64,000 bases of DNA from Acidimicrobiia bacterium (GTDB lineage: Bacteria; Actinomycetota; Acidimicrobiia; Spongiisociales; ZC4RG35): contig CBDCGI010000022.1 in the NCBI GenBank assembly GCA_965216725.1, forward strand, positions 64,438-128,437. Direction: 5' to 3'. Each line of letters opens with the position of its first letter. Positions within the stretch are counted from its first letter, which is position 1. The notes under the pieces are model-generated. The model was not told the origin of the DNA, made no database searches, and saw nothing but the letters and a program-made list of their open reading frames with translations. The position numbers and the translations under genes are program-made. Below are positions 1 to 64,000 of the stretch, in pieces.

Positions 1-561
1 CCTAACTCGCACCCGATCACATCGTCGTGTGTGTAGACGCGGAAAGTGGGGCCCATGAAGAGTTGTTGAGCCTCGCTGACAAGCTCCTGATCGGCGAGTG
101 CAACCACCGCGGCGGTCGGCTGGCCTCCGATGACCTCCTTGGCCAGATTGGGTCCGGTGAGCACTCCAATGCGACCGCTGTCGAGCTGGGGGCACACCTC
201 GCCGATGACTCCAGTCATCGTGGCCAGGCTCGTTTGCTCGATACCTTTGGACAGGGATATGACCGGGGTCGTTTCTGGTAATTCTGTGCCGAACTCTTCG
301 AGGACCGTTCTCAGGCCGTGTGACGGCACAGCCACCACCACGATCGAAGCTTCGGCGACGCACTCTTTGAGGTCGGAGGTGGCATGAAGCGACTTGGGCA
401 GGTCGAAACCGGTGAGATAGTCAGGATTCTGCCCGATGGCGTTTATCTGCTCAGCGAGCGAGTGGCGCCTCGCCCACAAGGAGACATCCGCCTTGCCGGC
501 AGCGAGGGCGGCGGCAGTGGTTCCCCAAGATCCGGCTCCGATGACAGCGACCTTTTCCATG
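1..561 (-). CDS. gpsA: NAD(P)H-dependent glycerol-3-phosphate dehydrogenase, partial (C-terminus runs off the window edge)
   Basis: The reverse-complement translation begins at the ATG ending at 561 with MEKVAVIGAGSWGT, a Rossmann GxGxxG N-terminus typical of GpsA. It continues in frame to position 1 with no stop. It is absent from the ORF track because it is open-ended. Confidence 0.75.
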
Positions 562-611
562 GCGGCACCGTAGCCGTCTAGGAGGGACTGCCGCCCTAAC
601 CTGCCCGCTTC

Positions 612-1694
612 ATGAGTCTCGAGATCGGGATCGTGGGCCTCCCCAACGTCGGGAAATCGACGTTGTTCAATGCACTCACGGGAGCCACGATCCTTGCCGC
701 CAACTATCCGTTCGCAACTATTGAGCCGAACGTCGGAGTGGTGCCATTGCCCGACCCCCGGCTCGGGGTCCTCGGCAGGTTGTTCGAGTCGGCGCGTGTC
801 GTGCCGGCAACGGTCACTTTCGTCGATATTGCCGGGCTGGTTCGAGGTGCGAGTCAGGGGGAGGGCCTGGGCAACCGATTCCTGGCCAACATTCGCGAGG
901 TTTCGGCGGTGTGTCATGTCGTAAGAGCGTTCAGCTCGCCGGATGTGGCCCACGTGGCTGAGTCGGCCGACCCCGAAGGGGATATCGAGACTGTGGAGAC
1001 GGAGCTCGCGTTGGCAGACTTGCAGACCCTCGACAAGCGTCTTCCCCGGCTGGAGAAGGAAGCCGCTGTGGACCGCTCGCTAGGCCGCGTTGTAGCCACG
1101 CTGGAAGCCGCCAGGGCGGTGGTCGCGTCAGGCGGAATGATCTCCGGATCGCCTCAGTTGGCTGCCGACGTCGCTTCCAACTCCGACCTACGCCTGCTCA
1201 CGGCCAAGCCCATCATCTATGTCTTCAACTGCGACGAGGCCACTTTGGGCGACACCGGCCGCCGTGAGGAGTTGGCCGAAATGGTGGCACCTGCCCGAAG
1301 CGTGTTCCTCGATGCCCAATTGGAAGCCGACCTGGTCGGACTCGACCACGAAGAGCGCTCTGAGCTGCTCGAGTCGGTGGGCCAAACGGAACCTGGGCTG
1401 TTCACTCTCGCCCGCGCTGCCTACGGGACGCTTGGGCTGCAGAGTTTCCTGACGGTCGGTCCGAAGGAGGCTCGAGCATGGACCATCCCCGGCGGAGCCA
1501 CGGCTCTCGAAGCCGCGGCTTTGATACACACCGACTTTGCTAGAGGCTTCATCGCCGCCGAGGTTATCTCCTACGACCAGCTGATTGGGGCGGGATCTTG
1601 GAGCGAGGCACGACGCTCGGGCTTGGTGAGAACTGAGGGGAGGGCCTACCGGATGCAGCCAGGGGATGTAGTGGAGTTCAGGTTCAACGTATGA
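612..1694 (+). CDS. ychF: ribosome-binding ATPase YchF (Obg-family GTPase)
   Basis: N-terminus MSLEIGIVGLPNVGKSTLFNALT carries the G1 P-loop. 360 aa. The TGS-like C-terminus matches YchF. Confidence 0.9.
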   Translation: MSLEIGIVGLPNVGKSTLFNALTGATILAANYPFATIEPNVGVVPLPDPRLGVLGRLFESARVVPATVTFVDIAGLVRGASQGEGLGNRFLANIREVSAVCHVVRAFSSPDVAHVAESADPEGDIETVETELALADLQTLDKRLPRLEKEAAVDRSLGRVVATLEAARAVVASGGMISGSPQLAADVASNSDLRLLTAKPIIYVFNCDEATLGDTGRREELAEMVAPARSVFLDAQLEADLVGLDHEERSELLESVGQTEPGLFTLARAAYGTLGLQSFLTVGPKEARAWTIPGGATALEAAALIHTDFARGFIAAEVISYDQLIGAGSWSEARRSGLVRTEGRAYRMQPGDVVEFRFNV

Positions 1695-1718
1695 GACAGC
1701 CCTACTAGGTTCCCTCCC

Positions 1719-3902
1719 GTGCTCATCTTTGCCGCCGCAGAGGGCGGTTCTCTTGCCTCACCGCTGAGCGAACACGAAGTTCTCCTTTTCCTGGTTCAAC
1801 TTGCCCTGCTGGTGGGCGTCGCCCGGATTTTCGGATGGCTGATGAAGCTGGTCGGCCAACCTCCGGTAGTTGGAGAGCTCCTGGCCGGGGTGGTCCTCGG
1901 ACCGACGATCTTCGGTCGGCTGGCGCCCGACGCCTTCGATTGGGTGTTCGGCGACCCAACGGTGACGTCGGTGATGTTTGGCATCGCCTGGCTGGGCGTG
2001 ATCATGCTGCTGGTTTCAATTGGTTTCGAGACCGATTTGGCGATCATTGCCCGATACCGGGCAGCAGCCCTCTGGGTGGCGGCCGGAGCCCTCTTGGTTC
2101 CGTTTGCCGCAACGGGTTCGCTGGCCTTCGCCGTACCGGATTCGTTCGTCGGAGAGGGCGTCGAGCGAGCGGTGTTTGCAGGATTCCTCGCCCTCGCGCT
2201 ATCGGTTGCCGCTTTGCCGGTTGTGGCCAAGATTCTTCAAGACCTCGGCTTTCTGCGACGAAACTTCGGGCAGGTGACCCTGGCGGCCGGCATGACCATG
2301 GACATGGTCGGATGGCTGATCTTGGCGGCCCTGTCTGGTATCGCCCTCGACGGATTCGATCCGGCAAAGCTGATCCGCTCGTTCACCGGGCTGATCCTCT
2401 TTGTTCTGTTCGTAGTCACGCTTGGCCGCTGGTTTCTCGATCGTCTGTTCCGATTTGTGATGGCGAAGGGGTCGTCAGTCACGGCAGCGGTGACGATCAC
2501 GTTGGTGGCAGCTCTGGTCGGCGGAATAGTCACCCAGGCGCTGAACCTCGAGGCAATTCTCGGTGCCTTCGTGGTGGGCATCCTCGTCGCTGGGCTCCGT
2601 CATCAGCTTCCCGCAGTCCGGTCTGTGGTCGAGACCACCACCACTGCATTCTTTGCTCCGGTCTTCTTTGCCTTCTCCGGTCTTCGTGTCGACGTCGGCC
2701 TGCTCGACAGCACCGAGGCGGTGTTGTGGACGATCGGCCTGGTGGTGGTGGCGGTTGTGGCCAAGATCGTGGGGACTTTTGCCGGGGGCTTTCTGGGAGG
2801 CGTCAGAGGTCGCGAGGCTTTTGCGCTGGGCGCCGGGCTTTCTGCCTTGGGCGCAATGGGAATCGTCGTGGCGATTGTCGGCCTGAATCTGGGAGTCGTC
2901 TCCGAGACCGGATATACGGTGATGGTCCTTGCCGCCATTGTCACCTCGATTGGCGCACCTCAAATGCTGCGCGCGGCCGTATCGGGTTGGGAAGTGCCGA
3001 CTGAAGAAGCGGAACGTCTGCAAGCCGAGGAGATTCGAGCCTCCTCGGAGATCCTGGCCGCAAAGAGAATCCTCCTCCCGACGCGCGGGGGCGCCAACAG
3101 CAGGTACGCGGCACAGTTGATCTCGGCAGTGTTCCCCGAGGCCGAGGTCACGGTGCTTGTGGTCGATCTGGCGCCGAGCAGGCTCTGGTTCAGGCTCACG
3201 CGCCGGGTTGAGGGAGAGCCGGCGGATGCCACCGATGTGCTGGAGAAGATAGACAGGAATCGAACGATCAGGAGGATTGCCAGAGATCCTGCGGTCGCAA
3301 TCGTCCGCGAGTCGTCCCTGGGCTACGACCTCGTCGTCCTGGGAGCCACCGAAACGAGGGAAAGCACCTTCAACTCGGTCATCGACAGGGTCGTGGCCCG
3401 AGTCGAGACGCCGGCGATCGTGGTGCGGTTCCCGACCGACCACGAGGTGACCGACGAGTTGCCGGCCAATGTGTTGGTTCCTGTGACGGCCACCCGCTCG
3501 ACGAGGGCCGCCGAAGAATTCGCCTACTCGGTATCCAAAGCCGCCGGCGGCCGCTCGTTCGCCCTTCACGTGGTCAACAGGCCCGAAGGCTCCAGTCTCC
3601 TGCTGGAGAGTGGATCCGTGGATGACAGCATTCGCGCCGCGCAGGCGATGGTCACAACGGCAGCAGCATTTGGCGAACGGCTTGGGGTATCAGTGGAGAC
3701 TGCCGTGAAGGTGGCACCCAACGCGGAGGAAGAGGTTGTCAACTTCGCCAATTCCGGCGCCTTCGACCTGCTGGTGCTCGGGACGTCTTCCAGGGCTCTC
3801 ACCGGCAGGCCCTTTTACGGTCATCGGGTCTCGTACATGCTCGAGAAGGCCGATCTCCCGGTGGCAGTGGTCAGCCTTCCCCGCTCCCGAACGACGAACT
3901 AA
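1719..3902 (+). CDS. CPA2-family cation/proton antiporter fused to two C-terminal universal stress protein (Usp) domains
   Basis: The N-terminal part is about 400 aa of polytopic membrane with Na+/H+ exchanger-like helices. The C-terminal 300 aa contain two Usp-like alpha/beta repeats. 727 aa, GTG start. Confidence 0.75.
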   Translation: MLIFAAAEGGSLASPLSEHEVLLFLVQLALLVGVARIFGWLMKLVGQPPVVGELLAGVVLGPTIFGRLAPDAFDWVFGDPTVTSVMFGIAWLGVIMLLVSIGFETDLAIIARYRAAALWVAAGALLVPFAATGSLAFAVPDSFVGEGVERAVFAGFLALALSVAALPVVAKILQDLGFLRRNFGQVTLAAGMTMDMVGWLILAALSGIALDGFDPAKLIRSFTGLILFVLFVVTLGRWFLDRLFRFVMAKGSSVTAAVTITLVAALVGGIVTQALNLEAILGAFVVGILVAGLRHQLPAVRSVVETTTTAFFAPVFFAFSGLRVDVGLLDSTEAVLWTIGLVVVAVVAKIVGTFAGGFLGGVRGREAFALGAGLSALGAMGIVVAIVGLNLGVVSETGYTVMVLAAIVTSIGAPQMLRAAVSGWEVPTEEAERLQAEEIRASSEILAAKRILLPTRGGANSRYAAQLISAVFPEAEVTVLVVDLAPSRLWFRLTRRVEGEPADATDVLEKIDRNRTIRRIARDPAVAIVRESSLGYDLVVLGATETRESTFNSVIDRVVARVETPAIVVRFPTDHEVTDELPANVLVPVTATRSTRAAEEFAYSVSKAAGGRSFALHVVNRPEGSSLLLESGSVDDSIRAAQAMVTTAAAFGERLGVSVETAVKVAPNAEEEVVNFANSGAFDLLVLGTSSRALTGRPFYGHRVSYMLEKADLPVAVVSLPRSRTTN

Positions 3903-3954
3903 CTCCATGGTCGGAGAACTCGTGCTCCAGGCTTATGATGGCAATGCCGTCAAT

Positions 3955-4092
3955 ATCGAGCGGGAGAGATCCGGTCGTTGACCGGGCGCCGAAGGGGCAA
4001 CACCTCCCGGAAACTCTCAGGCATCTGGACCGTTCGATCAGGCAAGCTGGAGGAGACGACAGCTGGGAGGGCAGGAGTCCACAAGGAAGCGC
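3955..4092 (+). promoter_or_regulatory. glycine riboswitch (single aptamer) in the gcvP leader
   Basis: 3961-4035 reads GGAGAGatCc...GGgCGCCGAAGGGGCAAcacctcccggAAaCTCTCAGGCAtctGGACcG. These are the conserved GGAGAG, CGCCGAAGGrGCAA and CTCTCAGGCA..GGAC blocks of the glycine aptamer. An aaggaag RBS sits 7 nt before the gcvP ATG at 4093. No convincing second aptamer. Confidence 0.6.
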
Positions 4093-6918
4093 ATGCCCAA
4101 CCCTCTCGAAACGTTCTCAAACCGCCACATCGGTCCCAGAGGCGACGACATAGCCAAGATGCTCGCCACGGTTGGTGCAGGTTCGCTGGACGACCTGATC
4201 GCCGAAACGGTTCCGCAGGCGATCCTCAACACAGAGCTTGATCTGCCGAGCGGCCTATCTGAGGCGGAGACCGTGCAGCGTCTTGCGGAGTACGCATCAA
4301 AGAACGAGGTCATACCCTCGCTCATCGGGCTCGGCTACTACAACACTCTCGTTCCTGCGGTGATCCAGAGGAACGTGCTGGAAAACCCGGCCTGGTACAC
4401 CGCCTACACTCCCTATCAGCCCGAGATCTCCCAAGGGCGGTTGGAGGCCCTCCTCAACTTCCAGACCATGGTCTCGGACTTGACCGGTCTCGAGGTGGCC
4501 AACTCCTCGCTCCTCGATGAGCCGACAGCCGCCGCTGAAGCCATGGCCATGTGCCGTCGGCTGGGGCCAAAAGATCGCCACGTCTTCTACGTCGACGACG
4601 ATTGTCACCCGGCGACCATTGCGGTCGTCGAAACCAGGGCGGCGTCGAGTGGTGTTGACGTCCGCAGGTTGTCCGAGGAACCTGTCCCGGAAGACGCGTT
4701 TGGCGTCCTGCTCCAATATCCGGGCTCTAGCGGCGAGCTGGTGGACCACTCGGGTCTCATCGCAGATTTCAAAGCGGCAGACGCCCTGGTGGTCATGGCC
4801 ACCGATCTCCTTGCCTTGGCGCTGCTGAGGGCCCCAGGAGAGATGGGCGCCGACATCGCTGTGGGTTCGGCGCAGCGATTTGGCGTGCCTCTCGGCTATG
4901 GCGGCCCCCATGCCGGCTTCATCTCCACACGGGAATCCATGGTGCGTGCCCTACCCGGGAGGCTGGTGGGGGTTTCCCGGGACACCGGTGGCCGTATCGC
5001 ATATCGGCTGGCCCTTCAGACGAGGGAACAGCACATCAGAAGAGAGAAGGCAACTTCGAACGTCTGCACCGCACAGGTCCTTCTCGCGGTCATGGCAGGG
5101 CTCTACGGGTCCTGGCACGGTCCCGAGGGAATCGTGGGCATCGCTTCTGAAGTCAATCGGCTTACCGGACTCCTGGTAGCCACGCTGAAGAGTCGAGGCT
5201 TTGAAGTCTCCAACCAACACTTCTTCGACACCGTCACCGTGGCGGTGCCCGGCGCGGCAACGAGGGTGGTTGAGGATGCGCTCAGGGCCGGGGTGAACCT
5301 GGGTTTGGTCGATAATGACCATGTTCGCATAGCCCTCGACGAGACCACGGACGAGTCAGTGGTGGCGCAGGCATTGGCCGGATTTGGAATCGGTGACATG
5401 GTGACCGAGCCCGCGGCTGGGATTCCGAGCTCGCTGACCCGGACCTCTGAGTTCATGACTCACCCGGTCTTCTCGGAGCACAGGTCGGAGCATGGGATGC
5501 TTCGCTACCTACGTCGCCTCGCAGACCGCGATCTCGCGCTGGACCGTTCAATGATCCCTCTCGGTTCTTGCACGATGAAGCTCAACGCAACCACCGAGAT
5601 GATCCCCATCACCTGGCCCGAGTTCTCTTCGATCCATCCGTACGCCCCGACCGACCAGGCCGCCGGGTACCGGGAGCTGATTCGCGATCTCGAGTCGGCG
5701 CTTTGCGCGATCACTGGATATGACGCAGTGTCCCTTCAGCCGAACGCCGGATCCCAAGGCGAGCTGGCCGGACTCCTCGCGATTCGCGCTTACCACCGGA
5801 GCCGTGGTGAAGGAGAGCGTGACATATGCCTGATTCCGAGTTCAGCTCATGGGACCAATGCCGCCTCAGCCGTCATGGCAGGCATGGAGATTCGTGTGGT
5901 TGGCACCGACCGCGGCGGCAACATCGATCTAGATGACTTGGCGACCAAGGCCTCCGATGCGGGCGGCCGTCTTGCAGCTCTGATGGTCACATATCCCTCG
6001 ACGCACGGCGTCTTCGAGGAAGGTGTGACGGCAGCCGCCGACCTCGTGCATGATCATGGGGGTCAGGTCTACATCGACGGAGCCAACCTCAACGCCTTGG
6101 TCGGTCTGGCCCGGCCTGCTGACATCGGTGCGGACGTCGGCCACCTCAATCTGCACAAGACATTCACCATCCCTCATGGCGGCGGCGGTCCGGGCGTAGG
6201 GCCGGTCGGAGTCAAAGAGCATCTGGCGCCGTACCTTCCCAATCACCCACTTGACGAAGGGGCCGGACCAGTGACGGGGATTGGCCCCATTTCGGGCGCT
6301 CCATTCGGCTCTGCCGGGATCCTTCCCATCCCACTCGCCTACATCTTGCTGATGGGCGGCGACGGGCTCCGTCAGGCGACCAAGGTCGCAATTCTCTCCG
6401 CAAATTATGTCGCTAAACGCCTCGACCCGTATTTCCCGGTCTTGTACAAGGGCGCCCGGGATCGGGTTGCACACGAGTGCATCGTGGATTTGCGGCCCAT
6501 GACCAAAGAGAGTGGGATCACAGCGGAGGACGTTGCCAAGCGGCTCGCCGACTATGGGTTTCATGCTCCGACCCTGGCCTTTCCGGTTCCTGGCACCCTG
6601 ATGATCGAGCCCACCGAGTCGGAGGATCTCAAAGAGATTGATCGATTTTGCGAGGCGATGATCTCCATCAGGGCAGAGGCGGACAAAGTCGTGGCGGGGG
6701 AGTGGCCGGCGGATGACAATCCACTGGTGAACGCTCCACACAGCGCCTTCGACTTGTTGGTTGAGGACTGGGACCACTCCTACTCGCGGATCGAGGCCGG
6801 GACGCCGCCGGGTATGGAGAACCGCGACAAGTATTGGCCGCCCGTCAGCCGCATCGATGGCGTTGGTGGTGACCGCAATCTCGTCTGCGCCTGCCCTCCC
6901 CTCGACGCGTACCAGTGA
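4093..6918 (+). CDS. gcvP: glycine dehydrogenase (decarboxylating), glycine cleavage system P protein
   Basis: 941 aa single-chain P protein. N-terminus [15 protein letters not shown]. The PLP-lysine region NLHKTF is present. Confidence 0.95.
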
Positions 6919-6980
6919 TCGCACCTTGACAAAGCCTCCAATGGTGGGAAGGTGACTGTTCTGGAAGGGGATTCGGACTC

Positions 6981-8354
6981 GTGAAATTCAAAGGGCAGCT
7001 GAAATTCCCGGATGTCGACCATCCGGGCATACCGGTCGCGCTCCTGCTGGACGACATGCACCTCGAGGTTCGTGTCGACGAGGAATCTGTCGGCCGCTGG
7101 TCGCTCATCGACGTCGAGGCCAGCCGATTGATCGCGGCCGCGTTTGAGGTGAATCTCGGGGGCGAGGAAATCACTTTCATAGCTGAAGAGCCCCTCGACT
7201 TCGCGTACAAAGGCGTGGAGCACATGGCCGAGACCTGGGCCCGGGTCAAGGCCCACTCCCTTCCTCGCCGTGGCGTGGTCATAAGAAAGTCCCGGAAAGA
7301 CACCATTCCATCGCGTCTCGGCGAGCTTCGTTCAGCGGTGCTCGAGGAAATGGACGAGTCCACGCCTGCCGCTGCCCGGCATGTGACTCCGGCACCCGGG
7401 CCGATTGAGGCCAGAGTCTCTGAACTGCGGGATAGAGCCCGCCCCTCAGAAGTGGGTCGGGACAGTGAGGAAAAGGCGCCGGAGATGCCGGGAGCGCCGC
7501 GAGCAGACGAGCCGCCTAAGAAGCCAGTGCTGATCCCCGGTCCTGGGATCGTTACCGCCGTCGGAAGCACAAGCGCCTCCGAGAAGCCCGACTCGGGCCC
7601 GCAGGCCCAGGCTCCCGCCGTCTCAGTCGTGTCAGAGGCGGAGAAACCGCCGACTGAGATGGAGCCTGTCTCGGAACCAGAGCTGAAAGAAATCCCGGCC
7701 ACCGACGTCGAGAGCGAGCTGGCAAGTGCGCCCGAGTCACCTAGTGAGGCTGAGGTCGAGCCGCAACCGGAGACAGCTGAAGCGCAGCCTGAGACAGAGC
7801 CCGTGGTCGAGGCGGTGAGTGCGCTCGACACAGAGCCCGAGGCGGTAATCGAGCCCGAGGCCGCAATCGAGCCCGCGGCGACGGAGGAACTGACGGAAGA
7901 CACCCTGGCGGCAGTCGACGGGGCAGCACAGTCAGATCATGAGCCGGCCGCCCACGTCGAGGATGAGGCTGCCGAAGAGCCCGATCGAGCGAGTCGAGCC
8001 GATCAGGATTCTTCCGAGATTGAGCTACCGCAAGAGACCAAAGAGCTGATTGGTACTCCGGCGGGTTCGGACGAAGGTCTCTTCGTCGACCTCGGGAACT
8101 ACGAGGGCGAGCAAGATGACGAATCTCCTCCGGCCGCCGACGAAGACAGAGCTCCCGATGGGCCGCCGGACAAAGAGCCGGCCCTGGTTGGCAGCGAGGT
8201 AGAGAAATCGGGGCTCCTCGGCGCGGTTCGTTCTGCGTTCGGGCGCAATCGGGTGCCGCACGAACACGAATTTGTGGATGCTCCCGGAGGCATGGGCCTT
8301 ACCCGCCAGATCTGTGTCGAGTGCGGGCATATCTCAATCAGATCCGACGACTGA
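6981..8354 (+). CDS. hypothetical protein: about 110-aa N-terminal globular domain, about 300-aa acidic Pro/Glu/Ala-rich disordered region with EPEA(V/A)IEP-type repeats, C-terminal CxxC..H tail
   Basis: Long ORF co-directional with gcvP. The 18-nt gag/gcc tandem repeats also give an antisense Ser-rich ORF (6845..7903), which is rejected. No family recognised. Confidence 0.5.
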   Translation: MKFKGQLKFPDVDHPGIPVALLLDDMHLEVRVDEESVGRWSLIDVEASRLIAAAFEVNLGGEEITFIAEEPLDFAYKGVEHMAETWARVKAHSLPRRGVVIRKSRKDTIPSRLGELRSAVLEEMDESTPAAARHVTPAPGPIEARVSELRDRARPSEVGRDSEEKAPEMPGAPRADEPPKKPVLIPGPGIVTAVGSTSASEKPDSGPQAQAPAVSVVSEAEKPPTEMEPVSEPELKEIPATDVESELASAPESPSEAEVEPQPETAEAQPETEPVVEAVSALDTEPEAVIEPEAAIEPAATEELTEDTLAAVDGAAQSDHEPAAHVEDEAAEEPDRASRADQDSSEIELPQETKELIGTPAGSDEGLFVDLGNYEGEQDDESPPAADEDRAPDGPPDKEPALVGSEVEKSGLLGAVRSAFGRNRVPHEHEFVDAPGGMGLTRQICVECGHISIRSDD

Positions 8355-8393
8355 GGCTCGTTCTTCCCAGAGCCGCCGGGTTACTCTCCTCCG

Positions 8394-9440
8394 GTGTCCG
8401 TCGTTCTCCGACCTGTGATCCTGTCTGGTGGAGCCGGTACCCGGCTCTGGCCACTGTCCACCGAGGCAAAGCCGAAGCAATTCCTGGAACTCGTGGGAGA
8501 GCCGCTGATGGATCAAGCGCTCAGGCGTTTGTCCCATGTGCCCGGCGTGGCGGGACCGGTGATCGTGACGGGAACCGATCACGTGGGTCTGGTCGTGGCT
8601 GCGTCGTCCCGTGCCGGCGTCGAGCCTCATCTCACGATCGTCGAGCCGGAAGGTCGTAACACGGGACCCGCCGTGGTTGCCGCTGCGCTGGCTTCAGATC
8701 CGAATGACGTCCTCGTGGTGCTTCCCGCAGACCATCTCATCGAAGACCGCGATGGCTTCGGTCGTCTGGTTGAACAGTCCTCATCACTCGCTTTTGATGG
8801 AATGTTGGTCACCTTCGGAATCGTCCCCACAAGGGCCGAGGTCGGCTACGGCTACATCGAGGTTGGGGAGGAATTGAGCGTTGGTCATCGGGTGTCGAAG
8901 TTCACCGAGAAACCCGATCTGGAGACGGCTGAAGTCTTTGTAGCCGGCGGCCGTCACCTCTGGAATTCGGGAATCTTCATGTTTCGGGCAGATGTGCTTG
9001 TCGACGAGGCAAGAGCGGTGGCACCCACTCTTTCGGAAGCAGTCGAAAGTGCAATGCAACGCCCGACTGATGGAGTGCTCAGGCTCGATGCTCGATTCGC
9101 CTCGGCCCAGTCGATTTCGCTCGACCATGCGGTCATGGAGAAGACTGAAAAGGCGGCGGTGGTTCCTGCCGACATTGGCTGGTCGGATCTCGGCTCGTGG
9201 GAATCGGTGTGGGAGGCCGCTGAGAAAGACGCTTCCGGAAACGCCGTGATGGGCGACGTAGTCACCATTGGCGTATCCGGCTCACTCGTGAGAGCTGAAG
9301 GACGGCGCGTTGCCCTCGCCGGAGTGAACGATGTCATCGTCGTGGAGACCGACCACGCCATCCTCGTCGTGGGTAAGCAGGCTTCTCAAGAGGTGAGGGA
9401 GCTGGCGGCATTAGACCGCCCGGTCGAAGACCAGCGATGA
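8394..9440 (+). CDS. mannose-1-phosphate guanylyltransferase (GDP-mannose pyrophosphorylase, no PMI domain)
   Basis: N-terminus VILSGGAGTRLWPLS is the nucleotidyl-transferase G-rich loop. 348 aa. It has a C-terminal left-handed beta-helix-like tail. Confidence 0.8.
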   Translation: MSVVLRPVILSGGAGTRLWPLSTEAKPKQFLELVGEPLMDQALRRLSHVPGVAGPVIVTGTDHVGLVVAASSRAGVEPHLTIVEPEGRNTGPAVVAAALASDPNDVLVVLPADHLIEDRDGFGRLVEQSSSLAFDGMLVTFGIVPTRAEVGYGYIEVGEELSVGHRVSKFTEKPDLETAEVFVAGGRHLWNSGIFMFRADVLVDEARAVAPTLSEAVESAMQRPTDGVLRLDARFASAQSISLDHAVMEKTEKAAVVPADIGWSDLGSWESVWEAAEKDASGNAVMGDVVTIGVSGSLVRAEGRRVALAGVNDVIVVETDHAILVVGKQASQEVRELAALDRPVEDQR

Positions 9441-9748
9441 AACGCCGCTGGATGGGGGTGGTGATGGTCATGGCTCTGAGCGTGATGGCATGTTCCGCCT
9501 CCGTGGCTGAGAACGCGGAGGGCCGTCAGATCTATCTCGCGCTTTGTGCCCGCTGTCACGGTGAGGGGTTGGAGGGGTTGGTCGGACCGCCGCTTGGTCC
9601 GGATTCGAACGCGGCGATTCGTCCGGACGAATTCCTCGTGTTCACCATCGAGAACGGCCGCGGCAGGATGCCTTCGTTCAAATCAGTCCTCGACGATGAC
9701 CAGGTCGACCGTTTGGTCGCCTATGTCAGGGAGGTACAGGAAGGGTGA
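9437..9748 (+). CDS. class I c-type cytochrome (signal peptide, CxxCH haem site)
   Basis: The hydrophobic leader MKRRWMGVVMVMALSVMAC is followed by CARCHG (CxxCH) and a downstream GRMP Met-ligand region. The ATGA start overlaps the stop of the upstream gene. Confidence 0.7.
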   Translation: MKRRWMGVVMVMALSVMACSASVAENAEGRQIYLALCARCHGEGLEGLVGPPLGPDSNAAIRPDEFLVFTIENGRGRMPSFKSVLDDDQVDRLVAYVREVQEG

Positions 9749-10674
9749 ACGAGCTGCTCCAATCGCTTGACCTTCATCCGGTGAGGATTCCTCTCCGTCA
9801 CCGGTTCCGAAGAGTCGACCATCGTGAGGCGGTGCTGATTAAAGGGCCTGCTGGCTGGGGCGAGTTCTCCCCTTTCCCCGACTATCCGCCTCAGGTGACC
9901 ACGAGATGGCTGGCGTCTGCGTTGGAGTCCGCTTGCGGCCGACTTCCCGACGCAGGGCGTTCCGAAGTCCTGGTAAACGTTACGGTGCCGTCTGTCGACC
10001 CGATGACCGCGAAGCGCCTCGTCATCGAATCGGGTGCGGCCACGGCCAAGGTCAAGGTCGGGGAGCCGGATCAACCCGAGGCCTTCGAGCTCGAGCGTGT
10101 CACCGCCGTACGTGAGGCGCTCGGACCGGACGGAAGGATTCGTATCGACGTCAACGGGGCCTGGGATGTCGAGACCGCCTACCAGCGGATACAAAGCCTG
10201 TCACATCTCGGCTTGGAGTATGTGGAGCAGCCGGTCGCATCGATTGACGAGATGGTCGAGCTGAGAGGTCGAGTGGACGTGGCCTTGGCGGCCGACGAGT
10301 CGGTTCGCCTCGAAGCTGACCCGTTGCGGGTGGTGGAGGCTGGGGGCGCGGATTTCCTCGTGCTCAAGGTGCAGCCAATGGGGGGTGTGGCTCGAGTCGT
10401 CGATCTCGCGGCTCGCGCCCAGATTCCGGTCGTGATCAGCTCTGCTCTAGAGACGTCTGTTGGCCTCTACTCAGGTCTGCTTGCTGCGTCCCTGGTAACT
10501 CCAGCGGGCACTGCCTGTGGTCTGGGGACAGCAACACTCCTTTCGGGTGATGTCACACATCAATCTCTCCTGCCTCGGAATGGGAAGCTGCGCAATCCGG
10601 CGTCCCGAGCCGGACGTCGACATGCTGGAGCGGTTGCGACCCGAGAAGGGCCACGAGGCGGAGATGCTGCGTAA
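9745..10674 (+). CDS. menC: o-succinylbenzoate synthase (enolase superfamily); 3' end probably frameshifted, see findings
   Basis: GTG start overlaps the cytochrome c stop. N-terminus VRIPLRHRF..WGEFSPFPDY is typical of actinobacterial OSBS. The annotated C-terminus is Arg/Ala/Gly-rich, typical of out-of-frame translation. Confidence 0.75.
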   Translation: MNELLQSLDLHPVRIPLRHRFRRVDHREAVLIKGPAGWGEFSPFPDYPPQVTTRWLASALESACGRLPDAGRSEVLVNVTVPSVDPMTAKRLVIESGAATAKVKVGEPDQPEAFELERVTAVREALGPDGRIRIDVNGAWDVETAYQRIQSLSHLGLEYVEQPVASIDEMVELRGRVDVALAADESVRLEADPLRVVEAGGADFLVLKVQPMGGVARVVDLAARAQIPVVISSALETSVGLYSGLLAASLVTPAGTACGLGTATLLSGDVTHQSLLPRNGKLRNPASRAGRRHAGAVATREGPRGGDAA

Positions 10675-10701
10675 GGTCCGTGCTGCGGCGGAGGTGCTCA
10701 C

Positions 10702-12372
10702 TTGAATCAACCCAATCCCAGCACAGCCATGGCGCGCGTCATCTCCGACGAGTTGGCCCGGCACGGGATTGCGGCTGCAATCGTCTCCCCTGGGTCACGT
10801 TCCGGTGCCATGGCGGTCGCCTTGGAGCAATCTGATATCCCGGTGCGTGTGGTGCTCGACGAGCGCTCGGCCGCTTTTCAAGGCCTGGGTATGGCTCGGG
10901 CAACAGGGAGGCCGGTGGTATGTGTCTCTACATCTGGCACGGCGGCCGCCAACTACCTGCCGGCGGTGGTCGAAGCCGATCTCAGCGGTGTGCCCCTGCT
11001 GCTGATAACGGCTGACAGACCGCCCGAGCTACGCGAGGTGGGGGCGAATCAGACGATCGATCAGGTGGAGCTCTTCGGCTCCAAACTGCGCTGGTTTTGT
11101 GACGTAGGCGTGGCTACCACCGACATCGACGCCAATGCCTACTGGCGGTCGACGGTTTCTCAGGCGGTGGCTAGGGCTACCGGATTCGGGCTATCGCCGG
11201 GACCAGTTCACCTCAATGTGAGTTTCCGGGAGCCAACCATGCCAGTGCCGCACGACGGGCGCACGGCCGGCGCTCCATATCCGTTTCCCATAGTGGGGCG
11301 AGATGATGGTGGAAGGTGGCAGGAGAACGATGTCTCGTCTCCAACTCGCGCGGATCTTGGCGAGCTGTCGGGGCTCAATGGTCTCCTGATTGTGGGAGAA
11401 GGTACGGGCTCCGACCACCGGCTCCTGGACCACGCGGAAAGACTGGGTTGGCCCGTCCTGGCCACCGCCCTCTCTGGCTTGCGGGGAGAGGGCGTGATCA
11501 CCTCATATCATCATTTGCTGGTGGACGGTGTCCCGGACAGTCTCAAGCCCGATTTTGTCGTCACTTCAGGAAGACTCGGTCCCAGTGACCGCCTCGGACA
11601 CCTGACCAAGGGTGCCGCGGCAAGTGTTCACGTCGATCGTTGGGGTCGATGGCAAGATCCGCGAAGGGATGCGACACGATTAGTCGCGGGCGACCTGACG
11701 CTTGGCCTCGAATCCATCGACACCGGCGCCCCCCGCGAATTTCTTGAAGTGTGGCGAGCGGCAGACGCTCAAATGCGGCAGGCGCTGTCGGATCGGATGC
11801 AAACCGACGAGTCGCTCACCGGGCCCCGTATTGCAGCGTCGTTGAACACGGTGCCGTGGAGCGCGCTCGTAGCCGCATCTTCCATGCCGATCCGAGATGT
11901 GGATGCGTTTGTCCGGCGACCCGGACCAGTCTTCGGGAACAGGGGGGCGTCAGGAATCGATGGCTTCAATTCCACCGTCATTGGGGTCGCAGGGGCCATC
12001 AGGCGAACAGTTGGATTGGCCGGGGACCTGTCGTTTCTCCATGATTTGCCCGGCCTCCTGGCTGCCGAAGGCGACTTCGTCCTAGTCGTCATCGACAACA
12101 ATGGAGGTGGGTTGTTTGATCTTTTGCCTCAGGCCCAGCATGCGCCGTCGTTTGAGCGGTTGTTTGTGGCTCCACACGGGAGAGACCTAATGAGCCTGGG
12201 GCGGGGGTTGGGGCTCAGCAGCGTGCGAGTTGGTGATATCGACGAGCTGGAAGAGTCGGTTTCGTCGGGCCTGGAGGCGGGTGGCCCTCATATCGTTGTC
12301 GCCCCCGTGGATAGGGGCGACGATCTCAAACAGAGACGTGGCCTCGACGAGGTTGGCCGGCTGGTCGGCTGA
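10702..12372 (+). CDS. menD: 2-succinyl-5-enolpyruvyl-6-hydroxy-3-cyclohexene-1-carboxylate synthase (ThDP-dependent)
   Basis: 556 aa with ThDP-binding pyrimidine and pyrophosphate domains (GSRSGAMAVAL, GDLSFLHD). TTG start preceded by an RBS. Confidence 0.85.
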   Translation: MNQPNPSTAMARVISDELARHGIAAAIVSPGSRSGAMAVALEQSDIPVRVVLDERSAAFQGLGMARATGRPVVCVSTSGTAAANYLPAVVEADLSGVPLLLITADRPPELREVGANQTIDQVELFGSKLRWFCDVGVATTDIDANAYWRSTVSQAVARATGFGLSPGPVHLNVSFREPTMPVPHDGRTAGAPYPFPIVGRDDGGRWQENDVSSPTRADLGELSGLNGLLIVGEGTGSDHRLLDHAERLGWPVLATALSGLRGEGVITSYHHLLVDGVPDSLKPDFVVTSGRLGPSDRLGHLTKGAAASVHVDRWGRWQDPRRDATRLVAGDLTLGLESIDTGAPREFLEVWRAADAQMRQALSDRMQTDESLTGPRIAASLNTVPWSALVAASSMPIRDVDAFVRRPGPVFGNRGASGIDGFNSTVIGVAGAIRRTVGLAGDLSFLHDLPGLLAAEGDFVLVVIDNNGGGLFDLLPQAQHAPSFERLFVAPHGRDLMSLGRGLGLSSVRVGDIDELEESVSSGLEAGGPHIVVAPVDRGDDLKQRRGLDEVGRLVG

Positions 12373-13462
12373 CACGGAGCGCCTTCAGCATCGGTCTCAG
12401 CTTCAGCTCGGTTTCTTCGAATTCGGCATCCTGGCGGGAGCCTTCCACAAGCCCCGAGCCCGTGTAGAGGGTGGCGTGGTCCCGTTCGATACGGGCGCAC
12501 CTCAAAGCTATGGCGAAGGCTCCATTTCCTCGCGAATCGAACCAGCCCACAGGTCCTGCGTAGCGGCCACGGCTGTGAGACTCGAGACTACGTATGAGGC
12601 TTAGAGCTCGCCTGGTGGGCGTGCCGGCGACGGCTGCTGTGGGATGCAGCCGAGCTACGGCATCGAGAACGTGTGTCCCGGGACTGACCCGGCCGTCGAA
12701 TCTCGTGGCCAGATGGGCAATCTCGCCAAAGACGGCTTCTCGGGTCTCGCTGCGGGCCAGTTCCTCGGTCACCGGCTCCAAGGCGGCTGCCACTGACGCG
12801 GCCGCCAAGTCGTGCTCGAGTCGGTTCTTGGGGCTTCTCAGATCGCCGCTGTTGACCATGTCGGCGGAGGAAGACCCGGCCAGCGAGATGGAAGTGAGGC
12901 TGGGACCTATGAGCCTGACTAACAGCTCGGGGCTCGATCCAACGAGGCCGTCAACCGAGAAGATGAACGAATCCGGCTGGTCGCTGTACAGATTGGATAT
13001 GACCGTGTGAGAGGGCACCGGCCCTTCGAATTGGAGGTCCACGACGCGGGACAGGACCACCTTCTCCAATTCGCCCCGTTCGATGGCCATCATCGCTGTC
13101 GAGAAGGCGTGACTCCATCCAGTCCTCGACTCCAGGTTGACCACGGAAGGCATTGATCCATTGGCAGTGGCATCGGGTGGACTCCCCCGGAGTATCTCGA
13201 TGTCGGCCCCTTCGATACGGACCGCGGATGAGGGCACCACAACAAATGATCCAGGCTCTGTCGGGTCGAATGTGAACGAAGCAAAAGCCAGATCCTCACT
13301 TTCGCCAAGGCCCTCGATCGCCCTTCGAAAGCGTTCAGGTCCGACGCCTACGTCGATTCTGCGCTCGATGCCCCAGCCAAGCAAGCCCCGAGACCCGTCG
13401 AGCCAAACATGGTCGGGCCCCAGGCGAAGCATCTCTTGCACCTTTTGGCTTGGAGTCGTCAT
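12326..13462 (-). CDS. menF: isochorismate synthase (chorismate-binding enzyme)
   Basis: 378 aa. The C-terminal chorismate-binding region has PVGWFDSRGNGAFAIALRCA and SGLVEGS motifs. It lies in a menaquinone gene neighbourhood. Confidence 0.8.
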   Translation of the reverse strand: MTTPSQKVQEMLRLGPDHVWLDGSRGLLGWGIERRIDVGVGPERFRRAIEGLGESEDLAFASFTFDPTEPGSFVVVPSSAVRIEGADIEILRGSPPDATANGSMPSVVNLESRTGWSHAFSTAMMAIERGELEKVVLSRVVDLQFEGPVPSHTVISNLYSDQPDSFIFSVDGLVGSSPELLVRLIGPSLTSISLAGSSSADMVNSGDLRSPKNRLEHDLAAASVAAALEPVTEELARSETREAVFGEIAHLATRFDGRVSPGTHVLDAVARLHPTAAVAGTPTRRALSLIRSLESHSRGRYAGPVGWFDSRGNGAFAIALRCARIERDHATLYTGSGLVEGSRQDAEFEETELKLRPMLKALRVSRPAGQPRRGHVSV

Positions 13463-14232
13463 TCGTGAACGAAGGCTAGATCGTGCCGGGTGTCTAACCC
13501 GTGGAGGAGGGAGCGTGCCACACGGTTGAAGACGTCAGGATCGCCAGTTGTCGTCATCGTGATGCGTCCTTCCTCAGCCGACCTGTCAACGCGGGCCACC
13601 TGACGTGCCACCGCCCACGATGGGTCGATTATTCGAATGTGACGACCGACGACCTGCCTGATGACCGGTTCCAAGAACGGAAAATGGGTGCACCCGAGGA
13701 CAAGAGTGTCGGCGCCCGCCTCCAACATGGGGGCAACCTTTGATGCCACCCGTCGCTCCACGTCAGGACCGCTTAGCTGTGCCCTCTCCACGAGGTCAAC
13801 CCACTCCGGGCAAGGGGCGGTGTGAATAGTGGCGTTACCGACGAACTTCCTCACCACGTTTTCGAAACGCACGCTCTGGAATGTTGCCCCGGTGGCCAGA
13901 ATGCCAATCACGCCCGACGAGGTGGCACCGACCGCCGGCTTGATTGCCGGCTCCATGCCGACGAACGCGGTGCCGGGAAAATGTGTTCGCAACTCGTCGA
14001 GCGCCGCGGCGGAGGCTGTGTTGCAGGCGACGACGACCGTCGAGGCGCCGGCTTCGATGAGCCTCGCCGACACATCGTGCGCGATTGCGGCCACCTCATC
14101 CAAGGTCTTGGTCCCGTATGGGGCATTGGCCTGGTCGGCAACGTAGAAGATGTCGGCCTGAGGGACATGCTCGGGCAGGTGCCTGAGCACACTCAGACCG
14201 CCCACACCGGAGTCGAATACGCCAATCACCAC
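13459..14232 (-). CDS. murI: glutamate racemase
   Basis: MVIGVFDSGVGGLSV N-terminus. The two catalytic Cys regions (ACNTAS and GCTHFP) are present. 257 aa. Confidence 0.9.
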   Translation of the reverse strand: MVIGVFDSGVGGLSVLRHLPEHVPQADIFYVADQANAPYGTKTLDEVAAIAHDVSARLIEAGASTVVVACNTASAAALDELRTHFPGTAFVGMEPAIKPAVGATSSGVIGILATGATFQSVRFENVVRKFVGNATIHTAPCPEWVDLVERAQLSGPDVERRVASKVAPMLEAGADTLVLGCTHFPFLEPVIRQVVGRHIRIIDPSWAVARQVARVDRSAEEGRITMTTTGDPDVFNRVARSLLHGLDTRHDLAFVHE

Positions 14233-14283
14233 TGTATCTCACCACATCTGTCCGCTGTTACCGTGCCCCGCGATGGGAACCAA

Positions 14284-15048
14284 GTGGATGTAAACGGGTC
14301 CGTTGCCCTTATCACCGGGGGTGCTTCCGGGCTGGGGAGAGCGACCGCCCGTCACCTTTTTGAGGCCGGTGCTTCGGTTTGCATCTTGGATCTCGATGAA
14401 GAGCCCGGCCTCGAGCTGGTGGCTGCATTGGGCGACGGAGCGCTCTTTGTCCCCTGTGATGTGCGGGATCCGCTGCGTGTGGAGTCTGCAATTTCCCAAG
14501 CGTTCGACAGGTTCGGGAGAATCGACGTCTTGGTCAACACTGCTGGTGTCGGGACCGCTTCCAGAGTTGTCGGCCGGGACGGGGCGTTGTTCGATCTCGA
14601 GCTGTTCAAGTTCACCATCGATGTCAATCTGGTTGGCGCCTTCGACGTGATGCGCCAGGTCGCAGGACGCATGGTTGGAAACGACCCCGGTCCCACCGGG
14701 GAGCGGGGTGTGATCGTCAACGTTGCGTCAATAGCGGCCTTCGACGGCCAGATCGGCCAGGCGGCCTATAGCGCGTCCAAGGGCGGGATTGTGGGCATGA
14801 CGCTGCCGCTTGCACGCGAGTTGGGTCGTCACGGTGTCAGGGTGATGACCGTGGCTCCGGGAGTGTTTCAGACCCCGATCCTGGGTGTCGTGTCCGACGA
14901 GGCTGTCCAGACCCTGGAGGCGCAGGCAGTCTTCCCCAGGCGGCTCGGCGATCCGACGGAGTTTGCCATGTTGGTGAGCTCGATCGTCGAGAATCCCTAT
15001 CTCAACGGCGAGACGATAAGACTCGACGCCGCGACTCGGATGCCTTAG
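14284..15048 (+). CDS. 3-hydroxyacyl-CoA dehydrogenase type-2 (HSD17B10 / 3-hydroxy-2-methylbutyryl-CoA dehydrogenase-like SDR)
   Basis: GTG start chosen at 14284; the upstream part of the track ORF is antisense to murI. ALITGGASGLG and YSASKGG active-site motifs are present. It is collinear with human HSD17B10 (AAYSASKGGIVGMTLP, RLGDPTEFA..ENPYLNGE). Confidence 0.85.
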   Translation: MDVNGSVALITGGASGLGRATARHLFEAGASVCILDLDEEPGLELVAALGDGALFVPCDVRDPLRVESAISQAFDRFGRIDVLVNTAGVGTASRVVGRDGALFDLELFKFTIDVNLVGAFDVMRQVAGRMVGNDPGPTGERGVIVNVASIAAFDGQIGQAAYSASKGGIVGMTLPLARELGRHGVRVMTVAPGVFQTPILGVVSDEAVQTLEAQAVFPRRLGDPTEFAMLVSSIVENPYLNGETIRLDAATRMP

Positions 15049-15059
15049 AGCCCTTGCGG

Positions 15060-16928
15060 TCACCCAGCGGCGGTCAGGCCATCGAGGCTCTCCGGATTCT
15101 CCAGGGTCGAAATGTCTCCCGGGTCTTCTCCCAGGGCGATTGCTCGGACCACACGTCGCATGATCTTGGCCGACCGGGTTCGTGGTAGGTCTCCAACCCA
15201 CCTGATCAATTGGGGTCGGAAAGCCTTTCCCAGAGCACTGACCACGGCATTCTCGAGCCTTGTCGTGAGCTCGGAGTCGACCGTCATCCCAGGAGCGGCC
15301 ACCACGAACAGCCCTATTCCCTCGCCCTTGACCTCATGGGGGAGACCCACTGCTGCAGCCATGACCACCTCGTCGAGGGCGACGGCCACGGACTCGATCT
15401 CGGCCGGGCCCACACGCTTGCCGGCGATGTTCATGGTGTCGTCGGACCGTCCGTGTAGGTACCAGAAGCCGTCTTGATCGACCGAAGCCCAGTCTCCGTG
15501 GACCCAAGTGTCTTCGAAGCGCGACCAGTAGGTCGCCATGTACCGCTCGGGCTCGCCCCAAAAACCGCGAGTCATCCCGGGCCACGAGCCGCGCATCACC
15601 AGTTCCCCGACTTCGCCGCGGACGGGGTCGCCCTCGGAGCCGTAGACGTCGGCGTCCACACCCAATGACGGCGAGCCTACCGACGTGGGTTTGATTCCTT
15701 GAAGCAGGTTGACCGACAGGATGCATGCCCCGATCTCGGTGCCGCCGGAGATGTTGACGATGGGTCGGCTGCCTTGCCCGACCTCCTCGAACAGCCACAT
15801 CCATGGTCCGGGGTTCCAGGGCTCGCCAGTAGACCCGAACGCACGCAATCGGGACAAGTCGTGCTGACGAGCAGGGTCTACTCCGTGCGGTTGCAACGCC
15901 CGCACCAACGTTGGGGATATGCCCAAGAAGGTGACACCCAGATCCCTGACCACTTGCCACAGGCGGTCCGGGCCCGGGTAGTTGGGGGCGCCGTCGTATG
16001 TGGCGATTGCGGCACCGTTGGCCAGGCCCGCGACCACCATCCACGGCCCCATGATCCAACCCATGTCCGTCGCCCACATGAGGACATCTTCTCTGGTCAG
16101 CTCCGCTTGAAAGGCGCCTTCTGCGGCGACCTTGACGGTCAAGCCGGCATGCACGTGAACCGCGCCTTTGGGTCGGCCCGTGGTGCCCGAGGTGTAAGCG
16201 ATGATGACCGGATCCTCGGAACCGGTTGGAGCGGGATCAAGCTCCTCTGCGGCGGCCATGACCTGGTGCCAATAGTGATCGCGCCCGGCGGTCACCGGCG
16301 TGTCGTCGCGCTCCGTGTAGTCGACGACGATGGCAGTGTCGATGCCGCCGGCGAGCTCGATGGCCTCGTCGGCGGTCTCCTTTGCGGTGACCAGCTTGCC
16401 TCTTCTCACGAAGCCATTGCTGCATATCAGGACGGCCGGCTTGGGGTCGACCAGGCGAGCCGCCACCGCGTCCGCTCCGTACCCGGAGAAGACCGGGATG
16501 AATATCGCCCCGATTCGAGCCACTGCGAGCAGTGAGATCACCGCTTCCTCGCCCATCGGCAGATACACGGCCACCGCGTCACCCCGCCTCACGCCGAGCG
16601 CGGCAAGGCCGCCGGCGAGCTTGGCTACCTTTGTCCTGAGTTCGCCAAACGTGATCTCGCGTTGTTCGCCTGTCTCCTTCTGGGAGCGGACCGCTATACG
16701 GTCCGGCTCGTCGTCGGCCCATCTGTCGACGCAAGCCTGACTCAGGTTGAAACGACCGCCGACGAACCATGTGGTCCACGGGTGCCCGCGAGAGGTGTCG
16801 CGGACAGTCTTCCAGCCATCCATGAACGGGAGCCCGAGGAAGTCCACAACCTCTGACCAGAACCATTCCGGATCGTCCACGGATCGTTGCCTCAGATCCT
16901 CATAGGCCCCGATTCCGTGCTCGGCCAT
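15060..16928 (-). CDS. AMP-forming acyl-CoA synthetase (acetyl/propionyl-CoA synthetase family)
   Basis: Start re-chosen at the internal Met (MAEHGIGAYEDLRQRSVDDPEWFW), which aligns to the ACS N-terminus. AMP-binding motifs YTSGTTGRPKG and the ACS-type C-terminal domain are present. Confidence 0.8.
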   Translation of the reverse strand: MAEHGIGAYEDLRQRSVDDPEWFWSEVVDFLGLPFMDGWKTVRDTSRGHPWTTWFVGGRFNLSQACVDRWADDEPDRIAVRSQKETGEQREITFGELRTKVAKLAGGLAALGVRRGDAVAVYLPMGEEAVISLLAVARIGAIFIPVFSGYGADAVAARLVDPKPAVLICSNGFVRRGKLVTAKETADEAIELAGGIDTAIVVDYTERDDTPVTAGRDHYWHQVMAAAEELDPAPTGSEDPVIIAYTSGTTGRPKGAVHVHAGLTVKVAAEGAFQAELTREDVLMWATDMGWIMGPWMVVAGLANGAAIATYDGAPNYPGPDRLWQVVRDLGVTFLGISPTLVRALQPHGVDPARQHDLSRLRAFGSTGEPWNPGPWMWLFEEVGQGSRPIVNISGGTEIGACILSVNLLQGIKPTSVGSPSLGVDADVYGSEGDPVRGEVGELVMRGSWPGMTRGFWGEPERYMATYWSRFEDTWVHGDWASVDQDGFWYLHGRSDDTMNIAGKRVGPAEIESVAVALDEVVMAAAVGLPHEVKGEGIGLFVVAAPGMTVDSELTTRLENAVVSALGKAFRPQLIRWVGDLPRTRSAKIMRRVVRAIALGEDPGDISTLENPESLDGLTAAG

Positions 16929-17075
16929 GAACCTGGCGGTGTTTGTGGCCGCGGCGGCCTGTGAGTCGAGTCGCCAGACAATGTCAAAATCTTGCAAGGG
17001 GCCCTCCTGAGCTGCACTTTCGAGGCTAGAAGTTTTTGTGGGGGGACGGCGCTGCCGCCTAGCCTCGACTGCGAA

Positions 17076-18212
17076 ATGAGCGACCCCACGACGGCGTCCC
17101 AGCCACCCGATCCCGGCGGCCCGTTGAGCAATCTCCAGATCGTCCGACGGACCCTCTTGGTGTCCTCGGTGGTTGTGGGCGTCCTCGCCGTGCTGTGGCT
17201 GCTGAGCCGAATCTCGAGCGTCCTCTTCATGGTCTTTGTCGCCCTTTTCGTGGCTGTGGCCATGGAGCCGCCGGTGCACTACCTGGAGAAGAAGGGCTGG
17301 CGGCGCGGAGCCGCGACCGGCTTGGTGTTTGTGCTCTTCGTGCTGGCTGCGATTGGATTCTCCCTCGCCCTGGCACCGCTCTTCATCGATCAGGTCACAC
17401 AGCTCGTAGACGCCATCCCCGGGTATGTGGAGGGATTCGCGGAATGGTTGAACACGAGCTTCAGCGTGGAGATCCAGGTGGACCTGAGCAACCTCGAGGA
17501 CGAGAGCGAGCTCGTACTCGAGTGGTTGCAGGGAAACGTGGGCGGTGTGGTCGGTTCAATTCTCGGAATCGGCACCCTGATTGGCGGCTTCATCTTCTTC
17601 GCGTCGACGGTCGCCCTGTTCGCCTTCTACATGGTGGCCGATCTCCCCAAGCTGCAGCGAACTGTGCTCTCGCTGATGCCTAAGGATCGACAGATTCGAG
17701 CCCTCCGCATCTGGGAGGTGGCCGTGGAGAAGATGGGCGGGTACATCTACTCCCGGCTCATCGTCGCAGTCATCGGCGGAGTCGTGACCTGGATTTTCCT
17801 CACTGCCCTCGGCGTCCCCTTTGCTGTCCCGCTCGCCATCTGGGTGGGCATCCTGAGCCAGTTCGTCCCGGTTGTTGGCACCTATCTGGCTGCGATTCTC
17901 CCTGCTGCCGTCGCTCTGTCGTCGAAGGGCGCGGCCACCATGGTTTGGGTGATCGTGTTCTTCGTGGCGTACCAGCAGATCGAGAACTATCTGATCGCAC
18001 CGCGGATCACGAAACGGACGATGGCAATACACCCCGCAGTGTCGATTGGGTCCATCCTGATCGGAGGTGCTCTGCTCGGCCCGATCGGGGTGCTACTGGC
18101 CTTGCCCATGGCCGGAATCATCATCGCCTTGATATCGGAGTCGACCCGGCGCTACGAGGTCGTCCTCGACGACGAGACCGGCGAGTATGACGTCATCGAC
18201 CCCGAAGACTGA
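17076..18212 (+). CDS. AI-2E family transporter (PerM/UPF0118)
   Basis: Eight predicted TM helices with the AI-2E layout. Start chosen at MSDPTT. 378 aa. Confidence 0.75.
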   Translation: MSDPTTASQPPDPGGPLSNLQIVRRTLLVSSVVVGVLAVLWLLSRISSVLFMVFVALFVAVAMEPPVHYLEKKGWRRGAATGLVFVLFVLAAIGFSLALAPLFIDQVTQLVDAIPGYVEGFAEWLNTSFSVEIQVDLSNLEDESELVLEWLQGNVGGVVGSILGIGTLIGGFIFFASTVALFAFYMVADLPKLQRTVLSLMPKDRQIRALRIWEVAVEKMGGYIYSRLIVAVIGGVVTWIFLTALGVPFAVPLAIWVGILSQFVPVVGTYLAAILPAAVALSSKGAATMVWVIVFFVAYQQIENYLIAPRITKRTMAIHPAVSIGSILIGGALLGPIGVLLALPMAGIIIALISESTRRYEVVLDDETGEYDVIDPED

Positions 18213-19347
18213 GTCCGGCCCTCTAGCCGGCATGACGGTCGTGGAGTTGGCGGGCCTCGGCCCCGCTCCTTTCTGCGGCATGGTCCTCGCCGACCTCGGT
18301 GCAACCGTGATCAGAGTCGATCGGGTGGTCGTGCCGTACAGGGTTGGATCAGGCGGAGGAGACGATGTCCTGAACCGAGGAAAATCGTCGGTTGCGGTTG
18401 ACCTGAAGCAAGCAAAAGGAACCGAAATCGTGCTCCGCCTGGTTGCGACGGCCGACGCTCTCATTGAGGGGTTCCGGCCGGGCGTGACGGAGCGAATCGG
18501 CGTGGGTCCGGCAGAGTGCCTGGCGGCCAATCCGGCGCTGGTCTACGGGCGGATGACGGGTTGGGGCCAAGAAGGCCCTCTCGCCGGAGCCGCTGGTCAC
18601 GACATCGATTTCATCTCGCTTTCAGGGGTTCTCGGAGCGGTCGGAGGTGAGGACCCGGTGGTTCCCCTCAACCTGATAGGCGACTTCGGAGGCGGCGGGA
18701 TGCTGCTCGCGATTGGCGTCCTGTCGGCTGTGCTGTCGGCAAGGGAGTCCGGTCGGGGCCAGGTGGTCGACGCGGCGATGGTCGATGGTTCTGCCCTATT
18801 GGCGGCGTCCCATTACGGCTTCTTGGCGGCGGGCTCGTGGACCACTCGGAGGAACAGCAATCTGCTGGACGGCGGCGCCCCGTTTTACTCGGTGTATCGG
18901 ACCGCCGATGAGCGTCATGTGGCGGTTGGTGCTCTCGAACCGCAGTTCTTCGCCGCGCTCCTCGACGGTCTCGGCTTGTCAACCGAGGAAGTCGGGCGTC
19001 AGCACGATGTGGTCGGCTGGCCAGCCATGCGCGCCAAGTTCGAGGAGGCCTTCCGCACTCGCACCCGCGCCGAATGGGCGGAGGCGTTCGCCGGCCGGGA
19101 CGCATGTGTTGCTCCCGTCTTGGATATGGATGAGGCGCCCAGCCACCCACACAATGTGTCCCGGGGGACATTCGTGGAGGTGGACGGCGTCACTCAACCG
19201 GGGCCTGCTCCGAGGTTCTATGGGACTCCCGTGCCATCCACAGGCAAGCCGTCCATGCCCGGTGACAGCACCGATGAGGTCTTGATGGGCCTGGGTTATA
19301 GCGAGGCCGAGATCGGTAAGCTCCGAGGGCAAGCCGTAGTTTGCTGA
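18187..19347 (+). CDS. mcr: alpha-methylacyl-CoA racemase (CoA-transferase family III)
   Basis: VVELAGLGPAPFCGMVLADLGATVIRVDR and MLDGGAPFYSVYRTADERHVAVGALEPQF are nearly collinear with human AMACR and mycobacterial MCR. Confidence 0.85.
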   Translation: MTSSTPKTESGPLAGMTVVELAGLGPAPFCGMVLADLGATVIRVDRVVVPYRVGSGGGDDVLNRGKSSVAVDLKQAKGTEIVLRLVATADALIEGFRPGVTERIGVGPAECLAANPALVYGRMTGWGQEGPLAGAAGHDIDFISLSGVLGAVGGEDPVVPLNLIGDFGGGGMLLAIGVLSAVLSARESGRGQVVDAAMVDGSALLAASHYGFLAAGSWTTRRNSNLLDGGAPFYSVYRTADERHVAVGALEPQFFAALLDGLGLSTEEVGRQHDVVGWPAMRAKFEEAFRTRTRAEWAEAFAGRDACVAPVLDMDEAPSHPHNVSRGTFVEVDGVTQPGPAPRFYGTPVPSTGKPSMPGDSTDEVLMGLGYSEAEIGKLRGQAVVC

Positions 19348-19364
19348 CGTCCCCAGGAGGACCC

Positions 19365-21206
19365 ATGACACAGTCCAGCGCTCTCGCCGAGCGGGCCGAT
19401 ATCGACGCGGAGGTCGAAGGCAAGACGATTGTTGATTTCTTCAACCAGAACGCAGAGCGGTACCCGGATCAGCCGGCGATCCATTTCAAGTCAGACGGCG
19501 ACTGGGAGTTCCTGACCTGGCAGCAGTACCGCGATGTGGTTCACCAAGCGGCGGCAGGCCTGCACGCTCTCGGAGTGGGTGACGACGAGTTCGTGGGAAT
19601 CATGGCCGGCAACCGTCCCGAGCACGTCATCGCCGACTACGCAGCAGTCCACTCCGGGGCCACCGGAGTCACCATCTATTCCACGCTCGCCGCCAACGAG
19701 ATCCAGTACATCGCAGACAACTGCAAGGTGACGGTGGCGATTCTCGAGGATCTGACCTACATGAAGCGGTGGGAGGAGATCAGGTCTGAGCTCCCGAACC
19801 TCCGCTATGTCGTACTCATGGAGGGTGCCGAGAACTACGACACTGCCGACTGGGTGCTCAGCTGGGACGAGTTGATCGCTCGCGGGATCCAGCGACTGAA
19901 TGATGATCCCGACTCGGTGGAAAGGTCGTCCGCGGCGATCACTCCCGACGGGCTTGCAACTCTCATATACACCTCTGGCACCACTGGCACCCCCAAAGGA
20001 GTGATGGTCACCCATCGCAATGTGGTCTGGACCACCGAGTGCCTACGACGCGCTGCCGACCTGGGCCTTGGCGCCCGATTCGTCTCCTATCTACCAATGG
20101 CTCACATCGCAGAGCGAATGGTCAGCCATTATCTGGGCACTTACCTCGCGGCTCAGGTCTGGTTTTGCCCCAACTTGGCCAATGTTCTCGAGTACATACA
20201 GGCGGCCAAGCCGACGATTTTCTTCGGCGTCCCCCGTGTCTACGAGAAGTTCCATGCGAGGCTCGTTTCCAACTTCGAGGCGGCGTCTGGCGTCCAGGGC
20301 AAGCTGCTCCAGGCAGCGTTGAGGGCAAACGAGAAGCGGGTGGAAGCGGAAGCCGAAGGCGGGAAGGGGCCGGCCACGGCTGGGCTCCTTGACAAGGTGG
20401 TCCTCTCCAAAGTTCGGGGGCGTCTGGGCATGGAGGACGTGAAGATCGCCATCACGGCCGCGGCGCCCATAAACGCAGATCTGGTCAAGTTCTTCCACAC
20501 CATCGGCGTTCCGCTTTTCGAGCTCTACGGGATGTCCGAGACTTCGGGCCCGGCGACTTCCAACCTCCCCGGAGCCAACAAGTTCGGTTCGGTTGGCCTG
20601 CCACTGCCGGGAGTGGAGGTCAAAGTGGCCGAGGACGGTGAGCTGCTGATGCGGGGAGGTGTGATCACCGCCGGCTATTACAAGCTCCCGGACAAGACGG
20701 CTGAGGCTTTTGGTGCCGATGGCTGGCTCCATTCGGGAGATCTCGCCAAGATCGACGAAGACGGGTTCGTGTGGATCGTTGGTCGAAAAAAGGACATCAT
20801 CATCACCGCGGCCGGCAAGAACATTGCTCCGGCGGTGATGGAAACCGCTCTCGGCAACCATCCCATCATCTCCAAGGCGGCGATGGTCGGGGACAGACGC
20901 AAGTTCCTCACCGTGGTGATCGCTCTCGACCCCGAGGAGGCGCCGGGATGGGCGGAGGCGAACGAGATCGAATACTCCGACCTGGCGGCTTTCTCGCAAC
21001 TCGAAACGGTTCGCTCTGAGATCGAGCGCGCGATTGAACTGGCCAACTCCAAGGTGGCCAGGGTCGAGCAGATCAAGAAGTGGATCATCGTGTCAGATGA
21101 GTGGACGCCGGAGTCCGGCGAATTGACCCCATCGCTGAAACTGAAGCGCAACGTCGTACTCGACAAGTACGCAGACGAGATCGAAGCTCTCTACAGCGGG
21201 GTTTGA
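19365..21206 (+). CDS. fatty-acyl-CoA ligase (AMP-dependent synthetase, FadD-like)
   Basis: YTSGTTGTPKGV and GYGMSETSG motifs with an AMP-binding C-terminal domain. Start chosen at MTQSS to avoid overlap with mcr. Confidence 0.8.
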   Translation: MTQSSALAERADIDAEVEGKTIVDFFNQNAERYPDQPAIHFKSDGDWEFLTWQQYRDVVHQAAAGLHALGVGDDEFVGIMAGNRPEHVIADYAAVHSGATGVTIYSTLAANEIQYIADNCKVTVAILEDLTYMKRWEEIRSELPNLRYVVLMEGAENYDTADWVLSWDELIARGIQRLNDDPDSVERSSAAITPDGLATLIYTSGTTGTPKGVMVTHRNVVWTTECLRRAADLGLGARFVSYLPMAHIAERMVSHYLGTYLAAQVWFCPNLANVLEYIQAAKPTIFFGVPRVYEKFHARLVSNFEAASGVQGKLLQAALRANEKRVEAEAEGGKGPATAGLLDKVVLSKVRGRLGMEDVKIAITAAAPINADLVKFFHTIGVPLFELYGMSETSGPATSNLPGANKFGSVGLPLPGVEVKVAEDGELLMRGGVITAGYYKLPDKTAEAFGADGWLHSGDLAKIDEDGFVWIVGRKKDIIITAAGKNIAPAVMETALGNHPIISKAAMVGDRRKFLTVVIALDPEEAPGWAEANEIEYSDLAAFSQLETVRSEIERAIELANSKVARVEQIKKWIIVSDEWTPESGELTPSLKLKRNVVLDKYADEIEALYSGV

Positions 21207-21218
21207 CCTGTCGGCGAT

Positions 21219-22373
21219 ATGGATTTGAGTCGCCGGATCTTCGAGACCGATCACAACTTGTTCCGGGAGACGGTCTCCGAGTTCGTACGTAGAGAGGTCA
21301 CTCCCCACGTCGACAAGTGGGAATCGCAAGGCAAGATCGACAAGTCGATGTTCAAGAAGGCTGGTGAGGCCGGGTTGCTGGGCCTTGCCGTGCCGGAGGA
21401 CTATGGGGGCGGGGGGACCGCGGACTTCCGGTTCAACGCTGTGATCGTCGAAGAGTTGGTACGTGGTGACGCCTTTGCATCAGGTATGGCGATAACCCTT
21501 CACAACGACATCGTCACCCCCTACTTCACCGACCTCGGGACTGAGGATCAAAAGAGGAGATGGCTCCCCGGAATCGCCAACGGCGACCTGATGACTGCCG
21601 TGGCAATGACGGAGCCGGGAGCCGGTTCCGACCTTGCCGGGATCTCAACTACGGCGGTCCTCGACGGCGACCACTACGTGGTGAATGGTTCGAAAACCTT
21701 CATCACAAACGGGATCAACTCGGATCTGATAGTGACCGCGGTCAAGACCGACCCCTCGCAGCGTCATGCCGGGATGAGCCTGCTGGTCATCGAAGAAGGC
21801 ATGGACGGGTTCAGCAGAGGTCGAAACCTGGAGAAGATCGGCCTCCATGCCCAGGACACGGCGGAGCTCTTCTTCGACGATGTCCGGGTCCCGGTGGCGA
21901 ATCTGTTGGGCCAGGAAGGGAAAGGCTTCCTCCATCTGGTTCACAACCTCCCTCAAGAACGTCTCTCTCTGTCCGTAGGCTCCGTGGCTCACGCCGAGCT
22001 GGCGTTCGGCTGGGCGTTGGAGCACGTAAAGGAGCGCCAAGCCTTTGGCCGTCGCATCGGGAGCTTCCAAACCGTCAAACACAACCTGGCGGAGATGCGA
22101 ACCGAGCTCGACATTGCCCAGGAGTACGTCGACAGCCAGATCATGGCTCTAACTCGAGGGGAGCTGAGCGCCACTGATGCGGCCAAGGCGAAATGGTGGG
22201 TCTCCGAGATGGAGAAACGCGTAATCGATCGTTGCCTCCAGCTCTTTGGCGGGTGGGGATACATGGAGGAGTATCCGATCGCCCGCGCCTACCGGGACGC
22301 TCGGGTGCAGACCATCTACGGGGGAACCACCGAGATCATGAAAGAGATCGTTGGCCGGTCGCTAGGCCTCTAG
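21219..22373 (+). CDS. acyl-CoA dehydrogenase
   Basis: 384 aa. ACAD N-terminal, middle and C-terminal domains with the catalytic-base region YGGTTEIMKEI near the C-terminus. Confidence 0.85.
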   Translation: MDLSRRIFETDHNLFRETVSEFVRREVTPHVDKWESQGKIDKSMFKKAGEAGLLGLAVPEDYGGGGTADFRFNAVIVEELVRGDAFASGMAITLHNDIVTPYFTDLGTEDQKRRWLPGIANGDLMTAVAMTEPGAGSDLAGISTTAVLDGDHYVVNGSKTFITNGINSDLIVTAVKTDPSQRHAGMSLLVIEEGMDGFSRGRNLEKIGLHAQDTAELFFDDVRVPVANLLGQEGKGFLHLVHNLPQERLSLSVGSVAHAELAFGWALEHVKERQAFGRRIGSFQTVKHNLAEMRTELDIAQEYVDSQIMALTRGELSATDAAKAKWWVSEMEKRVIDRCLQLFGGWGYMEEYPIARAYRDARVQTIYGGTTEIMKEIVGRSLGL

Positions 22374-22403
22374 CGCTCCGACCACTGACAAAAGGAAGAA
22401 TCG

Positions 22404-23312
22404 ATGAGTGACCAAATCACGTTTGACGACCGCGTCGTCGTCATCACCGGCGCCGGAGGTGGTCTGGGCCGCGAGTATGCCCTGGAAATGGCGCGGCGCG
22501 GGGCCCGTGTCGTTGTCAACGACTTGGGGGGAGCTGTGGACGGAACCGGGGCATCGACGTCGGCTGCTGATCTCGTCGTCAGCGAAATCACCGAAGCTGG
22601 GGGAGAAGCGGTTGCCAACTATGACTCCGTTGCTACCAGGGACGGCGGGGAGGCGATCATCCAGACCGCCCTGGACGCGTTCGGTTCGGTTGATGTCGTG
22701 ATCAACAACGCCGGGATCCTCCGTGATCGGTCGTTTGCAAACATGACCCTGGACGAGGTTGATGCCGTTCTTGGGGTCCATCTCCACGGCGCGTTCCACG
22801 TGTCCCACCCAGCGTTCCGCGTGATGAAGGAGCAAGGTTATGGAAGGTTTGTCCACGCCTCGTCTGCTGCCGGGATCTTTGGCAACTTCGGTCAGGCCAA
22901 CTACGGCGCTGCCAAGGCTGGGCTCGTAGGGCTCTCCAATGTGCTGGCCATCGAGGGGGCCAAATACAACATCAGATCCAACGCGATCGCACCCATCGCC
23001 CGGACCCGAATGACCGAAGACATCTTGGGGCCGATGATCGAGATGGTCGACCCGAAACAGGTGGTCCCGATGGTCGTTTACCTGGCATCGGAAGCCAACC
23101 CGCACACTCACGAGATCTTCTCGGTCGGCGGTGGCCGGTACGCTCGCGCTTTCATAGGCGTGAACAGAGGTTGGTTCGCCGGGGCCGGTGTCGTTCCATC
23201 GGTTGAGGAGCTTGCAGAGAACTTCGAAACCGTCAGAGATCTGAGCGACCACGTCGTGCCGTCCACACTCACCGAAGAGATAGGTCTCATCGGTGAGATG
23301 CTCGCCGGCTGA
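22404..23312 (+). CDS. (3R)-hydroxyacyl-CoA dehydrogenase, MFE-2/HSD17B4-type SDR (Hsd4A-like)
   Basis: VVITGAGGGLG, NNAGILRD and YGAAKAG motifs. Sequence resembles the N-terminal dehydrogenase domain of peroxisomal multifunctional enzyme 2. Confidence 0.8.
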   Translation: MSDQITFDDRVVVITGAGGGLGREYALEMARRGARVVVNDLGGAVDGTGASTSAADLVVSEITEAGGEAVANYDSVATRDGGEAIIQTALDAFGSVDVVINNAGILRDRSFANMTLDEVDAVLGVHLHGAFHVSHPAFRVMKEQGYGRFVHASSAAGIFGNFGQANYGAAKAGLVGLSNVLAIEGAKYNIRSNAIAPIARTRMTEDILGPMIEMVDPKQVVPMVVYLASEANPHTHEIFSVGGGRYARAFIGVNRGWFAGAGVVPSVEELAENFETVRDLSDHVVPSTLTEEIGLIGEMLAG

Positions 23313-24169
23313 TGCCTATCGACTTGGAGCGGGCGATCGGAGCCCGAATACCGCCCTCCCGATACAGCTGGGCCGACGAAGACGTCATTCTCTATCACCT
23401 CGGCATCGGTGCCGGCTCCGATCCAATCGAGCCTTCTGAGCTGAGATATGCATACGAAGGCGACCTCGTGGTGATCCCGACGTTCGCGACCATCCCGCCT
23501 TTCTCGTTGCTGATGGGGTTTGTCTCGGTGGACGGGGTCGATGTCAACCTGGCTCAGATCCTTCACGGGGAGCAGGAGACCATTGTTCATAGGGAGATTC
23601 CAACGTCGGGATCGGTGGTCAACGAAGGCGTCGTGACTGGGATCTACGACAAGGGGAGTGGCGCCTTGGCCCGGGTTGAGGTGGTGTCGACGCTGGAGGA
23701 AAGCCAGGAGCCGGTGTTCACCAATATCTCGACGCTATTCATCAAGGGGGAGGGAGGCTGGGGAGGAGACACGGGCCCGTCAACCCGCGTCGCAATGCCT
23801 GAGCGCGATCCGGATAGAGTCGTCGCGTCTCCGACGCTGCCCCAGCAGGCACTGTTGTATCGAGTGGCCTCGGGAGATCGGAATCCGTTGCACGCCGACC
23901 CTGGCTTCGCTGCATTCGCGGGATACGAAAGACCCATATTGCACGGGCTCTGCACGTACGGGATCGTCTGCAAGGCCGTGATCGACTCAGCGCTCGACTG
24001 CGACCCCACCCGCGTCGCCTCCTACAGGGGCCGGTTCTCCGGGGTGGTCTACCCGGGGGAGACGATCCAGACTCGCATCTGGGACGAAGGCGACAGTCTG
24101 GTTGTGGATTCGAAAGTGGTGGAGCGGGGCGAGCCAGTGCTGACCGAAGGAGTGCTCGTCAGACGCTAG
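23312..24169 (+). CDS. MaoC-like (R)-specific enoyl-CoA hydratase (double hot-dog, MFE-2 hydratase-2 / Hsd4B-like)
   Basis: 285 aa hot-dog fold hydratase. Start is immediately after the stop of the upstream SDR (translational coupling). Conserved RNPLHADPGFA region. Confidence 0.8.
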   Translation: MPIDLERAIGARIPPSRYSWADEDVILYHLGIGAGSDPIEPSELRYAYEGDLVVIPTFATIPPFSLLMGFVSVDGVDVNLAQILHGEQETIVHREIPTSGSVVNEGVVTGIYDKGSGALARVEVVSTLEESQEPVFTNISTLFIKGEGGWGGDTGPSTRVAMPERDPDRVVASPTLPQQALLYRVASGDRNPLHADPGFAAFAGYERPILHGLCTYGIVCKAVIDSALDCDPTRVASYRGRFSGVVYPGETIQTRIWDEGDSLVVDSKVVERGEPVLTEGVLVRR

Positions 24170-24184
24170 CGGTGTGGGCAGCGA

Positions 24185-24982
24185 TCAGGCTTCTATGACC
24201 ACCGGGGTGCCGATCGAGATCAACTGATGGAGAGTTGTGATCTGATGGTTGGGGAGACGGACGCACCCCAACGAGGCCGCCTGCCCAATCGATGAGGGAC
24301 GGTTGGTGCCATGGATTCCGATGATCCCATCACCTCCGTTGTACTCGGTGATCGTGTCCGACCTGGCAGACAGGCCGAGAGCGTGGGGTCCCCACGGGCT
24401 CTGGGGATCCGAGAGGCTCACACTGTCGGTGACGAAGAAGGTTCCCGTGGGGGTGGGGTTCACTGCGGTCCCGACTGCAACCTTGGCCACGAGCATGATC
24501 GATCCCATCTCGGAGTAGGTGAGCGTCCTCTCAGAAAGGTCGATGTGAACCTGCCCCGACACCACGTAGAGCGGCATCTGGCTGACGTCGACCCAGCCCG
24601 TGGTGCCATTGGGTCGGACCGGGAGCATGACGCGCGCCCAGCCGTCGATGGGCCCCTCGACGAGGGCGACGACCGTTGGGGTCCCCAGAATGGTCTCGGG
24701 GTCCAGAGTCGCAAAGGGGGTGCCGCGGCCCGGCTTGTCGAAGACATCCACCTCGCCGGCGGCACGAGCCACCAATGTCATCCCGTCGGGCAGGGTCTCG
24801 CTGGTGAAGCCCTGGTACGTCTCGCCGGGATCGGGTACTGGCAAGACTTCCGTCGGGTAGCGGTGGGTGGTGACGGGTGTTCTAGGTTCCGCTGCCGTGG
24901 TTGACGTTGAACGCGCGGCTTCCCCACCGCAGGACGCAACCATTAGCACGCCGCAGACCAGGATCAGCCGTACCCGCATCAC
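24185..24982 (-). CDS. L,D-transpeptidase (YkuD domain) lipoprotein
   Basis: Signal peptide with a lipobox-like VASCGG. C-terminal catalytic motif IGIHGT..SLGCVRL (His/Cys of the YkuD fold). Confidence 0.75.
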   Translation of the reverse strand: MMRVRLILVCGVLMVASCGGEAARSTSTTAAEPRTPVTTHRYPTEVLPVPDPGETYQGFTSETLPDGMTLVARAAGEVDVFDKPGRGTPFATLDPETILGTPTVVALVEGPIDGWARVMLPVRPNGTTGWVDVSQMPLYVVSGQVHIDLSERTLTYSEMGSIMLVAKVAVGTAVNPTPTGTFFVTDSVSLSDPQSPWGPHALGLSARSDTITEYNGGDGIIGIHGTNRPSSIGQAASLGCVRLPNHQITTLHQLISIGTPVVIEA

Positions 24983-25074
24983 AGAGAATGTTATCGGTCG
25001 TAGCCAGCCGCCACTGTGGGGGTAGGTAGACGCTGGCGATTACCCTTCAGCTGGGATACCGGGTAGGAGGACCG

Positions 25075-26607
25075 TTGGTGTACGTCCCTGTTGTCGCGTC
25101 TCTAGAACGCAACCCGAGCCAGCAACGGCTTCGGGAGTTAGCCCGCGCCGCCATGCCCCGGCTGCAGGAGACGGAGTTCGGCAATCTCAATTACACCGCC
25201 GAGGTGACTGCCCGTCTCAAGAATTCGACCTTCTTTGTCGCCGACGAGGAGATCTACCAGAACCGAATCTCCCGTGAAGAGGCGCAACGCTGGGCCCGAC
25301 TACAGGACGAATACATCGCCGACAAGGAAATGATTGCGATTGAGGGCTATATCGGGCCCGACCCCGACTTCCGCACCGGCGTGCGCATGATCATCGAGGC
25401 CACCCAGCCAAACATCGCAGCCATGCAGGCGCAGTTGTATTTCCCTCCCGACGAGGACTGGAGGCCAGATTTCACGGTGATCTACACCCCAGGCCTGCCG
25501 GCCCCAGGCAAGCCAGACGACCGCTTGATCGTGGCCGATCTCGACCAGTACGTGACCCGCGTGCTAGGCAGCGACTACTTCGGCGAGTCCAAGATGGGCG
25601 GCCTTCGCATGTGGAACAAGTTGGTGTACGACGAGGGAGGCTTGGCTCTGCATGCCGGCCTCAAGACTTTCCCCGCAGACGGTACCCGAAGCGGGCGTGA
25701 GGAGTCGATGCTGATAATCGGCCTCTCCGGCACCGGTAAGACGACCACGACGTTTCGACAGCAGATCGGGTCTCAGCCCGTGCAGGACGACTTCGTCGCC
25801 GTCATGCCCGGAGGAGGGCTTCACACCACCGAGGCCGGCTGCTTCGCCAAGACTTATGGCCTCGATCCCGATGACGAGCCCACGATCCACGGTGGGACCA
25901 CTCGGCCTGACGCCTGGTTGGAGAACGTGGCCGTGGACCATCGCGGCAGGGTCGATTTCTTCGACACGACTTATACCGCAAACGGCCGGAGCACCTTTCC
26001 TCTGGCGAACATTCGTCACCGCGACCCGAGGGATGTGCCACCAGCGCGGTATTTGTTGATCCTCAACCGATCGGATCATTTGGTCCCGGCGGTGGCCCGT
26101 CTCCATCGGAACCAGATTGCGGCCTATTTCATGCTCGGCGAGACCAAGGGGACATCGGCTGGCGGCGCCGCCGAGTCGGGCAAGAACCTTCGTGTTCCGG
26201 GGACCAACCCCTTCTTCTTCAACAACGACGCCTGGCAAGGAAACCGACTGTTGGAGATTCTCGACTCGACTCCCGAATTGGAGGCATTTGTTCTCAACAC
26301 CGGCCGCATAGGCGGCGAGGGCCCCGACTCCAAGAAGGTGCGGATACCGGACTCGTCGGCAGTGGTCCAGGGGATCGTGGAAGGCACGATCTCCTGGGAC
26401 GTTGATCCCGACTTTGGCTACGACGTGGCTAGCACCGTCCCAGGTGTCGAGGATCTGGAGCTCCTCCAACCGATCAGGCTCTACGAGCGGCTGGGTCGCG
26501 AGACCGAATATCGGGAACTCGTCGACCGGCTGAAAACCGAAAGGCTCGACTACCTGGCCTCATTCCAGGGCCTCGACAGTGCCATCGCGGCGGGCCTCTA
26601 CGGATGA
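25075..26607 (+). CDS. pckA: phosphoenolpyruvate carboxykinase (ATP)
   Basis: Kinase-1a P-loop GLSGTGKTT is specific to ATP-type PEPCK. 510 aa. TTG start 5 nt after an AGGAGG RBS. Confidence 0.9.
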   Translation: MVYVPVVASLERNPSQQRLRELARAAMPRLQETEFGNLNYTAEVTARLKNSTFFVADEEIYQNRISREEAQRWARLQDEYIADKEMIAIEGYIGPDPDFRTGVRMIIEATQPNIAAMQAQLYFPPDEDWRPDFTVIYTPGLPAPGKPDDRLIVADLDQYVTRVLGSDYFGESKMGGLRMWNKLVYDEGGLALHAGLKTFPADGTRSGREESMLIIGLSGTGKTTTTFRQQIGSQPVQDDFVAVMPGGGLHTTEAGCFAKTYGLDPDDEPTIHGGTTRPDAWLENVAVDHRGRVDFFDTTYTANGRSTFPLANIRHRDPRDVPPARYLLILNRSDHLVPAVARLHRNQIAAYFMLGETKGTSAGGAAESGKNLRVPGTNPFFFNNDAWQGNRLLEILDSTPELEAFVLNTGRIGGEGPDSKKVRIPDSSAVVQGIVEGTISWDVDPDFGYDVASTVPGVEDLELLQPIRLYERLGRETEYRELVDRLKTERLDYLASFQGLDSAIAAGLYG

Positions 26608-27230
26608 TCGGCGGGTAACACCAAGAGCAGGGTCCCGTTTCCGACCCGCACATCCACCACCGGCGCCGTCGTGACGTTGCTCACGCCGCGAGTCGACCCG
26701 GCGGGCAGCACCTCATTGTCGAGGTTCCACTTGAGCCCACCGGTGGTTACTCCGAAGGCACCGCCGCCGACGGGAATGAGGCTCACGGTGAGCCCTACGT
26801 CGACATGGATCAGGCGTCGTCCTCTCACCACGTGCGCCCGACTCCGGTTGCTGATCCAGTCGATCTCATCGACATTGCGCCAACGGTCTGAGGCCAGCAA
26901 AGTTGCGATTGCGATCTCGTGGTCGTGACGGCCGCCGGCTCCGCCGACGATGATGATTCGCTCCGGGTCGTCCCTTATCGCGAGCTCCAGAGCCAGGTCG
27001 AGATCCGTCTGATCTTTGTCGGGTGAGTGACGTTCGATGAGGACACTCGAAGAGATTTCGGACTGATCGATCGAATCGAGGTCCCCGACGAGTACGTCGA
27101 CCGGATAGTCGATCGCCGATGCGATGAGGTAACCGCCGTCGGCGGCAATGCTGAGATGCGGGGCGGGGAGGTCCTGGAGAACCCCGGAACCGACCAGTTC
27201 GCCTCCTGAGAAAATGACGATGGTCGACAT
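26598..27230 (-). CDS. thiamine pyrophosphokinase
   Basis: 210 aa. GDLDS motif with the IIVGGAGGRHDH region typical of TPK catalytic and thiamine-binding domains. Confidence 0.65.
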   Translation of the reverse strand: MSTIVIFSGGELVGSGVLQDLPAPHLSIAADGGYLIASAIDYPVDVLVGDLDSIDQSEISSSVLIERHSPDKDQTDLDLALELAIRDDPERIIIVGGAGGRHDHEIAIATLLASDRWRNVDEIDWISNRSRAHVVRGRRLIHVDVGLTVSLIPVGGGAFGVTTGGLKWNLDNEVLPAGSTRGVSNVTTAPVVDVRVGNGTLLLVLPADHP

Positions 27231-27328
27231 CGAGAATCACAAAATCGTCTTACGCGCGTATTCGCGGGTAAGAGCTAAGCCTGAACTAGAGGTTGACAGT
27301 GCTCCATTGCCGTGAGATCGGATTGGTT

Positions 27329-28531
27329 TCATGCCATATCGACCTCGATGAGCTGCTGGGCACGACGCAGCGCAGCGGTGACCTGACCCGGGATCGACGC
27401 TCGGGCGAAGACGAACCCCAGATATCGGTCACCCCATGGCGGAGGTTCGAGGCGATCACCAGGGCGAGCGCTGATCTCGATGCCGGTGACATGCTCTATG
27501 CCGCGAATCACGGCCTCGTTGGCCAGCCCTCGATACGTGCCGGCACGGGGTATCGGGATCATGAGGACACCGCTGGCGGTGTTTTCTCGCTGTAGCTCGG
27601 GTTTGTCCATTCCCAGAGCGTTGCGGAGGATCAATGTTTCCAACGAGGTGTTCATCAATCCGAAGCTGAGACTCCTCGAGCACAGGCCACCTATCGACCT
27701 GGCAGCCACTTCTATGACCTTGGCCCGCCCACCCTCGACCTTGAGCTCGACGTGAACCGGGCCGTGGGTCAGGCCCAGGGCCCTGACTGCAAGGTCGGCC
27801 ACACGCTGCGCTTCGTTGATCGTGGTTGCTTCCAATTCACTGGGTGTCACCAGAATCGTCTCCGGGAACGCGGGGCCGTGGGTGGCATAAGGCTTGTCGA
27901 AGACGGCAAGGGTCGTGAGGGCTCCTCGGCTCACCAGTCCTTCGATTGCGATTTCGGCACCAGGGACAAACTCCTCCAAGAGGAGGGTGGCTTCGTCGCC
28001 CACTATCCCTCGCACCTGTCGGATCGCGGCCGTGAGCTGAGTCGGGTCTTCGACACGGAGCACACCTTGCCCGGCGGACCGATCGGTGGGCTTCACGACG
28101 GCGGGGAAATCGATACCGTGCGGGATCGGATCCCCTGGCGACAACAGCCGGAACCGGGGTTGCGGCACCTCGGCCGAAGCCAGCAATGAACGCTGCGTCG
28201 CCTTGTCCCGGGTGGCTGTCGCCGCGGTCGCTGGGTTTCCGGGTATACCGAGATTGGAGGCTGCAATAGCTGCAGTCACCACGCCGCCATCATCGGCTGC
28301 AACGATCCCGTCAACGTCGACGCGGTCGTTGAGAGCGACGATGTCCATGGCGGCTTGGCCGGGGTCACGACAATCGACCTGGACATAGCCGTCACCCATT
28401 TCAATTGGGGGCGCAACGTCGGACGCCACTATCACGTCGACGTCGAGACTCACCGCGGCCTCGAGGAAGTCCTCGGCGCGGTAGGTGGTGCTGGGCAACA
28501 GCACGACGACTGTGGGCATCGGTTTGGTCAC
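27329..28531 (-). CDS. ATP-grasp domain protein (carboxylate-amine ligase-like), function unknown
   Basis: Central ATP-grasp fold (AVVKPTDRSAGQGV, EEFVPGAEIAIEGL, HVELKV). About 400 aa. No diagnostic substrate motif recognised. Confidence 0.6.
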   Translation of the reverse strand: MTKPMPTVVVLLPSTTYRAEDFLEAAVSLDVDVIVASDVAPPIEMGDGYVQVDCRDPGQAAMDIVALNDRVDVDGIVAADDGGVVTAAIAASNLGIPGNPATAATATRDKATQRSLLASAEVPQPRFRLLSPGDPIPHGIDFPAVVKPTDRSAGQGVLRVEDPTQLTAAIRQVRGIVGDEATLLLEEFVPGAEIAIEGLVSRGALTTLAVFDKPYATHGPAFPETILVTPSELEATTINEAQRVADLAVRALGLTHGPVHVELKVEGGRAKVIEVAARSIGGLCSRSLSFGLMNTSLETLILRNALGMDKPELQRENTASGVLMIPIPRAGTYRGLANEAVIRGIEHVTGIEISARPGDRLEPPPWGDRYLGFVFARASIPGQVTAALRRAQQLIEVDMA

Positions 28532-28555
28532 TGGGCTGGGTTAGCATTCTCGCAG

Positions 28556-29170
28556 ATGTCTGAATCCACAATTCTCAGCATCGCCCCCGACGCCCTGGAC
28601 ATGATTCGCCAACTACGCGACCAGGAGCCGGGCGACGGCGAGTTCGCGCTTTCGATCGAGGTCACCGGCTTCCGGGGCCCTCAGTTCACCTACGAGCTGG
28701 CGTTTGTCGCCCTGAGCGACAAGAAGGAGGACTGGGTCGAGGAGCGACACCAGGATCTGGCACTGATGTTTCCCCAATCAGATTCGGAGAAACTAGATGG
28801 GGCCTCGCTCGACCTGACCGACCAGGGTCTGGTCATGAACAACCCCAACTCGCCGGACACGCCGCAGATGGCGGCACCGGCCGGAGATTTGGAGGGTCCT
28901 CTGGTTGACCGGGTCCAGCAGGTGATCACCGAGCAGGTAAACCCTGCCATCGCATCCCATGGCGGCGGCGCCGAGTTGGTCTCCATCGACGGCACAATTG
29001 CCTATCTCAGATTGTTTGGAGGCTGTCAGGGTTGCGGTTTGGCCCAGGTGACCCTGAAACAAGGAATCGAGAGAATCGTCCTCGATTCCATCCCTGAGCT
29101 CACCTCAGTTGTCGACGTGACGGACCACGCGTCCGGTACCGACCCCTATTACCAAAGCCAGAAGAAGTAG
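28556..29170 (+). CDS. Fe-S biogenesis protein NfuA-like (degenerate A-type carrier N-domain plus Nfu C-domain)
   Basis: Start re-chosen at MSESTILS. The C-terminal Nfu motif GGCQGCG is present. The N-terminal IscA-like domain lacks the Cys triad, as in NfuA. Confidence 0.75.
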   Translation: MSESTILSIAPDALDMIRQLRDQEPGDGEFALSIEVTGFRGPQFTYELAFVALSDKKEDWVEERHQDLALMFPQSDSEKLDGASLDLTDQGLVMNNPNSPDTPQMAAPAGDLEGPLVDRVQQVITEQVNPAIASHGGGAELVSIDGTIAYLRLFGGCQGCGLAQVTLKQGIERIVLDSIPELTSVVDVTDHASGTDPYYQSQKK

Positions 29171-29236
29171 CAGGTTTCCTAAGGAGCAGGGCTTCATATG
29201 TGGGACGTTTCGCGCTCAGAATGTGGCGCGATGCCG

Positions 29237-29521
29237 TCAAGCGGGCTGTCGGCGTCCTCTCGTCGCCCAGCCGGCGTCAACCGCGATGTCGAGGAACAAG
29301 CCGACCACGATGCCCAAGATCCCCCACGGTGCCGCCTGGTCGCCAACGATGTAGCCGAGGACGTAGAGAGTGGTGGTCCAGGGAAGGAAGACGATCCCCA
29401 AGATCGGCAGTACCACACCGTCGTCGAAGGCACGGTCGACCCAGTCACTCACCAGCCATATGACAAGCACCCCTACACGCGGGCTGACCAGGGTCAGAAT
29501 CAGGATCAGACATCCCATCAA
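29237..29521 (-). CDS. small integral membrane protein (3 predicted TM helices)
   Basis: 94 aa hydrophobic ORF. It is preferred over the overlapping plus-strand 134-aa hydrophilic Asp/Gln-rich ORF, which has no signal or fold features. Confidence 0.4.
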   Translation of the reverse strand: MMGCLILILTLVSPRVGVLVIWLVSDWVDRAFDDGVVLPILGIVFLPWTTTLYVLGYIVGDQAAPWGILGIVVGLFLDIAVDAGWATRGRRQPA

Positions 29522-29606
29522 CTACCTCCTCAGCGAGCACTCTACGTCGCCACCTGCGCCAGGATCCGGAAACCAGTCGACGCGATCGCGGTAGGAGGCT
29601 GAGAGC

Positions 29607-30170
29607 ATGGGCTTCACGAGCGAGCAGCTGGCGGAGTTTCGAGGGGCGACCGTTCCTGATTTGATCGGTGCTGACTGCCGGCTCCTGTTTGTGGGCATCA
29701 ACCCGGGTCTCTGGACGGCGGCGACCCAGACTCACTTTTGTCATCCTTCGAACCGCTTCTATCCAGCACTGCGCAAGGCGGGGTTGATCGACTTTGAAAT
29801 CGATACCGCCACCGGCATGACCGATCACCAGCGCGCCGCCTTCGTGGGGCTGAGGTTGGGTGTGACGAACCTAGTTGCACATGCCACAGCACGGGCTTCC
29901 GAACTTACCCGCGACCAGCTAGTCGCTGGTGCCGTCGACCTGGAGAACTTCACCTCGCGGCATCGGCCACGAGTGGTGGCCATCGCCGGGGTCACCGCTT
30001 ATCGAAAGGCCTTCGCCGAACCCAGGGCCGGGTTGGGGCTGCAGACGAATGCGATCGGCGGGAGTCGGCTCTGGGTCATCCCAAATCCAAGCGGCCTCAA
30101 TGCACACGAAACCGTGGACTCCCTGGCCAACTGGTTTGGCAAAGTCGCCTCGGACGCCGGACTGCGATGA
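29607..30170 (+). CDS. mug: G/U mismatch-specific uracil-DNA glycosylase (UDG family 2)
   Basis: LLFVGINPGL and the HPSNRF region align with E. coli Mug (VFCGINPGL..HPANRF). 187 aa. Confidence 0.85.
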   Translation: MGFTSEQLAEFRGATVPDLIGADCRLLFVGINPGLWTAATQTHFCHPSNRFYPALRKAGLIDFEIDTATGMTDHQRAAFVGLRLGVTNLVAHATARASELTRDQLVAGAVDLENFTSRHRPRVVAIAGVTAYRKAFAEPRAGLGLQTNAIGGSRLWVIPNPSGLNAHETVDSLANWFGKVASDAGLR

Positions 30171-30427
30171 GCGAACTGCAGGAGCCCACTCCCAGGCAAG
30201 TCCTCTACGCGCTGGTGGCCGCCGGGTTCTTCGCTGTGGTGGCGGTGCTGGTACTGGGGGCTGCAATGGCCGGAATCAGTCCCATCTGGTGGACCTCTGT
30301 GACGGCCTTGAGCGTGGTGATGGGCGTCGGCTGGTCGATCATGAATTGGAGGCGCACCGCTGCAGTGTTGATTCTTTCCATGGGGCTGCTTCTGGTGTGG
30401 ACGGTCGGGACACTTATCGTTTCCTGA
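30167..30427 (+). CDS. small membrane protein (2-3 TM helices)
   Basis: 86 aa. The ATGA start overlaps the mug stop. Hydrophobic throughout. Confidence 0.45.
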   Translation: MSELQEPTPRQVLYALVAAGFFAVVAVLVLGAAMAGISPIWWTSVTALSVVMGVGWSIMNWRRTAAVLILSMGLLLVWTVGTLIVS

Positions 30428-30430
30428 AGG

Positions 30431-31687
30431 TCAGTTGGTCCACACCGGCGAGTCGGGGAAGAACACGTCCCAGGCGAACCAGAACTCGTTCCTGTGGGGG
30501 AGGATGGTCAACTGCGATCCGACCAACTCTCCCTCGACGGCCTTGCCGAGCAACGTCCACGTGGTTCCGGTTTCGATGTCCTTGAAGGTGGTGTCATCCA
30601 CTTTTTCGAATGTCAGCGGCCGGTCATTGACGAGCGGGGAGAAGGCGATCCCTGTGCCGACCCCGTCGCTCTGGGAGATGATCGACGCGTCCAGGGCGTC
30701 GGCGGTGTCGGATGCACCCCAGAACACGACGACCCCCATTTCTCCAATCGCATCGTTGACCGCTCCCGCCTCAGATATCTCCGCAAACGGATACGCCTTG
30801 GACCCCGATTCCAGGGTCACGCCGACCACGCGGCTCAGGGCCGGGTAGCGAGTGTCGATCTCGCCTTCGAAGAACGGAAAGGGCCTCGGTCTCGAGCTGT
30901 AGCCGGAGTAGGGATTGGCCCCGTACGGGATGCCGAAACCCTGTTCGGAAGACAAGGCGCGTCCATCCGGGTAGTTCGCAGCGAAGTCGGCCCATCGGAC
31001 GATCGACGATCCGACGATTTCGAGCTGTTCGCCGGCGTAGGTTCCGACTATGCCTTGACCTGTGATCTGCTGCCAGAGAGATTCGGTAGCGTCGTCCCAC
31101 ATCACCAGGTCCGAGTGACGGAGGAGCCCGCTTACCCCGAAACGGAGCGTCTGCCCGTCGAATCGCCGATCGAAAGCCAGGGCCGTGTTACATAGCGGGC
31201 AGTAGGTGACCGCTATCGGGACATCGCCCACCGTGTCGTTCACGATTTCGTGTCGGGTGAGCACCGCAAGCGGGTAGAACCTCGCATCGCCGTCGACTTC
31301 GAGGGCAACTCCGGGATCTTGGTCAGTCAGCCAATCGATCTCCGAGACTGCAAGGAAATCTGGGGTGTCGATCGGCCGGATCAGGTCGCGAGGGTCCAAA
31401 GCCGGGATCCCGAGCTTGATTTCATTCAGGTCAACCGAGGCCTTGGTGAAGTCGGTTCCCCAGACTTGGGCGACCCCGCTCAAGGCGTCCGGTAGCTCTT
31501 GTATCGGGAGCAGGTCATTGGCTGGAAGGGGCGGCGCGGGGTCGCCGCTGGTGGTTGTTGGGCCAATGGTCACGGTGGCCTCCGTGGCATCCTGATTCGT
31601 CCCCTCAGGCTCCGACCCACCGTCTATGCCGCAGGCGGCGACGAGCAAAGCCAATATCGCGGAGGCTGACAGAATCGCGGGGCTCAT
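30431..31687 (-). CDS. DUF3179-like secreted lipoprotein (conserved YCPLC motif)
   Basis: Start chosen at the Met giving the signal peptide MSPAILSASAILALLVAACG (lipobox). A VTYCPLCNTALAFDRR segment is present. Confidence 0.55.
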   Translation of the reverse strand: MSPAILSASAILALLVAACGIDGGSEPEGTNQDATEATVTIGPTTTSGDPAPPLPANDLLPIQELPDALSGVAQVWGTDFTKASVDLNEIKLGIPALDPRDLIRPIDTPDFLAVSEIDWLTDQDPGVALEVDGDARFYPLAVLTRHEIVNDTVGDVPIAVTYCPLCNTALAFDRRFDGQTLRFGVSGLLRHSDLVMWDDATESLWQQITGQGIVGTYAGEQLEIVGSSIVRWADFAANYPDGRALSSEQGFGIPYGANPYSGYSSRPRPFPFFEGEIDTRYPALSRVVGVTLESGSKAYPFAEISEAGAVNDAIGEMGVVVFWGASDTADALDASIISQSDGVGTGIAFSPLVNDRPLTFEKVDDTTFKDIETGTTWTLLGKAVEGELVGSQLTILPHRNEFWFAWDVFFPDSPVWTN

Positions 31688-31740
31688 GTTCTCATGTCCA
31701 ACGGCCGGCCCCGGGCTCGGGATTCCCCACGCGCGCTGGT

Positions 31741-31762
31741 GAACTGTCGCTTTCTTGACAGT
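31741..31762. promoter_or_regulatory. perfect 7-bp inverted repeat AACTGTC-n8-GACAGTT between the thioesterase stop and the DUF3179 gene start
   Basis: Seen directly. It is either a hairpin terminator for the upstream minus-strand gene or an operator for the DUF3179 gene. Confidence 0.3.
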
Positions 31763-31794
31763 TGCCAATTCTCAGCAATGGCAGAGGACCACGC

Positions 31795-32667
31795 TCACAT
31801 GACGTCGAGATACAGCGTCTGGGTGGTCCGACCCAGGAAGCGCTCCTGGTCCCAGAGTGTCCCTGACGCGATCCCACGGCCGTTGGATGCGTAGTTTGAT
31901 TCGCCATCTAGGCAGACCCACTCGCCCGCAGGCAGTCGGTTGATGTTTATCGATAGGTCGGGGTTCATGAACAGCCACTCATCGGACGTTGTGAGCCTCG
32001 ACACCCCGTTTGCGAAATCGGCGACTGCGACCAGTCGCTGGAGCGGGGTTATCTCGGTGCCTGCGACAATTGGCGATTTCAGCCTGAACCAGACCACACC
32101 GGATCCGGCAGAATGGAAGCCACCTTCGACTTCGCGTATCTCAACCGCGTCGCGATGGAACATCGGCACGCCTGGCGGGCCCACTCCCCAGGTCGAGGTC
32201 TCCGCTGGAGCAAGGCTGTCTGGAGGCGTGAGCCGCGGAGTCTGTTCGCTGGCCGCGGCCGGCATTCCCACGTCGGCGATGCGCAGCCTCTGCACGTGGG
32301 CTCGGCTCAGCTCGGCACCGTTTGAGAGCACCCTCGCCTCGATGACCTGTATCCGTTTCCCCTCTCTGATGACCCTGGTCTGAATCTCCAGCTCTACCAG
32401 GGGAACCACCCGGAAGATCTCTAGGGTGAAGCGCGAAATCTGCATCTCGGTCAGAGAAGGCACCGCATCGACATGAGCGGCGACCAGCGCCGCCAGCGCG
32501 CCTCCGTGTTGACCCTCCTCGTACCAGCCGGCGTTGGCAAGCCTGCTCGATCGGTAGATGTTGGGGTCGGCTGTCGGGTAATAGACGGGTGAGCCGGGCT
32601 CCACTCTTCGCGGGAGCCTAACGGTGGGACCATTGGACATTGCCACAACCATGGGTTGGTTTAGCAT
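31795..32667 (-). CDS. acyl-CoA thioesterase (TesB-like double hot-dog family)
   Basis: 290 aa. Two hot-dog halves with thioesterase-II-like spacing. Weak sequence-level recognition. Confidence 0.55.
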   Translation of the reverse strand: MLNQPMVVAMSNGPTVRLPRRVEPGSPVYYPTADPNIYRSSRLANAGWYEEGQHGGALAALVAAHVDAVPSLTEMQISRFTLEIFRVVPLVELEIQTRVIREGKRIQVIEARVLSNGAELSRAHVQRLRIADVGMPAAASEQTPRLTPPDSLAPAETSTWGVGPPGVPMFHRDAVEIREVEGGFHSAGSGVVWFRLKSPIVAGTEITPLQRLVAVADFANGVSRLTTSDEWLFMNPDLSININRLPAGEWVCLDGESNYASNGRGIASGTLWDQERFLGRTTQTLYLDVM

Positions 32668-33521
32668 CTTCGGCTGTGACGACAGAAGCAGCGGAGCGCG
32701 GAGAAAGCGCTACTGATGCCATAAAGCGCATTGGCGCCCCGCTGGTCATCGGATCGGTGCTCGGCTCGACCTTGGGCATCGTCATCGCCCAGTTCCTGGA
32801 CGACTTGGGAGATGGGATTCTTGCTGAGATCCTGGGCGGCGACGCTGTTCTCTACGCCAATCGAGTCGAGATCACCGGTGCCGAAGATCTCGCCTGGGCC
32901 GGTGGCTTCGCCCTCTGCCTCATCGTCGGGTTCATTGCACTCTTCTCCTATCCAACTACGCGTGATCGCGGAATAGGAAGGCTCACCTTGCTTTGGGCGA
33001 TCCTTCACATTCTTCGACAGGCCTTCACCCAGGCATTGCTACTTCCCTTGGACGACAAGTCCGATCTGGCCCTGGCATACAACTCGCTGGACGAGCCTCC
33101 ACCAGGGCTCGACGTCGTGGTCGGCGTCGGAGGAGGGCTGGGCCTGCTGCTCATCGGCCTGGCGGCGGCCGCGGCATTCCTCGCATTCACCCCGCATCGG
33201 AGGCTGATCTCAACCGGGCGGCGTCGCTTGACCTTCGTGGTTTGGCTGGCTCTGCTACCAGCGGCCATTTCCATCTTCCTGGCTGTCCCCTTCTTTGCTC
33301 CCGACGAGGGCAGTGGCGTGGTGACGTCGCTCCCCTTGACTGTGTTCATGTTCGTCGCCACTGTTGCGGCTGCTCCCGGTACGACCACGGTTGTCGGGCC
33401 GGACGAGCCGCGGGAGACAACAATGCCTTGGGGTCTGGCGGCGACCTTGGTGGTTGCTTTGGTGTTCTACGTCTTTGTTCTCCGTGGCGGCATCCAGGTC
33501 GATCCCACCCAATGGGGGTGA
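32640..33521 (+). CDS. integral membrane protein, unknown function
   Basis: Six or more hydrophobic segments. Start uncertain; it overlaps the divergent thioesterase start. The 3' end overlaps the mogA start. Confidence 0.45.
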   Translation: MPQPWVGLASSAVTTEAAERGESATDAIKRIGAPLVIGSVLGSTLGIVIAQFLDDLGDGILAEILGGDAVLYANRVEITGAEDLAWAGGFALCLIVGFIALFSYPTTRDRGIGRLTLLWAILHILRQAFTQALLLPLDDKSDLALAYNSLDEPPPGLDVVVGVGGGLGLLLIGLAAAAAFLAFTPHRRLISTGRRRLTFVVWLALLPAAISIFLAVPFFAPDEGSGVVTSLPLTVFMFVATVAAAPGTTTVVGPDEPRETTMPWGLAATLVVALVFYVFVLRGGIQVDPTQWG

Positions 33522-34000
33522 CGGCAGGCAAAGTGCTGGTGATCACCGTGAGCGACGGTGTCAGCAGGGGAACTCGGGAAGACGGTTCGGGTGACGCTCT
33601 TGCCGAGATCCTCTCACTAGCTGGGTATGAGGTGGGACGGGTCGTGGTCCCCGACGAGAAGCAGAAGATCATCGAGGCAATCAAGGAAGGCGCGGATCAT
33701 TCCGTGATCATCACCACCGGCGGGACGGGGTTCGGGCCACGCGACGTCACTCCGGAAGCGACCATGGAAGTTCTGGAGCGCGAAGCTCCCGGACTGTCTC
33801 ACCTCATCACGGCCCGAGGGCTCACCTCGACCCCGTATGCCGCCTTGTCGAGGGGAAGGGCAGGCACTTTCGGATCCAGTTTGGTGCTCAACGTCCCCGG
33901 ATCTCCCAAAGGCGCGGTCGAAGCGGTCGAGGCCGTACTTCCCCTGTTCTCACATACGCTCGATCTCCTCAGGGGCGACACCGAGCACAAATCTGGCTAG
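33512..34000 (+). CDS. mogA: molybdopterin adenylyltransferase (MogA/MoaB family)
   Basis: Start re-chosen at MGVTAGKVLVITVSD. GGTG motif (IITTGGTGFGPRD). 162 aa. Confidence 0.8.
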   Translation: MGVTAGKVLVITVSDGVSRGTREDGSGDALAEILSLAGYEVGRVVVPDEKQKIIEAIKEGADHSVIITTGGTGFGPRDVTPEATMEVLEREAPGLSHLITARGLTSTPYAALSRGRAGTFGSSLVLNVPGSPKGAVEAVEAVLPLFSHTLDLLRGDTEHKSG

Positions 34001-34053
34001 CGGGCTCGGATTCACTACCGTTCTCGTGCTTCGCTGCACCAGATGGGAGGCCT

Positions 34054-34608
34054 ATGAAGATCCAGCAGCAATTTGTCATCGACCGCAGCCCGGAAGCGGT
34101 TTGGGATTTCTTTCAGGACGTCCCCTCGGTCGCACAGTGTCTGCCCGGGGCCGAACTACTCGACCAGGGTGACGACGGTTCATACGAGGGGAAGCTGTCC
34201 GTGAAGCTGGGTCCTATGACTGCCGCGTTCGAAGGAAAGGCAACCATCGATCCCAACCCTGAGGAAAGGACCGCCACCATCACTGGCAAGGGCGTCGACA
34301 AGCAAGGCGGTTCGAGGGGCCAGGTGAAGGTTGTCTACGACATTCGCCCCGTTGAAGCCGGCTCCGAGGTCTCAGTCGACGCCGATGTGACCCTTTCCGG
34401 TCCCGTCGCACAATTCGGCCGGACCGGGCTGATCAACGAGATGTCGAAGCGGTTGATAGGAGAGTTCGTCGATTGCCTCGAAGCAAAGCTCGAGGCGGGA
34501 ACGGTCGAAGAAGCGGCAGAGATATCCGCATCCGAAGTTCGGGGGATCTCGCTGTTCTTCTCATCTCTCTGGGCTGCCATCAAGAGACTCTTCAAGAGAA
34601 GCGATTGA
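34054..34608 (+). CDS. SRPBCC-fold protein, CoxG (carbon monoxide dehydrogenase subunit G)-like
   Basis: 184 aa. The N-terminal approximately 140 aa match the CoxG/polyketide-cyclase-like fold (FVIDRSPEAVWDFFQD..). C-terminal amphipathic tail. Confidence 0.65.
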   Translation: MKIQQQFVIDRSPEAVWDFFQDVPSVAQCLPGAELLDQGDDGSYEGKLSVKLGPMTAAFEGKATIDPNPEERTATITGKGVDKQGGSRGQVKVVYDIRPVEAGSEVSVDADVTLSGPVAQFGRTGLINEMSKRLIGEFVDCLEAKLEAGTVEEAAEISASEVRGISLFFSSLWAAIKRLFKRSD

Positions 34609-34982
34609 TGAAGTCGAGATTGCTCGTGGTTGCGGTAGCGGCCTCAGCGATGCTCGTCTCTTGTGGTGGCGGTGGCGATGGCGAAGAGTCCATCGAAGGA
34701 GAGAGCGTGGTAGTCGACCTTTTCGACAACCGCTATGAGTACACCGAGATCGTGATCCCTGTCGGAGGCGCAGTCACGTGGTCTGGCGCAGGCCGCAACC
34801 CGCACAACGCGGTCGCGGCTGACGGCTCCTGGACCACAGAGGCAGTATTTGGGAGTCTCGATCAGTTCGACGGTGACGACGCGATGCTCACCTATGACAC
34901 GCCTGGCGTGTATGCGTTCTTTTGCACCTATCACGGCAACGCCGAAGGAGATGGGATGGCCGGCACGCTCACCGTCGGCTAG
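34608..34982 (+). CDS. cupredoxin (type-1 copper, plastocyanin/pseudoazurin-like) lipoprotein
   Basis: Signal peptide plus lipobox LVSCGGG. C-terminal ligand loop FFCTYHGNAEGDGMAG (Cys-x2-His-x7-Met) with an upstream His. TGATG overlap with the upstream stop. Confidence 0.7.
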   Translation: MKSRLLVVAVAASAMLVSCGGGGDGEESIEGESVVVDLFDNRYEYTEIVIPVGGAVTWSGAGRNPHNAVAADGSWTTEAVFGSLDQFDGDDAMLTYDTPGVYAFFCTYHGNAEGDGMAGTLTVG

Positions 34983-34992
34983 AGACCGTGAG

Positions 34993-36645
34993 ATGATCAG
35001 GCCGCGATTGGCGATTGCCGCCACAGGGGTGTTGGTCGGTATCGCCGCATGCGCCGGGCCGCCCACAGGGGATCCTTCGCCGGCGGCCGTCGGCGAGCAT
35101 ACGACCGAGTCGCCGCGGGAGTGGACCGGCACCACGAGGGAAGTCCCGGGCACATATCCAACGATTCAATCAGCGGTGGACGCCGCTGACTCGGGTGACA
35201 TGGTCCTGGTCGATTCCGGCGTCTACCGGGAGGCGGTAACTGTGACCACGCCGGGGATCACTCTTCGAGGAGTCGACCGGAATGAAGTGATCATCGACGG
35301 CGAGTTCAGTCGCGACAACGGTGTGGCCGTTCTGTTCGCCGACGGCGTGTCCGTGGAGAACCTGACGTCTCGTAACAACAGAATCAACGGGTTCTTCTGG
35401 ACCGGGGTCAGGGGCTTCCGGGGGTCCTACCTCACCGCGATCAACAACGGCGACTATGGCATCTACGCCTTCGACTCCAGCGACGGCCTGTTCGAATACT
35501 CCTACGCATCCGGCTCGCCGGATGCGGCGTACTACATCGGGCAATGCAATCCGTGCGAATCTGTGATCACGGACTCCGTTGGGGAGTGGAGTGGCCTCGG
35601 CTACTCAGGAACCAATGCATCGACTGAGATCTTCATCGTCAACAACGTCTTCAGATTCAACGGTGCCGGCGTTGCCCCCAATTCGCTGGACTCCGAACTG
35701 CTCCCACCCACCGAGAACGTCGTGGTGTCAGCGAACCTTATTCACGACAACGGCTACCGAGACTTCCCACACAAGACGGCCCAGTGGGCCACCCAAGGCA
35801 ACGGAGTGGTCCTGGCCGGCGTAAGGAACTCCAGCGTCACCAGGAACAGGATCGTCAATCACCCTCAGAGCGGGGTCGCGGTGATACCCAACGTCGATGA
35901 CAACGTGTACATGTCGAGTGGCAACGTCGTTGCAGGCAACGTCATCGCAGGGTCGGGGCTCGGTGATCTCACGTTGACAGGCCCGTCCGGGAGTGACAAC
36001 TGCTTCGAGGAGAATCAGTTCGATCACACGATGCCTCCTGCATTGCAACTCAAACAGCCTTGTGACGGCCCTCGGCTACCTGCTCTCTTTGAGATGGGCT
36101 CATTCTCGGGTTTCTTCGGCCGCTTCCTCGAGGCCGAGCTGGGTCTGGACTCGGATGTCTTCTACGGCGACATGCCCCATCCGCCGGATCAGACACCAAT
36201 GCCGGAAGGGGCGGACGCGCCCGTGTTTCCGGCAGTGGACGTATTTGCCGCTGCCAAGCCTGATGTCGACCTGCTCGCGGCTCCGGTGCCCGTTTCAGGT
36301 CTCGAAGACAATCAACAGAAAGGGTTCAATCTGATGGGAGTCAGTTTTGCGTCGACAATCGGCGGTCTCCTCGGCCTATACGCCTACATCCTCCCTTTGG
36401 TCCTGTATGCGGCGTGGGTGGTGATCGCGGTCTGGGAGATCATCAAACGCGACGACATGACACGAGGTGCCGGGATCGGGTGGATGCTGGCCATCCTCGT
36501 TGTGCCATTCCTCGGTGTCATCGCCTATTACATACTCGGTGGATCCAGAATCCCGGCCCCATATCGGTGGGTGCTCCTGGCTGGGGGGCTGGGGGTCTAT
36601 GCCTTGTTCCTTCTGGCCGGTCTGTTCGCAGCCGGTGTCGTCTAG
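34993..36645 (+). CDS. right-handed parallel beta-helix repeat protein (NosD/pectin-lyase-fold-like) with C-terminal PLDc_N-type membrane hairpin
   Basis: Signal peptide or lipobox (IAACAG). Repeated NNxI/VxNxxG PbH1-like turns (SRNNRINGF, VNNVFRFNG, TRNRIVNHP, AGNVIAGSG) and a CNPC motif. The last approximately 90 aa (YILPLVLYAAWVVIAVWEIIKRDDMTRGAGIGWMLAILVVPFLGVIAYYILGG) match the PLD-nuclease N-terminal two-helix membrane motif. Confidence 0.6.
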   Translation: MIRPRLAIAATGVLVGIAACAGPPTGDPSPAAVGEHTTESPREWTGTTREVPGTYPTIQSAVDAADSGDMVLVDSGVYREAVTVTTPGITLRGVDRNEVIIDGEFSRDNGVAVLFADGVSVENLTSRNNRINGFFWTGVRGFRGSYLTAINNGDYGIYAFDSSDGLFEYSYASGSPDAAYYIGQCNPCESVITDSVGEWSGLGYSGTNASTEIFIVNNVFRFNGAGVAPNSLDSELLPPTENVVVSANLIHDNGYRDFPHKTAQWATQGNGVVLAGVRNSSVTRNRIVNHPQSGVAVIPNVDDNVYMSSGNVVAGNVIAGSGLGDLTLTGPSGSDNCFEENQFDHTMPPALQLKQPCDGPRLPALFEMGSFSGFFGRFLEAELGLDSDVFYGDMPHPPDQTPMPEGADAPVFPAVDVFAAAKPDVDLLAAPVPVSGLEDNQQKGFNLMGVSFASTIGGLLGLYAYILPLVLYAAWVVIAVWEIIKRDDMTRGAGIGWMLAILVVPFLGVIAYYILGGSRIPAPYRWVLLAGGLGVYALFLLAGLFAAGVV

Positions 36646-36648
36646 GGC

Positions 36649-37671
36649 ATGAGCGATAGCGGTGTTTCTCGACGCGATCTCCTGAAGAAGGTCGGCCTCG
36701 GCGGCGCAGCATTCATCGGTGGCACGGTCGTGGGCCGCACCGTGCGTCACGCCGAGCCGGCGCTGGCCGATGAGCCCTACTCCTCCGGACTTACCGGGTC
36801 GGCGCACGGCCCAACCGGCGACTTGATCTACATGGGTCATCATTCGTCGCCCGCCGGTCTGGGCCCAGACGCTCTTGATTCGCTCACTTTCCCTCCCGCC
36901 CCCGATGGGAAGCGCCCCGGCACCAATCGGGAAATCGAGATGCGGGTGGAGGAGCGGCTCATCGAGATCGCTCACAGAGTCCATTTCGAGGCTTGGACCT
37001 ACAACGGGTCGGTGCCGGCGCCGATCATTCGAGCCACCGAAGGCGACCTCCTCCGAATCCATTTCACGAACCCCACGGCCCATGCCCACAGCCTCCACTT
37101 TCACGGCTCGCACCGCCCTGACCAAGATGGCTGGGAGCCAGTCCCTCCTGGTGGCGAGACGATCTACGAGATCGAGGCCGGGCCAGCTGGGGTCCACCCC
37201 TTCCACTGTCATACGACTCCGCTGGCAGAGCACGTCGCCCGAGGCCTGTACGGCATGCTGATTGTGGATCCCGTGGGAGGTCGTGGACCAGCACAGGAGG
37301 TTGCGCTGCTGCTCTCTGGTTTTTCGAGCGCCGATTTGGGTACCAACGGAGTTGTGGCTTGGAACGGCGTGTCCGGTTACTACCACCAGCACCCGATCAA
37401 GGTCGAGGTGGGGGAGCGGGTCCGGGCGTATGTGGTCAACATGGTGGAACACGAGCCTGTCGCTTCCATTCACCTCCACGCTCAGACGTTCGACGTGTTC
37501 CCGGCTGGCATGGGGAGTGAACCTGCCTTCCGTGAGGACACCATCACGTTGGGCCAGGGTCAGCGCGCAATGATCGAGTTCACGTTGCCGCAACTGGGCC
37601 GGTATATGTTTCATCCCCATCAGCACTGGCTGGCCGAGCGAGGTGCGATGGGGTGGTTCGCAGCCGTATAG
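36649..37671 (+). CDS. two-domain multicopper oxidase (small-laccase/NirK-like) with Tat signal
   Basis: Twin-arginine leader SRRDLLKKVGLGGAAF. Copper ligand motifs HFHGSH, HPFHCHTTPLAEHVARGLYGM (HCH...H...M) and HLHAQ. 340 aa. Confidence 0.75.
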   Translation: MSDSGVSRRDLLKKVGLGGAAFIGGTVVGRTVRHAEPALADEPYSSGLTGSAHGPTGDLIYMGHHSSPAGLGPDALDSLTFPPAPDGKRPGTNREIEMRVEERLIEIAHRVHFEAWTYNGSVPAPIIRATEGDLLRIHFTNPTAHAHSLHFHGSHRPDQDGWEPVPPGGETIYEIEAGPAGVHPFHCHTTPLAEHVARGLYGMLIVDPVGGRGPAQEVALLLSGFSSADLGTNGVVAWNGVSGYYHQHPIKVEVGERVRAYVVNMVEHEPVASIHLHAQTFDVFPAGMGSEPAFREDTITLGQGQRAMIEFTLPQLGRYMFHPHQHWLAERGAMGWFAAV

Positions 37672-37682
37672 GTTGGTCTGGG

Positions 37683-38549
37683 ATGGTCAGGTTCCGTCGT
37701 AAACCCACAGGTCCTGGTGAGGTAATCGATCGTCGTGGAGCAGGGCCGGGCGGGATGATGAAGGCCGGTCTCGGCGGGGGAGGTTTGATCGGCGTGGTCA
37801 TTCTGCTCCTCCTCGTGTTCAGCGGAGGTGGATCCGACTTGGGCGACATGCTCGATCAGTTTGATCCCGCCACTGCCAACGGGCAGCAGCATCCGATCGA
37901 CCCTGCCTCTGATCGCGACGCAGACCTTGTTGTCTTCCTGGGCGATGTCCTCGCCGATAGCCAGGCGATGTGGGCTGAGATCTTCCAATCGTCCGAGCTC
38001 AGCTATCGGCCGGCTCACCTAGTCGTCTTCGACGGTTTCACCCAATCCTCGTGTGGCGGGGCACAGGCCCAGTCGGGTCCCCACTACTGCCCGGTCGACG
38101 AGCAGGTGTACATGGACCTGGAGTTCCTCGAAGAGCTGCAGAATCGATTTGGGGCGCATGGCGACACCGCCCAGGCCTACATCCTGGCGCATGAGGTTGC
38201 CCACCACGTCCAGAATCAGCTCGAGGTGATCTCCGCGGTGGATGAGATACGGCGCACCGACCCGGGTAGCGCCAACGAGGCGAGCATCGCACTCGAATTG
38301 CAGGCCGACTGCTTTGCCGGGGTTTGGCTTTCCACCCTGCGACTCGGCACGTCGGCGGCCGTCTTGGAGGACGATGATCTGGAGGAAGCGCTCAACGCTG
38401 CTGCGGCTGTGGGCGACGACGCCATCCAGTCCCAGACCACCGGTCGGGTCAACCCTGAGAGTTGGACCCACGGCAGCTCTGAACAGCGCTACCGATGGCT
38501 GAAGACCGGCTTCGACACCGCCGACCCGTCTGCCTGTGACACCTTCTAA
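37683..38549 (+). CDS. YpfJ-family neutral zinc metallopeptidase (membrane-anchored)
   Basis: N-terminus MVRFRRKPTG..IDRRGAGPGG followed by a Gly-rich TM segment, matching the YpfJ N-terminal signature. HEVAHH HExxH motif. Confidence 0.75.
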   Translation: MVRFRRKPTGPGEVIDRRGAGPGGMMKAGLGGGGLIGVVILLLLVFSGGGSDLGDMLDQFDPATANGQQHPIDPASDRDADLVVFLGDVLADSQAMWAEIFQSSELSYRPAHLVVFDGFTQSSCGGAQAQSGPHYCPVDEQVYMDLEFLEELQNRFGAHGDTAQAYILAHEVAHHVQNQLEVISAVDEIRRTDPGSANEASIALELQADCFAGVWLSTLRLGTSAAVLEDDDLEEALNAAAAVGDDAIQSQTTGRVNPESWTHGSSEQRYRWLKTGFDTADPSACDTF

Positions 38550-39799
38550 GGTCCGGCCTGGCTCTCGGACTTCGTTTCCGCCTCGGTCCGGAGCCAACCG
38601 AACGCCGAGGTTGCAACGAGCGCTGCAGACGAGGCAAGCGCAGCTGTGACGCTTATGGTTCGGGCGACCCAACCCAGCCCGGGCCCGATCGAGAGCTCGC
38701 CGAGCGATTGCGCCTGCCTGACTCCTGAAAGAACCGTTGCTCTCACACTCTCCTCGGAGTGATGATTGACCCAGGTGGTGATTAGTGGGTCGAGGACGTT
38801 GCGGGCCGCCGCCACGAGCAGGACTGCGGCTGCACCAAACAGGAAAGAAGGGGCAAAAGCGAGACCCAGCAAGGCAAGCCCGATGACGGACACCAGCGCA
38901 ACGATGGCCCTGGCAAGGGAGCGGTCATCGTCGGTGTCAACGCGGCGGCGGGCGACCTCAGAGCCGAGGATCGACAACCCCATCCCTGCGGCTCGGATCA
39001 GGCCAAACCACCCCACAAGTCCGATGCCCAACAGCACCGGGAGCGTGTACCCGTCGATTAGATGGATCGTCCACAGACGGTCGTACCCCTCAGCTGCTCC
39101 GCCCCAGATGAACATGATGATCACGATCAGCCAGAGCGATCTTCGACCTCGAACCACCCTGTAGGCCGTTTGCATCGACGTGACGAAGGCCTTCCAGGTC
39201 TCACGCTCTCCTCGGGGAGCGCGGCGAAAGTGCTGCTCCGGCATGACGACCGCCAGGACGGCGGCTAGCGAAACCATCATGGCTCCGCCCACGACGATGG
39301 GGACCGAGACGTCGTCGCGACCGAGGTAGACGGCCGCGGCCACGGCAACTAGCGACGCCCCGAGATTGAACTGCTCGCCGCGCAGATAGATCGCCCCGAG
39401 GCTTAGTCCTCTTTGGGTACGAGCGGTTTCGGTTTCGGAGGCCACCCACGCCTCATACGCCCCGCTGGTGAACGTGGCACCTATCCCAAACAGGACCTGT
39501 GAAAGGAGGACGGCTCCATACTCGGGGACCGACCCTTCGAGGATGAAGCCTGCGCCGATGAGGGCGAAGCCGGCCACAACCGACCACTTCCGGCTGTAGA
39601 CATCGGCGACGATTCCCGTAGGGATCTCAAAGAGGAAGTACGAGACCTCGAGGACTGTGCCCACCAGGACCAGCTGGAAGGGATCCAGGCCAACAACAGT
39701 GACTTGATACACGAGATTCAGGGTCACGATCAGCGACCAGGCGAAGCCGTCGATGGCCTGAGCGAACAGGTAGACCGGGTACGGCTTGAAGGAGGGCAC
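38546..39799 (-). CDS. MFS transporter
   Basis: 417 aa. Twelve hydrophobic segments with a D-R/K-x-G-R-like loop between TM2 and TM3. Confidence 0.75.
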   Translation of the reverse strand: MPSFKPYPVYLFAQAIDGFAWSLIVTLNLVYQVTVVGLDPFQLVLVGTVLEVSYFLFEIPTGIVADVYSRKWSVVAGFALIGAGFILEGSVPEYGAVLLSQVLFGIGATFTSGAYEAWVASETETARTQRGLSLGAIYLRGEQFNLGASLVAVAAAVYLGRDDVSVPIVVGGAMMVSLAAVLAVVMPEQHFRRAPRGERETWKAFVTSMQTAYRVVRGRRSLWLIVIIMFIWGGAAEGYDRLWTIHLIDGYTLPVLLGIGLVGWFGLIRAAGMGLSILGSEVARRRVDTDDDRSLARAIVALVSVIGLALLGLAFAPSFLFGAAAVLLVAAARNVLDPLITTWVNHHSEESVRATVLSGVRQAQSLGELSIGPGLGWVARTISVTAALASSAALVATSAFGWLRTEAETKSESQAGP

Positions 39800-39854
39800 G
39801 AGTGGCCCAGCTAAGCATGGGTAGTGGTTGTCTCGAAGCGCTCAGGGGATCGGG

Positions 39855-40297
39855 AAACCCTCTGCGGAGCCGGGGGCCAGCCGCACTTATCGGGCCTTGC
39901 CCCCTCCGTCGCCTGCGGCGCCACCTCCCCCAACGGTCGCTCCGCTCCCTGGGGGAGGAAATAGTTGCTCTCTTCTCCCCCCGGCGAACGAAGTGAGTAC
40001 ATGTCTCCCCCTAGCGAACGAAGTGAGCGTTGGGGGGAGTACGGCGAAGCCGGGAGGGGGGCGGGCCGCACTTATCGGGCCTTGCCCCCTCCGTCGCCTG
40101 CGGCGCCACCTCCCCCAACGGTCGCTCCGCTCCCTGGGGGAGGAAATAGTTGCTCTCTTCTCCCCCTAGCGAACGAAGTGAGCGTTGGGGGGAGTACGGC
40201 GAAGCCGGGAGGGGGGCGGGCCGCACTTATCGGGCCTTGCCCCCTCCGTCGCCTGCGGCGCCACCTCCCCCAACGGTCGCTCCGCTCCCTGGGGAGG
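39855..40297. repeat. non-coding tandem direct repeat, about 154-bp unit, about 2.6 copies; the first copy carries an internal 32-bp duplication
   Basis: Unit starts (gccgcacttatcgggccttgcccc...) at 39880, 40066 and 40220. Copies 2 and 3 are near-identical over more than 75 bp. The unit contains the inverted repeat GGGGGAG-n17-CTCCCCC and a cgaacgaagtgagcgttgg sub-motif. All six-frame ORFs here are low-complexity repeat artefacts. Confidence 0.8.
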
Positions 40298-40310
40298 GGG
40301 GCCGGCAGTC

Positions 40311-40700
40311 TCAACCGTTTCCCAGAGACACCTCGGCAACCTGGCCGTCACGAATCAGAAAACCGCGGATTTCCCCGTCGGCGGCGATCAGATAGAGCCA
40401 TTCCGGGTCCAGGGCACGCACGACGTCCTCCTCGGAGGGGATGGCGAGACCGTCGGGGTGGGAATGAAAGACACCGCTGAGCGTCCAACCTTGGCTTTCG
40501 GCATGGCGAAAGGCGCCAAAATGCTCGTCTGGGTCGATCGTGTAGGAGGTGGGCGAGGGTCGGCTGTTGGTGAGGAGGTAGGCGAATCGGACGTTGGAAT
40601 CGCCGTCGGAGGCGATCAGGCCGCAGCACTCGTCGGGCGCGCACAAGTCAGCATGGGCGAGGATCGCTTGCCGAATCTGGTCAGGAAGCCGAGGAGGCAC
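40311..40700 (-). CDS. JAMM/MPN+ family zinc isopeptidase (Mec+/CysO-cysteine peptidase-like)
   Basis: 129 aa. Conserved Glu (PDECCG) and JAMM motif HSHPDGLAIPSEED (H-x-H-x7-S-x2-D). Confidence 0.75.
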   Translation of the reverse strand: MPPRLPDQIRQAILAHADLCAPDECCGLIASDGDSNVRFAYLLTNSRPSPTSYTIDPDEHFGAFRHAESQGWTLSGVFHSHPDGLAIPSEEDVVRALDPEWLYLIAADGEIRGFLIRDGQVAEVSLGNG

Positions 40701-41862
40701 GGTCGACGTTCCCCGCGGGCACGCAGCTCTGGTCGTACTCGACGATCCTGGGTGGCCGGTCCGCGTCCGAGCACGCGGGGCAGTTCGGGTCGCGGTCGAT
40801 TTGAACCGTGTTGAACTCCTGCTCGAGGGCGTCGTAAATCAACAGGCGCCCTACCAGCGTGTCACCGATTTCGAGCAGCGCCTTGATGGCCTCCATCGCT
40901 TCTATGGAGCCGATGATTCCGGGTAACACTCCGAGCACGCCTGCCTCTGCGCACGATGGTGCGATCTCGGGAGGAGGGGCCTCAGGGAACAGGCATCGAT
41001 AACAGGGCCCCTGGTAGGGATGAAAGACCGAGACCTGGCCTTCGAACCTGAAGATCGCCCCGTGGACTACCGGGATCTTGAGGTGTAGCGAAGCGTCGTT
41101 GACAAGGTAGCGGGTTGGGAAGTTGTCCCCGCCGTCGACTACGAGGTCGTAGCCGCCCATTATCTCCAAGGCATTGTCGGCCGAGAGCCGGTCGGTGTGA
41201 GTCTCGACCTTGACGTCGGGGTTGAGGGCAGACAAGGTTTCCCGGGCAGATTCGGTCTTGTTCATCCCGACCCGGTCGAGATTGTGCAGGACCTGGCGTT
41301 GCAGGTTGGTCGCGTCAACCACGTCGTAGTCGACGATCCCGATCGTGCCCACACCTGCCGCAGCCAGGTAAAGAGCAGCGGGCGAGCCCAGCCCGCCCGC
41401 TCCCACCAAGAGAACCCTTGAGCCAAGAAGGCGGGTTTGTCCCTCTTCGCCTACCTCAGGCAGCAGGACGTGTCTCGAGTAGCGGGTGCGCTGGTCGGCG
41501 GTCAAGCCCTCATCGGTGGACCATCGCAGGCCTTCTGTCTTCCACTGCTCGAACCCTCCCGCCAGGGACGCCACATCCTCGTATCCCATGGCCTTCAGGG
41601 TTTGCGCAGCAAGCGCTGAGCGGTGCCCGGCCGCACAGTAAGCCACGATCGGCGTGGAGGTGTCGGGTATGACCGTGGCGACATCCCGCTCGATCAAGCC
41701 ACGAGGAATCAATCTGGCTCCGGGTATCGCGCCCTGCGAGTGCTCGTCTGCCTCGCGCACGTCGAGCACCAGGACCTCGTCCATCCGCTGCGACAGCTGT
41801 GTTGGTGTGATCTCTACGATGGCGGCCTTGGCGGCGTCGACAAGCTCGCGGTAGGAAGTCAT
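40681..41862 (-). CDS. rhodanese-ThiF/MoeB E1-like sulfurtransferase/adenylyltransferase (MoeZ-like, reversed domain order)
   Basis: Start re-chosen at MTSYRELV. The N-terminal rhodanese has active-site YCAAGHRS. The MoeB/ThiF domain has the GAGGLGS nucleotide loop and Zn motif CYRC..CPAC. The start overlaps the aceE stop. Confidence 0.8.
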   Translation of the reverse strand: MTSYRELVDAAKAAIVEITPTQLSQRMDEVLVLDVREADEHSQGAIPGARLIPRGLIERDVATVIPDTSTPIVAYCAAGHRSALAAQTLKAMGYEDVASLAGGFEQWKTEGLRWSTDEGLTADQRTRYSRHVLLPEVGEEGQTRLLGSRVLLVGAGGLGSPAALYLAAAGVGTIGIVDYDVVDATNLQRQVLHNLDRVGMNKTESARETLSALNPDVKVETHTDRLSADNALEIMGGYDLVVDGGDNFPTRYLVNDASLHLKIPVVHGAIFRFEGQVSVFHPYQGPCYRCLFPEAPPPEIAPSCAEAGVLGVLPGIIGSIEAMEAIKALLEIGDTLVGRLLIYDALEQEFNTVQIDRDPNCPACSDADRPPRIVEYDQSCVPAGNVDRASSAS

Positions 41863-44582
41863 TGGTGGGCGTGAGCCGGATCGGGGCTGTCGGGGTCGAT
41901 CCCATATCGATTGAGAGCATCGACCACCGCTTCCCTCTTGATCAGTCCGTCTGCCGCCAAAGCCGACAACGTGGTGACCACGATGTTTCCGGCGTCGATC
42001 TCGAAGAACCGGCGAAGAGCTTCCCTGGAGTCCGAGCGGCCAAAGCCATCGGTGCCCAGCGTGTAGTAGCGCTGGGGGATCCACCTGGATATCTGATCCG
42101 GGACGGCCTTCATGAAGTCGGTGACGGCGATCACCGGACCGGTCACTTCCGCAAGTGTTTGGGTGACTCTGGGTGTCCGGCCGGGCTCGTCGGGGTGCAA
42201 CATGTTCCAGCGATCTACCGTCAGTGCCTCTTCACGAAGTCGTTTGTAAGAGGTGGCCGACCACAGCTCGGCCTCTACCCCGTAGTGATCGGCAAGTTCG
42301 CTCGCTGCCTCTCGGGCGGCCAGGTTCGCCGAGCCAGAGAAGAGGATGGCCGGGACGCTGGGCCCGTCACTAGACGCGGGCCGCCATCGGTACAGGCCGT
42401 CGACGATTCCCTCGGCGACACCGTCCGGCCGCTCGGGTTGCGGATAGTTCTCGTTGTAGAGGGTCAGGTAATAAAAGACATCTTCGGGCTCAGGTCCGTA
42501 CATCCGCTCAATGCCGTGTTCGATGATGGTTCCGACCTCGTAGGCAAACGCCGGGTCGTACGCCTCGCACACCGGGACAGTGGAGGCGAGTATCAGGCTG
42601 TGGCCGTCCTGGTGCTGCAGCCCTTCTCCTTGGAGAGTGGTCCGGCCGGCGGTGGCGCCAAGCAGGAATCCACGAGCGCGGGAATCAGCCGCAGACCAGA
42701 TGAGATCGCCCACCCTTTGGAACCCGAACATCGAATAGAAGATGAAGAACGGAACCATGGGGATCCCTCGGGTGGCATATGAAGTCGCGGCGGCGATCCA
42801 TGATGCGAGAGACCCTGCCTCGGTGATTCCCTCCTCGAGAATCTGCCCGTCCTGGCTCTCGGAGTAGGAGAGGAGCATCGAAGCATCGACCGGCTCGTAC
42901 AGCTGGCCCTGAGAGGCGTAGATCTTCAGTTCTCGGAAGAGGGAGTCCATGCCAAAGGTCCTGGCCTCGTCGGGGACGATCGGGACAACATGTGGGCCGA
43001 ATCCTTCGGCGCGCGCCAGGCTGCGGAGCAAGCGGGTGAACGCTGATGTGGTGGAAGCCTCTACTTTGCCGGAGCCTGAATAGACCTCGGCATAGGTCTC
43101 GGTCGAGGGCAGATCGAGCACCGGCGGCCTCACGATCCTGGAGGGAAGCGGGCCGCCCAACTCGTCGCGTCTCTGTCGCAGATACTCGTGCTCGGGGGTG
43201 CCGGGGCCGGGCCGGTAGTAGGGCGGCTCACGATCCCCATGGAGGGAGTCTTCGGGAATCTCCTTCTCGAGATGCAGAGTTGCCCGCAGTTCGAGCAGCT
43301 GCTTGTTGGTCAGCTCTTTGATCTGATGAGTGGCGTTGCGCCCTTCCACATCGGGGCCGAGAGTCCAGCCTTTGATCGTCTTGGCAAGGATCACCGTTGG
43401 CTTGCCGTTGTCCAGCTCGGTCGCCACTTTGTAGGCGGCATAGATCTTTCTGAAGTCGAGGCCTCCCCGACGCAGCGCCCAAACCTCGTCGTCTGTCATG
43501 TGGGAGACCAACTCCTTGGTCCGTGGGTCTTTGCCGAAGAAGTGGTCTCGCACAAAGGCTCCGTCTTCGGCTTTGTAACGCTGGTACTCGCCGTCGACGG
43601 TGGTGTTCATGACGTTGACGAGGGCACCTTCGACGTCTCGGGCGAGGAGTGCGTCCCAGCCGCTTCCCCAGATCACCTTGATGACGTTCCATCCCGCACC
43701 CCGAAACACCGCCTCGAGCTCGGTGATGATCTGTCCATTCCCGCGGACCGGGCCGTCGAGCCGCTGCAGATTGCAGTTGACCACCCAGGTCAGGTTGTCG
43801 AGACGCTCCCTTGACGCCAGGGAGATAGCGCCCAAGGTCTCGGGTTCGTCGGTTTCACCGTCGCCCAGGAAACACCAGATGCGTGAGTTTGAGGTGTCGT
43901 CAATGTCCCGATTGCCCAGGTACTTGTTGAAACGGGCGTGGTAAATCGAGTTGATCGGACCCAGCCCCATCGACACCGTCGGGAACTCCCAGAAATCTGG
44001 CATGAGACGGGGGTGGGGATAGGAGCTGAGGCCATCGTTGCCTATCTCGGCACGGAAATTGTCGAGGTGCTTTTCGTCAAACCTTCCCTCCAGGTAAGCC
44101 CGGGCGTAAATTCCAGGGGCGGCATGCCCCTGGAAATAGACGTGGTCGCCTCCACCGGGAGCATTCTTCCCTCGGAAGAAGTGGTTGAAGCCGATCTCAT
44201 AGAGGGTGGCCGATGAAGCGAAAGTGGAAAGGTGGCCGCCGATGCCCTTTTCCCGGTGGTTGGCCTTCACCACCATCACTGCGGCGTTCCACCTGATGAA
44301 GCGACGGATTCGCCTCTCGATGTGCTCGTCACCGGGAAATTCAGGCTCTTCCTCCGGGGGGATCGTGTTGATATACGGTGTGGTGACACCGCCGGGGATG
44401 CCCAGGTTCGTCTCGTGGGCCCGCTCGATCAGTTTGGCGACCAGGTATCGGGCCCGGTCGTGGCCCTGTTCGGCGGCGACCGCGTCAAGTGACTCGATCC
44501 ATTCCGCAGTCTCTACGGGATCGTTGTCGGGTAGCTGATTGACGTACTCGTCGCCGAGGGTTTGCCCGAGGTCGCCTGACAT
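41859..44582 (-). CDS. aceE: pyruvate dehydrogenase E1 component (homodimeric AceE type)
   Basis: Start re-chosen at MSGDLGQTLGDEYVN. About 908 aa. The ThDP-binding GDG..N region is present. N- and C-terminal regions align to AceE. Confidence 0.9.
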   Translation of the reverse strand: MSGDLGQTLGDEYVNQLPDNDPVETAEWIESLDAVAAEQGHDRARYLVAKLIERAHETNLGIPGGVTTPYINTIPPEEEPEFPGDEHIERRIRRFIRWNAAVMVVKANHREKGIGGHLSTFASSATLYEIGFNHFFRGKNAPGGGDHVYFQGHAAPGIYARAYLEGRFDEKHLDNFRAEIGNDGLSSYPHPRLMPDFWEFPTVSMGLGPINSIYHARFNKYLGNRDIDDTSNSRIWCFLGDGETDEPETLGAISLASRERLDNLTWVVNCNLQRLDGPVRGNGQIITELEAVFRGAGWNVIKVIWGSGWDALLARDVEGALVNVMNTTVDGEYQRYKAEDGAFVRDHFFGKDPRTKELVSHMTDDEVWALRRGGLDFRKIYAAYKVATELDNGKPTVILAKTIKGWTLGPDVEGRNATHQIKELTNKQLLELRATLHLEKEIPEDSLHGDREPPYYRPGPGTPEHEYLRQRRDELGGPLPSRIVRPPVLDLPSTETYAEVYSGSGKVEASTTSAFTRLLRSLARAEGFGPHVVPIVPDEARTFGMDSLFRELKIYASQGQLYEPVDASMLLSYSESQDGQILEEGITEAGSLASWIAAATSYATRGIPMVPFFIFYSMFGFQRVGDLIWSAADSRARGFLLGATAGRTTLQGEGLQHQDGHSLILASTVPVCEAYDPAFAYEVGTIIEHGIERMYGPEPEDVFYYLTLYNENYPQPERPDGVAEGIVDGLYRWRPASSDGPSVPAILFSGSANLAAREAASELADHYGVEAELWSATSYKRLREEALTVDRWNMLHPDEPGRTPRVTQTLAEVTGPVIAVTDFMKAVPDQISRWIPQRYYTLGTDGFGRSDSREALRRFFEIDAGNIVVTTLSALAADGLIKREAVVDALNRYGIDPDSPDPAHAHQ

Positions 44583-44595
44583 GTGTCGAAGCCTA

Positions 44596-44617
44596 ATCCC
44601 CACCCCGACATGGGGAT
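44596..44617. promoter_or_regulatory. perfect 7-bp inverted repeat ATCCCCA-n8-TGGGGAT in the aceE / radical SAM divergent intergenic region (candidate operator)
   Basis: Seen directly in the sequence, 14 bp upstream of the aceE start codon on the opposite strand. Confidence 0.3.
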
Positions 44618-44679
44618 TTGGGCGCACCCTCGGTTCCATGGGCCATCAGCCCGTGAATTGGCCTGCTGCGCTGGGTTAG

Positions 44680-46089
44680 GTGCCGATTCCCCGGGCTTAC
44701 ACTCGTCGGGTGCGGATCCTTCTCATCTCAACGTATGAGCTCGGGCGGCAACCCGTTCACGTTGCCTCCCCGGCGGCAGCGCTGTCCGCAGCCGGACACC
44801 GGGTCGAGGTGGTGGATCTTGCGGTCGAGCAATTGACCTGGCATCTCCTTGGCTGGTGCGACGCGGTCGCGATATCGGTGCCGATGCATACCGCAATGAG
44901 ACTCGCTGTCACGACCGCCAGCCAGATCAAAGTGGAGCGACCCCAGGTTCCAGTTGCCTTCTACGGCCTTTATGCCGGTGTCGGGGCCGAGGAGTCTTTG
45001 GGCGGGGTGGCCGACAGACTGATCGTGGGTGAATATGAGGCTGGGCTTGTTTCTTGGGCCGCTGACCTCAGTCGTGGACTGACTCACGACATTCAGCGAA
45101 CGACCTTCTTGATTCCCGACAGAGGTGGCCTCCCCGGCCTCGAGAGCTATGCCCGTCTGGAATGGGAGGGCGAGGCGCGACTGGTTGGCGCCGTCGAGGC
45201 GTCGCACGGGTGTCGCCACCGTTGCCGACATTGCCCGATTCCTGTGGTGTACGACGGTAGGTGGCGACCGGTGGGTCACGAGGTCGTTCTCGATGACATC
45301 GACCAGCTTGCGAGTGCGGGCGCACAGCACATCACGTTTGCGGATCCGGATTTCTTGAATGCCCCCCGTTACTCGATGGACGTGCTGCGTGCCGCTCATG
45401 ACGAACATCCGGATCTGACCTTTGACGTGACGGTGAAGGTCTCCCATATCCTCGACCACCGCGATTTGCTCCCGGTCATGGCAGATCTCGGAGTGCTTTT
45501 CATTGTCAGCGCATTCGAGACCGTCGATGAGCCTTCCCTGAAGATCCTGGACAAAGGGCACTCAAGCCGCGGTATGAGCCAGGCAACAAGTCTCGTATTG
45601 GACGCAGGTATGTGGATTCGCCCGACCTGGCTTCCCTTCTTTCCCTGGACCGAGCCTCAGCACGTGGCCGGGATCGCCGAGTTCATCGACGATCACCGGC
45701 TGTGGGAAGCCACCGAGCCGGTGCAGCTGGCCCTGAGGCTTCTGGTTCCCGAAGGCTCCCTTCTCGAGAAGCACCCCGAAGCACGCCGGCACCTCATGGC
45801 ATATGAGCCTGAGGAGCTGACGTGGACGTGGGAGTTCGCCAACTCGGACACAGCGCTGATCCACAAGCAATTGGACGAGCTCGCCACCGAAGCAGCGGAA
45901 TGCGGGGAGGAGGCGATGCGCACCCTCTCTCGAATGCGACGGGTCCTGTTCTCTGGGAGGGCGACCGCGAACGACTCGATGCCTGCAGGTGACCGAGTTC
46001 CCCGTCTCACCGAGAGCTGGTTCTGTTGCGCCGAGCCACGACCCTCTCAACTGGTGTCGATAGGAAGCAAAGATCTACAGTCGAGTTGA
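44680..46089 (+). CDS. CUAEP/CCAEP-tail radical SAM protein with N-terminal B12-binding-like domain
   Basis: Radical SAM cluster motif CRHRCRHC (CxxxCxxC). The N-terminal Rossmann-like domain resembles cobalamin-binding domains of class B radical SAM enzymes. The C-terminal tail is ..ESWFCCAEPRPSQ. Alternative GTG start at 44710. Confidence 0.7.
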   Translation: MPIPRAYTRRVRILLISTYELGRQPVHVASPAAALSAAGHRVEVVDLAVEQLTWHLLGWCDAVAISVPMHTAMRLAVTTASQIKVERPQVPVAFYGLYAGVGAEESLGGVADRLIVGEYEAGLVSWAADLSRGLTHDIQRTTFLIPDRGGLPGLESYARLEWEGEARLVGAVEASHGCRHRCRHCPIPVVYDGRWRPVGHEVVLDDIDQLASAGAQHITFADPDFLNAPRYSMDVLRAAHDEHPDLTFDVTVKVSHILDHRDLLPVMADLGVLFIVSAFETVDEPSLKILDKGHSSRGMSQATSLVLDAGMWIRPTWLPFFPWTEPQHVAGIAEFIDDHRLWEATEPVQLALRLLVPEGSLLEKHPEARRHLMAYEPEELTWTWEFANSDTALIHKQLDELATEAAECGEEAMRTLSRMRRVLFSGRATANDSMPAGDRVPRLTESWFCCAEPRPSQLVSIGSKDLQSS

Positions 46090-46106
46090 CGGATCGAGGA
46101 GATCGC

Positions 46107-47039
46107 TTGACTGCAGTGCTCACAGCTGAAGGCCTGAAAAAGACATTCGGCGACCTGGTGGCCGTGAACGACGTCAGCTTCTCAATCGACCGCGGAGAGA
46201 CATTCGGGCTGCTTGGGCCCAACGGGGCCGGGAAGACAACTTCGATCTCGATGGTGGCCGGGCTTCTCGAATCCGACGCGGGGACGGTGACCGTTGCCGG
46301 CGAGGAGATCACCACTTCATCGGTGAAAGGCAAAGGGGCCATTGGTCTGGTCCCTCAAGACCTTGCGATCTACCCAGATCTGACGGCTCGTGAGAATCTT
46401 CGCTTTTTCGGTCGCCTGTATGGGATTGACCAACTCGACGATCGTGTGGATGACGTTTTGGGTGTGATCGGGCTCAGCGACCGGGCCGGCGATCTCACCA
46501 AAGAGTTCAGCGGTGGCATGAAGCGGCGTTTGAACATCGGGATCGGCCTCTTGCACCGGCCCGAGCTGCTGATTCTGGACGAGCCGACCGTGGGCGTGGA
46601 TCCTCAATCTCGCAACGCGATCCTGGAGTCGGTTGAGGCTCTTAGTGTCGAAGGCATGGCCGTGCTGTACACGACCCACTACATGGAAGAAGCCGAGCGC
46701 CTCTGCGACCGGGTCGCAATAATCGATGAAGGCCAGGTGAAGGCCGAAGGGACACGTCGAGAGTTGGTGTCCATGGTCGGGGGTAAGGACACCGTGACCA
46801 TGGCCGGAAGCGGCAACCTGGCCTCTGCTGCGGAATCTATTCGGTCGATGGCGGATGTGGCCGGTGCTTCGGTGTCTGACCATCAGATAGAGGTCCTGGC
46901 GACGAATGCATCGTCGCTGCTTCCCGGGATGTTGACCAAGGCCTCATCGGCGGGAGCCTCGGTCTCCAGCGTCGATATCAAGGAGCCCAATCTGGAGGCT
47001 GTCTTCCTCCATCTGACCGGCAAAGCGTTGCGGGACTGA
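46107..47039 (+). CDS. ABC transporter ATP-binding protein
   Basis: Walker A GPNGAGKTT, signature LSGGMKRR, Walker B LLILDEPT. TTG start 5 nt after a GAGGAG RBS. Confidence 0.85.
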   Translation: MTAVLTAEGLKKTFGDLVAVNDVSFSIDRGETFGLLGPNGAGKTTSISMVAGLLESDAGTVTVAGEEITTSSVKGKGAIGLVPQDLAIYPDLTARENLRFFGRLYGIDQLDDRVDDVLGVIGLSDRAGDLTKEFSGGMKRRLNIGIGLLHRPELLILDEPTVGVDPQSRNAILESVEALSVEGMAVLYTTHYMEEAERLCDRVAIIDEGQVKAEGTRRELVSMVGGKDTVTMAGSGNLASAAESIRSMADVAGASVSDHQIEVLATNASSLLPGMLTKASSAGASVSSVDIKEPNLEAVFLHLTGKALRD

Positions 47040-47041
47040 AC

Positions 47042-48226
47042 GTGTCGGCCGCCGGCAAGATCGCAGGAAAGGACCTGCGGCTCAGGGTTCGGGACCGCTC
47101 GGTATTCATCCTCGCCATCATCGTGCCGCTGGGCCTGTCACTCATCTTTGACGCTGTGTTTGGCTCGGCGTTCGAGGGCATCGACCTCAACTTGGAGTAC
47201 GGGGTTGTGGACGAGGACGAGAGCGAGGTCTCAACTGCCTTTGTTGACACTCTGAGCCAGATCGAGGCCGACGGGCTCTTCGCTCTCACCGTCTATGAGG
47301 ACCGCGACTCGGCGATTGCCGACGTTGAAAACTCGACCCAGAACGCAGTGTTCTTGCTGACCGAGGGTGTCGGGTCCGGTGTTGCCGGCGGTGCCCCGGG
47401 CGTCATCGAAATCGTAGGCGACATCGATGCGCCAACTTCCACAGAGATCGCCACCTCGATCGCGGAGCAGTTTGCCTCAGGGGTGGAGACCGCACAGCTG
47501 TCGGTGTCGACGGCGGCCATCCTCAGTGGAGAGGCACCTGGTCCGGACCAGATAGAGCAGTGGACGGATTCTGCAATTGCCGCCGGCCAACCCTTCGCGC
47601 TGGTCGACGAGTCAGCCGCCACGCGCCAGTTGGACGGCGCCACCTACTTCTCGGCTGGGATGGCCGTCTTCTTTCTCTTCTTCACGGTCCAGTTCGGAGT
47701 GTCAGGCCTTCTCGAGGAAGAGAGAGAGGGAACCCTTGCCCGGCTCATGGCAGCACCGATACCTCGCCTCGCAGTGGTTCTCGGCAAGGCAATCCTCGCC
47801 TTCGTGATCGGAGTTGTGGCCACCACGGTCCTGATCGTGGCGACGACGATCCTCGTCGGAGCCGACTGGGGTGCCCCTCTCGGCGTCGCCATGTTGGTGG
47901 TCGCCGGAGTCTTGTGTGCCATCGGAGTCATGGGCCTGGTGGCGTCCGTGGCCAATTCTCCCGAAGGCGCAGGAAATGTGGGTGCGATCATCGCAGTGAT
48001 CCTGGGCATGCTCGGTGGCGTCTTCTTCCCGATTGGGAGCGGAGACGATTTCCTGTCCAAGCTCCAATTCATCACTCCACATGCCTGGTTCATGAGAGGC
48101 CTGGGGAATCTGGCCGACGGCGCTCCATGGACCGATGCTCTCCCGGCGGTGGCCGCGCTTCTCCTCTTCGCCGCCGTGACCGGGTTTGCCTCTTGGGTGT
48201 TTCTCAGGAGGCGGTACCGCGGATGA
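47042..48226 (+). CDS. ABC-2 family transporter permease
   Basis: 394 aa. An N-terminal TM segment, a large extracytoplasmic loop, then five TM segments, which is the ABC-2 topology. GTG start 3 nt after the ATPase stop. Confidence 0.7.
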   Translation: MSAAGKIAGKDLRLRVRDRSVFILAIIVPLGLSLIFDAVFGSAFEGIDLNLEYGVVDEDESEVSTAFVDTLSQIEADGLFALTVYEDRDSAIADVENSTQNAVFLLTEGVGSGVAGGAPGVIEIVGDIDAPTSTEIATSIAEQFASGVETAQLSVSTAAILSGEAPGPDQIEQWTDSAIAAGQPFALVDESAATRQLDGATYFSAGMAVFFLFFTVQFGVSGLLEEEREGTLARLMAAPIPRLAVVLGKAILAFVIGVVATTVLIVATTILVGADWGAPLGVAMLVVAGVLCAIGVMGLVASVANSPEGAGNVGAIIAVILGMLGGVFFPIGSGDDFLSKLQFITPHAWFMRGLGNLADGAPWTDALPAVAALLLFAAVTGFASWVFLRRRYRG

Positions 48227-49386
48227 AGGCGCTTGCCATTGGAGGGGTCAACCTGCGGAGAATGCTTCGAGAGCGGTCCAATGTGTTCTTCGTTTTCATA
48301 CTCCCTATCGGCATCATCTTCTTGGTCGGAGCTCAGTTCGGCGGCGGCGTCGTGCCCCAGATTGGGATTTCGCAAGGTGATGAAGGGGCACTGGCGTCGG
48401 CGATAGTGGAGAAGATCGCAGCCGAGGACGGGGTCGAGGTGGTGACGTACGACGACCGTGACAGGCTGCTCTCTGCTGTAGAAAGAGGATCGGTACAGGC
48501 GGGCACGCTGCTGCCAGCCGGGATGGATCAGGCGGCCGCAGCCGGCGAAATCGTGGAGATCGGCTTCGTGGCTCGACCCGACGGAATCGGACCACAGCTC
48601 CAGGCAGTGGTGGGCTCGGCCGTTTCTAGGGTGATGACACCGGTCGCCGCAGCTCAATTTGCGTCCGTCGAGATCGGAGCTGATTTCGAGGAAGCTTTCG
48701 TGGTGTCCACCGACACGGCCGAAGACCTCGGACGGATCGGCGTGGAGACCACCACAGTCGGTGAAGAGCTCTTTCCCTCGAGTCTTGGCAGGTTCGACCT
48801 CGGAGCGGCCCAACAGCTGGTGTTGTTCATCTTCCTGACTGCGCTGTCCGGATCTGCAGCTCTGATCCTCACCCGCCAGTTGGGGATTTCTACCCGCATG
48901 CTCTCCACGCCGACCGCGGTGGGGACGATTGTCGTGGGCGAGGGAACGGGCCGTTTCGCGGTCGCTCTGGCACAGGGGGTCTACATAGTCGTCGCCACGT
49001 TGCTCCTGTTCCGGGTGAATTGGGGGGATCCCATTGGAGCCGTGGCGATCGTCTTGTTGTTCTCCGCGGTGGGTGCCGGTGCAGGGCTGCTCGCCGGAAC
49101 CCTGTTTCGCAATGATCAACAGGCCGGCGGCATCAGCATCATGCTCGGTCTCGGGTTGGCCGCCTTGGGGGGAGCGATGCTCCCGGCCGACCTCTTCTCC
49201 GACACCATGCAGCGAGTTGCGCATATCACCCCCCATGCCTGGGCCCTCGATGGATTTGCCGAATTGGTGCGGCATAACGGCACGATTCTCGACATCCTCC
49301 CCGAGTTGGGCGTCCTTGCCCTGTATGCGATCGTGCTTTTCTCGATCGCCGGCTGGCGATTGCGGAAGGTGCTCACCTCACCGTGA
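48223..49386 (+). CDS. ABC-2 family transporter permease (second subunit)
   Basis: Start re-chosen at MKALAIGGVNLRR; the ATGA overlaps the upstream stop. Same topology as the preceding permease. Confidence 0.7.
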   Translation: MKALAIGGVNLRRMLRERSNVFFVFILPIGIIFLVGAQFGGGVVPQIGISQGDEGALASAIVEKIAAEDGVEVVTYDDRDRLLSAVERGSVQAGTLLPAGMDQAAAAGEIVEIGFVARPDGIGPQLQAVVGSAVSRVMTPVAAAQFASVEIGADFEEAFVVSTDTAEDLGRIGVETTTVGEELFPSSLGRFDLGAAQQLVLFIFLTALSGSAALILTRQLGISTRMLSTPTAVGTIVVGEGTGRFAVALAQGVYIVVATLLLFRVNWGDPIGAVAIVLLFSAVGAGAGLLAGTLFRNDQQAGGISIMLGLGLAALGGAMLPADLFSDTMQRVAHITPHAWALDGFAELVRHNGTILDILPELGVLALYAIVLFSIAGWRLRKVLTSP

Positions 49387-49956
49387 TTGAATGAGCCTAT
49401 GACTCAACGAGCGCCGGATTCCCCGGACATGTCGAACGAGGATGTGGCCAAAGGTTGCCGGAGGATCTTCGGCTTTGCCGCGTTAGCGTGGGTTCTCTTC
49501 GGTTTCGTAGCGGCCTTCTTCCGGGGAAACGAAACGGACTTTTTGGATTTCTTGATCCCCATCGCAGTCTTCGGCTTTGTCGCAGTCATGGTTGCCCGGG
49601 CTAGACGTCGTCGTTCACAGTCCGAGGACGAGGGGATGTTGGGGGACACCACCCAAAGCAGGACACCGCCACGAGCCGAGACTCGCACAAGCCCGAGACC
49701 CGTGTCACGAGAGCCGTCGGAACCCAGGCCCCTCGACTCGCCGGAACCCGCCAGTCGGCCGACGTCCGAGACACCCGAAGGCTCTCCACGTCGTCCGCCG
49801 CCCCGCAGCCTCGAGGAGGCTCTCGAAGAGCTCGGCTCCGGGCCTCCCGATGACGTTGCAGACGCTCCGCCTTTAGAAGCCCGGCCGATGAGCTCCGAAG
49901 AGATGATCGAAGATGCGAGGCGGAAGTGGGGATCCGGGAGAGATCAGGCTCCCTGA
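49387..49956 (+). CDS. membrane protein with Pro/Ser/Arg-rich disordered C-terminal tail
   Basis: Two TM segments near the N-terminus, then low-complexity sequence. Only codon-usage-level coding support. Confidence 0.4.
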   Translation: MNEPMTQRAPDSPDMSNEDVAKGCRRIFGFAALAWVLFGFVAAFFRGNETDFLDFLIPIAVFGFVAVMVARARRRRSQSEDEGMLGDTTQSRTPPRAETRTSPRPVSREPSEPRPLDSPEPASRPTSETPEGSPRRPPPRSLEEALEELGSGPPDDVADAPPLEARPMSSEEMIEDARRKWGSGRDQAP

Positions 49957-52224
49957 TCAGCTGGCCCGGGAAGCCAAGGCCCTTGCCGTCCTCACCTCGC
50001 TCGCGAATTCCTTGCGAGCAATGGTCACACCGTCCGCTTCGTCCAACAGCCCACGGTTCGCGGCCAGGCCGAGAGCGGACTTGAACAAGACCTGACTGGC
50101 GCTTTCGCCGGAGATCACTTTCCCCTCGATTCGATACATCCGGGCCCGGGCCAGACACGCCTTGAGGAACTGGGCCTCCTCGTAGGGTCCCGCCAATGCC
50201 TCGAGTTCGTCTCCTACCACCTGGTAGGCGTCGAGCAGCGGCAGCAAAGCCCAATGGGCAATCGACGTCTTCAGCTGGGCGATCACGGCCTCTGGCCCTT
50301 GCCGGCTGAGCGTCTCATCCCACTCGGGGACGTCGATTGCAAGGTCGACATGTGCGGCGTCTACGAATGCATCTTTGCTCGCAAAGAAGAACTCGAACTT
50401 CAACAGGTCTCTCAGCGCGAGTACGGCGCGACGGAAGGAGTGCTCCTCTCCCGGCCCCGGGCCGAGCGAATACAGGGCCATTTCGCCCACAGCCCGAGGG
50501 ACGAAGAAATGCAGGATCATGTTTCGGTAATAGGAGATCTTGATCATTTGGTCTTCGTCGAGCCAGTACACCTTCCTTCCTAGCGCCTCGTGGCTCGACA
50601 CATAGCCATTGGCACGTAGCGGCTCGATCACCGCCGTGGAGACGTCGGTGTCGGTGTAGTCGAGGGTTTCGGTGAGGGTGACCCCGCGCTGTCCCAAGAA
50701 AGTGGCCAGATCGGAGCATCTTGCCCCGAGCTCGCTGGCCGTGCGTGCGATCCCTTTCTCTTCGAGGAGCGCGATGCTCATCAGAGCGGTTGGAGTGACT
50801 GGAGTCGCCTGACCGATGCGGTGCATCACTTCGAAAGCGACCTTCTGCAGGTCGATCTCTCCAGATTGATCGCCGCCATTCTTGGCCATGTGAGACGACA
50901 TCGCCACGGGCTCTCCGAACTCGATATATATGTCGCCGTAGCGACGTCTCAACGACCTCACGGCCTTGAGCAGCCAGGTGACCGACTCTTTCTCCTTGGA
51001 CTTGCCCTGGGCCTCCCTGGCATAGTCGGGGACGTCCTGGATCATGTCGTAGGCGATGGACACCGGGACCAATTGGACGTCGTCGGCAACGTCCCTCTGA
51101 TAGGAGTCGGCGACGTAGCTGAGCATCCCCATTCTCGGCGGCAACAGCTTCCCAGACCGTGATCGGCCGCCCTCCAGATAGAACTCGAGCGGGAATCGGT
51201 TCTCAATCAGGTAGTCGAGGTAGGCCTGGAGAACTGTCTTGTACAACCTGTTGCCTCGGAAGCTCCTTCTGATGAAGAACACGCCGGACCGGCGAATTAG
51301 GGGCCCGACGGGGAAGAAATTGAGGTTGATGCCACCCGCCGTGTGGTTGGGCGGCAAGTCGTTCTCCCACAACGTGAACTGCAGGCTCAGCCTGTCTAGG
51401 TTCGAGCGATGAGAAGGCAGGAACACCACCGGGTGGTCAGCGCTTAGAGCGGCCACTTCGGTCACCTTGGCGGGCGAGTATCTGATCGCCCCGTATCCCT
51501 GGCGATAGAGCTTCTGAATGAGACCGGCCGTTATGTCGATGAAGTATGGGGAGTGCGTGGCCGCAATTTCTTTCAGGTACCTGGCGGCCTTGGCGTGTGC
51601 CGTGGCGCGGTTGATGCCCTCCTCTTCGGCGACCGCATCGATAGCGTCAATCAGCTCGCGTCTGGTCAGCATCGATTCGGAGACGAATCGGGGGATCTTG
51701 TAGCGGTGCCCCTGGAGTTGTCGCTCGTAATGGTCCAGCGAGCGCCAAGCACGTCGAGTCACGTAGCTCTCGATGGTGTCGAGTCTCTCCGATTCGGCAT
51801 GGTCGTTGACCATCTCGGACGCGAAAGCGCCACGCGCTGCCAGCAGACGCACTCGCTTGGGGCGGAGATAGCGGATGATTCTGGCCCTGATTGCGTAGGG
51901 ATCACGCGGGTCGCCAGGCTTGAAGAGGTCGCTGAGGCGAACCAGCCGTCGTCCTTGCCGGTTGGCGGGTGGCATCCACACCACTCGAACCGGGATGAAG
52001 AACGGGTCATCGTCGGCTGCGAGGGCCGAACTCAGGGCCTCGTTGTCTCCCCGTCGTCGGCGGCGAGACGACTTGACGCGTATTGCGGCCACGTCACGTC
52101 CGGCTTCCTTCCGGAGCCAGGATCGGAGCATCCTCTCCTCGAAACCGGTTCCGGCGTCTATGAGATAGATCGCCCTGGAGCCCTGCGGAGCACGCAGCAC
52201 AGTGGTCTTGGATCGTGTGGGCAC
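49957..52224 (-). CDS. plsB: glycerol-3-phosphate 1-O-acyltransferase (PlsB family)
   Basis: 755 aa with the HxxxxD acyltransferase motif (PSHRSNLD) and a long C-terminal helical domain as in PlsB. GTG start. Confidence 0.8.
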   Translation of the reverse strand: MPTRSKTTVLRAPQGSRAIYLIDAGTGFEERMLRSWLRKEAGRDVAAIRVKSSRRRRRGDNEALSSALAADDDPFFIPVRVVWMPPANRQGRRLVRLSDLFKPGDPRDPYAIRARIIRYLRPKRVRLLAARGAFASEMVNDHAESERLDTIESYVTRRAWRSLDHYERQLQGHRYKIPRFVSESMLTRRELIDAIDAVAEEEGINRATAHAKAARYLKEIAATHSPYFIDITAGLIQKLYRQGYGAIRYSPAKVTEVAALSADHPVVFLPSHRSNLDRLSLQFTLWENDLPPNHTAGGINLNFFPVGPLIRRSGVFFIRRSFRGNRLYKTVLQAYLDYLIENRFPLEFYLEGGRSRSGKLLPPRMGMLSYVADSYQRDVADDVQLVPVSIAYDMIQDVPDYAREAQGKSKEKESVTWLLKAVRSLRRRYGDIYIEFGEPVAMSSHMAKNGGDQSGEIDLQKVAFEVMHRIGQATPVTPTALMSIALLEEKGIARTASELGARCSDLATFLGQRGVTLTETLDYTDTDVSTAVIEPLRANGYVSSHEALGRKVYWLDEDQMIKISYYRNMILHFFVPRAVGEMALYSLGPGPGEEHSFRRAVLALRDLLKFEFFFASKDAFVDAAHVDLAIDVPEWDETLSRQGPEAVIAQLKTSIAHWALLPLLDAYQVVGDELEALAGPYEEAQFLKACLARARMYRIEGKVISGESASQVLFKSALGLAANRGLLDEADGVTIARKEFASEVRTARALASRAS

Positions 52225-52258
52225 GCCGCCACTCTATTTGGCTGTCAGAATCATCCGG

Positions 52259-52714
52259 GTGCGTATCGTCCTGCAGCGGGTGTCATCTGCTTCGGTGAAG
52301 GTGGCCGAGGCCGTTGTGGGCGAGATCGGCCCCGGGCTGCTGCTCCTGGTCGGCGTTGAGGACAGCGACATCCCCGAGGACGCGACCGCTGCCGCTGAGA
52401 AGATCAGCGGGTTACGGATCTTCTCGGATGGAGAGGGTCGGATGAACCTGTCTCTCGCTGAAGTGGGTGGATCTGTCCTCGTGGTCAGCCAATTCACGCT
52501 TCTTGGTGATGTGCGGAGAGGACGCCGACCATCATTCACCGGCGCCGGCGACCCGTCTCATGCCAGAGAGATCATCAACCTCTTGGTCGAGGGCCTTAAC
52601 GGTCGGGGAATAAGAACAGAGACCGGGAGCTTCGGTGCCAGGATGCACGTCGCTTTGGTGAACGAGGGCCCGGTGACCCTGATCGTGGATGTTCACGGCG
52701 GCCGGGTCGCCTAG
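52259..52714 (+). CDS. dtd: D-aminoacyl-tRNA deacylase
   Basis: Start re-chosen at the GTG giving VRIVLQRV (compare the MRAVVQRV family N-terminus). SQFTL and NEGPVT motifs. Track ORF 52202..52714. Confidence 0.85.
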   Translation: MRIVLQRVSSASVKVAEAVVGEIGPGLLLLVGVEDSDIPEDATAAAEKISGLRIFSDGEGRMNLSLAEVGGSVLVVSQFTLLGDVRRGRRPSFTGAGDPSHAREIINLLVEGLNGRGIRTETGSFGARMHVALVNEGPVTLIVDVHGGRVA

Positions 52715-53304
52715 ACCGTCGATGCCCGAAGGTGCTTTTTCGCATCTGCGAAGTGTTTGGGGAAGAGCAGCGCGCTCAGACCAACGGCCATAGCGGGCAG
52801 CAGGTCGGTTCGCACGCCCCACCAGTTCTCCAGATCGAAGACCCACCACAACAGTGAGGCCGGCAAAGCGAAGGCAATGACAGAGAGTGCGGCGACGCCC
52901 GATGAGCGGGTCAGCGCGGCGCTGGTGGCGATCACTGCTAGCAGCAGTGGCACGGCCGGAGGCCATGCGGCAAGCAGGACACCAGCGGTAATGCCGAGCC
53001 CTTTTCCGCCTTTCATGCGGTACCAGACGTTGTAGATGTTCCCGGCGACCGCGCCGGCGGCAGCTGCCACAGCGCCCGCATCATCTCCGATGAGACCACC
53101 CAGCTCGGTCGCGGCGAACCCCTTCGCCATCTCCACCGCCAGTACAGCGGCGGCAAGACCGATGCCGCCCAAACGTCGGGCGTTGTTTGCTCCCGGATTC
53201 CCGCTCCCCGCCTCCCGGAGGTCGATTCCTCTCGACGCAGCTATCCAGGAAGCGGTAGGCAAGGACCCAAGCAGATATCCAGTCGCAAGGGAGACGAGAA
53301 TCAT
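52711..53304 (-). CDS. plsY: glycerol-3-phosphate acyltransferase PlsY (acyl-phosphate dependent)
   Basis: Start re-chosen at MILVSLATGYLLGS. Motifs GSGNPGANN and the GGKG region are present. The start overlaps the stop of the upstream helicase gene. Confidence 0.8.
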   Translation of the reverse strand: MILVSLATGYLLGSLPTASWIAASRGIDLREAGSGNPGANNARRLGGIGLAAAVLAVEMAKGFAATELGGLIGDDAGAVAAAAGAVAGNIYNVWYRMKGGKGLGITAGVLLAAWPPAVPLLLAVIATSAALTRSSGVAALSVIAFALPASLLWWVFDLENWWGVRTDLLPAMAVGLSALLFPKHFADAKKHLRASTV

Positions 53305-56300
53305 TGCTGTGTTGCCCACTTCTTTCCGGGTTCGCAAAAGCTGAGGAAGTCGCAGTTATGGCAATGTTCACCCGGCTGCTCCCCGTAGTCCCCAGCGTCG
53401 ATCCTCCCGGCGAGGGTGTTCAGCCGTGATCGTGCTTCGTGGATCCATTTGTGGTCGGCGGCGAAGCTGTCGACATGAAGGCCTCCGCCGAGATAGGCAA
53501 AGCTGACGGTGGTTGCAGCCGGCGGAGGAATGCCAAAGCTCACATCTTCCGCGGCGACGGCGTAGGCCTGGAGTTGAACGAGACTCGCCTCGTTGGTGCC
53601 GGGGCGGCCGGATTTGAAGTCGACGATCTCCCAGTAGTCGTCATCGACATAGACGGCGTCGATTCGGCCTCGTAGGCGGTGCCCGGTGTCCAGGGGATAG
53701 CTGAACGGCGCCTCGACCAGGGTGGCCGTTCTTGTAGCGAAGTCGGAGTTGATGAATGAGCTCCAGCCACTGGCGCCTTTGGCTTCTCCGGGAAGGTCAT
53801 ATAGCTCGGGATCGACATCTTCCAAAGGCACCTGTCCTCGCTGGTGCAATTCGATCTTGCGATGGAGCTCGGTGCCGGCCGCAGCCGCAGGATTGCGCCG
53901 CCGAGGAAGGGGGTCTACAGCGGTCCAGTAATAGCGCTTTGGGCAGCGGGCATAGGTGACAAGGCCTGTCACCGACAACGTTGACTCGCCCGGATCCGGT
54001 TCGGGTATCTCGTACTCGTCGAGCGAGAACAGGGTTTGTCGCAGATTGTTCACCCGTTCTTCGACCTGGGGCCCGACGCCCATCGTCTCTGCCATCCCAT
54101 CCAACCCTCCATCCTTGATTGCTTGTTTGAGGGCCGACGCCCACCCTTGGGGAAACAAGGGGTCTGGGGCTGCAGGCTCTGGCGGCCGGACCAACAGGTC
54201 AGGTCTCTCATTGAGTGGCTCCCGCCCGTCGTCGATCGCGGCAGGCGAACCGGCGATCAAGCTGAACAGGTCTGACGGCTGTTTGGGTTTCTTGTTGGGT
54301 TCGGGCCTTCCATACCAAAAAGCGCCGCTGGCAAGCAGTCTCTTGCGGGCTCGGGTGGCAGCGACGTAGGCAACCCTCCATTCCTGTACTTCATTGGTAT
54401 GTTTGAAATGTGCGGTTCTCGCCTTTTCGTCCTCAGGCAGGCCGTCGAGTGCATAGTCGATTCGATGTCGGGCGGGAAGTTGGTGGGATTGCTTGATCGG
54501 GTCCGGATACCCGCCGGTCACGGAGGACGGGAAATTCCCCCTGGTCAAGGTCGGCAGGGAGACGATGTCCCACTCGAGCCCCTTGGCCCGGTGAACCGTC
54601 ACCAGGGTCACCGCGTCCTCACCCGACAAACGGGCCGCATCTAGTTCCTCTGCTGGCTCATCCTCCATGACATCGAGGTAGTCGAGAAAGGCTCCCAGCG
54701 ATGGTCGGCCGCGCAGGGGGCTCCAGTCTTCGGCGAGATCGAGGATGCGGTACAGGTTGAGCCGAGCCGTCAGCCTGAGAGCGTCGGGCAGCGCCTCGGC
54801 GTTTTGCCAGGCGCGAGTTGCGTCCAGGATCATCCGGCACGTCTCGATCAGGCTCGCGCCCTGGCTCTCCACCAGCATTTGGCGATATGTGGAGCCGAAG
54901 TGGGAAATGGCCGCGTTGGCATCGTCTCGGAGGCCGGGTATCTGCGGAGATCTCTCGATGGCTTCGAGGAGGCTGACCGCAGGCAGGTCTACGGTGCTCG
55001 CCGCCGTCTTCGAGCGGGCCCATGCAGCGATGGGGGCGATGTCGGCGAGCCCGAGGCGATACCCGGAGCCAAAAAGAACTTGAAGCACCGAGGCTGAGTC
55101 CGCAGGCCTCTCCAGGATGGTCAGCCAGGCACGAAGTTCGGCCACTTCCGGCACGGCGAGGAGCCCACCGACGTTGGCGACCTCAATCGGAATGTCGGCT
55201 CGCCGCATGGCTTCGACGAACGGTGGAAAGTCCTTGTTCTTGCGAATGAGAACCGCCATCTCGCTCCAAGGTGCGCCCTGGATGTGAAAACCTCGAAACC
55301 GGGAGGCCACCCAATCTGCTTCAGCCAGAGCGTCGGAAGCCCAGCGAGTGACTATTTCCCCGGACGAGTCGTTTGCGGCCGAAACCAGCTCGGCAGATTG
55401 TGGGTTGGCTCTTCTTCGAATGTCGTTGGCAACGTCCAAGATTTCCGGGGCGGACCGTCGGTTCAGCGTCAGGCCCCGCTCGTGTACCGGATTCTCGGTC
55501 GATCCAAAGTGAGAGGCGAACATCTCGAAATTCTCCGGCGTGGCCCCGCGCCACTCATAGATCGTCTGGTCTTCGTCTCCGACGGCCACAATTGGGAACC
55601 CGTTGTTGAAGATCGCGCTCAACATGACCCTTTGCGCCGGGTTGGTGTCCTGGTACTCATCGAGTATCACCGCCCGGTATCGCTCGCGGACGCGAGCGGC
55701 GAAATCTGGATGCTTTGTCATCAGGCGTGTGGAAAGGGTGACCAGGTCTCCGTAATCGACCACGCCGTAGGCTCTCTTCGCTTCCTCGTACCGCAAGAGT
55801 GTCTCCAGCATCTCCTTTCGCTTCTCCTCGATGTCACCGTTCGGCTCTTCCGACTCGAGAAGCGTGGCCGGTGTCTTCAGGTGGTCGGCGAGACGATCGG
55901 AAAGCCGGCGGACCTGATCGACGCTGCGAAAATCAACGATGTTGACGTGCCGGTACGTGGTCCTGTGCATGATCTCGGTGAGGATCTGCCGGGAGAAGGT
56001 CGGGGTGATTATTCGCACCCGCCCATCGACGCCGGCGAGACTCCCGAATTCGGCAAGGAGCTGTGCCGCAAAGCCGTGGTAGGTGTGGATCTCCGCCTGG
56101 CGACTCGTGTCGATCTGGTGGCCGAGCTGCGACCTGACCCGGTCGGCGAGCTCGGCTGCCGCCTTGTTGGTGAAAGTCATTCCCAAGACGTGCTCAGGAT
56201 CGATGCCATGGTCGGCTACGAGATTCGCGATCACCATGGCGACCGTGGTGGTCTTCCCGGTGCCGGCACCGGCCCGGATCCTGATCGAGGCTATCCCGAG

Positions 56301-56345
56301 ATCTAGGATTTCTCTTTGCTCGTTGGAGGGGGTGATTCCTGTCAT
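53301..56345 (-). CDS. adnB: ATP-dependent helicase-nuclease subunit (AdnB-like; UvrD-family motor plus RecB/AddB-type nuclease with Cys cluster)
   Basis: Start re-chosen at MTGITPSNEQ. Motif I AGAGTGKT, motif II DEYQD. C-terminal nuclease motif IDAVYVDDDYWEIVDFKSG. Cys pattern C..(n)..CHNCDFLSFC. Confidence 0.75.
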   Translation of the reverse strand: MTGITPSNEQREILDLGIASIRIRAGAGTGKTTTVAMVIANLVADHGIDPEHVLGMTFTNKAAAELADRVRSQLGHQIDTSRQAEIHTYHGFAAQLLAEFGSLAGVDGRVRIITPTFSRQILTEIMHRTTYRHVNIVDFRSVDQVRRLSDRLADHLKTPATLLESEEPNGDIEEKRKEMLETLLRYEEAKRAYGVVDYGDLVTLSTRLMTKHPDFAARVRERYRAVILDEYQDTNPAQRVMLSAIFNNGFPIVAVGDEDQTIYEWRGATPENFEMFASHFGSTENPVHERGLTLNRRSAPEILDVANDIRRRANPQSAELVSAANDSSGEIVTRWASDALAEADWVASRFRGFHIQGAPWSEMAVLIRKNKDFPPFVEAMRRADIPIEVANVGGLLAVPEVAELRAWLTILERPADSASVLQVLFGSGYRLGLADIAPIAAWARSKTAASTVDLPAVSLLEAIERSPQIPGLRDDANAAISHFGSTYRQMLVESQGASLIETCRMILDATRAWQNAEALPDALRLTARLNLYRILDLAEDWSPLRGRPSLGAFLDYLDVMEDEPAEELDAARLSGEDAVTLVTVHRAKGLEWDIVSLPTLTRGNFPSSVTGGYPDPIKQSHQLPARHRIDYALDGLPEDEKARTAHFKHTNEVQEWRVAYVAATRARKRLLASGAFWYGRPEPNKKPKQPSDLFSLIAGSPAAIDDGREPLNERPDLLVRPPEPAAPDPLFPQGWASALKQAIKDGGLDGMAETMGVGPQVEERVNNLRQTLFSLDEYEIPEPDPGESTLSVTGLVTYARCPKRYYWTAVDPLPRRRNPAAAAGTELHRKIELHQRGQVPLEDVDPELYDLPGEAKGASGWSSFINSDFATRTATLVEAPFSYPLDTGHRLRGRIDAVYVDDDYWEIVDFKSGRPGTNEASLVQLQAYAVAAEDVSFGIPPPAATTVSFAYLGGGLHVDSFAADHKWIHEARSRLNTLAGRIDAGDYGEQPGEHCHNCDFLSFCEPGKKWATQQ

Positions 56346-59284
56346 GGCACGTAAGCCCCTGAAGTTCCGGCCCAGGCGGGACACGACAAGCGGAATGCGC
56401 AGCGATTGCATCGGTTGTTGATCCTCGGAGTCCAGTCTTCTCCGGCGATGGAGCGTCCGATTTCGACCATGGTTTCTTCGACTTCCGTCAATCGCTCCGC
56501 ATCGAAGCGTCTGGTGGTCACCGACTGCGAACGAACCCTGGGTAGCCAGAACTCGGCGGAGACGACCGATTGGTCGAGCAGCGCCGACACCGCGGCCGAG
56601 TAGAAACCGAGCTGAATCGACTCTGCTACCTCATCCAGGGTCGGTGCCGTTGACGAGGTCTTGTAGTCCACGACTTTGGGCCCGTCGCTGGTGGTTTCTA
56701 TCCGGTCGACCTTGCCCACCCAGGTCACGCCATCAACCTCTTTCTCGACAACCAACTCCAGGTGGGTCGGAGTTCCGACCGAAGGCCAATTCTCATAGAG
56801 CTTGACCAGGGTCCCTTCCGCTATCGACTTCCAAGCAGAGGTCAACTCGGGAGTGCCGAAGTCGGCTTCGTCCCACCTTTCGTCGAGTAACTCGAGGACG
56901 CGTGACAGATCGGCATGTCTTCTGCCGGTGCCGATTATCTCGCGTTCAGCAAGTTCCAGCACTTCGTGGACCGAGGATCCGAACTCCAGATATGGGGATT
57001 CGGTTGATGTCAGCTTCAGCCGACGCTCCAGCGCATATTGACGGGGGCAGGTCTTGTAGGCATCTGCCTGGCTCGGGGAAAGCTTGGGCTTGCCTTCGAG
57101 GATGGGCGTGTCTGGCCCTTGGCTAGCCGTTCCGGGGAACCTCACCGCGTCCCAGAGACCTCGAGGTGCTTGTGCCAGCAAGGAGACAGCGGCCAGCCGA
57201 TCCACTACGCCGGCTTCTGGGTCGAGGGCGGCCCTCCGTAATTTTGTTTCCATCTCGGGCACACTCACCGGCTCGCCGGTTGACCTGTCTGGGGACCTCA
57301 GCTCTCCGATTGGCGAACCAGCGGCTGCGACTAGGAATCGCGAAGGGCGGCTCTCGCCTTGGTCAACGCCGGCGTCGGTCGCTGTCCACACAACGCGACG
57401 CCTGGCCCGTGTCATTGCGGTGTATGCGAGACGCATCTCCTCTTGAACTTGAAACAGGTGTTGGGCAGAGGGGTTTCTGGAACGTTCCGGGTCGAGGAGC
57501 TCCGGCCGCAGCATGCGGCGAGAGCGTCGCAGGTCGGGGAACACTCCTTCGACCGCGTTGGCGATAAACACCACGTCGAATTCGAGGCCTTTCGACTGGT
57601 GGAGGGTGGTCAGAGTGACTCGTCCGTCGTTGGGGTCGTGTGACATCAGGGGCGTCGACTCGAACCCCTCGTCCTCGACCATCTTGAAGTAGCGGGCCAG
57701 CGTGACGTTGGGGTCTCGTTCCGCCTGGCGTGTGAGCACTTGAGAGAATGAGGCCAAGGTGCCCCGCCAATCGGATCGGTCGGGATCGGAAGCGATCCGA
57801 TTGGATCCAGGGAGGTGGGTCCAGGCATGCCAGAAGCCCTCGCTGGCCGACATTTCAACGGACCAAGCCGGATCTGAGATGAGGTCGACAAGTTCGGATT
57901 GGGAGGCCAGATTGCGGCGGATCACCGCCGGCCAGTCTTCCCGGCTGTTGCGCCTGTCCCGGACAAGCTCGCGTTCGGCGCCGAGCCCAACGTCAACCAG
58001 GGGCCCGAGCAGTATGCGACGCATGGCCTGGTCTGCGGAAGCTGCGGTTGCGGGGTCGTCTTGGCCGTTCGCATAAGCGACCGTTGCCAGGTCCATGATC
58101 ATCCGAACCGATGGATGGTCGACGAGACGGGAGTCTGGCGGATCGTGGGGTATTCGCCGCCTGGTCAGGCCGCGGCTCAGTTCTCTCATGAAACCGCGCT
58201 TGGAACGAACCAGAACGGCGATATCGCGAGGAGACAACATCTCGAGACGGAGGATGCGCTCGACTTCCATTGCGATCCATTCCGCCTCGGCGGTCTCCTG
58301 GTCGAAGACGTATGTCTCGACACGGCCGGGGTGCTCCGCCGGCTCGACCGGCCCGGCCGCACCCGGCAATTCGCCCTCCGAGACGATGCGCAACGCCGAC
58401 TGGAGAATCTCACCGGGCACTCGGAAGCTCCTGGTCAGAACCATGCGGGTGAGGTCTGGATGTCGTTGCTCGAATTCGGCGACGTTTCGCAACTCCGCCC
58501 CGCGGAACGAGTAGACCGACTGATAAGGGTCCCCCGTAACGGTCAGGTTCTGGTGAGGCGCGGCGAGCAGGTGCGCCATCTCGGCCTGAGCAGGGGAAGT
58601 GTCCTGGTACTCGTCCACGATGACGTGGCCGTATTGAGCAGCGACCTCCTGTCCGCGGCTCGTGCCCAGCAGGTCCACTGTGGAGACCAACAACGTCCCG
58701 TAGTCCGTGCGGTCGGTTTCCTCGAGCAATCTCCGATATCGAGCGAAGAGACCCGGTATGCCCCGCCAATCGGCCCGTTCCCGTGCACGGTCCTCGACAG
58801 ACGCCGGATCCAGCAGACGTTCCGAGCACCGCATCAGAAAATCGGCAACTTCGGAGGCAAAGGCGGGACTAGTGAGGATTCCCCGGTAGGTGATGGGCCA
58901 GTCTCCGGGATCCTCGTTCGCCAGTAGCTCCTGGACGAGACTGGCCTGCTCTGGTGCGGTCAGAGGGGTGGGTCGGGGCTCCCCCGCTGCTTCCAGAAGC
59001 CTCAGGGCCAGCGAGTGGAAGGTGGCCACGTCCAATGCCATCCCGAATGGTCGAGCTGTCGCCTCCACCCTGGTCCGGATGTCACGCGCCGCCCTACGTG
59101 AGAAGGTCAGGACGGCGATTCGACCCGAATCGGTGGGTTCGGAGTTGATGAGATGAGTGACGCGCCGTACCAGGAACTCGGTCTTTCCCGTGCCCGGGCC
59201 GGCGACGATCAGCTGGAAACCGTCGGTCTCCTCGATGAAGCTTTCCCAATCGTCCGGGTCGACCCGGACGGTGCGTGCCGCCAC
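56342..59284 (-). CDS. adnA: ATP-dependent helicase-nuclease subunit (AdnA-like; UvrD-family motor plus RecB/AddB-type nuclease with Cys cluster)
   Basis: Motif I GPGTGKT, motif II VDEYQD, motif III GDPYQSVYSFRGA. C-terminal nuclease GKVDRIE..VVDYKT. Cys pattern C..(n)..CNRCAFRLSC. The stop overlaps the adnB start. Confidence 0.75.
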   Translation of the reverse strand: MAARTVRVDPDDWESFIEETDGFQLIVAGPGTGKTEFLVRRVTHLINSEPTDSGRIAVLTFSRRAARDIRTRVEATARPFGMALDVATFHSLALRLLEAAGEPRPTPLTAPEQASLVQELLANEDPGDWPITYRGILTSPAFASEVADFLMRCSERLLDPASVEDRARERADWRGIPGLFARYRRLLEETDRTDYGTLLVSTVDLLGTSRGQEVAAQYGHVIVDEYQDTSPAQAEMAHLLAAPHQNLTVTGDPYQSVYSFRGAELRNVAEFEQRHPDLTRMVLTRSFRVPGEILQSALRIVSEGELPGAAGPVEPAEHPGRVETYVFDQETAEAEWIAMEVERILRLEMLSPRDIAVLVRSKRGFMRELSRGLTRRRIPHDPPDSRLVDHPSVRMIMDLATVAYANGQDDPATAASADQAMRRILLGPLVDVGLGAERELVRDRRNSREDWPAVIRRNLASQSELVDLISDPAWSVEMSASEGFWHAWTHLPGSNRIASDPDRSDWRGTLASFSQVLTRQAERDPNVTLARYFKMVEDEGFESTPLMSHDPNDGRVTLTTLHQSKGLEFDVVFIANAVEGVFPDLRRSRRMLRPELLDPERSRNPSAQHLFQVQEEMRLAYTAMTRARRRVVWTATDAGVDQGESRPSRFLVAAAGSPIGELRSPDRSTGEPVSVPEMETKLRRAALDPEAGVVDRLAAVSLLAQAPRGLWDAVRFPGTASQGPDTPILEGKPKLSPSQADAYKTCPRQYALERRLKLTSTESPYLEFGSSVHEVLELAEREIIGTGRRHADLSRVLELLDERWDEADFGTPELTSAWKSIAEGTLVKLYENWPSVGTPTHLELVVEKEVDGVTWVGKVDRIETTSDGPKVVDYKTSSTAPTLDEVAESIQLGFYSAAVSALLDQSVVSAEFWLPRVRSQSVTTRRFDAERLTEVEETMVEIGRSIAGEDWTPRINNRCNRCAFRLSCPAWAGTSGAYVP

Positions 59285-59468
59285 CAGACGATCGTAGGGG
59301 TCAGGCCGCTTCGGGGAGCCTGGCGTCGAGCACTGCCACTAGGACTGCGTCGATTCCGAGATTTGCCAGGTATGCCACCGGGTCGGCAAAAGGATCCGTC
59401 ACCGCGTTGTCTTCTGTGTCGTTTCTCATGCTCTCAACGTACAACCTGGGTGTGACACGAATTCGGGC

Positions 59469-60140
59469 TCACGGTGTCAGGATGAGCGCTGCCGTGCGCA
59501 TGGCGCCACGTCCGGTCTTCTCGATGATCCGTTTCCGACCTGCATCATCAGACTCCAAAAGGGAGATCGCCAATGACCAGGCGTCGACCCGCCACTCCGT
59601 GATGAGACGTCCAAACACCCACTCGTCGACGGGCCCAAGCACTCTGTCTATCGTCCCCATCATCGGGTCCAAGGGGGCGACCACTCGCTCTTGCACCGGG
59701 TCGATGGTGACTTCGATGATGCGGTTCACCTCATCATGGTCGCTCTTCCTCGATCCTCTACTTTGCCCGTCGAGGATCTCCCAGTCGTCTAGGACGTCTT
59801 CGAGGGTGAACACGAGGTCGTAGTTGATGTGGGCGTTGATACCGAGAAGAAGTTTCTGAAGCGGATGAACGTCGGAGTTGAGGCAGGCCGTCATTGCATG
59901 TGACCAGACGGGTGGGCATTCTTCGCCGGCGTCGTACTGGTCGACAGCCCTGAAGTAGCGGAGGGCAAACTGGTCGATGAGCCGTGATATCCACTCGTCG
60001 TCTTGGAATCTGCCGGTACCCAACGCAGAGATCATGTTTTGGGTCATCACGCCGTACGCCTCGGCGAAGATGTGACGCGAGTCGGAAGTCCGCTTCCATC
60101 GCTCGGCTAGAGCCCTCATGTGATTCAGCGAATCTTCCAT
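59469..60140 (-). CDS. hypothetical protein (possibly DUF5995-like; GINAHINYDL motif)
   Basis: 223 aa soluble alpha-helical protein. The family assignment is from memory only. Confidence 0.4.
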   Translation of the reverse strand: MEDSLNHMRALAERWKRTSDSRHIFAEAYGVMTQNMISALGTGRFQDDEWISRLIDQFALRYFRAVDQYDAGEECPPVWSHAMTACLNSDVHPLQKLLLGINAHINYDLVFTLEDVLDDWEILDGQSRGSRKSDHDEVNRIIEVTIDPVQERVVAPLDPMMGTIDRVLGPVDEWVFGRLITEWRVDAWSLAISLLESDDAGRKRIIEKTGRGAMRTAALILTP

Positions 60141-60181
60141 CAGCGCAAGCTAACCATCGAGACATTTGTCTGGTGCCCCTG

Positions 60182-60643
60182 ATGGCTAGGTTGACCGGAG
60201 TGGCGAGTGACCCATTCTTGGAAGCCGCGATCGAGCAGGCGAAGAAAGGCCTCAGGGATGGCGGAATACCCATCGGTTCCGTCCTCGTCGTTGACGGCCA
60301 GGTCGTGGGGAGAGGCCACAACCAGCGGGTACAGAAAGGCAGCGCGGTTCTTCACGCCGAGATGGACTGTCTGGAGAAAGCGGGCCGGCTCAACGCCTCC
60401 GACTATCGCCGTTCCATCCTCTACTCCACCTTGTCACCCTGCGACATGTGCTCGGGCGCGGTCTTGCTCTATGGCATCCCGAAGGTGGTGGTCGGGGAGA
60501 ATCGCACGTTCCACGGCCCCGAAGACTACGTCAGGTCGAGGGGTGTTGAAGTCGAGATTGTCGACGACCCGGAATGTGTCTCCTTGATGACCGAGTTCAT
60601 CGTCGCCAACCCCGAACTGTGGGACGAGGACATCGGCGAGTGA
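60182..60643 (+). CDS. cytosine/nucleoside deaminase, yeast FCY1-type (CDA fold)
   Basis: Start re-chosen at MARLTGVA. Zinc motifs HAEMDC and PCDMC. The C-terminal half is nearly collinear with S. cerevisiae Fcy1 (TLSPCDMC..YGIP..VVGEN..ERPQDWFEDIGE). Confidence 0.8.
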   Translation: MARLTGVASDPFLEAAIEQAKKGLRDGGIPIGSVLVVDGQVVGRGHNQRVQKGSAVLHAEMDCLEKAGRLNASDYRRSILYSTLSPCDMCSGAVLLYGIPKVVVGENRTFHGPEDYVRSRGVEVEIVDDPECVSLMTEFIVANPELWDEDIGE

Positions 60644-60716
60644 TTCCTCGGATGGCTTGCAGACGAAGGAGCGCCCGGCGTGAGCCGGGCGCTCCTCGCT
60701 CCCAAAGCGGGAGTTA

Positions 60717-62417
60717 TCAGTTGATGCGGGTGATCCGGTCCTGCGGTCCGGGTGCGATCGGCGAGTTGGCGCCGAAGTAGGTCACCAATGCGTCCAGATC
60801 GACCTCACCGCCGAGCCGGTCCGTCCCGTCGACGAGAACCGAGAAGTTGTCTCCGCCGTCGGCAAGGAAGCTGTTGACAGTCACCCTGTAGCCGGCCCCG
60901 AGATCGATGGGGGCACCACCGATCATGATGGTGGCGGGATCCACCCTGCTCCCAACCGGAGCAGCTGCGTCCCACGTGTAGGTGAAGCCATCGGACACCT
61001 GGAGGATCCGGTTGCTGCCTGCACTCGGATTGTCGAACTGCTGCTCGAGGAGAGCGTCGATTTGGGCTCCGGTGAGTGTCATGGTCACCAGGCTGTTGCC
61101 GAACGGTTGGACACTGAAGGCTTCGCCGAAGGTCACTTCGCCGGCCCCCTCAGATCCGCTCGGAGCGAACAGCATGTCGTCCCGGATGCCGCCCGGGTTC
61201 ATGAACGCCACGACGGCCTCGCCTGTTGCCGCGCTCATCGTCGCTGCCAACTGCGCGTCGGCAATCACATCACCGAGTGCGGACTCGCCCGCGGCGTTGT
61301 TTGCCCTGAGGACGTCCGTTGTGATCGTCCCGATGACAGCATTGGCCAAGGGAGCGGCCAACAAGGTGTACTTGTCGATCAATGCCCGCAGGTCGGCGGC
61401 CGGCTCGACGCTGCGCAGATTGCCCACGTTCTCGATCGAGTCAACCGTTAGGTCCTTGGTCACACGGTTGAGAGTTACATCGATGTCGGTGAACAGACGT
61501 GCCCGGTTGTCGGCCATGGTCACCCAAAGGTCGTTGTCGGGGAAGTAGCAGGAGAACTCGTCGTTGGTATGGCCCGCTATGACCAAGTCAACCGCGGGAT
61601 CCAGTTGGACACTGATCTCTGCCAGTGGACCTGTGAGGCCTGAACCGCAGTCGTTCTGCCCACCGTCGGAGAATCCTCCCTCGTGGAGCAGGATCACGAA
61701 CGATTCGACATTGTTCTGCTGCAGGTGGGCCACCACCGAATTGATGGTTTCCGCCTCGTCGAGGAAGGTAAGCCCTTCCACGCCGGACGGAGTGACGATC
61801 GTGGGTGTCCCCTCAAGCGTCAATCCGATGAATGCAACTTTGACACCCTGGTAATTGCGGATGGTGTACGCCGGGAAGAGCGTCTCCCCAGTGGCGTCGA
61901 CAACGACATTGGCGGCGAGGAAGTCGAAGTCGGCTCCGGCAAAGCCGTCACCATCGAGGTCACCATCAATGGGGTGACTCCCGCCGTGGGCCATACGCAG
62001 GAGCTCCTCTGGCCCCTCGTCGAACTCGTGGTTGCCGACCCCGTTGATGTCGAGGCCGATGAGGTTCATCGCCTCGATGGTCGGCTCGTCGTGGAACAGC
62101 GCCGAGACCAGCGGTGAGGCACCGATCAAGTCGCCGGCTGACACCATGATCGAGTTGGCGACGCCCGCCTCACGGTTGCGGATGTTGGTAGCCAGGTAAT
62201 CAGCGCCGCCGGTTCCTCCGAACGACCCTGATGCGGTGTCGATGTTTCCGTGGAAATCGTTGATCGCCAGGATCTGTAGCTGGACTTTCTCCGATTGCTC
62301 GGCTCCTTGTCCTGGATTCCCCTCTCGTCGGGCGGTCGCCGGCGCTGCAAACAGCGCGGCCAGCAACGCGACCGAGGAGAGGGTGATGATCAGACGCCAC
62401 ATGCGCCTTGAAGTCAT
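60717..62417 (-). CDS. bifunctional metallophosphatase / 5'-nucleotidase (UshA family), secreted
   Basis: Start re-chosen at MTSRRMWRLIITLSSVALLAALFAAPATA (signal peptide). Metallophosphatase motifs INDFHG, GNHEFD and the C-terminal 5'-nucleotidase domain are present. Confidence 0.8.
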   Translation of the reverse strand: MTSRRMWRLIITLSSVALLAALFAAPATARREGNPGQGAEQSEKVQLQILAINDFHGNIDTASGSFGGTGGADYLATNIRNREAGVANSIMVSAGDLIGASPLVSALFHDEPTIEAMNLIGLDINGVGNHEFDEGPEELLRMAHGGSHPIDGDLDGDGFAGADFDFLAANVVVDATGETLFPAYTIRNYQGVKVAFIGLTLEGTPTIVTPSGVEGLTFLDEAETINSVVAHLQQNNVESFVILLHEGGFSDGGQNDCGSGLTGPLAEISVQLDPAVDLVIAGHTNDEFSCYFPDNDLWVTMADNRARLFTDIDVTLNRVTKDLTVDSIENVGNLRSVEPAADLRALIDKYTLLAAPLANAVIGTITTDVLRANNAAGESALGDVIADAQLAATMSAATGEAVVAFMNPGGIRDDMLFAPSGSEGAGEVTFGEAFSVQPFGNSLVTMTLTGAQIDALLEQQFDNPSAGSNRILQVSDGFTYTWDAAAPVGSRVDPATIMIGGAPIDLGAGYRVTVNSFLADGGDNFSVLVDGTDRLGGEVDLDALVTYFGANSPIAPGPQDRITRIN

Positions 62418-62494
62418 GGATTCCTCCCTTGGTTGAGGGCCGAACCTACACGAATTGTTCGCGGAGTGTGGCGTGAGACCACTCAAAGCGATAG

Positions 62495-62535
62495 AGCACG
62501 GGCGGAATCCGCCTAAAACCAGCTGTTTTTTTTGC
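62495..62535. promoter_or_regulatory. hairpin GGCGGaatCCGCC followed by the AT-rich palindrome AAAACCAGCTGTTTTTTTT (T8 tract) in a divergent intergenic region
   Basis: Seen directly. It is the only long T tract in this GC-rich window. It lies between the 5'-nucleotidase start (62417, minus) and the GNAT start (62587, plus). Confidence 0.25.
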
Positions 62536-62586
62536 CTTGTGCGCCATCTCCGGAGACCGCAGTGGACCGAATACCATGCCCTTCCC

Positions 62587-62925
62587 ATGGATTCGACCGA
62601 CGGGCTTCTGTTTCGTGATGACCCCGAGGATCGGCGTTTCGTCGCTGAATTAGGCGGTCGAGTCATTGCCTCATGTCAGTACCGGAGACATGGGTCCCGA
62701 TGGTTTCTGATCCATACCGAAGTCGACGTCGACTACGAAGGACAAGGCATCGGGGCCGGCCTCGCCCAGTATGCGCTTGACGAGATCCGGCGCCAAGGTG
62801 GGACAGTGGTCCCGATCTGCCCGCTGGTGGATGGCTTCATCGCCAAGAACCCCGATTACGCAGACCTGGTCGATCACGAAGTCTGGGAGCGGGTCAAGAA
62901 GAGCTTGAAATCCGGCTCCGGGTGA
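62587..62925 (+). CDS. small GNAT-fold N-acetyltransferase (YjdJ-like)
   Basis: 112 aa. QGIGAGL acetyl-CoA-binding loop. Start re-chosen at MDSTDG. Confidence 0.55.
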   Translation: MDSTDGLLFRDDPEDRRFVAELGGRVIASCQYRRHGSRWFLIHTEVDVDYEGQGIGAGLAQYALDEIRRQGGTVVPICPLVDGFIAKNPDYADLVDHEVWERVKKSLKSGSG

Positions 62926-63025
62926 CGTGTTGCATCGAAACGATCAGAGATGCGAGACCCCCCGTCGCCGCCGGGTTCTCAGTCCCGACGGCGACTGCGG
63001 GCCCCCACTCTCAGGCTGACGTCGT

Positions 63026-64000
63026 CTAGAAGGCCAGCCAGGACTCTTCGGCCAGTGTGTCCAGGTCGCTCTTCATGATGCCGGTACCCGAGATCGTGTA
63101 GACGCTGTTGCCGATGACGATCGAGCGGCGGATGTGGCTGCGGTGGTCCCAGTCATCTGAACCGGGATGCGAAATCCGAGTGATCTCGTCGATGTCGTCG
63201 TCTTCGACATCGAAGCCGACGGCTCCAAAGAAGGCGCCCTCTTTGTCGTCGTCCCACCACCATTGCTGGACCGGGATCATGCCGAGGCCGGTGTCCGGCC
63301 AATACAAGAAGGCATGGTGGTCGTATTCGACTTCCGAGTTCGAGCCCTCGGAGAGGGTGATGGTGTCGATCCGACGAGGGTTCGAGAGGTCACTCACGTC
63401 AAACAGCGAGATTTGGGTGCCTTGTATCCGGCCAGTCTCCGTCGCATCCTGGCCGACGCCGAGCAGAAGGTCCTCTCCGACCGGGTGCAGGTACGCCGAG
63501 TATCCGAGGATCTTCAGCTCACCGACAACTCGGGGATCGGAGGGATCGGAGAGATCCACCGTGTACAACGGGTCCGTCTGTCGGAAGGTCACCACGTATG
63601 CGGTGTCGCCCATGAACCTCACGGAGTAGATCTGTTCGGTCTCGCCCAGGCCGTCGACCGAGCCGATCTCCCTCAGCTCACCACGGTCCTGTGAGAGCAC
63701 GGTGACCAGAGATTCAGAATCTGACACGGGGCCCCACCATGCCGGGCTGGTGGTGGACGCCACACGAAGCAGGCCTTGATGCTCGTCCATGGCGAATTGG
63801 TTGAGCAGGTAGCCCTTTATCCGACCGGGTGGCCTCATAGGTCGTGCGGTTGGGGTCGGAGATGTCGAACTTGTGGATGTCGGTGGTGACCCGGTTCGCC
63901 TCGTCGCTGGAGACTCCCTCCTCGGCCCACTGGGACGTCCTCCAATTCTGGGTGGCGACATAGAGGTTGTCTTGAGACGAATAGACGGTCTCGCCGCTGG
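63026..64000 (-). CDS. beta-propeller domain protein (Beta_propel-like), partial at the window edge and apparently frameshifted near 63838
   Basis: C-terminal part (KGYLLNQFAMDEHQGLLRVASTT..FMGDTAYVVTFRQTDPLYTVDLSDPSDPRVVGELKILGYSAYLHP) is in one frame. The N-terminal part (..TDIHKFDISDPNRTTYEATRSDKG..) is in another frame extending to position 64000. Confidence 0.5.
   Translation of the reverse strand, partial: PAARPSIRLKTTSMSPPRIGGRPSGPRRESPATRRTGSPPTSTSSTSPTPTARPMRPPGRIKGYLLNQFAMDEHQGLLRVASTTSPAWWGPVSDSESLVTVLSQDRGELREIGSVDGLGETEQIYSVRFMGDTAYVVTFRQTDPLYTVDLSDPSDPRVVGELKILGYSAYLHPVGEDLLLGVGQDATETGRIQGTQISLFDVSDLSNPRRIDTITLSEGSNSEVEYDHHAFLYWPDTGLGMIPVQQWWWDDDKEGAFFGAVGFDVEDDDIDEITRISHPGSDDWDHRSHIRRSIVIGNSVYTISGTGIMKSDLDTLAEESWLAF

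Follow-up and report, generated by a model that had tools for sequence, protein, structure and literature searches.

Two-domain multicopper oxidases (MCOs) that work together with a small copper protein are known from several settings. The closest precedent for the locus described here is Nmar_1354 of Nitrosopumilus maritimus (archaeal MCO4 lineage; PDB 9CCK), a two-domain MCO in which a pendant type-1 (T1) copper cupredoxin lies 13.5 Å from the T1 site of the oxidase, and which couples the oxidation of NH2OH to the reduction of O2 (PMC11761707). The MCOs related to 3GDC from Arthrobacter sp. FB24, and archaeal MCO1, are Tat-exported or secreted two-domain enzymes; the plasmid-borne members of the former and archaeal MCO1 are paired with a metal permease, often together with a Rieske protein, in metal islands, and have no cupredoxin or beta-helix partner (PMC7785015). 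Copper nitrite reductases (NirK) have the same two-cupredoxin-domain trimer fold with the T1 site in domain 1, which is fed by a small redox protein, either a pseudoazurin or azurin donor or a tethered cupredoxin or haem domain (2DV6, 4AX3, 6THE), and the small laccases (SLAC) are Tat-exported, trimeric two-domain MCOs of actinobacteria with the T1 site in domain 2. A beta-helix partner is found in two further systems. NosD is an exported right-handed beta-helix protein encoded next to a multicopper enzyme gene, and proteobacterial beta-helix proteins of the TIGR03805 type are encoded in operons of the order dihaem cytochrome c, CCP/MauG, TPR protein and beta-helix protein in Ruegeria, Pseudomonas, Roseateles and Neptunomonas.

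The window analysed here, a 64,000-nt stretch of a contig from an Acidimicrobiia bacterium, contains a hitherto uncharacterised unit. Its three genes, encoding a cupredoxin, a beta-helix/PLDc_N protein and an MCO, form a conserved set that is widespread in Acidimicrobiia and also occurs in some other bacteria.

Organization of the locus

The three core genes lie within a run of five co-directional open reading frames on the + strand at 34054-38549, in agreement with a preliminary description of this DNA. The run comprises a gene for a CoxG-like protein (34054-34608, 184 aa), the cupredoxin gene (34608-34982, 124 aa), the gene for the beta-helix lipoprotein (34993-36645, 550 aa), the MCO gene (36649-37671, 340 aa) and a gene for a YpfJ-type peptidase (37683-38549). 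The CoxG and cupredoxin genes overlap by 1 nt at their stop and start codons (TGATG), and the following junctions are separated by 10, 3 and 11 nt, the last measured to an ATG at 37683. An alternative ypfJ start, a GTG at 37653, would lie within the MCO gene and give a 19-nt overlap, but the start at 37683 is favored because its product matches Pfam from residue 9 onward. The domain assignments first made for all five products (CoxG, cupredoxin, beta-helix, Tat two-domain MCO and YpfJ peptidase) hold in Pfam and NCBIfam profile searches, and the lipoboxes LVSC and IAAC, the CNPC motif (C185-C188) and the HEVAH motif are all visible in the translations. Given the tight spacing, the shared direction and the stop/start overlap of CoxG and cupredoxin, co-transcription of the five genes in this genome is likely.

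The co-directional run begins upstream of the CoxG gene, with a 293-aa membrane protein without a Pfam match (32640-33521, + strand) and a MogA/MoaB-like molybdopterin protein (33512-34000, + strand), both of which the preliminary description had missed. This pair probably belongs to the same transcription unit as the CoxG gene and its followers in this genome, and the run is terminated at 32667 by a divergent thioesterase gene. An MFS gene follows on the - strand (38546-39799), and the chromosomal surroundings of the module as a whole are of a housekeeping character.

Conservation and gene fusion

Co-conservation was assessed in 80 genomes of related species, with counts taken over informative loci. 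The beta-helix gene lies directly upstream of the MCO gene on the same strand in 72/72 loci, which range over Acidimicrobiia, Nitriliruptoraceae and two Caldilineaceae genomes, and 68 of 69 loci also have the cupredoxin. Across the 80 loci, the cupredoxin and MCO genes are the only conserved neighbors of the beta-helix gene, all others being variable. In 28 species the cupredoxin and the beta-helix/PLDc_N protein are fused in frame into single ORFs that carry PF00127, PF13229 and PF13396, and a census of 92 diverse representatives of the family found the cupredoxin domain in 24. Shared ancestry accounts for part of the co-occurrence of the trio, since most of the genomes are from related Acidimicrobiia, but the fusions and the examples from Chloroflexota speak against inertia as the sole reason.

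The original proposal that all five genes make up one functional operon finds support in their tight, same-direction spacing and in the presence of CoxG next to the module in 34/36 loci of the nearest clade, where the cupredoxin is encoded by a separate gene. As a conserved unit, however, the five-gene set is largely refuted: co-conservation was borne out for the cupredoxin, beta-helix/PLDc_N and MCO genes, and not for the two flanking ones, which makes a shared function of all five very improbable. The YpfJ protein is a membrane-anchored zinc metallopeptidase with the HExxH motif HEVAH (PF04228, 2e-85; NF050010 for YpfJ/KPN_02809, 296.1 bits against a cut-off of 250). It is absent from all 66 related loci in which the sequence continues for 1 kb or more past the end of the MCO gene, and the ypfJ and MFS genes sit at a variable insertion point between the MCO gene and conserved JAB-MoeZ-AceE genes, so that YpfJ is a bystander outside the conserved module.

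The CoxG-like SRPBCC protein (PF06240, 3e-18, 66.2 bits against a cut-off of 22.2) occurs in none of the 24 loci with the fused form and is an add-on of the unfused clade. It ends in a hydrophobic or amphipathic C-terminal tail and carries no signal peptide, which places it in the cytoplasm, on the opposite side of the membrane from the copper proteins. In some relatives it comes after MogA-XdhC, in a molybdenum-cofactor context, and the pair upstream of it in the window is kept before CoxG in 34 close relatives only. MogA and MoeZ, with XdhC in relatives, are the only molybdenum-cofactor genes near the module, and no structural genes for CODH or molybdenum hydroxylases were found in the window (about 30 of the 51 called genes scanned, including all large ones). 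Units of the fused type resemble autonomous operons, each preceded by an intergenic region of its own and often followed by genes on the opposite strand.

The multicopper oxidase

The product of the third core gene matches PF07732 (residues 103-208) and PF07731 (residues 239-338) at about 1e-23 to 1e-25. It begins with a Tat signal that passes TIGR01409 (nt 36649-36768), and has neither a lipobox nor another anchor. The T1 site, in domain 1, comprises H147, C187 and H195 and has L200 as its axial residue, and the trinuclear cluster comprises H150, H152, H186, H188, H275, H277, H322 and H324 (motifs at nt 37087-37104, 37204-37248, 37471-37479 and 37612-37620). The completeness of these ligands, set beforehand as a test, holds across 81 of 81 MCO sequences apart from truncations at contig ends: H147, C187 and H195 are invariant, HFH and HCH occur in all 81, HLH in 80 and HPH in 78, the misses being such truncations, and the axial residue is Leu in 79 and Met in two. 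By its sequence, the protein is a type C two-domain oxidase, with T1 in domain 1 only, an eight-His trinuclear cluster and a predicted oxidase activity. The extracytoplasmic copper redox module first proposed for this locus, a cupredoxin beside a two-domain MCO, is thus supported.

The two enzyme types that had been offered as examples, nitrite reductase and small laccase, do not fit this arrangement. SLAC (type B) requires an HCH motif with the T1 Cys in the C-terminal domain, whereas here HCH sits in domain 1 and the domain 2 motif, FHPHQH, contains HPH without a Cys. An NirK-type nitrite reductase with the cupredoxin as its pseudoazurin-like donor would account for the T1 site lying in the same domain as in NirK, for the strong fold matches to NirK cores, and for the "nitrite reductase (NO-forming)" label that JGI gives to several homologues. 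The NirK model TIGR02376, however, matches only the N-terminal domain (residues 92-211; 2e-22) and, at 80 bits, falls far short of its cut-off of 296.3, and the eight His point to a trinuclear, O2-reducing cluster in place of the mononuclear, three-His type-2 (T2) site at which NirK reduces nitrite. The nearest solved proteins are oxidases (3gdc, 1e-61; 7rab, 3e-53; 9cck, 5e-45), and no denitrification genes lie nearby, which together leave a nitrogen-oxide enzyme exceedingly improbable.

The AlphaFold2 (AF2) model of the MCO (pLDDT 79.8, above 90 in the core) likewise has 3gdc as its top fold match (TM 0.84). As the closest solved structure, 3GDC shares the ligand pattern of the window protein, including the axial Leu, and proteins of its type are about 40% identical to it. 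This kinship bears on another explanation, in which the MCO, as a metallo-oxidase of the cuprous or ferrous type comparable to CueO or archaeal MCO1, would detoxify or mobilize copper or other metal ions on the outer side of the membrane, with the cupredoxin and the CxPC-containing beta-helix protein as metal-binding or chaperone proteins. MCOs at this level of identity are carried by plasmids of Nocardia, Rhodococcus, Rubrobacter and Deinococcus, within islands for metal transport or resistance, where the MCO gene is followed by a ZIP-like metal transporter gene and where Rieske proteins, DtxR-type regulators, Nramp proteins and P-type ATPases are encoded nearby. R. opacus LMCO3, 57% identical to 3GDC, adjoins copper-resistance genes (PMC8556283), and archaeal MCO1 has an axial Leu, a Zn/Fe permease as neighbor and a response to Cu limitation (PMC7785015); both count for metal homeostasis, as does the retention of the CxPC motif in at least 90% of the beta-helix family representatives. 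Against it, a P-type ATPase, a CopZ-like protein or a ZIP transporter adjoins the module in 0/80 loci, the context is housekeeping, Met makes up 2.6% of the MCO, which lacks a Met-rich insert, and no shared operator for a metal regulator was found upstream of the module. The cupredoxin, moreover, has a full electron-transfer T1 site and not a chaperone site, and we regard metal homeostasis as unlikely.

The cupredoxin

The first core gene encodes a lipoprotein (lipobox LVSC) that matches PF00127 Copper-bind at 1.5e-7 (32.2 bits against a cut-off of 21.2). Its predicted T1 ligands are H66, C106, H109 and M117, the last three within nt 34923-34958, and the four are invariant among 71 sequences. 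Among proteins of solved structure, the amicyanins, which are electron carriers, come closest (E=2e-7). The protein scores far below the NCBIfam cut-offs for amicyanin (30.8 against 110.2), plastocyanin (30.9 against 87.9) and halocyanin (20.8 against 93.8), and is, as judged from these profiles, a T1 cupredoxin outside all three named subfamilies. A complete and invariant T1 site would suit electron transfer better than the delivery or chaperoning of copper.

The beta-helix/PLDc_N protein

The second core gene encodes a lipoprotein (lipobox IAAC) with a right-handed beta-helix at about residues 48-340 (nt 35134-36012; PF13229, 9e-13), a Pro-rich linker and a PLDc_N membrane anchor of three helices at residues 452-549 (nt 36346-36639; PF13396, 4e-8). 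The AF2 model, of moderate confidence overall (pLDDT 67.5), has values of 74-91 in the N-terminal half of the beta-helix (residues ~41-150) and of 48-90 in the later turns, and places transmembrane helices at 452-485, 492-515 and 522-549. This three-helix anchor had been overlooked in the preliminary description.

The beta-helix contains a conserved YGIYAFD...GQC-N-P-C segment, with the CxPC motif at nt 35545-35556. In an alignment of 72 diverse orthologues, C185, C188, C337, C357, D161, D164, D177, E198 and D233 are conserved, and no invariant His or Met marks a metal site. The best Foldseek matches are generic (CASH) beta-helix enzymes only, and the model resembles enzymes that act on polysaccharides rather than any redox protein. 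Both points speak against the redox scheme proposed below.

NosD-type proteins of nos clusters act in the maturation of copper centers, and a role of this kind had been proposed for the beta-helix protein. The cupredoxin and the beta-helix/PLDc_N protein would then be maturation factors that load copper into the Tat-exported apo-MCO, rather than its catalytic partners. Such a role would be in keeping with the strict pairing with one MCO clade, the conserved Cys pairs and the weak PF05048 NosD matches, found in 60 of 92 family representatives and marginal in the window protein, whose 24.7 bits in total just exceed the cut-off of 23.6 although no individual stretch does so. The specific NosD model TIGR04247, on the other hand, reaches 38.3 of the 300 bits required and aligns with no more than about 70 residues (58-129), and NosD is missing both from the best 50 fold matches and, at E<=1, from a profile search of PDB sequences. 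The protein differs from NosD further in its PLDc_N anchor, in the fusion to a cupredoxin seen in relatives and in having no NosFY ABC partner or NosL, as no nosZ, nosF, nosY or nosL is among the conserved neighbors at the 80 loci. Close relatives of the MCO, such as 3GDC and the plasmid clade, have no comparable factor, and the invariant cupredoxin T1 site favors electron transfer over copper delivery. The NosD-like label reflects nothing more specific than a generic beta-helix fold, and copper-center maturation is improbable.

A putative membrane-tethered oxidase

We propose that the trio makes up an extracytoplasmic oxidase tethered to the membrane, with electrons passing from the cupredoxin to the T1 copper of the MCO and on to O2, a proposal that we consider to have about an even chance of being correct. 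Its observed basis is the domain composition, the complete copper ligands, the strict co-occurrence of the genes and the recurrent fusion of cupredoxin and beta-helix; from these we infer a physical complex, the direction in which the electrons run, the role of O2 as their acceptor and any substrate. The complex would be held at the outer surface of the cytoplasmic membrane in this single-membrane actinobacterium, with a topology suggested by the Tat signal without an anchor on the MCO, the lipoboxes on both partners and the three transmembrane helices of the beta-helix protein. The Tat-exported MCO, a putative trimer, would reduce O2 to water at trinuclear clusters between its subunits, and its T1 copper, in the N-terminal domain at a peripheral position like that in NirK, would be fed by the T1 copper of the lipoprotein cupredoxin. 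The beta-helix/PLDc_N protein would keep the otherwise soluble MCO and the cupredoxin together at the membrane, and may also bind or oxidize the primary electron donor. Against this proposal, no cytochromes or dehydrogenases are encoded within 8 kb at any of the 80 loci, and thus no nearby-encoded electron source for the cupredoxin was found. An MCO, moreover, normally takes electrons straight from its substrate at T1, and the cupredoxin may therefore be dispensable as a donor.

Nmar_1354 (E=5e-45, 35% identity, TM 0.69-0.76) resembles this putative oxidase in combining a two-domain MCO, with T1 site and trinuclear cluster, and an associated extra T1 cupredoxin. A further precedent comes from NirK cores with tethered cupredoxin or haem domains, which are likewise among the fold matches. 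The cupredoxin of Nmar_1354 forms the C-terminal domain of the oxidase itself, whereas that of the present module is a lipoprotein of its own or part of a fusion with the beta-helix membrane protein. Nmar_1354 differs further in its axial Met, a position taken by Leu in the window MCO, and in lacking a beta-helix or PLDc_N partner. The window MCO ends with domain 2 at residue 340 and has no C-terminal pendant cupredoxin, which excludes it from archaeal MCO4. By analogy with Nmar_1354, NH2OH oxidation may be one candidate substrate reaction of the proposed oxidase, although NH2OH is not known to matter in these heterotrophic lineages.

A more far-reaching version of the same scheme treats the beta-helix as a substrate-oxidizing subunit rather than a scaffold. 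The putative conserved site would include the YGIYAFD...D-x3-Y segment, which is acidic, and the C-x-P-C pair, which is thioredoxin-like, and electrons from an extracellular donor would pass through it to the fused or adjacent cupredoxin, then to the type C MCO and finally to O2. This would constitute a previously unrecognized class of extracytoplasmic oxidase, and is a speculative possibility that is probably not correct. A parallel is suggested by the proteobacterial beta-helix proteins of the TIGR03805 type, in operons that are themselves uncharacterized. The window protein matches TIGR03805 at 1.5e-20, under the cut-off of the model, and is a distant homologue of these proteins (25-27% identity over about 250 residues), which are likewise paired, and often fused, with a small electron-transfer domain and paired with a terminal oxidant enzyme. 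They differ in using haem in place of copper, and lack both PLDc_N and the acidic residues and CxPC of the window family. If the beta-helix is indeed a substrate-oxidizing subunit, the proteobacterial operons of cytochrome c-fused beta-helix proteins and CCP/MauG would represent a haem-based counterpart of the same design.

Gene Organization and Conservation of the Copper Oxidase Module

Five co-directional genes on the forward strand occupy positions 34054-38549 of the window, in agreement with the preliminary description, and all of the domains that it assigned to their products were recovered with Pfam and NCBIfam. With coordinates refined from the sequence, the run comprises a CoxG-like gene (34054-34608), a cupredoxin gene (34608-34982) that overlaps it by 1 nt within TGATG, a gene encoding a β-helix protein (34993-36645) after a 10-nt gap, a gene encoding a two-domain multicopper oxidase (MCO) (36649-37671) after a 3-nt gap, and a YpfJ peptidase gene (37683-38549) after an 11-nt gap. 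An alternative GTG start at 37653 would cause the YpfJ gene to overlap the oxidase gene, and the start at 37683 is favored because of the Pfam alignment. The translations show a Tat signal, two lipoboxes, a CNPC motif, and HEVAH. The co-directional run begins further upstream, at 32640-34000 of the same strand, which the preliminary description did not note; there a gene for a 293-aa membrane protein with multiple helices, to which no annotation could be assigned, overlaps a MogA/MoaB-like gene by 10 nt, and a thioesterase gene lies divergent from this pair. Promoter and terminator scans gave results at chance level, and no Rfam match was found in window positions 32000-41000.

Relatives of the MCO were sought in one genome per GTDB species, and the best 80 of the 581 found (50-71% identity) were analyzed; these are chiefly MAGs of Acidimicrobiia and also include some genomes of Nitriliruptoraceae and two of Caldilineaceae. 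Gene presence was counted by tblastn with the window proteins in informative loci, and genes in the loci were called with a simple codon-usage gene caller, which gives approximate start sites. Raw ORF clustering across loci was dropped because conserved shadow ORFs in GC-rich DNA swamped the results. The β-helix gene lies directly upstream of the MCO gene on the same strand in all 72 informative loci, and the cupredoxin is present in 68 of 69. CoxG accompanies loci with a separate cupredoxin gene (34/36) and is absent from those with a fused cupredoxin (0/24), while neither YpfJ nor the downstream MFS gene was found in any of 66 informative loci. The preliminary observation is confirmed and its interpretation upheld in part; the grouping of the five genes into one functional operon, contradicted by this pattern of co-conservation, is highly improbable.

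An in-frame fusion places the cupredoxin at the N-terminus of the β-helix protein in 28 loci, and PF00127, PF13229, and PF13396 are found together in the fused ORFs. Fused-type units are preceded by intergenic regions of their own, and the next gene often lies on the opposite strand, which indicates that the fused units are autonomous operons of two or three genes. No convincing shared operator emerged from a k-mer search of the sequences upstream of the 28 fused-type operons. A single related locus, L015 (5786-7989), has CoxG followed directly by the β-helix gene with no detectable cupredoxin; the cupredoxin may have been lost, may have diverged, or may be missing through faulty assembly.

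Copper Sites and Classification of the Oxidase

In an alignment with 24 homologs, the ligands of the type-1 (T1) copper site (H147, C187, and H195) and of the trinuclear cluster (H150, H152, H186, H188, H275, H277, H322, and H324) are invariant, and the four MCO motifs were found in 81 sequences wherever the contig was complete. With its T1 site in the N-terminal domain and an HPH motif, devoid of Cys, in the C-terminal one, the sequence falls under type C in the classification of Nakamura, as applied previously (PMC3192119). The axial position, in register with 9CCK, is L200; 79 of 81 sequences have Leu there, the two exceptions being the Caldilineaceae, which have Met. The nearest solved relatives by sequence are 3GDC (1e-61), 7RAB (3e-53), and 9CCK (5e-45), and the same structures are the best fold matches (TM 0.84, 0.78, and 0.76, respectively) to an AF2 model with pLDDT 79.8 (>90 in the core, with residues 1-59 disordered), followed by NirK cores.

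The NirK or small laccase (SLAC) type suggested earlier is not borne out by this domain arrangement. A SLAC (type B) arrangement is ruled out by the T1 site in the N-terminal domain, and the NirK family model scores 80 bits against a cut-off of 296, matching domain 1 only. Despite the resemblance to NirK cores in fold, a NirK function is contradicted by the ligands and is barely credible, and the name "nitrite reductase (NO-forming)" that some sources give to the oxidase calls for correction.

Cupredoxin and β-Helix Partner Proteins

The cupredoxin retains H66, C106, H109, and M117 in all 71 sequences compared; its nearest solved relatives are amicyanins (2e-7), and it scores under the cut-offs of all named subfamilies. 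The β-helix protein terminates in a PLDc_N module (PF13396, 4e-8) with three predicted transmembrane helices, which the preliminary description overlooked. Between the β-helix and MCO genes, Nitriliruptoraceae and Caldilineaceae additionally encode a separate three-helix PLDc_N protein of ∼95-100 aa, a paralog of this C-terminal anchor (loci L051, L055, L057, L060-L062, L064, L065, L067, L071, and L072; for example L057 7651-7953 and L061 7672-7959), which hints that PLDc_N membrane modules oligomerize.

The β-helix partner belongs to a family of at least 4,367 proteins at E ≤ 1e-10, all annotated as hypothetical or by domain only, and its profile matches 414 clusters (50% identity) at E ≤ 1e-30. 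Among 92 diverse representatives, a cupredoxin domain is present in 24 and PLDc_N in 15. Across 72 orthologs, conservation extends to a YGIYAFD...GQCxPC segment, four Cys, and several acidic residues, with no invariant His or Met; in the wider family, conservation of the CxPC pair reaches at least 90%. The AF2 model is of moderate quality (pLDDT 67.5), with its first β-helix turns well supported, and Foldseek matches it to generic CASH-type β-helices, including the AlgE4 epimerase, PL6 lyases, RbmB, and tailspikes (TM 0.3-0.45). That the β-helix protein is itself a catalytic subunit is unlikely.

NosD was not among the top 50 Foldseek matches, no NosD was found at E ≤ 1 in a profile search of PDB sequences, and with the NosD model TIGR04247 the protein reaches 38 bits, the cut-off being 300. 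The NosD-like label originally attached to this protein therefore reflects a shared fold only and should be corrected as an annotation. A NosD-like maturation role for the partner has weak support and is considered very unlikely.

A Proposed Membrane-Tethered Extracytoplasmic Oxidase

Two-domain multicopper oxidases are regarded as stand-alone laccase-like or metal-oxidizing enzymes. In a type C enzyme the T1 site belongs to the peripheral domain, as in NirK, which is the docking place of protein donors. The best-supported reading of the conserved cupredoxin, β-helix/PLDc_N protein, and MCO, held with moderate confidence, is that they constitute a membrane-tethered extracytoplasmic oxidase. 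The Tat-exported oxidase, which has no anchor of its own, would form a complex with partner proteins that tether it, both being lipoproteins and one carrying three predicted transmembrane helices. Electrons would then pass from the cupredoxin to the T1 site, on to the trinuclear cluster, and finally to O2. The electron-transfer site of the cupredoxin is intact, and in many species this domain is covalently linked to the β-helix protein, which may have a role beyond tethering. The composition, the copper ligands, and the linkage are shown by the sequences, and the complex and its electron path are inferred from them and from precedents.

The principle of a cupredoxin feeding an oxidase is directly illustrated by a recently solved archaeal relative, Nmar_1354, in which a pendant cupredoxin lies 13.5 Å from the oxidase T1 site and substrate oxidation is coupled to O2 reduction (PMC11761707). 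NirKs with tethered cupredoxin or heme domains provide further precedents. Among the cases found, Nmar_1354 is the sole two-domain oxidase with its own extra cupredoxin; no description of a cupredoxin/β-helix/MCO module was found in literature covering this combination, 7RAB, Acidimicrobiia MCOs, PLDc_N, and β-helix/MauG operons, and the partner is called hypothetical in every source annotation. The individual parts are already known, as is the concept that a cupredoxin supplies electrons to a two-domain copper enzyme, while the obligate partner of a large bacterial clade, combining cupredoxin, β-helix, and PLDc_N anchor, is new to us and not previously described as far as could be found. The lineages that carry the module (Acidimicrobiia, Nitriliruptoria, and some Chloroflexota) are abundant in soil and sediment. 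Should the proteins prove to form a tethered chain for electron transfer, the module would represent a new means by which single-membrane bacteria assemble an extracellular oxidase that reduces O2, and the PLDc_N membrane module and the β-helix family would gain a first functional context.

Genomic Neighborhood

In relatives, MogA is followed by CoxG, sometimes with an XdhC-like gene, which constitutes a molybdenum-cofactor context; the XdhC/CoxI-like gene lies between MogA and CoxG in several of them (L040-L045 and L058). JAB and MoeZ-like genes are located downstream in the window (40311-41862). The window genes scanned include no Mo-hydroxylase, nor do they include a Mo/Cu CO dehydrogenase, so that a connection of CoxG to the latter enzyme was considered and set aside. 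The copper module is therefore embedded in a molybdenum-cofactor and sulfur-carrier neighborhood without a Mo enzyme among the scanned window genes.

Downstream of the oxidase gene, close relatives have either variable genes or, immediately, JAB-MoeZ-AceE, whereas in the window YpfJ, the MFS gene, and a spacer with repeats intervene before JAB-MoeZ-AceE, indicating that the insertion point taken by YpfJ and MFS is variable. This spacer separates the MFS and JAB genes (39819-40294) and holds a 136-155 nt unit present as three direct copies, of which two (40004-40139 and 40159-40294) are 100% identical and the third (39819-39954) is 72% identical, with no other copies in the window. It borders the YpfJ and MFS segment missing from relatives and may mark an insertion boundary or an assembly artifact. 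Directly after the MCO gene, 16 close relatives encode on the same strand, ∼60-120 nt downstream, a 284-aa protein without a Pfam match that is absent from the window (L004, L005, L007-L012, and others; for example L020 9143-9997), and other relatives have a 178-aa protein on the opposite strand in its place.

Distant Relatives

Plasmid-borne oxidases of actinobacteria and Deinococcus, ∼40% identical to the window MCO, have no β-helix gene. On plasmids of Nocardia, Rubrobacter, Rhodococcus, and Deinococcus (L081-L084), a 3GDC-like MCO gene is immediately followed by one for a ∼395-aa ZIP-like metal transporter and often then by a small Rieske protein, with DtxR-type regulators, Nramp, and P-type ATPases close by. 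This layout recalls an oxidase-permease metal uptake pair and the archaeal MCO1, which adjoins a Zn/Fe permease (PMC7785015). A role in metal homeostasis is supported by such sister clades and receives no support from the context of the present clade, and is considered improbable here; the window gene context is housekeeping, and motif scans within 8 kb in the 80 loci for P-type ATPases, CopZ-like proteins, and c-type cytochromes found none but one isolated CxxCH.

Conversely, neither an MCO nor a redox gene neighbors the β-helix homologs of haloarchaea, Streptomyces, and Hymenobacter, which indicates that the pairing is specific to the clade of the module. Two homologs on haloarchaeal megaplasmids (L085 5899-7104 and L086 5995-7184) are 43-44% identical to the bacterial protein and have neither the four conserved Cys, nor a cupredoxin or PLDc_N anchor, nor an MCO close by; this identity is unusually high across domains and suggests that the genes were horizontally transferred. 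As a haloarchaeal homolog lacks the CxPC pair and indeed all four Cys, these residues are not universal in the wider family.

A distant β-helix branch (25-27% identity) occurs in Proteobacteria and corresponds to TIGR03805, the best NCBIfam match to the window protein. Here a conserved operon encodes a dihaem cytochrome c, a CCP/MauG dihaem peroxidase, a TPR protein, and the β-helix protein, which often ends in a cytochrome c domain, a heme-based parallel to the copper-based arrangement in the window. This uncharacterized operon was observed in Ruegeria, Pseudomonas, Roseateles, and Neptunomonas (L088 1055-5281; L091, L092, and L093 at about 2000-6400), with AraC regulators and aldehyde dehydrogenase genes nearby.

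Follow-up and report, generated by a model that had tools for sequence, protein, structure and literature searches.

The window analysed here is a 64,000 nt stretch of an Acidimicrobiia genome, in which a radical SAM gene (rSAM) and four genes downstream of it run head to tail from position 44680 to 49956, divergently from aceE. A gene pair 16 kb away also enters the account. The features concerned are as follows.

27329..28531, minus strand: L-amino-acid-ligase-type ATP-grasp enzyme, 400 aa (Pfam ATPgrasp_N, ATP-grasp_4 and LAL_C2)
28565..29170, plus strand: NfuA-like iron-sulfur carrier, 201 aa, divergent from the ligase gene (TIGR03341, PF01106)
44592-44621, no strand assigned: imperfect inverted repeat CCTAATCCCCA-N8-TGGGGATTTGG in the aceE/rSAM spacer
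44680..46089, plus strand: radical SAM enzyme of the CUAEP/CCAEP-tail family, Cys-Cys version, 469 aa, GTG start (NF040546 match)
45211..45234, plus strand: CRHRCRHC, the CX3CX2C radical SAM [4Fe-4S] cluster motif, residues 178-185 from the translation
46018..46038, plus strand: tail motif W-F-C-C-A-E-P, residues 447-453
46107..47039, plus strand: DrrA-like ABC transporter ATPase, 310 aa, TTG start (TIGR01188 drrA, PF00005)
47042..48226, plus strand: ABC-2 permease 1, 394 aa, GTG start (PF12698, PF01061)
48223..49386, plus strand: ABC-2 permease 2, 387 aa (PF12698, PF01061)
49387..49956, plus strand: small membrane protein with two predicted TM helices, 189 aa or less, TTG start (hydropathy, codon-position GC)

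The initial annotation reported a 469-aa ORF at 44680..46089 with a CRHRCRHC radical SAM motif and a ..WFCCAEP.. tail, and the translation bears out both. The start may lie at GTG 44680 or, equally plausibly, at GTG 44710, which would give a 459-aa product beginning MRILLISTYELG as in many homologues. The protein matches Pfam Radical_SAM PF04055 with 43 bits (gathering score 29.5). The segment ..LTESWFCCAEP.. spans residues 443-453, ending 16 residues ahead of the stop, with C449 encoded by TGT and C450 by TGC; the full C-terminal tail, ESWFCCAEPRPSQ, contains no third cysteine, and the residue following AEP is arginine where threonine is usual. In a 63-sequence alignment the only invariant cysteines are C178, C182, C185 and C449, and no second conserved cysteine set able to hold an auxiliary cluster is present; E445 and W447 are also invariant, as is the family tail pattern ..E-x-W-[FY]-C-[C/U]-A-E-P. 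All 78 readable Acidimicrobiia loci carry L[TS]ESWFCCAEP, ESWFCCAE having been among the search patterns of the same scan.

Assignment to the CUAEP/CCAEP-tail family, as first suggested from the tail, is supported by an HMM search in which the 469-aa protein matches NCBIfam model NF040546 end to end (473.7 bits, E-value 5.7e-142, profile positions 1-466 of 468), though 26 bits short of the curated cutoff of 500 bits, which is an annotation threshold and not a biological feature. Four Acidimicrobiia relatives, when rescored, gave 473-508 bits, the clade thus straddling the cutoff; two of them reach it, and one carries the NCBI name of the family. Members from Acidobacteriota and Chloroflexota, together with one unassigned metagenome representative, score 620-725 bits. 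The window protein shares with the family the CX3CX2C motif, a Rossmann-like N-terminal domain and the W-F-C-C-A-E-P tail at the family positions, but its gene adjoins aceE and an ABC-2 exporter instead of Nfu, YggX or a ligase. Judged by sequence, it belongs to the CUAEP/CCAEP-tail radical SAM family, the sister family of ArsL, as a divergent member from the Acidimicrobiia. The family, of which 305 representatives (50 % clustering) match the window protein at E 1e-30 or better, is mentioned by Haft (bioRxiv 10.1101/2022.07.06.499078); our literature search found no paper that characterises it, in agreement with the earlier remark that no function has been demonstrated.

One point about the tail needs correction. 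Selenocysteine had been placed at the first cysteine in some members, but it occupies the second position of the pair (C-U), that of C450 in the window protein: in 71 of 82 readable loci outside the Acidimicrobiia a TGA follows W[FY]C, and the reading frame goes on beyond it as AEPT..Q. Such a placement is as expected of a catalytic or ligand-binding residue. Most sampled members of the family are selenoproteins with a Cys-Sec tail, and the window protein represents the Cys-Cys form.

The junctions downstream of rSAM read as initially described, with gaps of 17, 2 and -4 nt leading to the ATPase and the two permeases. The rSAM TGA is followed by 17 nt that include a GAGGAG Shine-Dalgarno sequence, with TTG 46107 located 5 nt after GAGGAG; 2 nt separate the ATPase TGA from GTG 47042, the permease genes share an ATGA overlap at 48223-48226, and the permease-2 TGA directly abuts TTG 49387 (0 nt). 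This head-to-tail packing suggests that the five genes at 44680-49956 probably form one transcript. The ATPase scores 279.9 bits against TIGR01188 drrA (cutoff 312) and 110.8 bits against PF00005; permease 1 matches PF12698 ABC2_membrane_3 (115 bits) and PF01061 (79 bits), with a weak SagH/DrrB/NodJ match, and permease 2 matches the same two families (97.8 and 59 bits). An ATPase and ABC-2 membrane subunits, as in an ABC-2 exporter, are therefore present, and no curated equivalog model reaches its cutoff. The DrrAB, NodIJ and YbhFSR exporters likewise have a DrrA-like ATPase and two PF12698-type permeases, each with a large loop after TM1; the window system differs in its heterodimeric permease pair followed by a clade-specific small two-TM protein. 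The latter, also recognized initially, has hydrophobic helices at about residues 26-45 and 51-69, then an arginine cluster and a Pro/Ser/Arg/Glu-rich disordered tail, and matches no family among the NCBIfam and Pfam profiles. About 25 related loci, and probably up to nine more, have a two-TM ORF of like layout (GRxxRRR, Pro-rich tail) after permease 2; the deeper clade lacks it.

Upstream, the divergent orientation of aceE is confirmed (TIGR00759, 1332 bits; likely start 44582). The perfect palindromic operator proposed for the spacer, however, is imperfect: 10 of 11 positions in the repeat at 44592-44621 are complementary, with eight perfect base pairs around an 8-nt spacer, and when the 97-nt spacer is shuffled, 1.9 % of the shuffles contain an inverted repeat of at least 8 bp, as do 2.6 % of the window's 97-nt tiles. 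A scan of about 70 related loci found neither half-site upstream of the gene in any of them, a comparable inverted repeat was seen in none of 44 related loci listed, and in 58 relatives the position of the spacer is taken by an alpha/beta-hydrolase gene.

A maturase acting on a short unannotated peptide, which the ABC-2 system would export, had been offered as one option. In its favour, RiPP loci commonly have an ABC exporter behind the radical SAM gene, and both permeases resemble SagH weakly (E 7e-22 and 9e-14, well short of the cutoff). The gaps of 17, 2, -4 and 0 nt nevertheless leave no room for a precursor gene, and the sole spacer is the unconserved 97 nt described above; neither SPASM or twitch nor RRE domains were matched, the family has no conserved cysteine beyond the four, and the recurrent partners of the family are a ligase and iron-sulfur carriers. 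No conserved small ORF was found among the neighbour clusters with a census floor of 80 aa. We consider a peptide substrate of this kind very improbable.

Alignment of the window protein with an ArsL-type protein gives 31 % identity over 403 residues (E 2e-61), and the two have the same domain order and a Cys-rich C-terminal tail at an equivalent place. The window protein is not ArsL itself, since its tail lacks a third cysteine (no RCCLKC) and it scores 250 bits on the ArsL model NF040542, whose cutoff is 450; it is nearer to NF040546, on which a true ArsL scores 345 bits. ArsL produces MTA and an ACP (3-amino-3-carboxypropyl) radical from SAM, and its C-terminal RCCLKC binds As(III), being needed for C-As bond formation and dispensable for SAM cleavage (10.1101/2024.02.01.577332; 10.64898/2026.04.29.721666). 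The ArsL tail thus presents As(III) to the SAM-derived radical with three thiols, whereas CCAEP offers two, although the 'MCCA' variant, an ArsL whose tail is cut down to a vicinal CC, shows high activity (PMC13598754). Another difference is that no association with Nfu, YggX or an amino-acid ligase has been reported for ArsL; arsM/arsQ-type, arsenic-resistance and selenium-utilisation genes were not seen beside the radical SAM gene. The 31 % identity to ArsL suggests that the window enzyme may cleave the C-gamma-S bond of SAM to give MTA and an ACP radical.

The AlphaFold2 model of the protein (pLDDT 92.9, pTM 0.91) has a Rossmann-like N-terminal domain, and its top Foldseek matches are OxsB, AprD4 and TsrM. 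AprD4 (6fd2; TM-score 0.65 normalised to the query, 0.67 to the target) and OxsB (5ul3; structural match E 5e-17), two solved class-B-like structures among the best matches, both have a Rossmann-like domain and then a radical SAM barrel, with sequence identity of 11-14 % to the window protein. The cobalamin-binding-like N-terminal domain of the initial annotation therefore stands as to fold, but not as to ligand family, since Pfam B12-binding PF02310 gives 26.2 bits, below its gathering score of 32.1; membership of class B, the cobalamin-dependent enzymes, is not supported on this score. ArsL homologues and AprD4 possess a Rossmann-like domain yet bind no cobalamin (PMC12931638). OxsB does bind it, and AprD4 is without the Cys-Cys tail.

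The similarity in fold also suggests a canonical 5'-deoxyadenosyl radical enzyme acting on a small molecule, like the AprD4-type dehydratases and reductases, in which the C-terminal Cys-Cys or Cys-Sec pair would donate a hydrogen atom or an electron and be re-reduced by thiol systems, a role comparable with the C-terminal redox tails of thioredoxin reductase or ribonucleotide reductase. Exchange of Sec for Cys is typical of redox-active sites, thioredoxin-like genes lie near rSAM in some loci (Trx-NHL in L067, L073 and L079; AhpC/Redoxin in L085), and among CX3CX2C radical SAM enzymes formation of the 3-amino-3-carboxypropyl radical has to date been shown for ArsL alone (10.64898/2026.04.29.721666). 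By sequence, however, the closest characterised relative is ArsL and not AprD4 (13-14 % in the fold match), and the position of the tail matches that of the substrate-binding tail of ArsL; we regard 5'-deoxyadenosyl chemistry as unlikely.

Comparison of gene neighbourhoods separates the exporter from the partners of the family at large. Of 75 informative Acidimicrobiia loci, 57 have the ABC trio in synteny (50 with it directly adjacent, 7 with it displaced) and 18 lack it, and window-type permeases occur at none of 47 well-flanked loci from other lineages, both sets of loci being phylogenetically non-independent and the counts to be read as such. The ABC-2 exporter is thus a partner in the Acidimicrobiia lineage only and not a conserved partner of the whole family. 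In one Acidimicrobiia subclade (L063-L073) the ABC genes come after an ArsR-type regulator gene of their own; this, with the absences, indicates that the exporter may be autonomous. Across phyla, two kinds of partner recur: L-amino-acid-ligase-type ATP-grasp enzymes, within 1.5 kb of rSAM at 18 of the 47 outside loci, and the iron-sulfur proteins Nfu or YggX, within the same distance at 31; these associations occur in four or more distinct gene orders. In other clades the gene adjoins unrelated types of pump (RND, another ABC-2 in L121, MFS), and a small-molecule-plus-export reading therefore stays viable. Of the dedicated modification-and-export module first envisaged, the tight spacing, the synteny within the lineage and the presence of other pumps elsewhere speak for it; the restricted distribution of the exporter and the improbable peptide substrate do not.

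The window also contains a ligase/NfuA pair at 27329-29170, which was missed initially. The ligase shares 35-44 % identity (best E 2e-75) with the rSAM-adjacent ligases of other phyla. Its closest solved structure is the L-amino acid ligase BL00235 (3vot, E 6e-28), although it is remote from the known enzymes of this kind (BL00235, BacD, DdaF), scoring 35 bits on the BacD model against a cutoff of 850. The NfuA-like protein scores 94 bits on TIGR03341 NfuA, below cutoff, and 72.8 bits on PF01106 NifU. In L067, L073 and L079 a ligase(-)/NfuA(+) pair is found 4.5-5 kb upstream of rSAM, and in L170 it adjoins the fused gene; fusion of the ligase to rSAM was observed once (P0260), with a divergent NifU gene adjoining, and an rSAM-MerB (organomercurial lyase domain) fusion is likewise a single observation. 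In one Acidimicrobiia subclade the genes for ligase, NfuA, thioredoxin-NHL, a cysteine-desulfurase-like protein, rSAM, an ArsR-type regulator and the ABC trio are contiguous. As the pair is 16 kb from rSAM in the window, the link there comes from comparison with such loci, from which we infer that the ligase is a functional partner of the radical SAM enzyme and the NfuA-like protein its cluster supplier.

Nfu and YggX are housekeeping genes, and with the core-genome surroundings of the family (aceE, plsB, aconitase, dnaK, a MoeZ-like sulfurtransferase) they fit a housekeeping role better than a specialised metabolite pathway. The enzyme could act on a protein, a cofactor or the Fe-S machinery, for example in a modification or repair step that aerobes need, with the redox-active Cys-Cys or Cys-Sec tail as a sulfur/selenium relay or electron shuttle, and with the ABC-2 genes adjacent merely by inherited gene order in Acidimicrobiia. 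The gene row of L084 (A-type carrier, Mrp/ApbC, DUF971, rSAM, Nfu, DUF169, aconitase) is in keeping with this, as are a cysteine-desulfurase-like gene, found immediately upstream of rSAM in L069, L073 and L079 and overlapping its start in L067, and the absence or separate regulation of the ABC trio noted above. A conserved ligase-type partner, even fused to rSAM, points instead to a free amino-acid substrate, several transporter families recur beside the gene, and the window junctions are very tight and include a Shine-Dalgarno sequence; a housekeeping role is accordingly a serious possibility, if on balance a doubtful one.

The reading that we favour, and put forward tentatively, is that the enzyme, acting like ArsL, alkylates a heteroatom bound at its Cys-Cys tail, the product then being ligated and exported. 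The [4Fe-4S] cluster would cleave SAM reductively as in ArsL, by homology to a 3-amino-3-carboxypropyl radical and MTA rather than to a 5'-deoxyadenosyl radical, and cobalamin would play no part. The radical would add to a soft heteroatom, be it a metalloid or a species of sulfur or selenium, brought into the active site by the flexible Cys-Cys tail, or Cys-Sec elsewhere; that the tail has two thiols, against the three that bind As(III) in ArsL, weighs against the scheme. The amino-acid-like product would be joined to another amino acid by the ATP-grasp ligase (27329-28531), NfuA (28565-29170), or YggX in other lineages, would supply or protect the cluster of the enzyme, and the product would leave by a lineage-specific pump, here the ABC-2 system.

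Extended to the family, the same scheme becomes distinctly speculative, and we think its full form improbable: the CUAEP/CCAEP-tail enzymes would then constitute a second class of radical SAM enzymes with non-canonical, ArsL-like chemistry, widespread in soil Acidobacteriota, Acidimicrobiia and Chloroflexota, and would forge a C-Se, C-S or C-metalloid bond on a tail-held atom to make a new heteroatom amino acid, which a dedicated ligase would build into a peptide and lineage-specific pumps would export, with dedicated Nfu/YggX proteins keeping the cluster alive in aerobes. Taken alone, the window is a modest result: a named family gains a divergent member, beside which lies a lineage-specific exporter. 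The nearest sister family of ArsL is nevertheless much larger, with its 305 representatives and its preponderance of selenoproteins among sampled members; new are its travelling with an amino-acid ligase (once fused) and Nfu/YggX and not with one fixed exporter, the second-position Sec, and the Cys-only version with a co-packed exporter in Acidimicrobiia. Together these findings give concrete reagents and partners for a first biochemical test of the family, for which the Cys-Cys form spares selenoprotein expression.

Profile searches identify the radical SAM protein encoded at 44680-46089 as a divergent, borderline-scoring member of the CUAEP/CCAEP-tail family. It matches NF040546 (CUAEP/CCAEP-tail radical SAM (seleno)protein) from end to end with 473.7 bits (E 5.7e-142), and the family named in the initial annotation was thus the right one, though the score lies below the curated cutoff of 500 bits. 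The second-best NCBIfam match is to ArsL (NF040542, 250 bits, below its cutoff of 450 bits), and a genuine ArsL reaches only 345 bits on the NF040546 model. Scores of 620-725 bits are reached by members from Acidobacteriota and Chloroflexota and by one unassigned metagenome representative; the four Acidimicrobiia relatives tested gave 473, 487, 506 and 508 bits, one of those that pass carrying this family name at NCBI. Set against the cutoff, these scores make the window protein a divergent member within a clade that straddles the annotation threshold.

An AlphaFold2 model made with 63 sequences (pLDDT 92.9, pTM 0.91) has OxsB, AprD4, TsrM, MgmA and MiaB as its best fold matches, and the architecture is therefore a Rossmann-like domain followed by a radical SAM barrel. 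A sequence search for a solved structure of a close relative found none, the sole match being ELP3 (E 1.5e-3). Pfam recognizes the Radical_SAM domain with 43 bits, and a B12-binding match of 26.2 bits is below threshold (32.1). AprD4 and ArsL homologues have the Rossmann-like domain and do not bind cobalamin (2026 review, PMC12931638). Cobalamin dependence was rejected because the B12 domain is sub-threshold and the nearest characterized relatives are cobalamin-free. The only cysteines invariant in the 63-sequence alignment are C178, C182, C185 and C449, which makes an auxiliary cluster unlikely.

The gene is the first of five that are packed in the manner of an operon:

44680-46089, + strand: radical SAM protein, 469 aa (translated ORF), with CRHRCRHC at residues 178-185 and the C-terminal end ..PRLTESWFCCAEPRPSQLVSIGSKDLQSS
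from 46107 (TTG), + strand: ABC ATPase, after the radical SAM TGA and 17 nt containing GAGGAG
from 47042 (GTG), + strand: permease 1, after the ATPase TGA and the dinucleotide AC
from 48223 (ATG), + strand: permease 2, sharing an ATGA overlap with permease 1 at 48223-48226
from 49387 (TTG), + strand: small protein, immediately after the permease 2 TGA

What the initial annotation observed at this locus was largely right, and the 17-nt, 2-nt and ATGA-overlap junctions read in the DNA are as it described them. The radical SAM gene may start 30 nt further downstream, at GTG 44710, since the N-terminus would then read MRILLISTYELG, as it does in many homologues; the tail cysteine pair is encoded by TGT-TGC at 46024-46029. 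In the small protein a tail rich in Pro, Ser, Arg and Glu comes after two hydrophobic helices, and the stop codon of its gene is abutted by that of a convergent PlsB-like acyltransferase gene. In a scan of 44400-50300 there were no terminator-like sites at the junctions of the five genes, and no promoter or terminator signal exceeded the shuffled expectation. A 608-aa ORF at 47560-49386 (+) in the mechanical ORF list is the permease 2 frame run upstream across permease 1.

The divergent upstream gene is aceE (TIGR00759, 1332 bits), the probable start of which at 44582 leaves a spacer of 97 nt. In 58 related loci (compared set L002-L060) an alpha/beta-hydrolase gene of about 290 aa lies between aceE and the radical SAM gene; it is missing from the window (44583-44679), so that here the two genes directly abut. 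The spacer had been said to contain a perfect palindromic operator candidate. The repeat is CCTAATCCCCA-N8-TGGGGATTTGG, which is complementary at 10/11 positions and forms eight perfect base pairs, and shuffling the 97-nt sequence yields an inverted repeat of at least 8 bp with a spacer of at most 14 nt in 1.9 % of cases, while 2.6 % of the window's 97-nt tiles contain one. A scan of about 70 related loci showed neither half-site upstream of the radical SAM homologues, and a comparable inverted repeat is absent from the 44 related loci inspected. The operator was therefore rejected, the repeat being imperfect, expected by chance at about 2 % and not kept in relatives. An Rfam scan of the window showed no known RNA family or riboswitch near the operon, its sole match being a glycine riboswitch aptamer (RF00504, 67.7 bits, E 6e-12) at 3951-4042 (+); a tRNA search found none. 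We note that a gene just downstream of aceE (40681-41874, -), with a ThiF/MoeB-type adenylyltransferase and a rhodanese domain, is MoeZ-like by our reading of the sequence, not by a family scan; it is another sulfur-transfer gene close to the radical SAM gene and is syntenic in many related loci.

Of the best 150 representatives (clustered at 50 % identity), 42 have CCAEP and another 37 are gene calls that end at ..E-x-W-[FY]-C, aligned to query residue 449. Of 89 loci in other lineages (L081-L169) that were read at the DNA level, 82 have a readable tail. TGA directly follows the tail cysteine in 71 of these 82, the frame going on with AEP[T/L/V]..Q, and the remaining 11 have TGC or TGT at the second tail position. 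Selenocysteine thus takes the second position, which is C450 in the window protein, and not the first as initially annotated. The patterns used in the metagenome scan for these loci left out the tail motif, so the count is not circular. Most public gene calls of the family are cut off at the cysteine before the in-frame TGA (for example L081 8001-9374 and L087 6001-7371), and as the frame continues with AEPT..Q in 71/82, those genes are unannotated selenoproteins. CCAEP is present in 78/78 readable Acidimicrobiia loci, a figure to be read with the caveat that ESWFCCAE was among the search patterns of that scan. A second, terminal Cys-Cys follows CCAEP in the Acidimicrobiia homologues L067, L069 and L075 (..DTCC, ..GDCC and ..PGCC respectively), recalling the terminal CC of HgcB and SaoC (Haft preprint, 10.1101/2022.07.06.499078).

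The usual Acidimicrobiia gene order is MoeZ-like, aceE (-), alpha/beta hydrolase (-), radical SAM (+), ATPase, permease 1, permease 2, small ORF and plsB (-). The 80 Acidimicrobiia-type loci fetched include 75 that are informative; the ABC trio lies directly 3′ of the radical SAM gene in 50, is set apart from it by the insertion of one to three genes in 7, and is absent from 12 with plsB next and from 6 in other contexts. The inserted gene in L063, L065-L067, L069 and L073 encodes an ArsR-type HTH regulator, immediately before the ATPase; those in L056 encode OsmC, a Cys/Met-metabolism PLP enzyme and a CoA-binding protein. In about 25 related loci, and probably in as many as nine more, permease 2 is followed by a two-TM ORF carrying an Arg cluster and a Pro-rich tail. 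This ORF is hardly conserved in sequence, and the deeper clade lacks it. None of the 47 loci outside Acidimicrobiia with at least 1.5 kb on either side has homologues of the window permeases, and the exporter was rejected as a family-wide partner after a test on the 89 loci of other lineages. The idea of a dedicated exporter module is thus supported only in part, by the tight packing and by the synteny in most Acidimicrobiia, but not by the 18/75 absences or the 0/47 elsewhere: the exporter is a lineage-specific neighbour, neither universal nor obligatory. A RiPP reading of the radical SAM and ABC locus was also rejected and is highly improbable, as the tight junctions leave no space for a precursor gene, SPASM and RRE matches are lacking, and just four cysteines are invariant. 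Several MAGs labelled Gammaproteobacteria or Acidobacteriota (the 'MFD' bins L001, L003, L007, L008, L011, L014, L016 and others) have a radical SAM protein (about 60 % identity) and a gene order (MoeZ-like, aceE, hydrolase, radical SAM, ABC, plsB) that fit Acidimicrobiia loci, and their taxon labels look unreliable.

Across phyla the family is associated with iron-sulfur carrier-type genes and an amino-acid ligase. An Nfu_N+NifU gene (about 197 aa) directly follows the radical SAM gene in 5/5 Acidobacteriota loci, the other neighbours varying, and L084 has the row A-type carrier, Mrp/ApbC, DUF971, radical SAM, Nfu, DUF169 and aconitase. A YggX (Iron_traffic) gene overlaps the radical SAM start in a Ktedonobacterales locus, and one Sec-type clade has an SSF or PTR2 transporter, the radical SAM gene, an ATP-grasp ligase (ATPgrasp_N, ATP-grasp_4, LAL_C2) and a convergent YggX. 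Within 1.5 kb in the 47 well-flanked loci from other lineages, Nfu is found in 15, YggX in 16, one or the other in 31, the ligase in 18 and any of the three in 34. Annotation-free clustering of neighbour ORFs puts the ligase at the top (19 loci); next come a divergent formyltransferase-like gene (14), YggX (13), Nfu (12), enoyl-CoA hydratases (9 and 6), DUF169 (7), an RND pump (6) and an ArsB/CitMHS-like permease (5). As the genes are arranged in four or more different orders, the link does not stem from one inherited arrangement. Beside these neighbours and the lineage-limited exporter stands the main rival reading, a housekeeping Fe-S-related role for the radical SAM protein with the exporter as a bystander, which we regard as somewhat doubtful.

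The window has its own divergent pair of such genes, 16 kb upstream of the radical SAM gene:

27329-28531, - strand: ATP-grasp ligase, 400 aa, LAL_C2, 35-44 % identical (E down to 2e-75) to radical SAM-adjacent ligases of other phyla
28565-29170, + strand: NfuA-like gene

The nearest solved relative of this ligase is the L-amino acid ligase BL00235 (3vot, E 6e-28), BacD being further off. In the Acidimicrobiia loci L067, L073 and L079 the pair is only 4.5-5 kb upstream of the radical SAM gene, separated from it by just a thioredoxin-NHL protein gene and a cysteine-desulfurase-like gene (TIGR01976), the latter overlapping the radical SAM start in L067. Just upstream of the ligase-radical SAM-Nfu set of L086, positions 1-4415 contain EgtB-like genes (DinB_2 + FGE-sulfatase), a pyridine-nucleotide disulfide oxidoreductase gene and an AIRS/AIRS_C (SelD/ThiL-like) gene; they may form a thio- or selenoneine-type cluster, or be there by coincidence.

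Unrelated transporters accompany the gene in other clades: an OEP/MFP/AcrB RND pump directly 3′ in the L153/L136/L161 clade, a DrrA-like ATPase and a 514-aa ABC-2 permease, not orthologous to the window genes, right after the Sec-type gene of L121, MFS (ATG22-like) genes flanking Nfu in Blastocatellia, and SSF or PTR2 genes before the radical SAM gene in another clade. As transporters are common genes, this is suggestive, not decisive. An ArsB/CitMHS-type permease (PF02040, E 1.5e-55) is present at 211-1527 of L146 and in four related loci, in a clade where it lies with a universal stress protein about 2 kb upstream of the YggX-radical SAM pair.

Two fusions were seen, one observation each. 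P0260 (850 aa, GCA_004366215.1) joins the ligase to the radical SAM protein, with the tail WFCCAAPTS and a divergent NifU gene alongside. P0127 (695 aa; gene 1295-3382 on an 8306-nt contig of JGI metagenome 3300047160) consists of a radical SAM protein (WYCCAEPTERQ), a Pro-rich linker and a MerB organomercurial-lyase domain (E 1.2e-14) in which a C-x-x-D motif is retained; another MerB gene is located 3.7 kb downstream. This single case hints at organometallic chemistry; apart from it, no MerB-like genes were found near the radical SAM gene in the window or in 170 loci.

SAM cleavage by ArsL yields MTA and a 3-amino-3-carboxypropyl radical, and the RCCLKC tail of ArsL holds no cluster, binds As(III), and is dispensable for SAM cleavage but required for the C-As bond (10.1101/2024.02.01.577332; 10.64898/2026.04.29.721666). 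An ArsL variant with the tail cut to 'MCCA' has the highest activity on a methylarsenic substrate (PMC13598754). We found no literature link between ArsL and selenocysteine. Tentatively, we favour a chain in which the radical SAM protein would act in the manner of ArsL on a heteroatom carried by its tail, the ligase would use the product as a substrate, Nfu or YggX would serve the cluster, and the ABC-2 system would carry the product out of the cell. A canonical 5′-deoxyadenosyl enzyme with a redox-active tail is an unlikely alternative.

The only paper that we found naming the CUAEP/CCAEP-tail family describes it as uncharacterized, and CU motifs as rare and as a feature shared with mercury-handling proteins (10.1101/2022.07.06.499078). 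The window protein is a new, divergent member of this known family, and nothing in the window is categorically new; what the comparisons revealed recommends the family for biochemical study.
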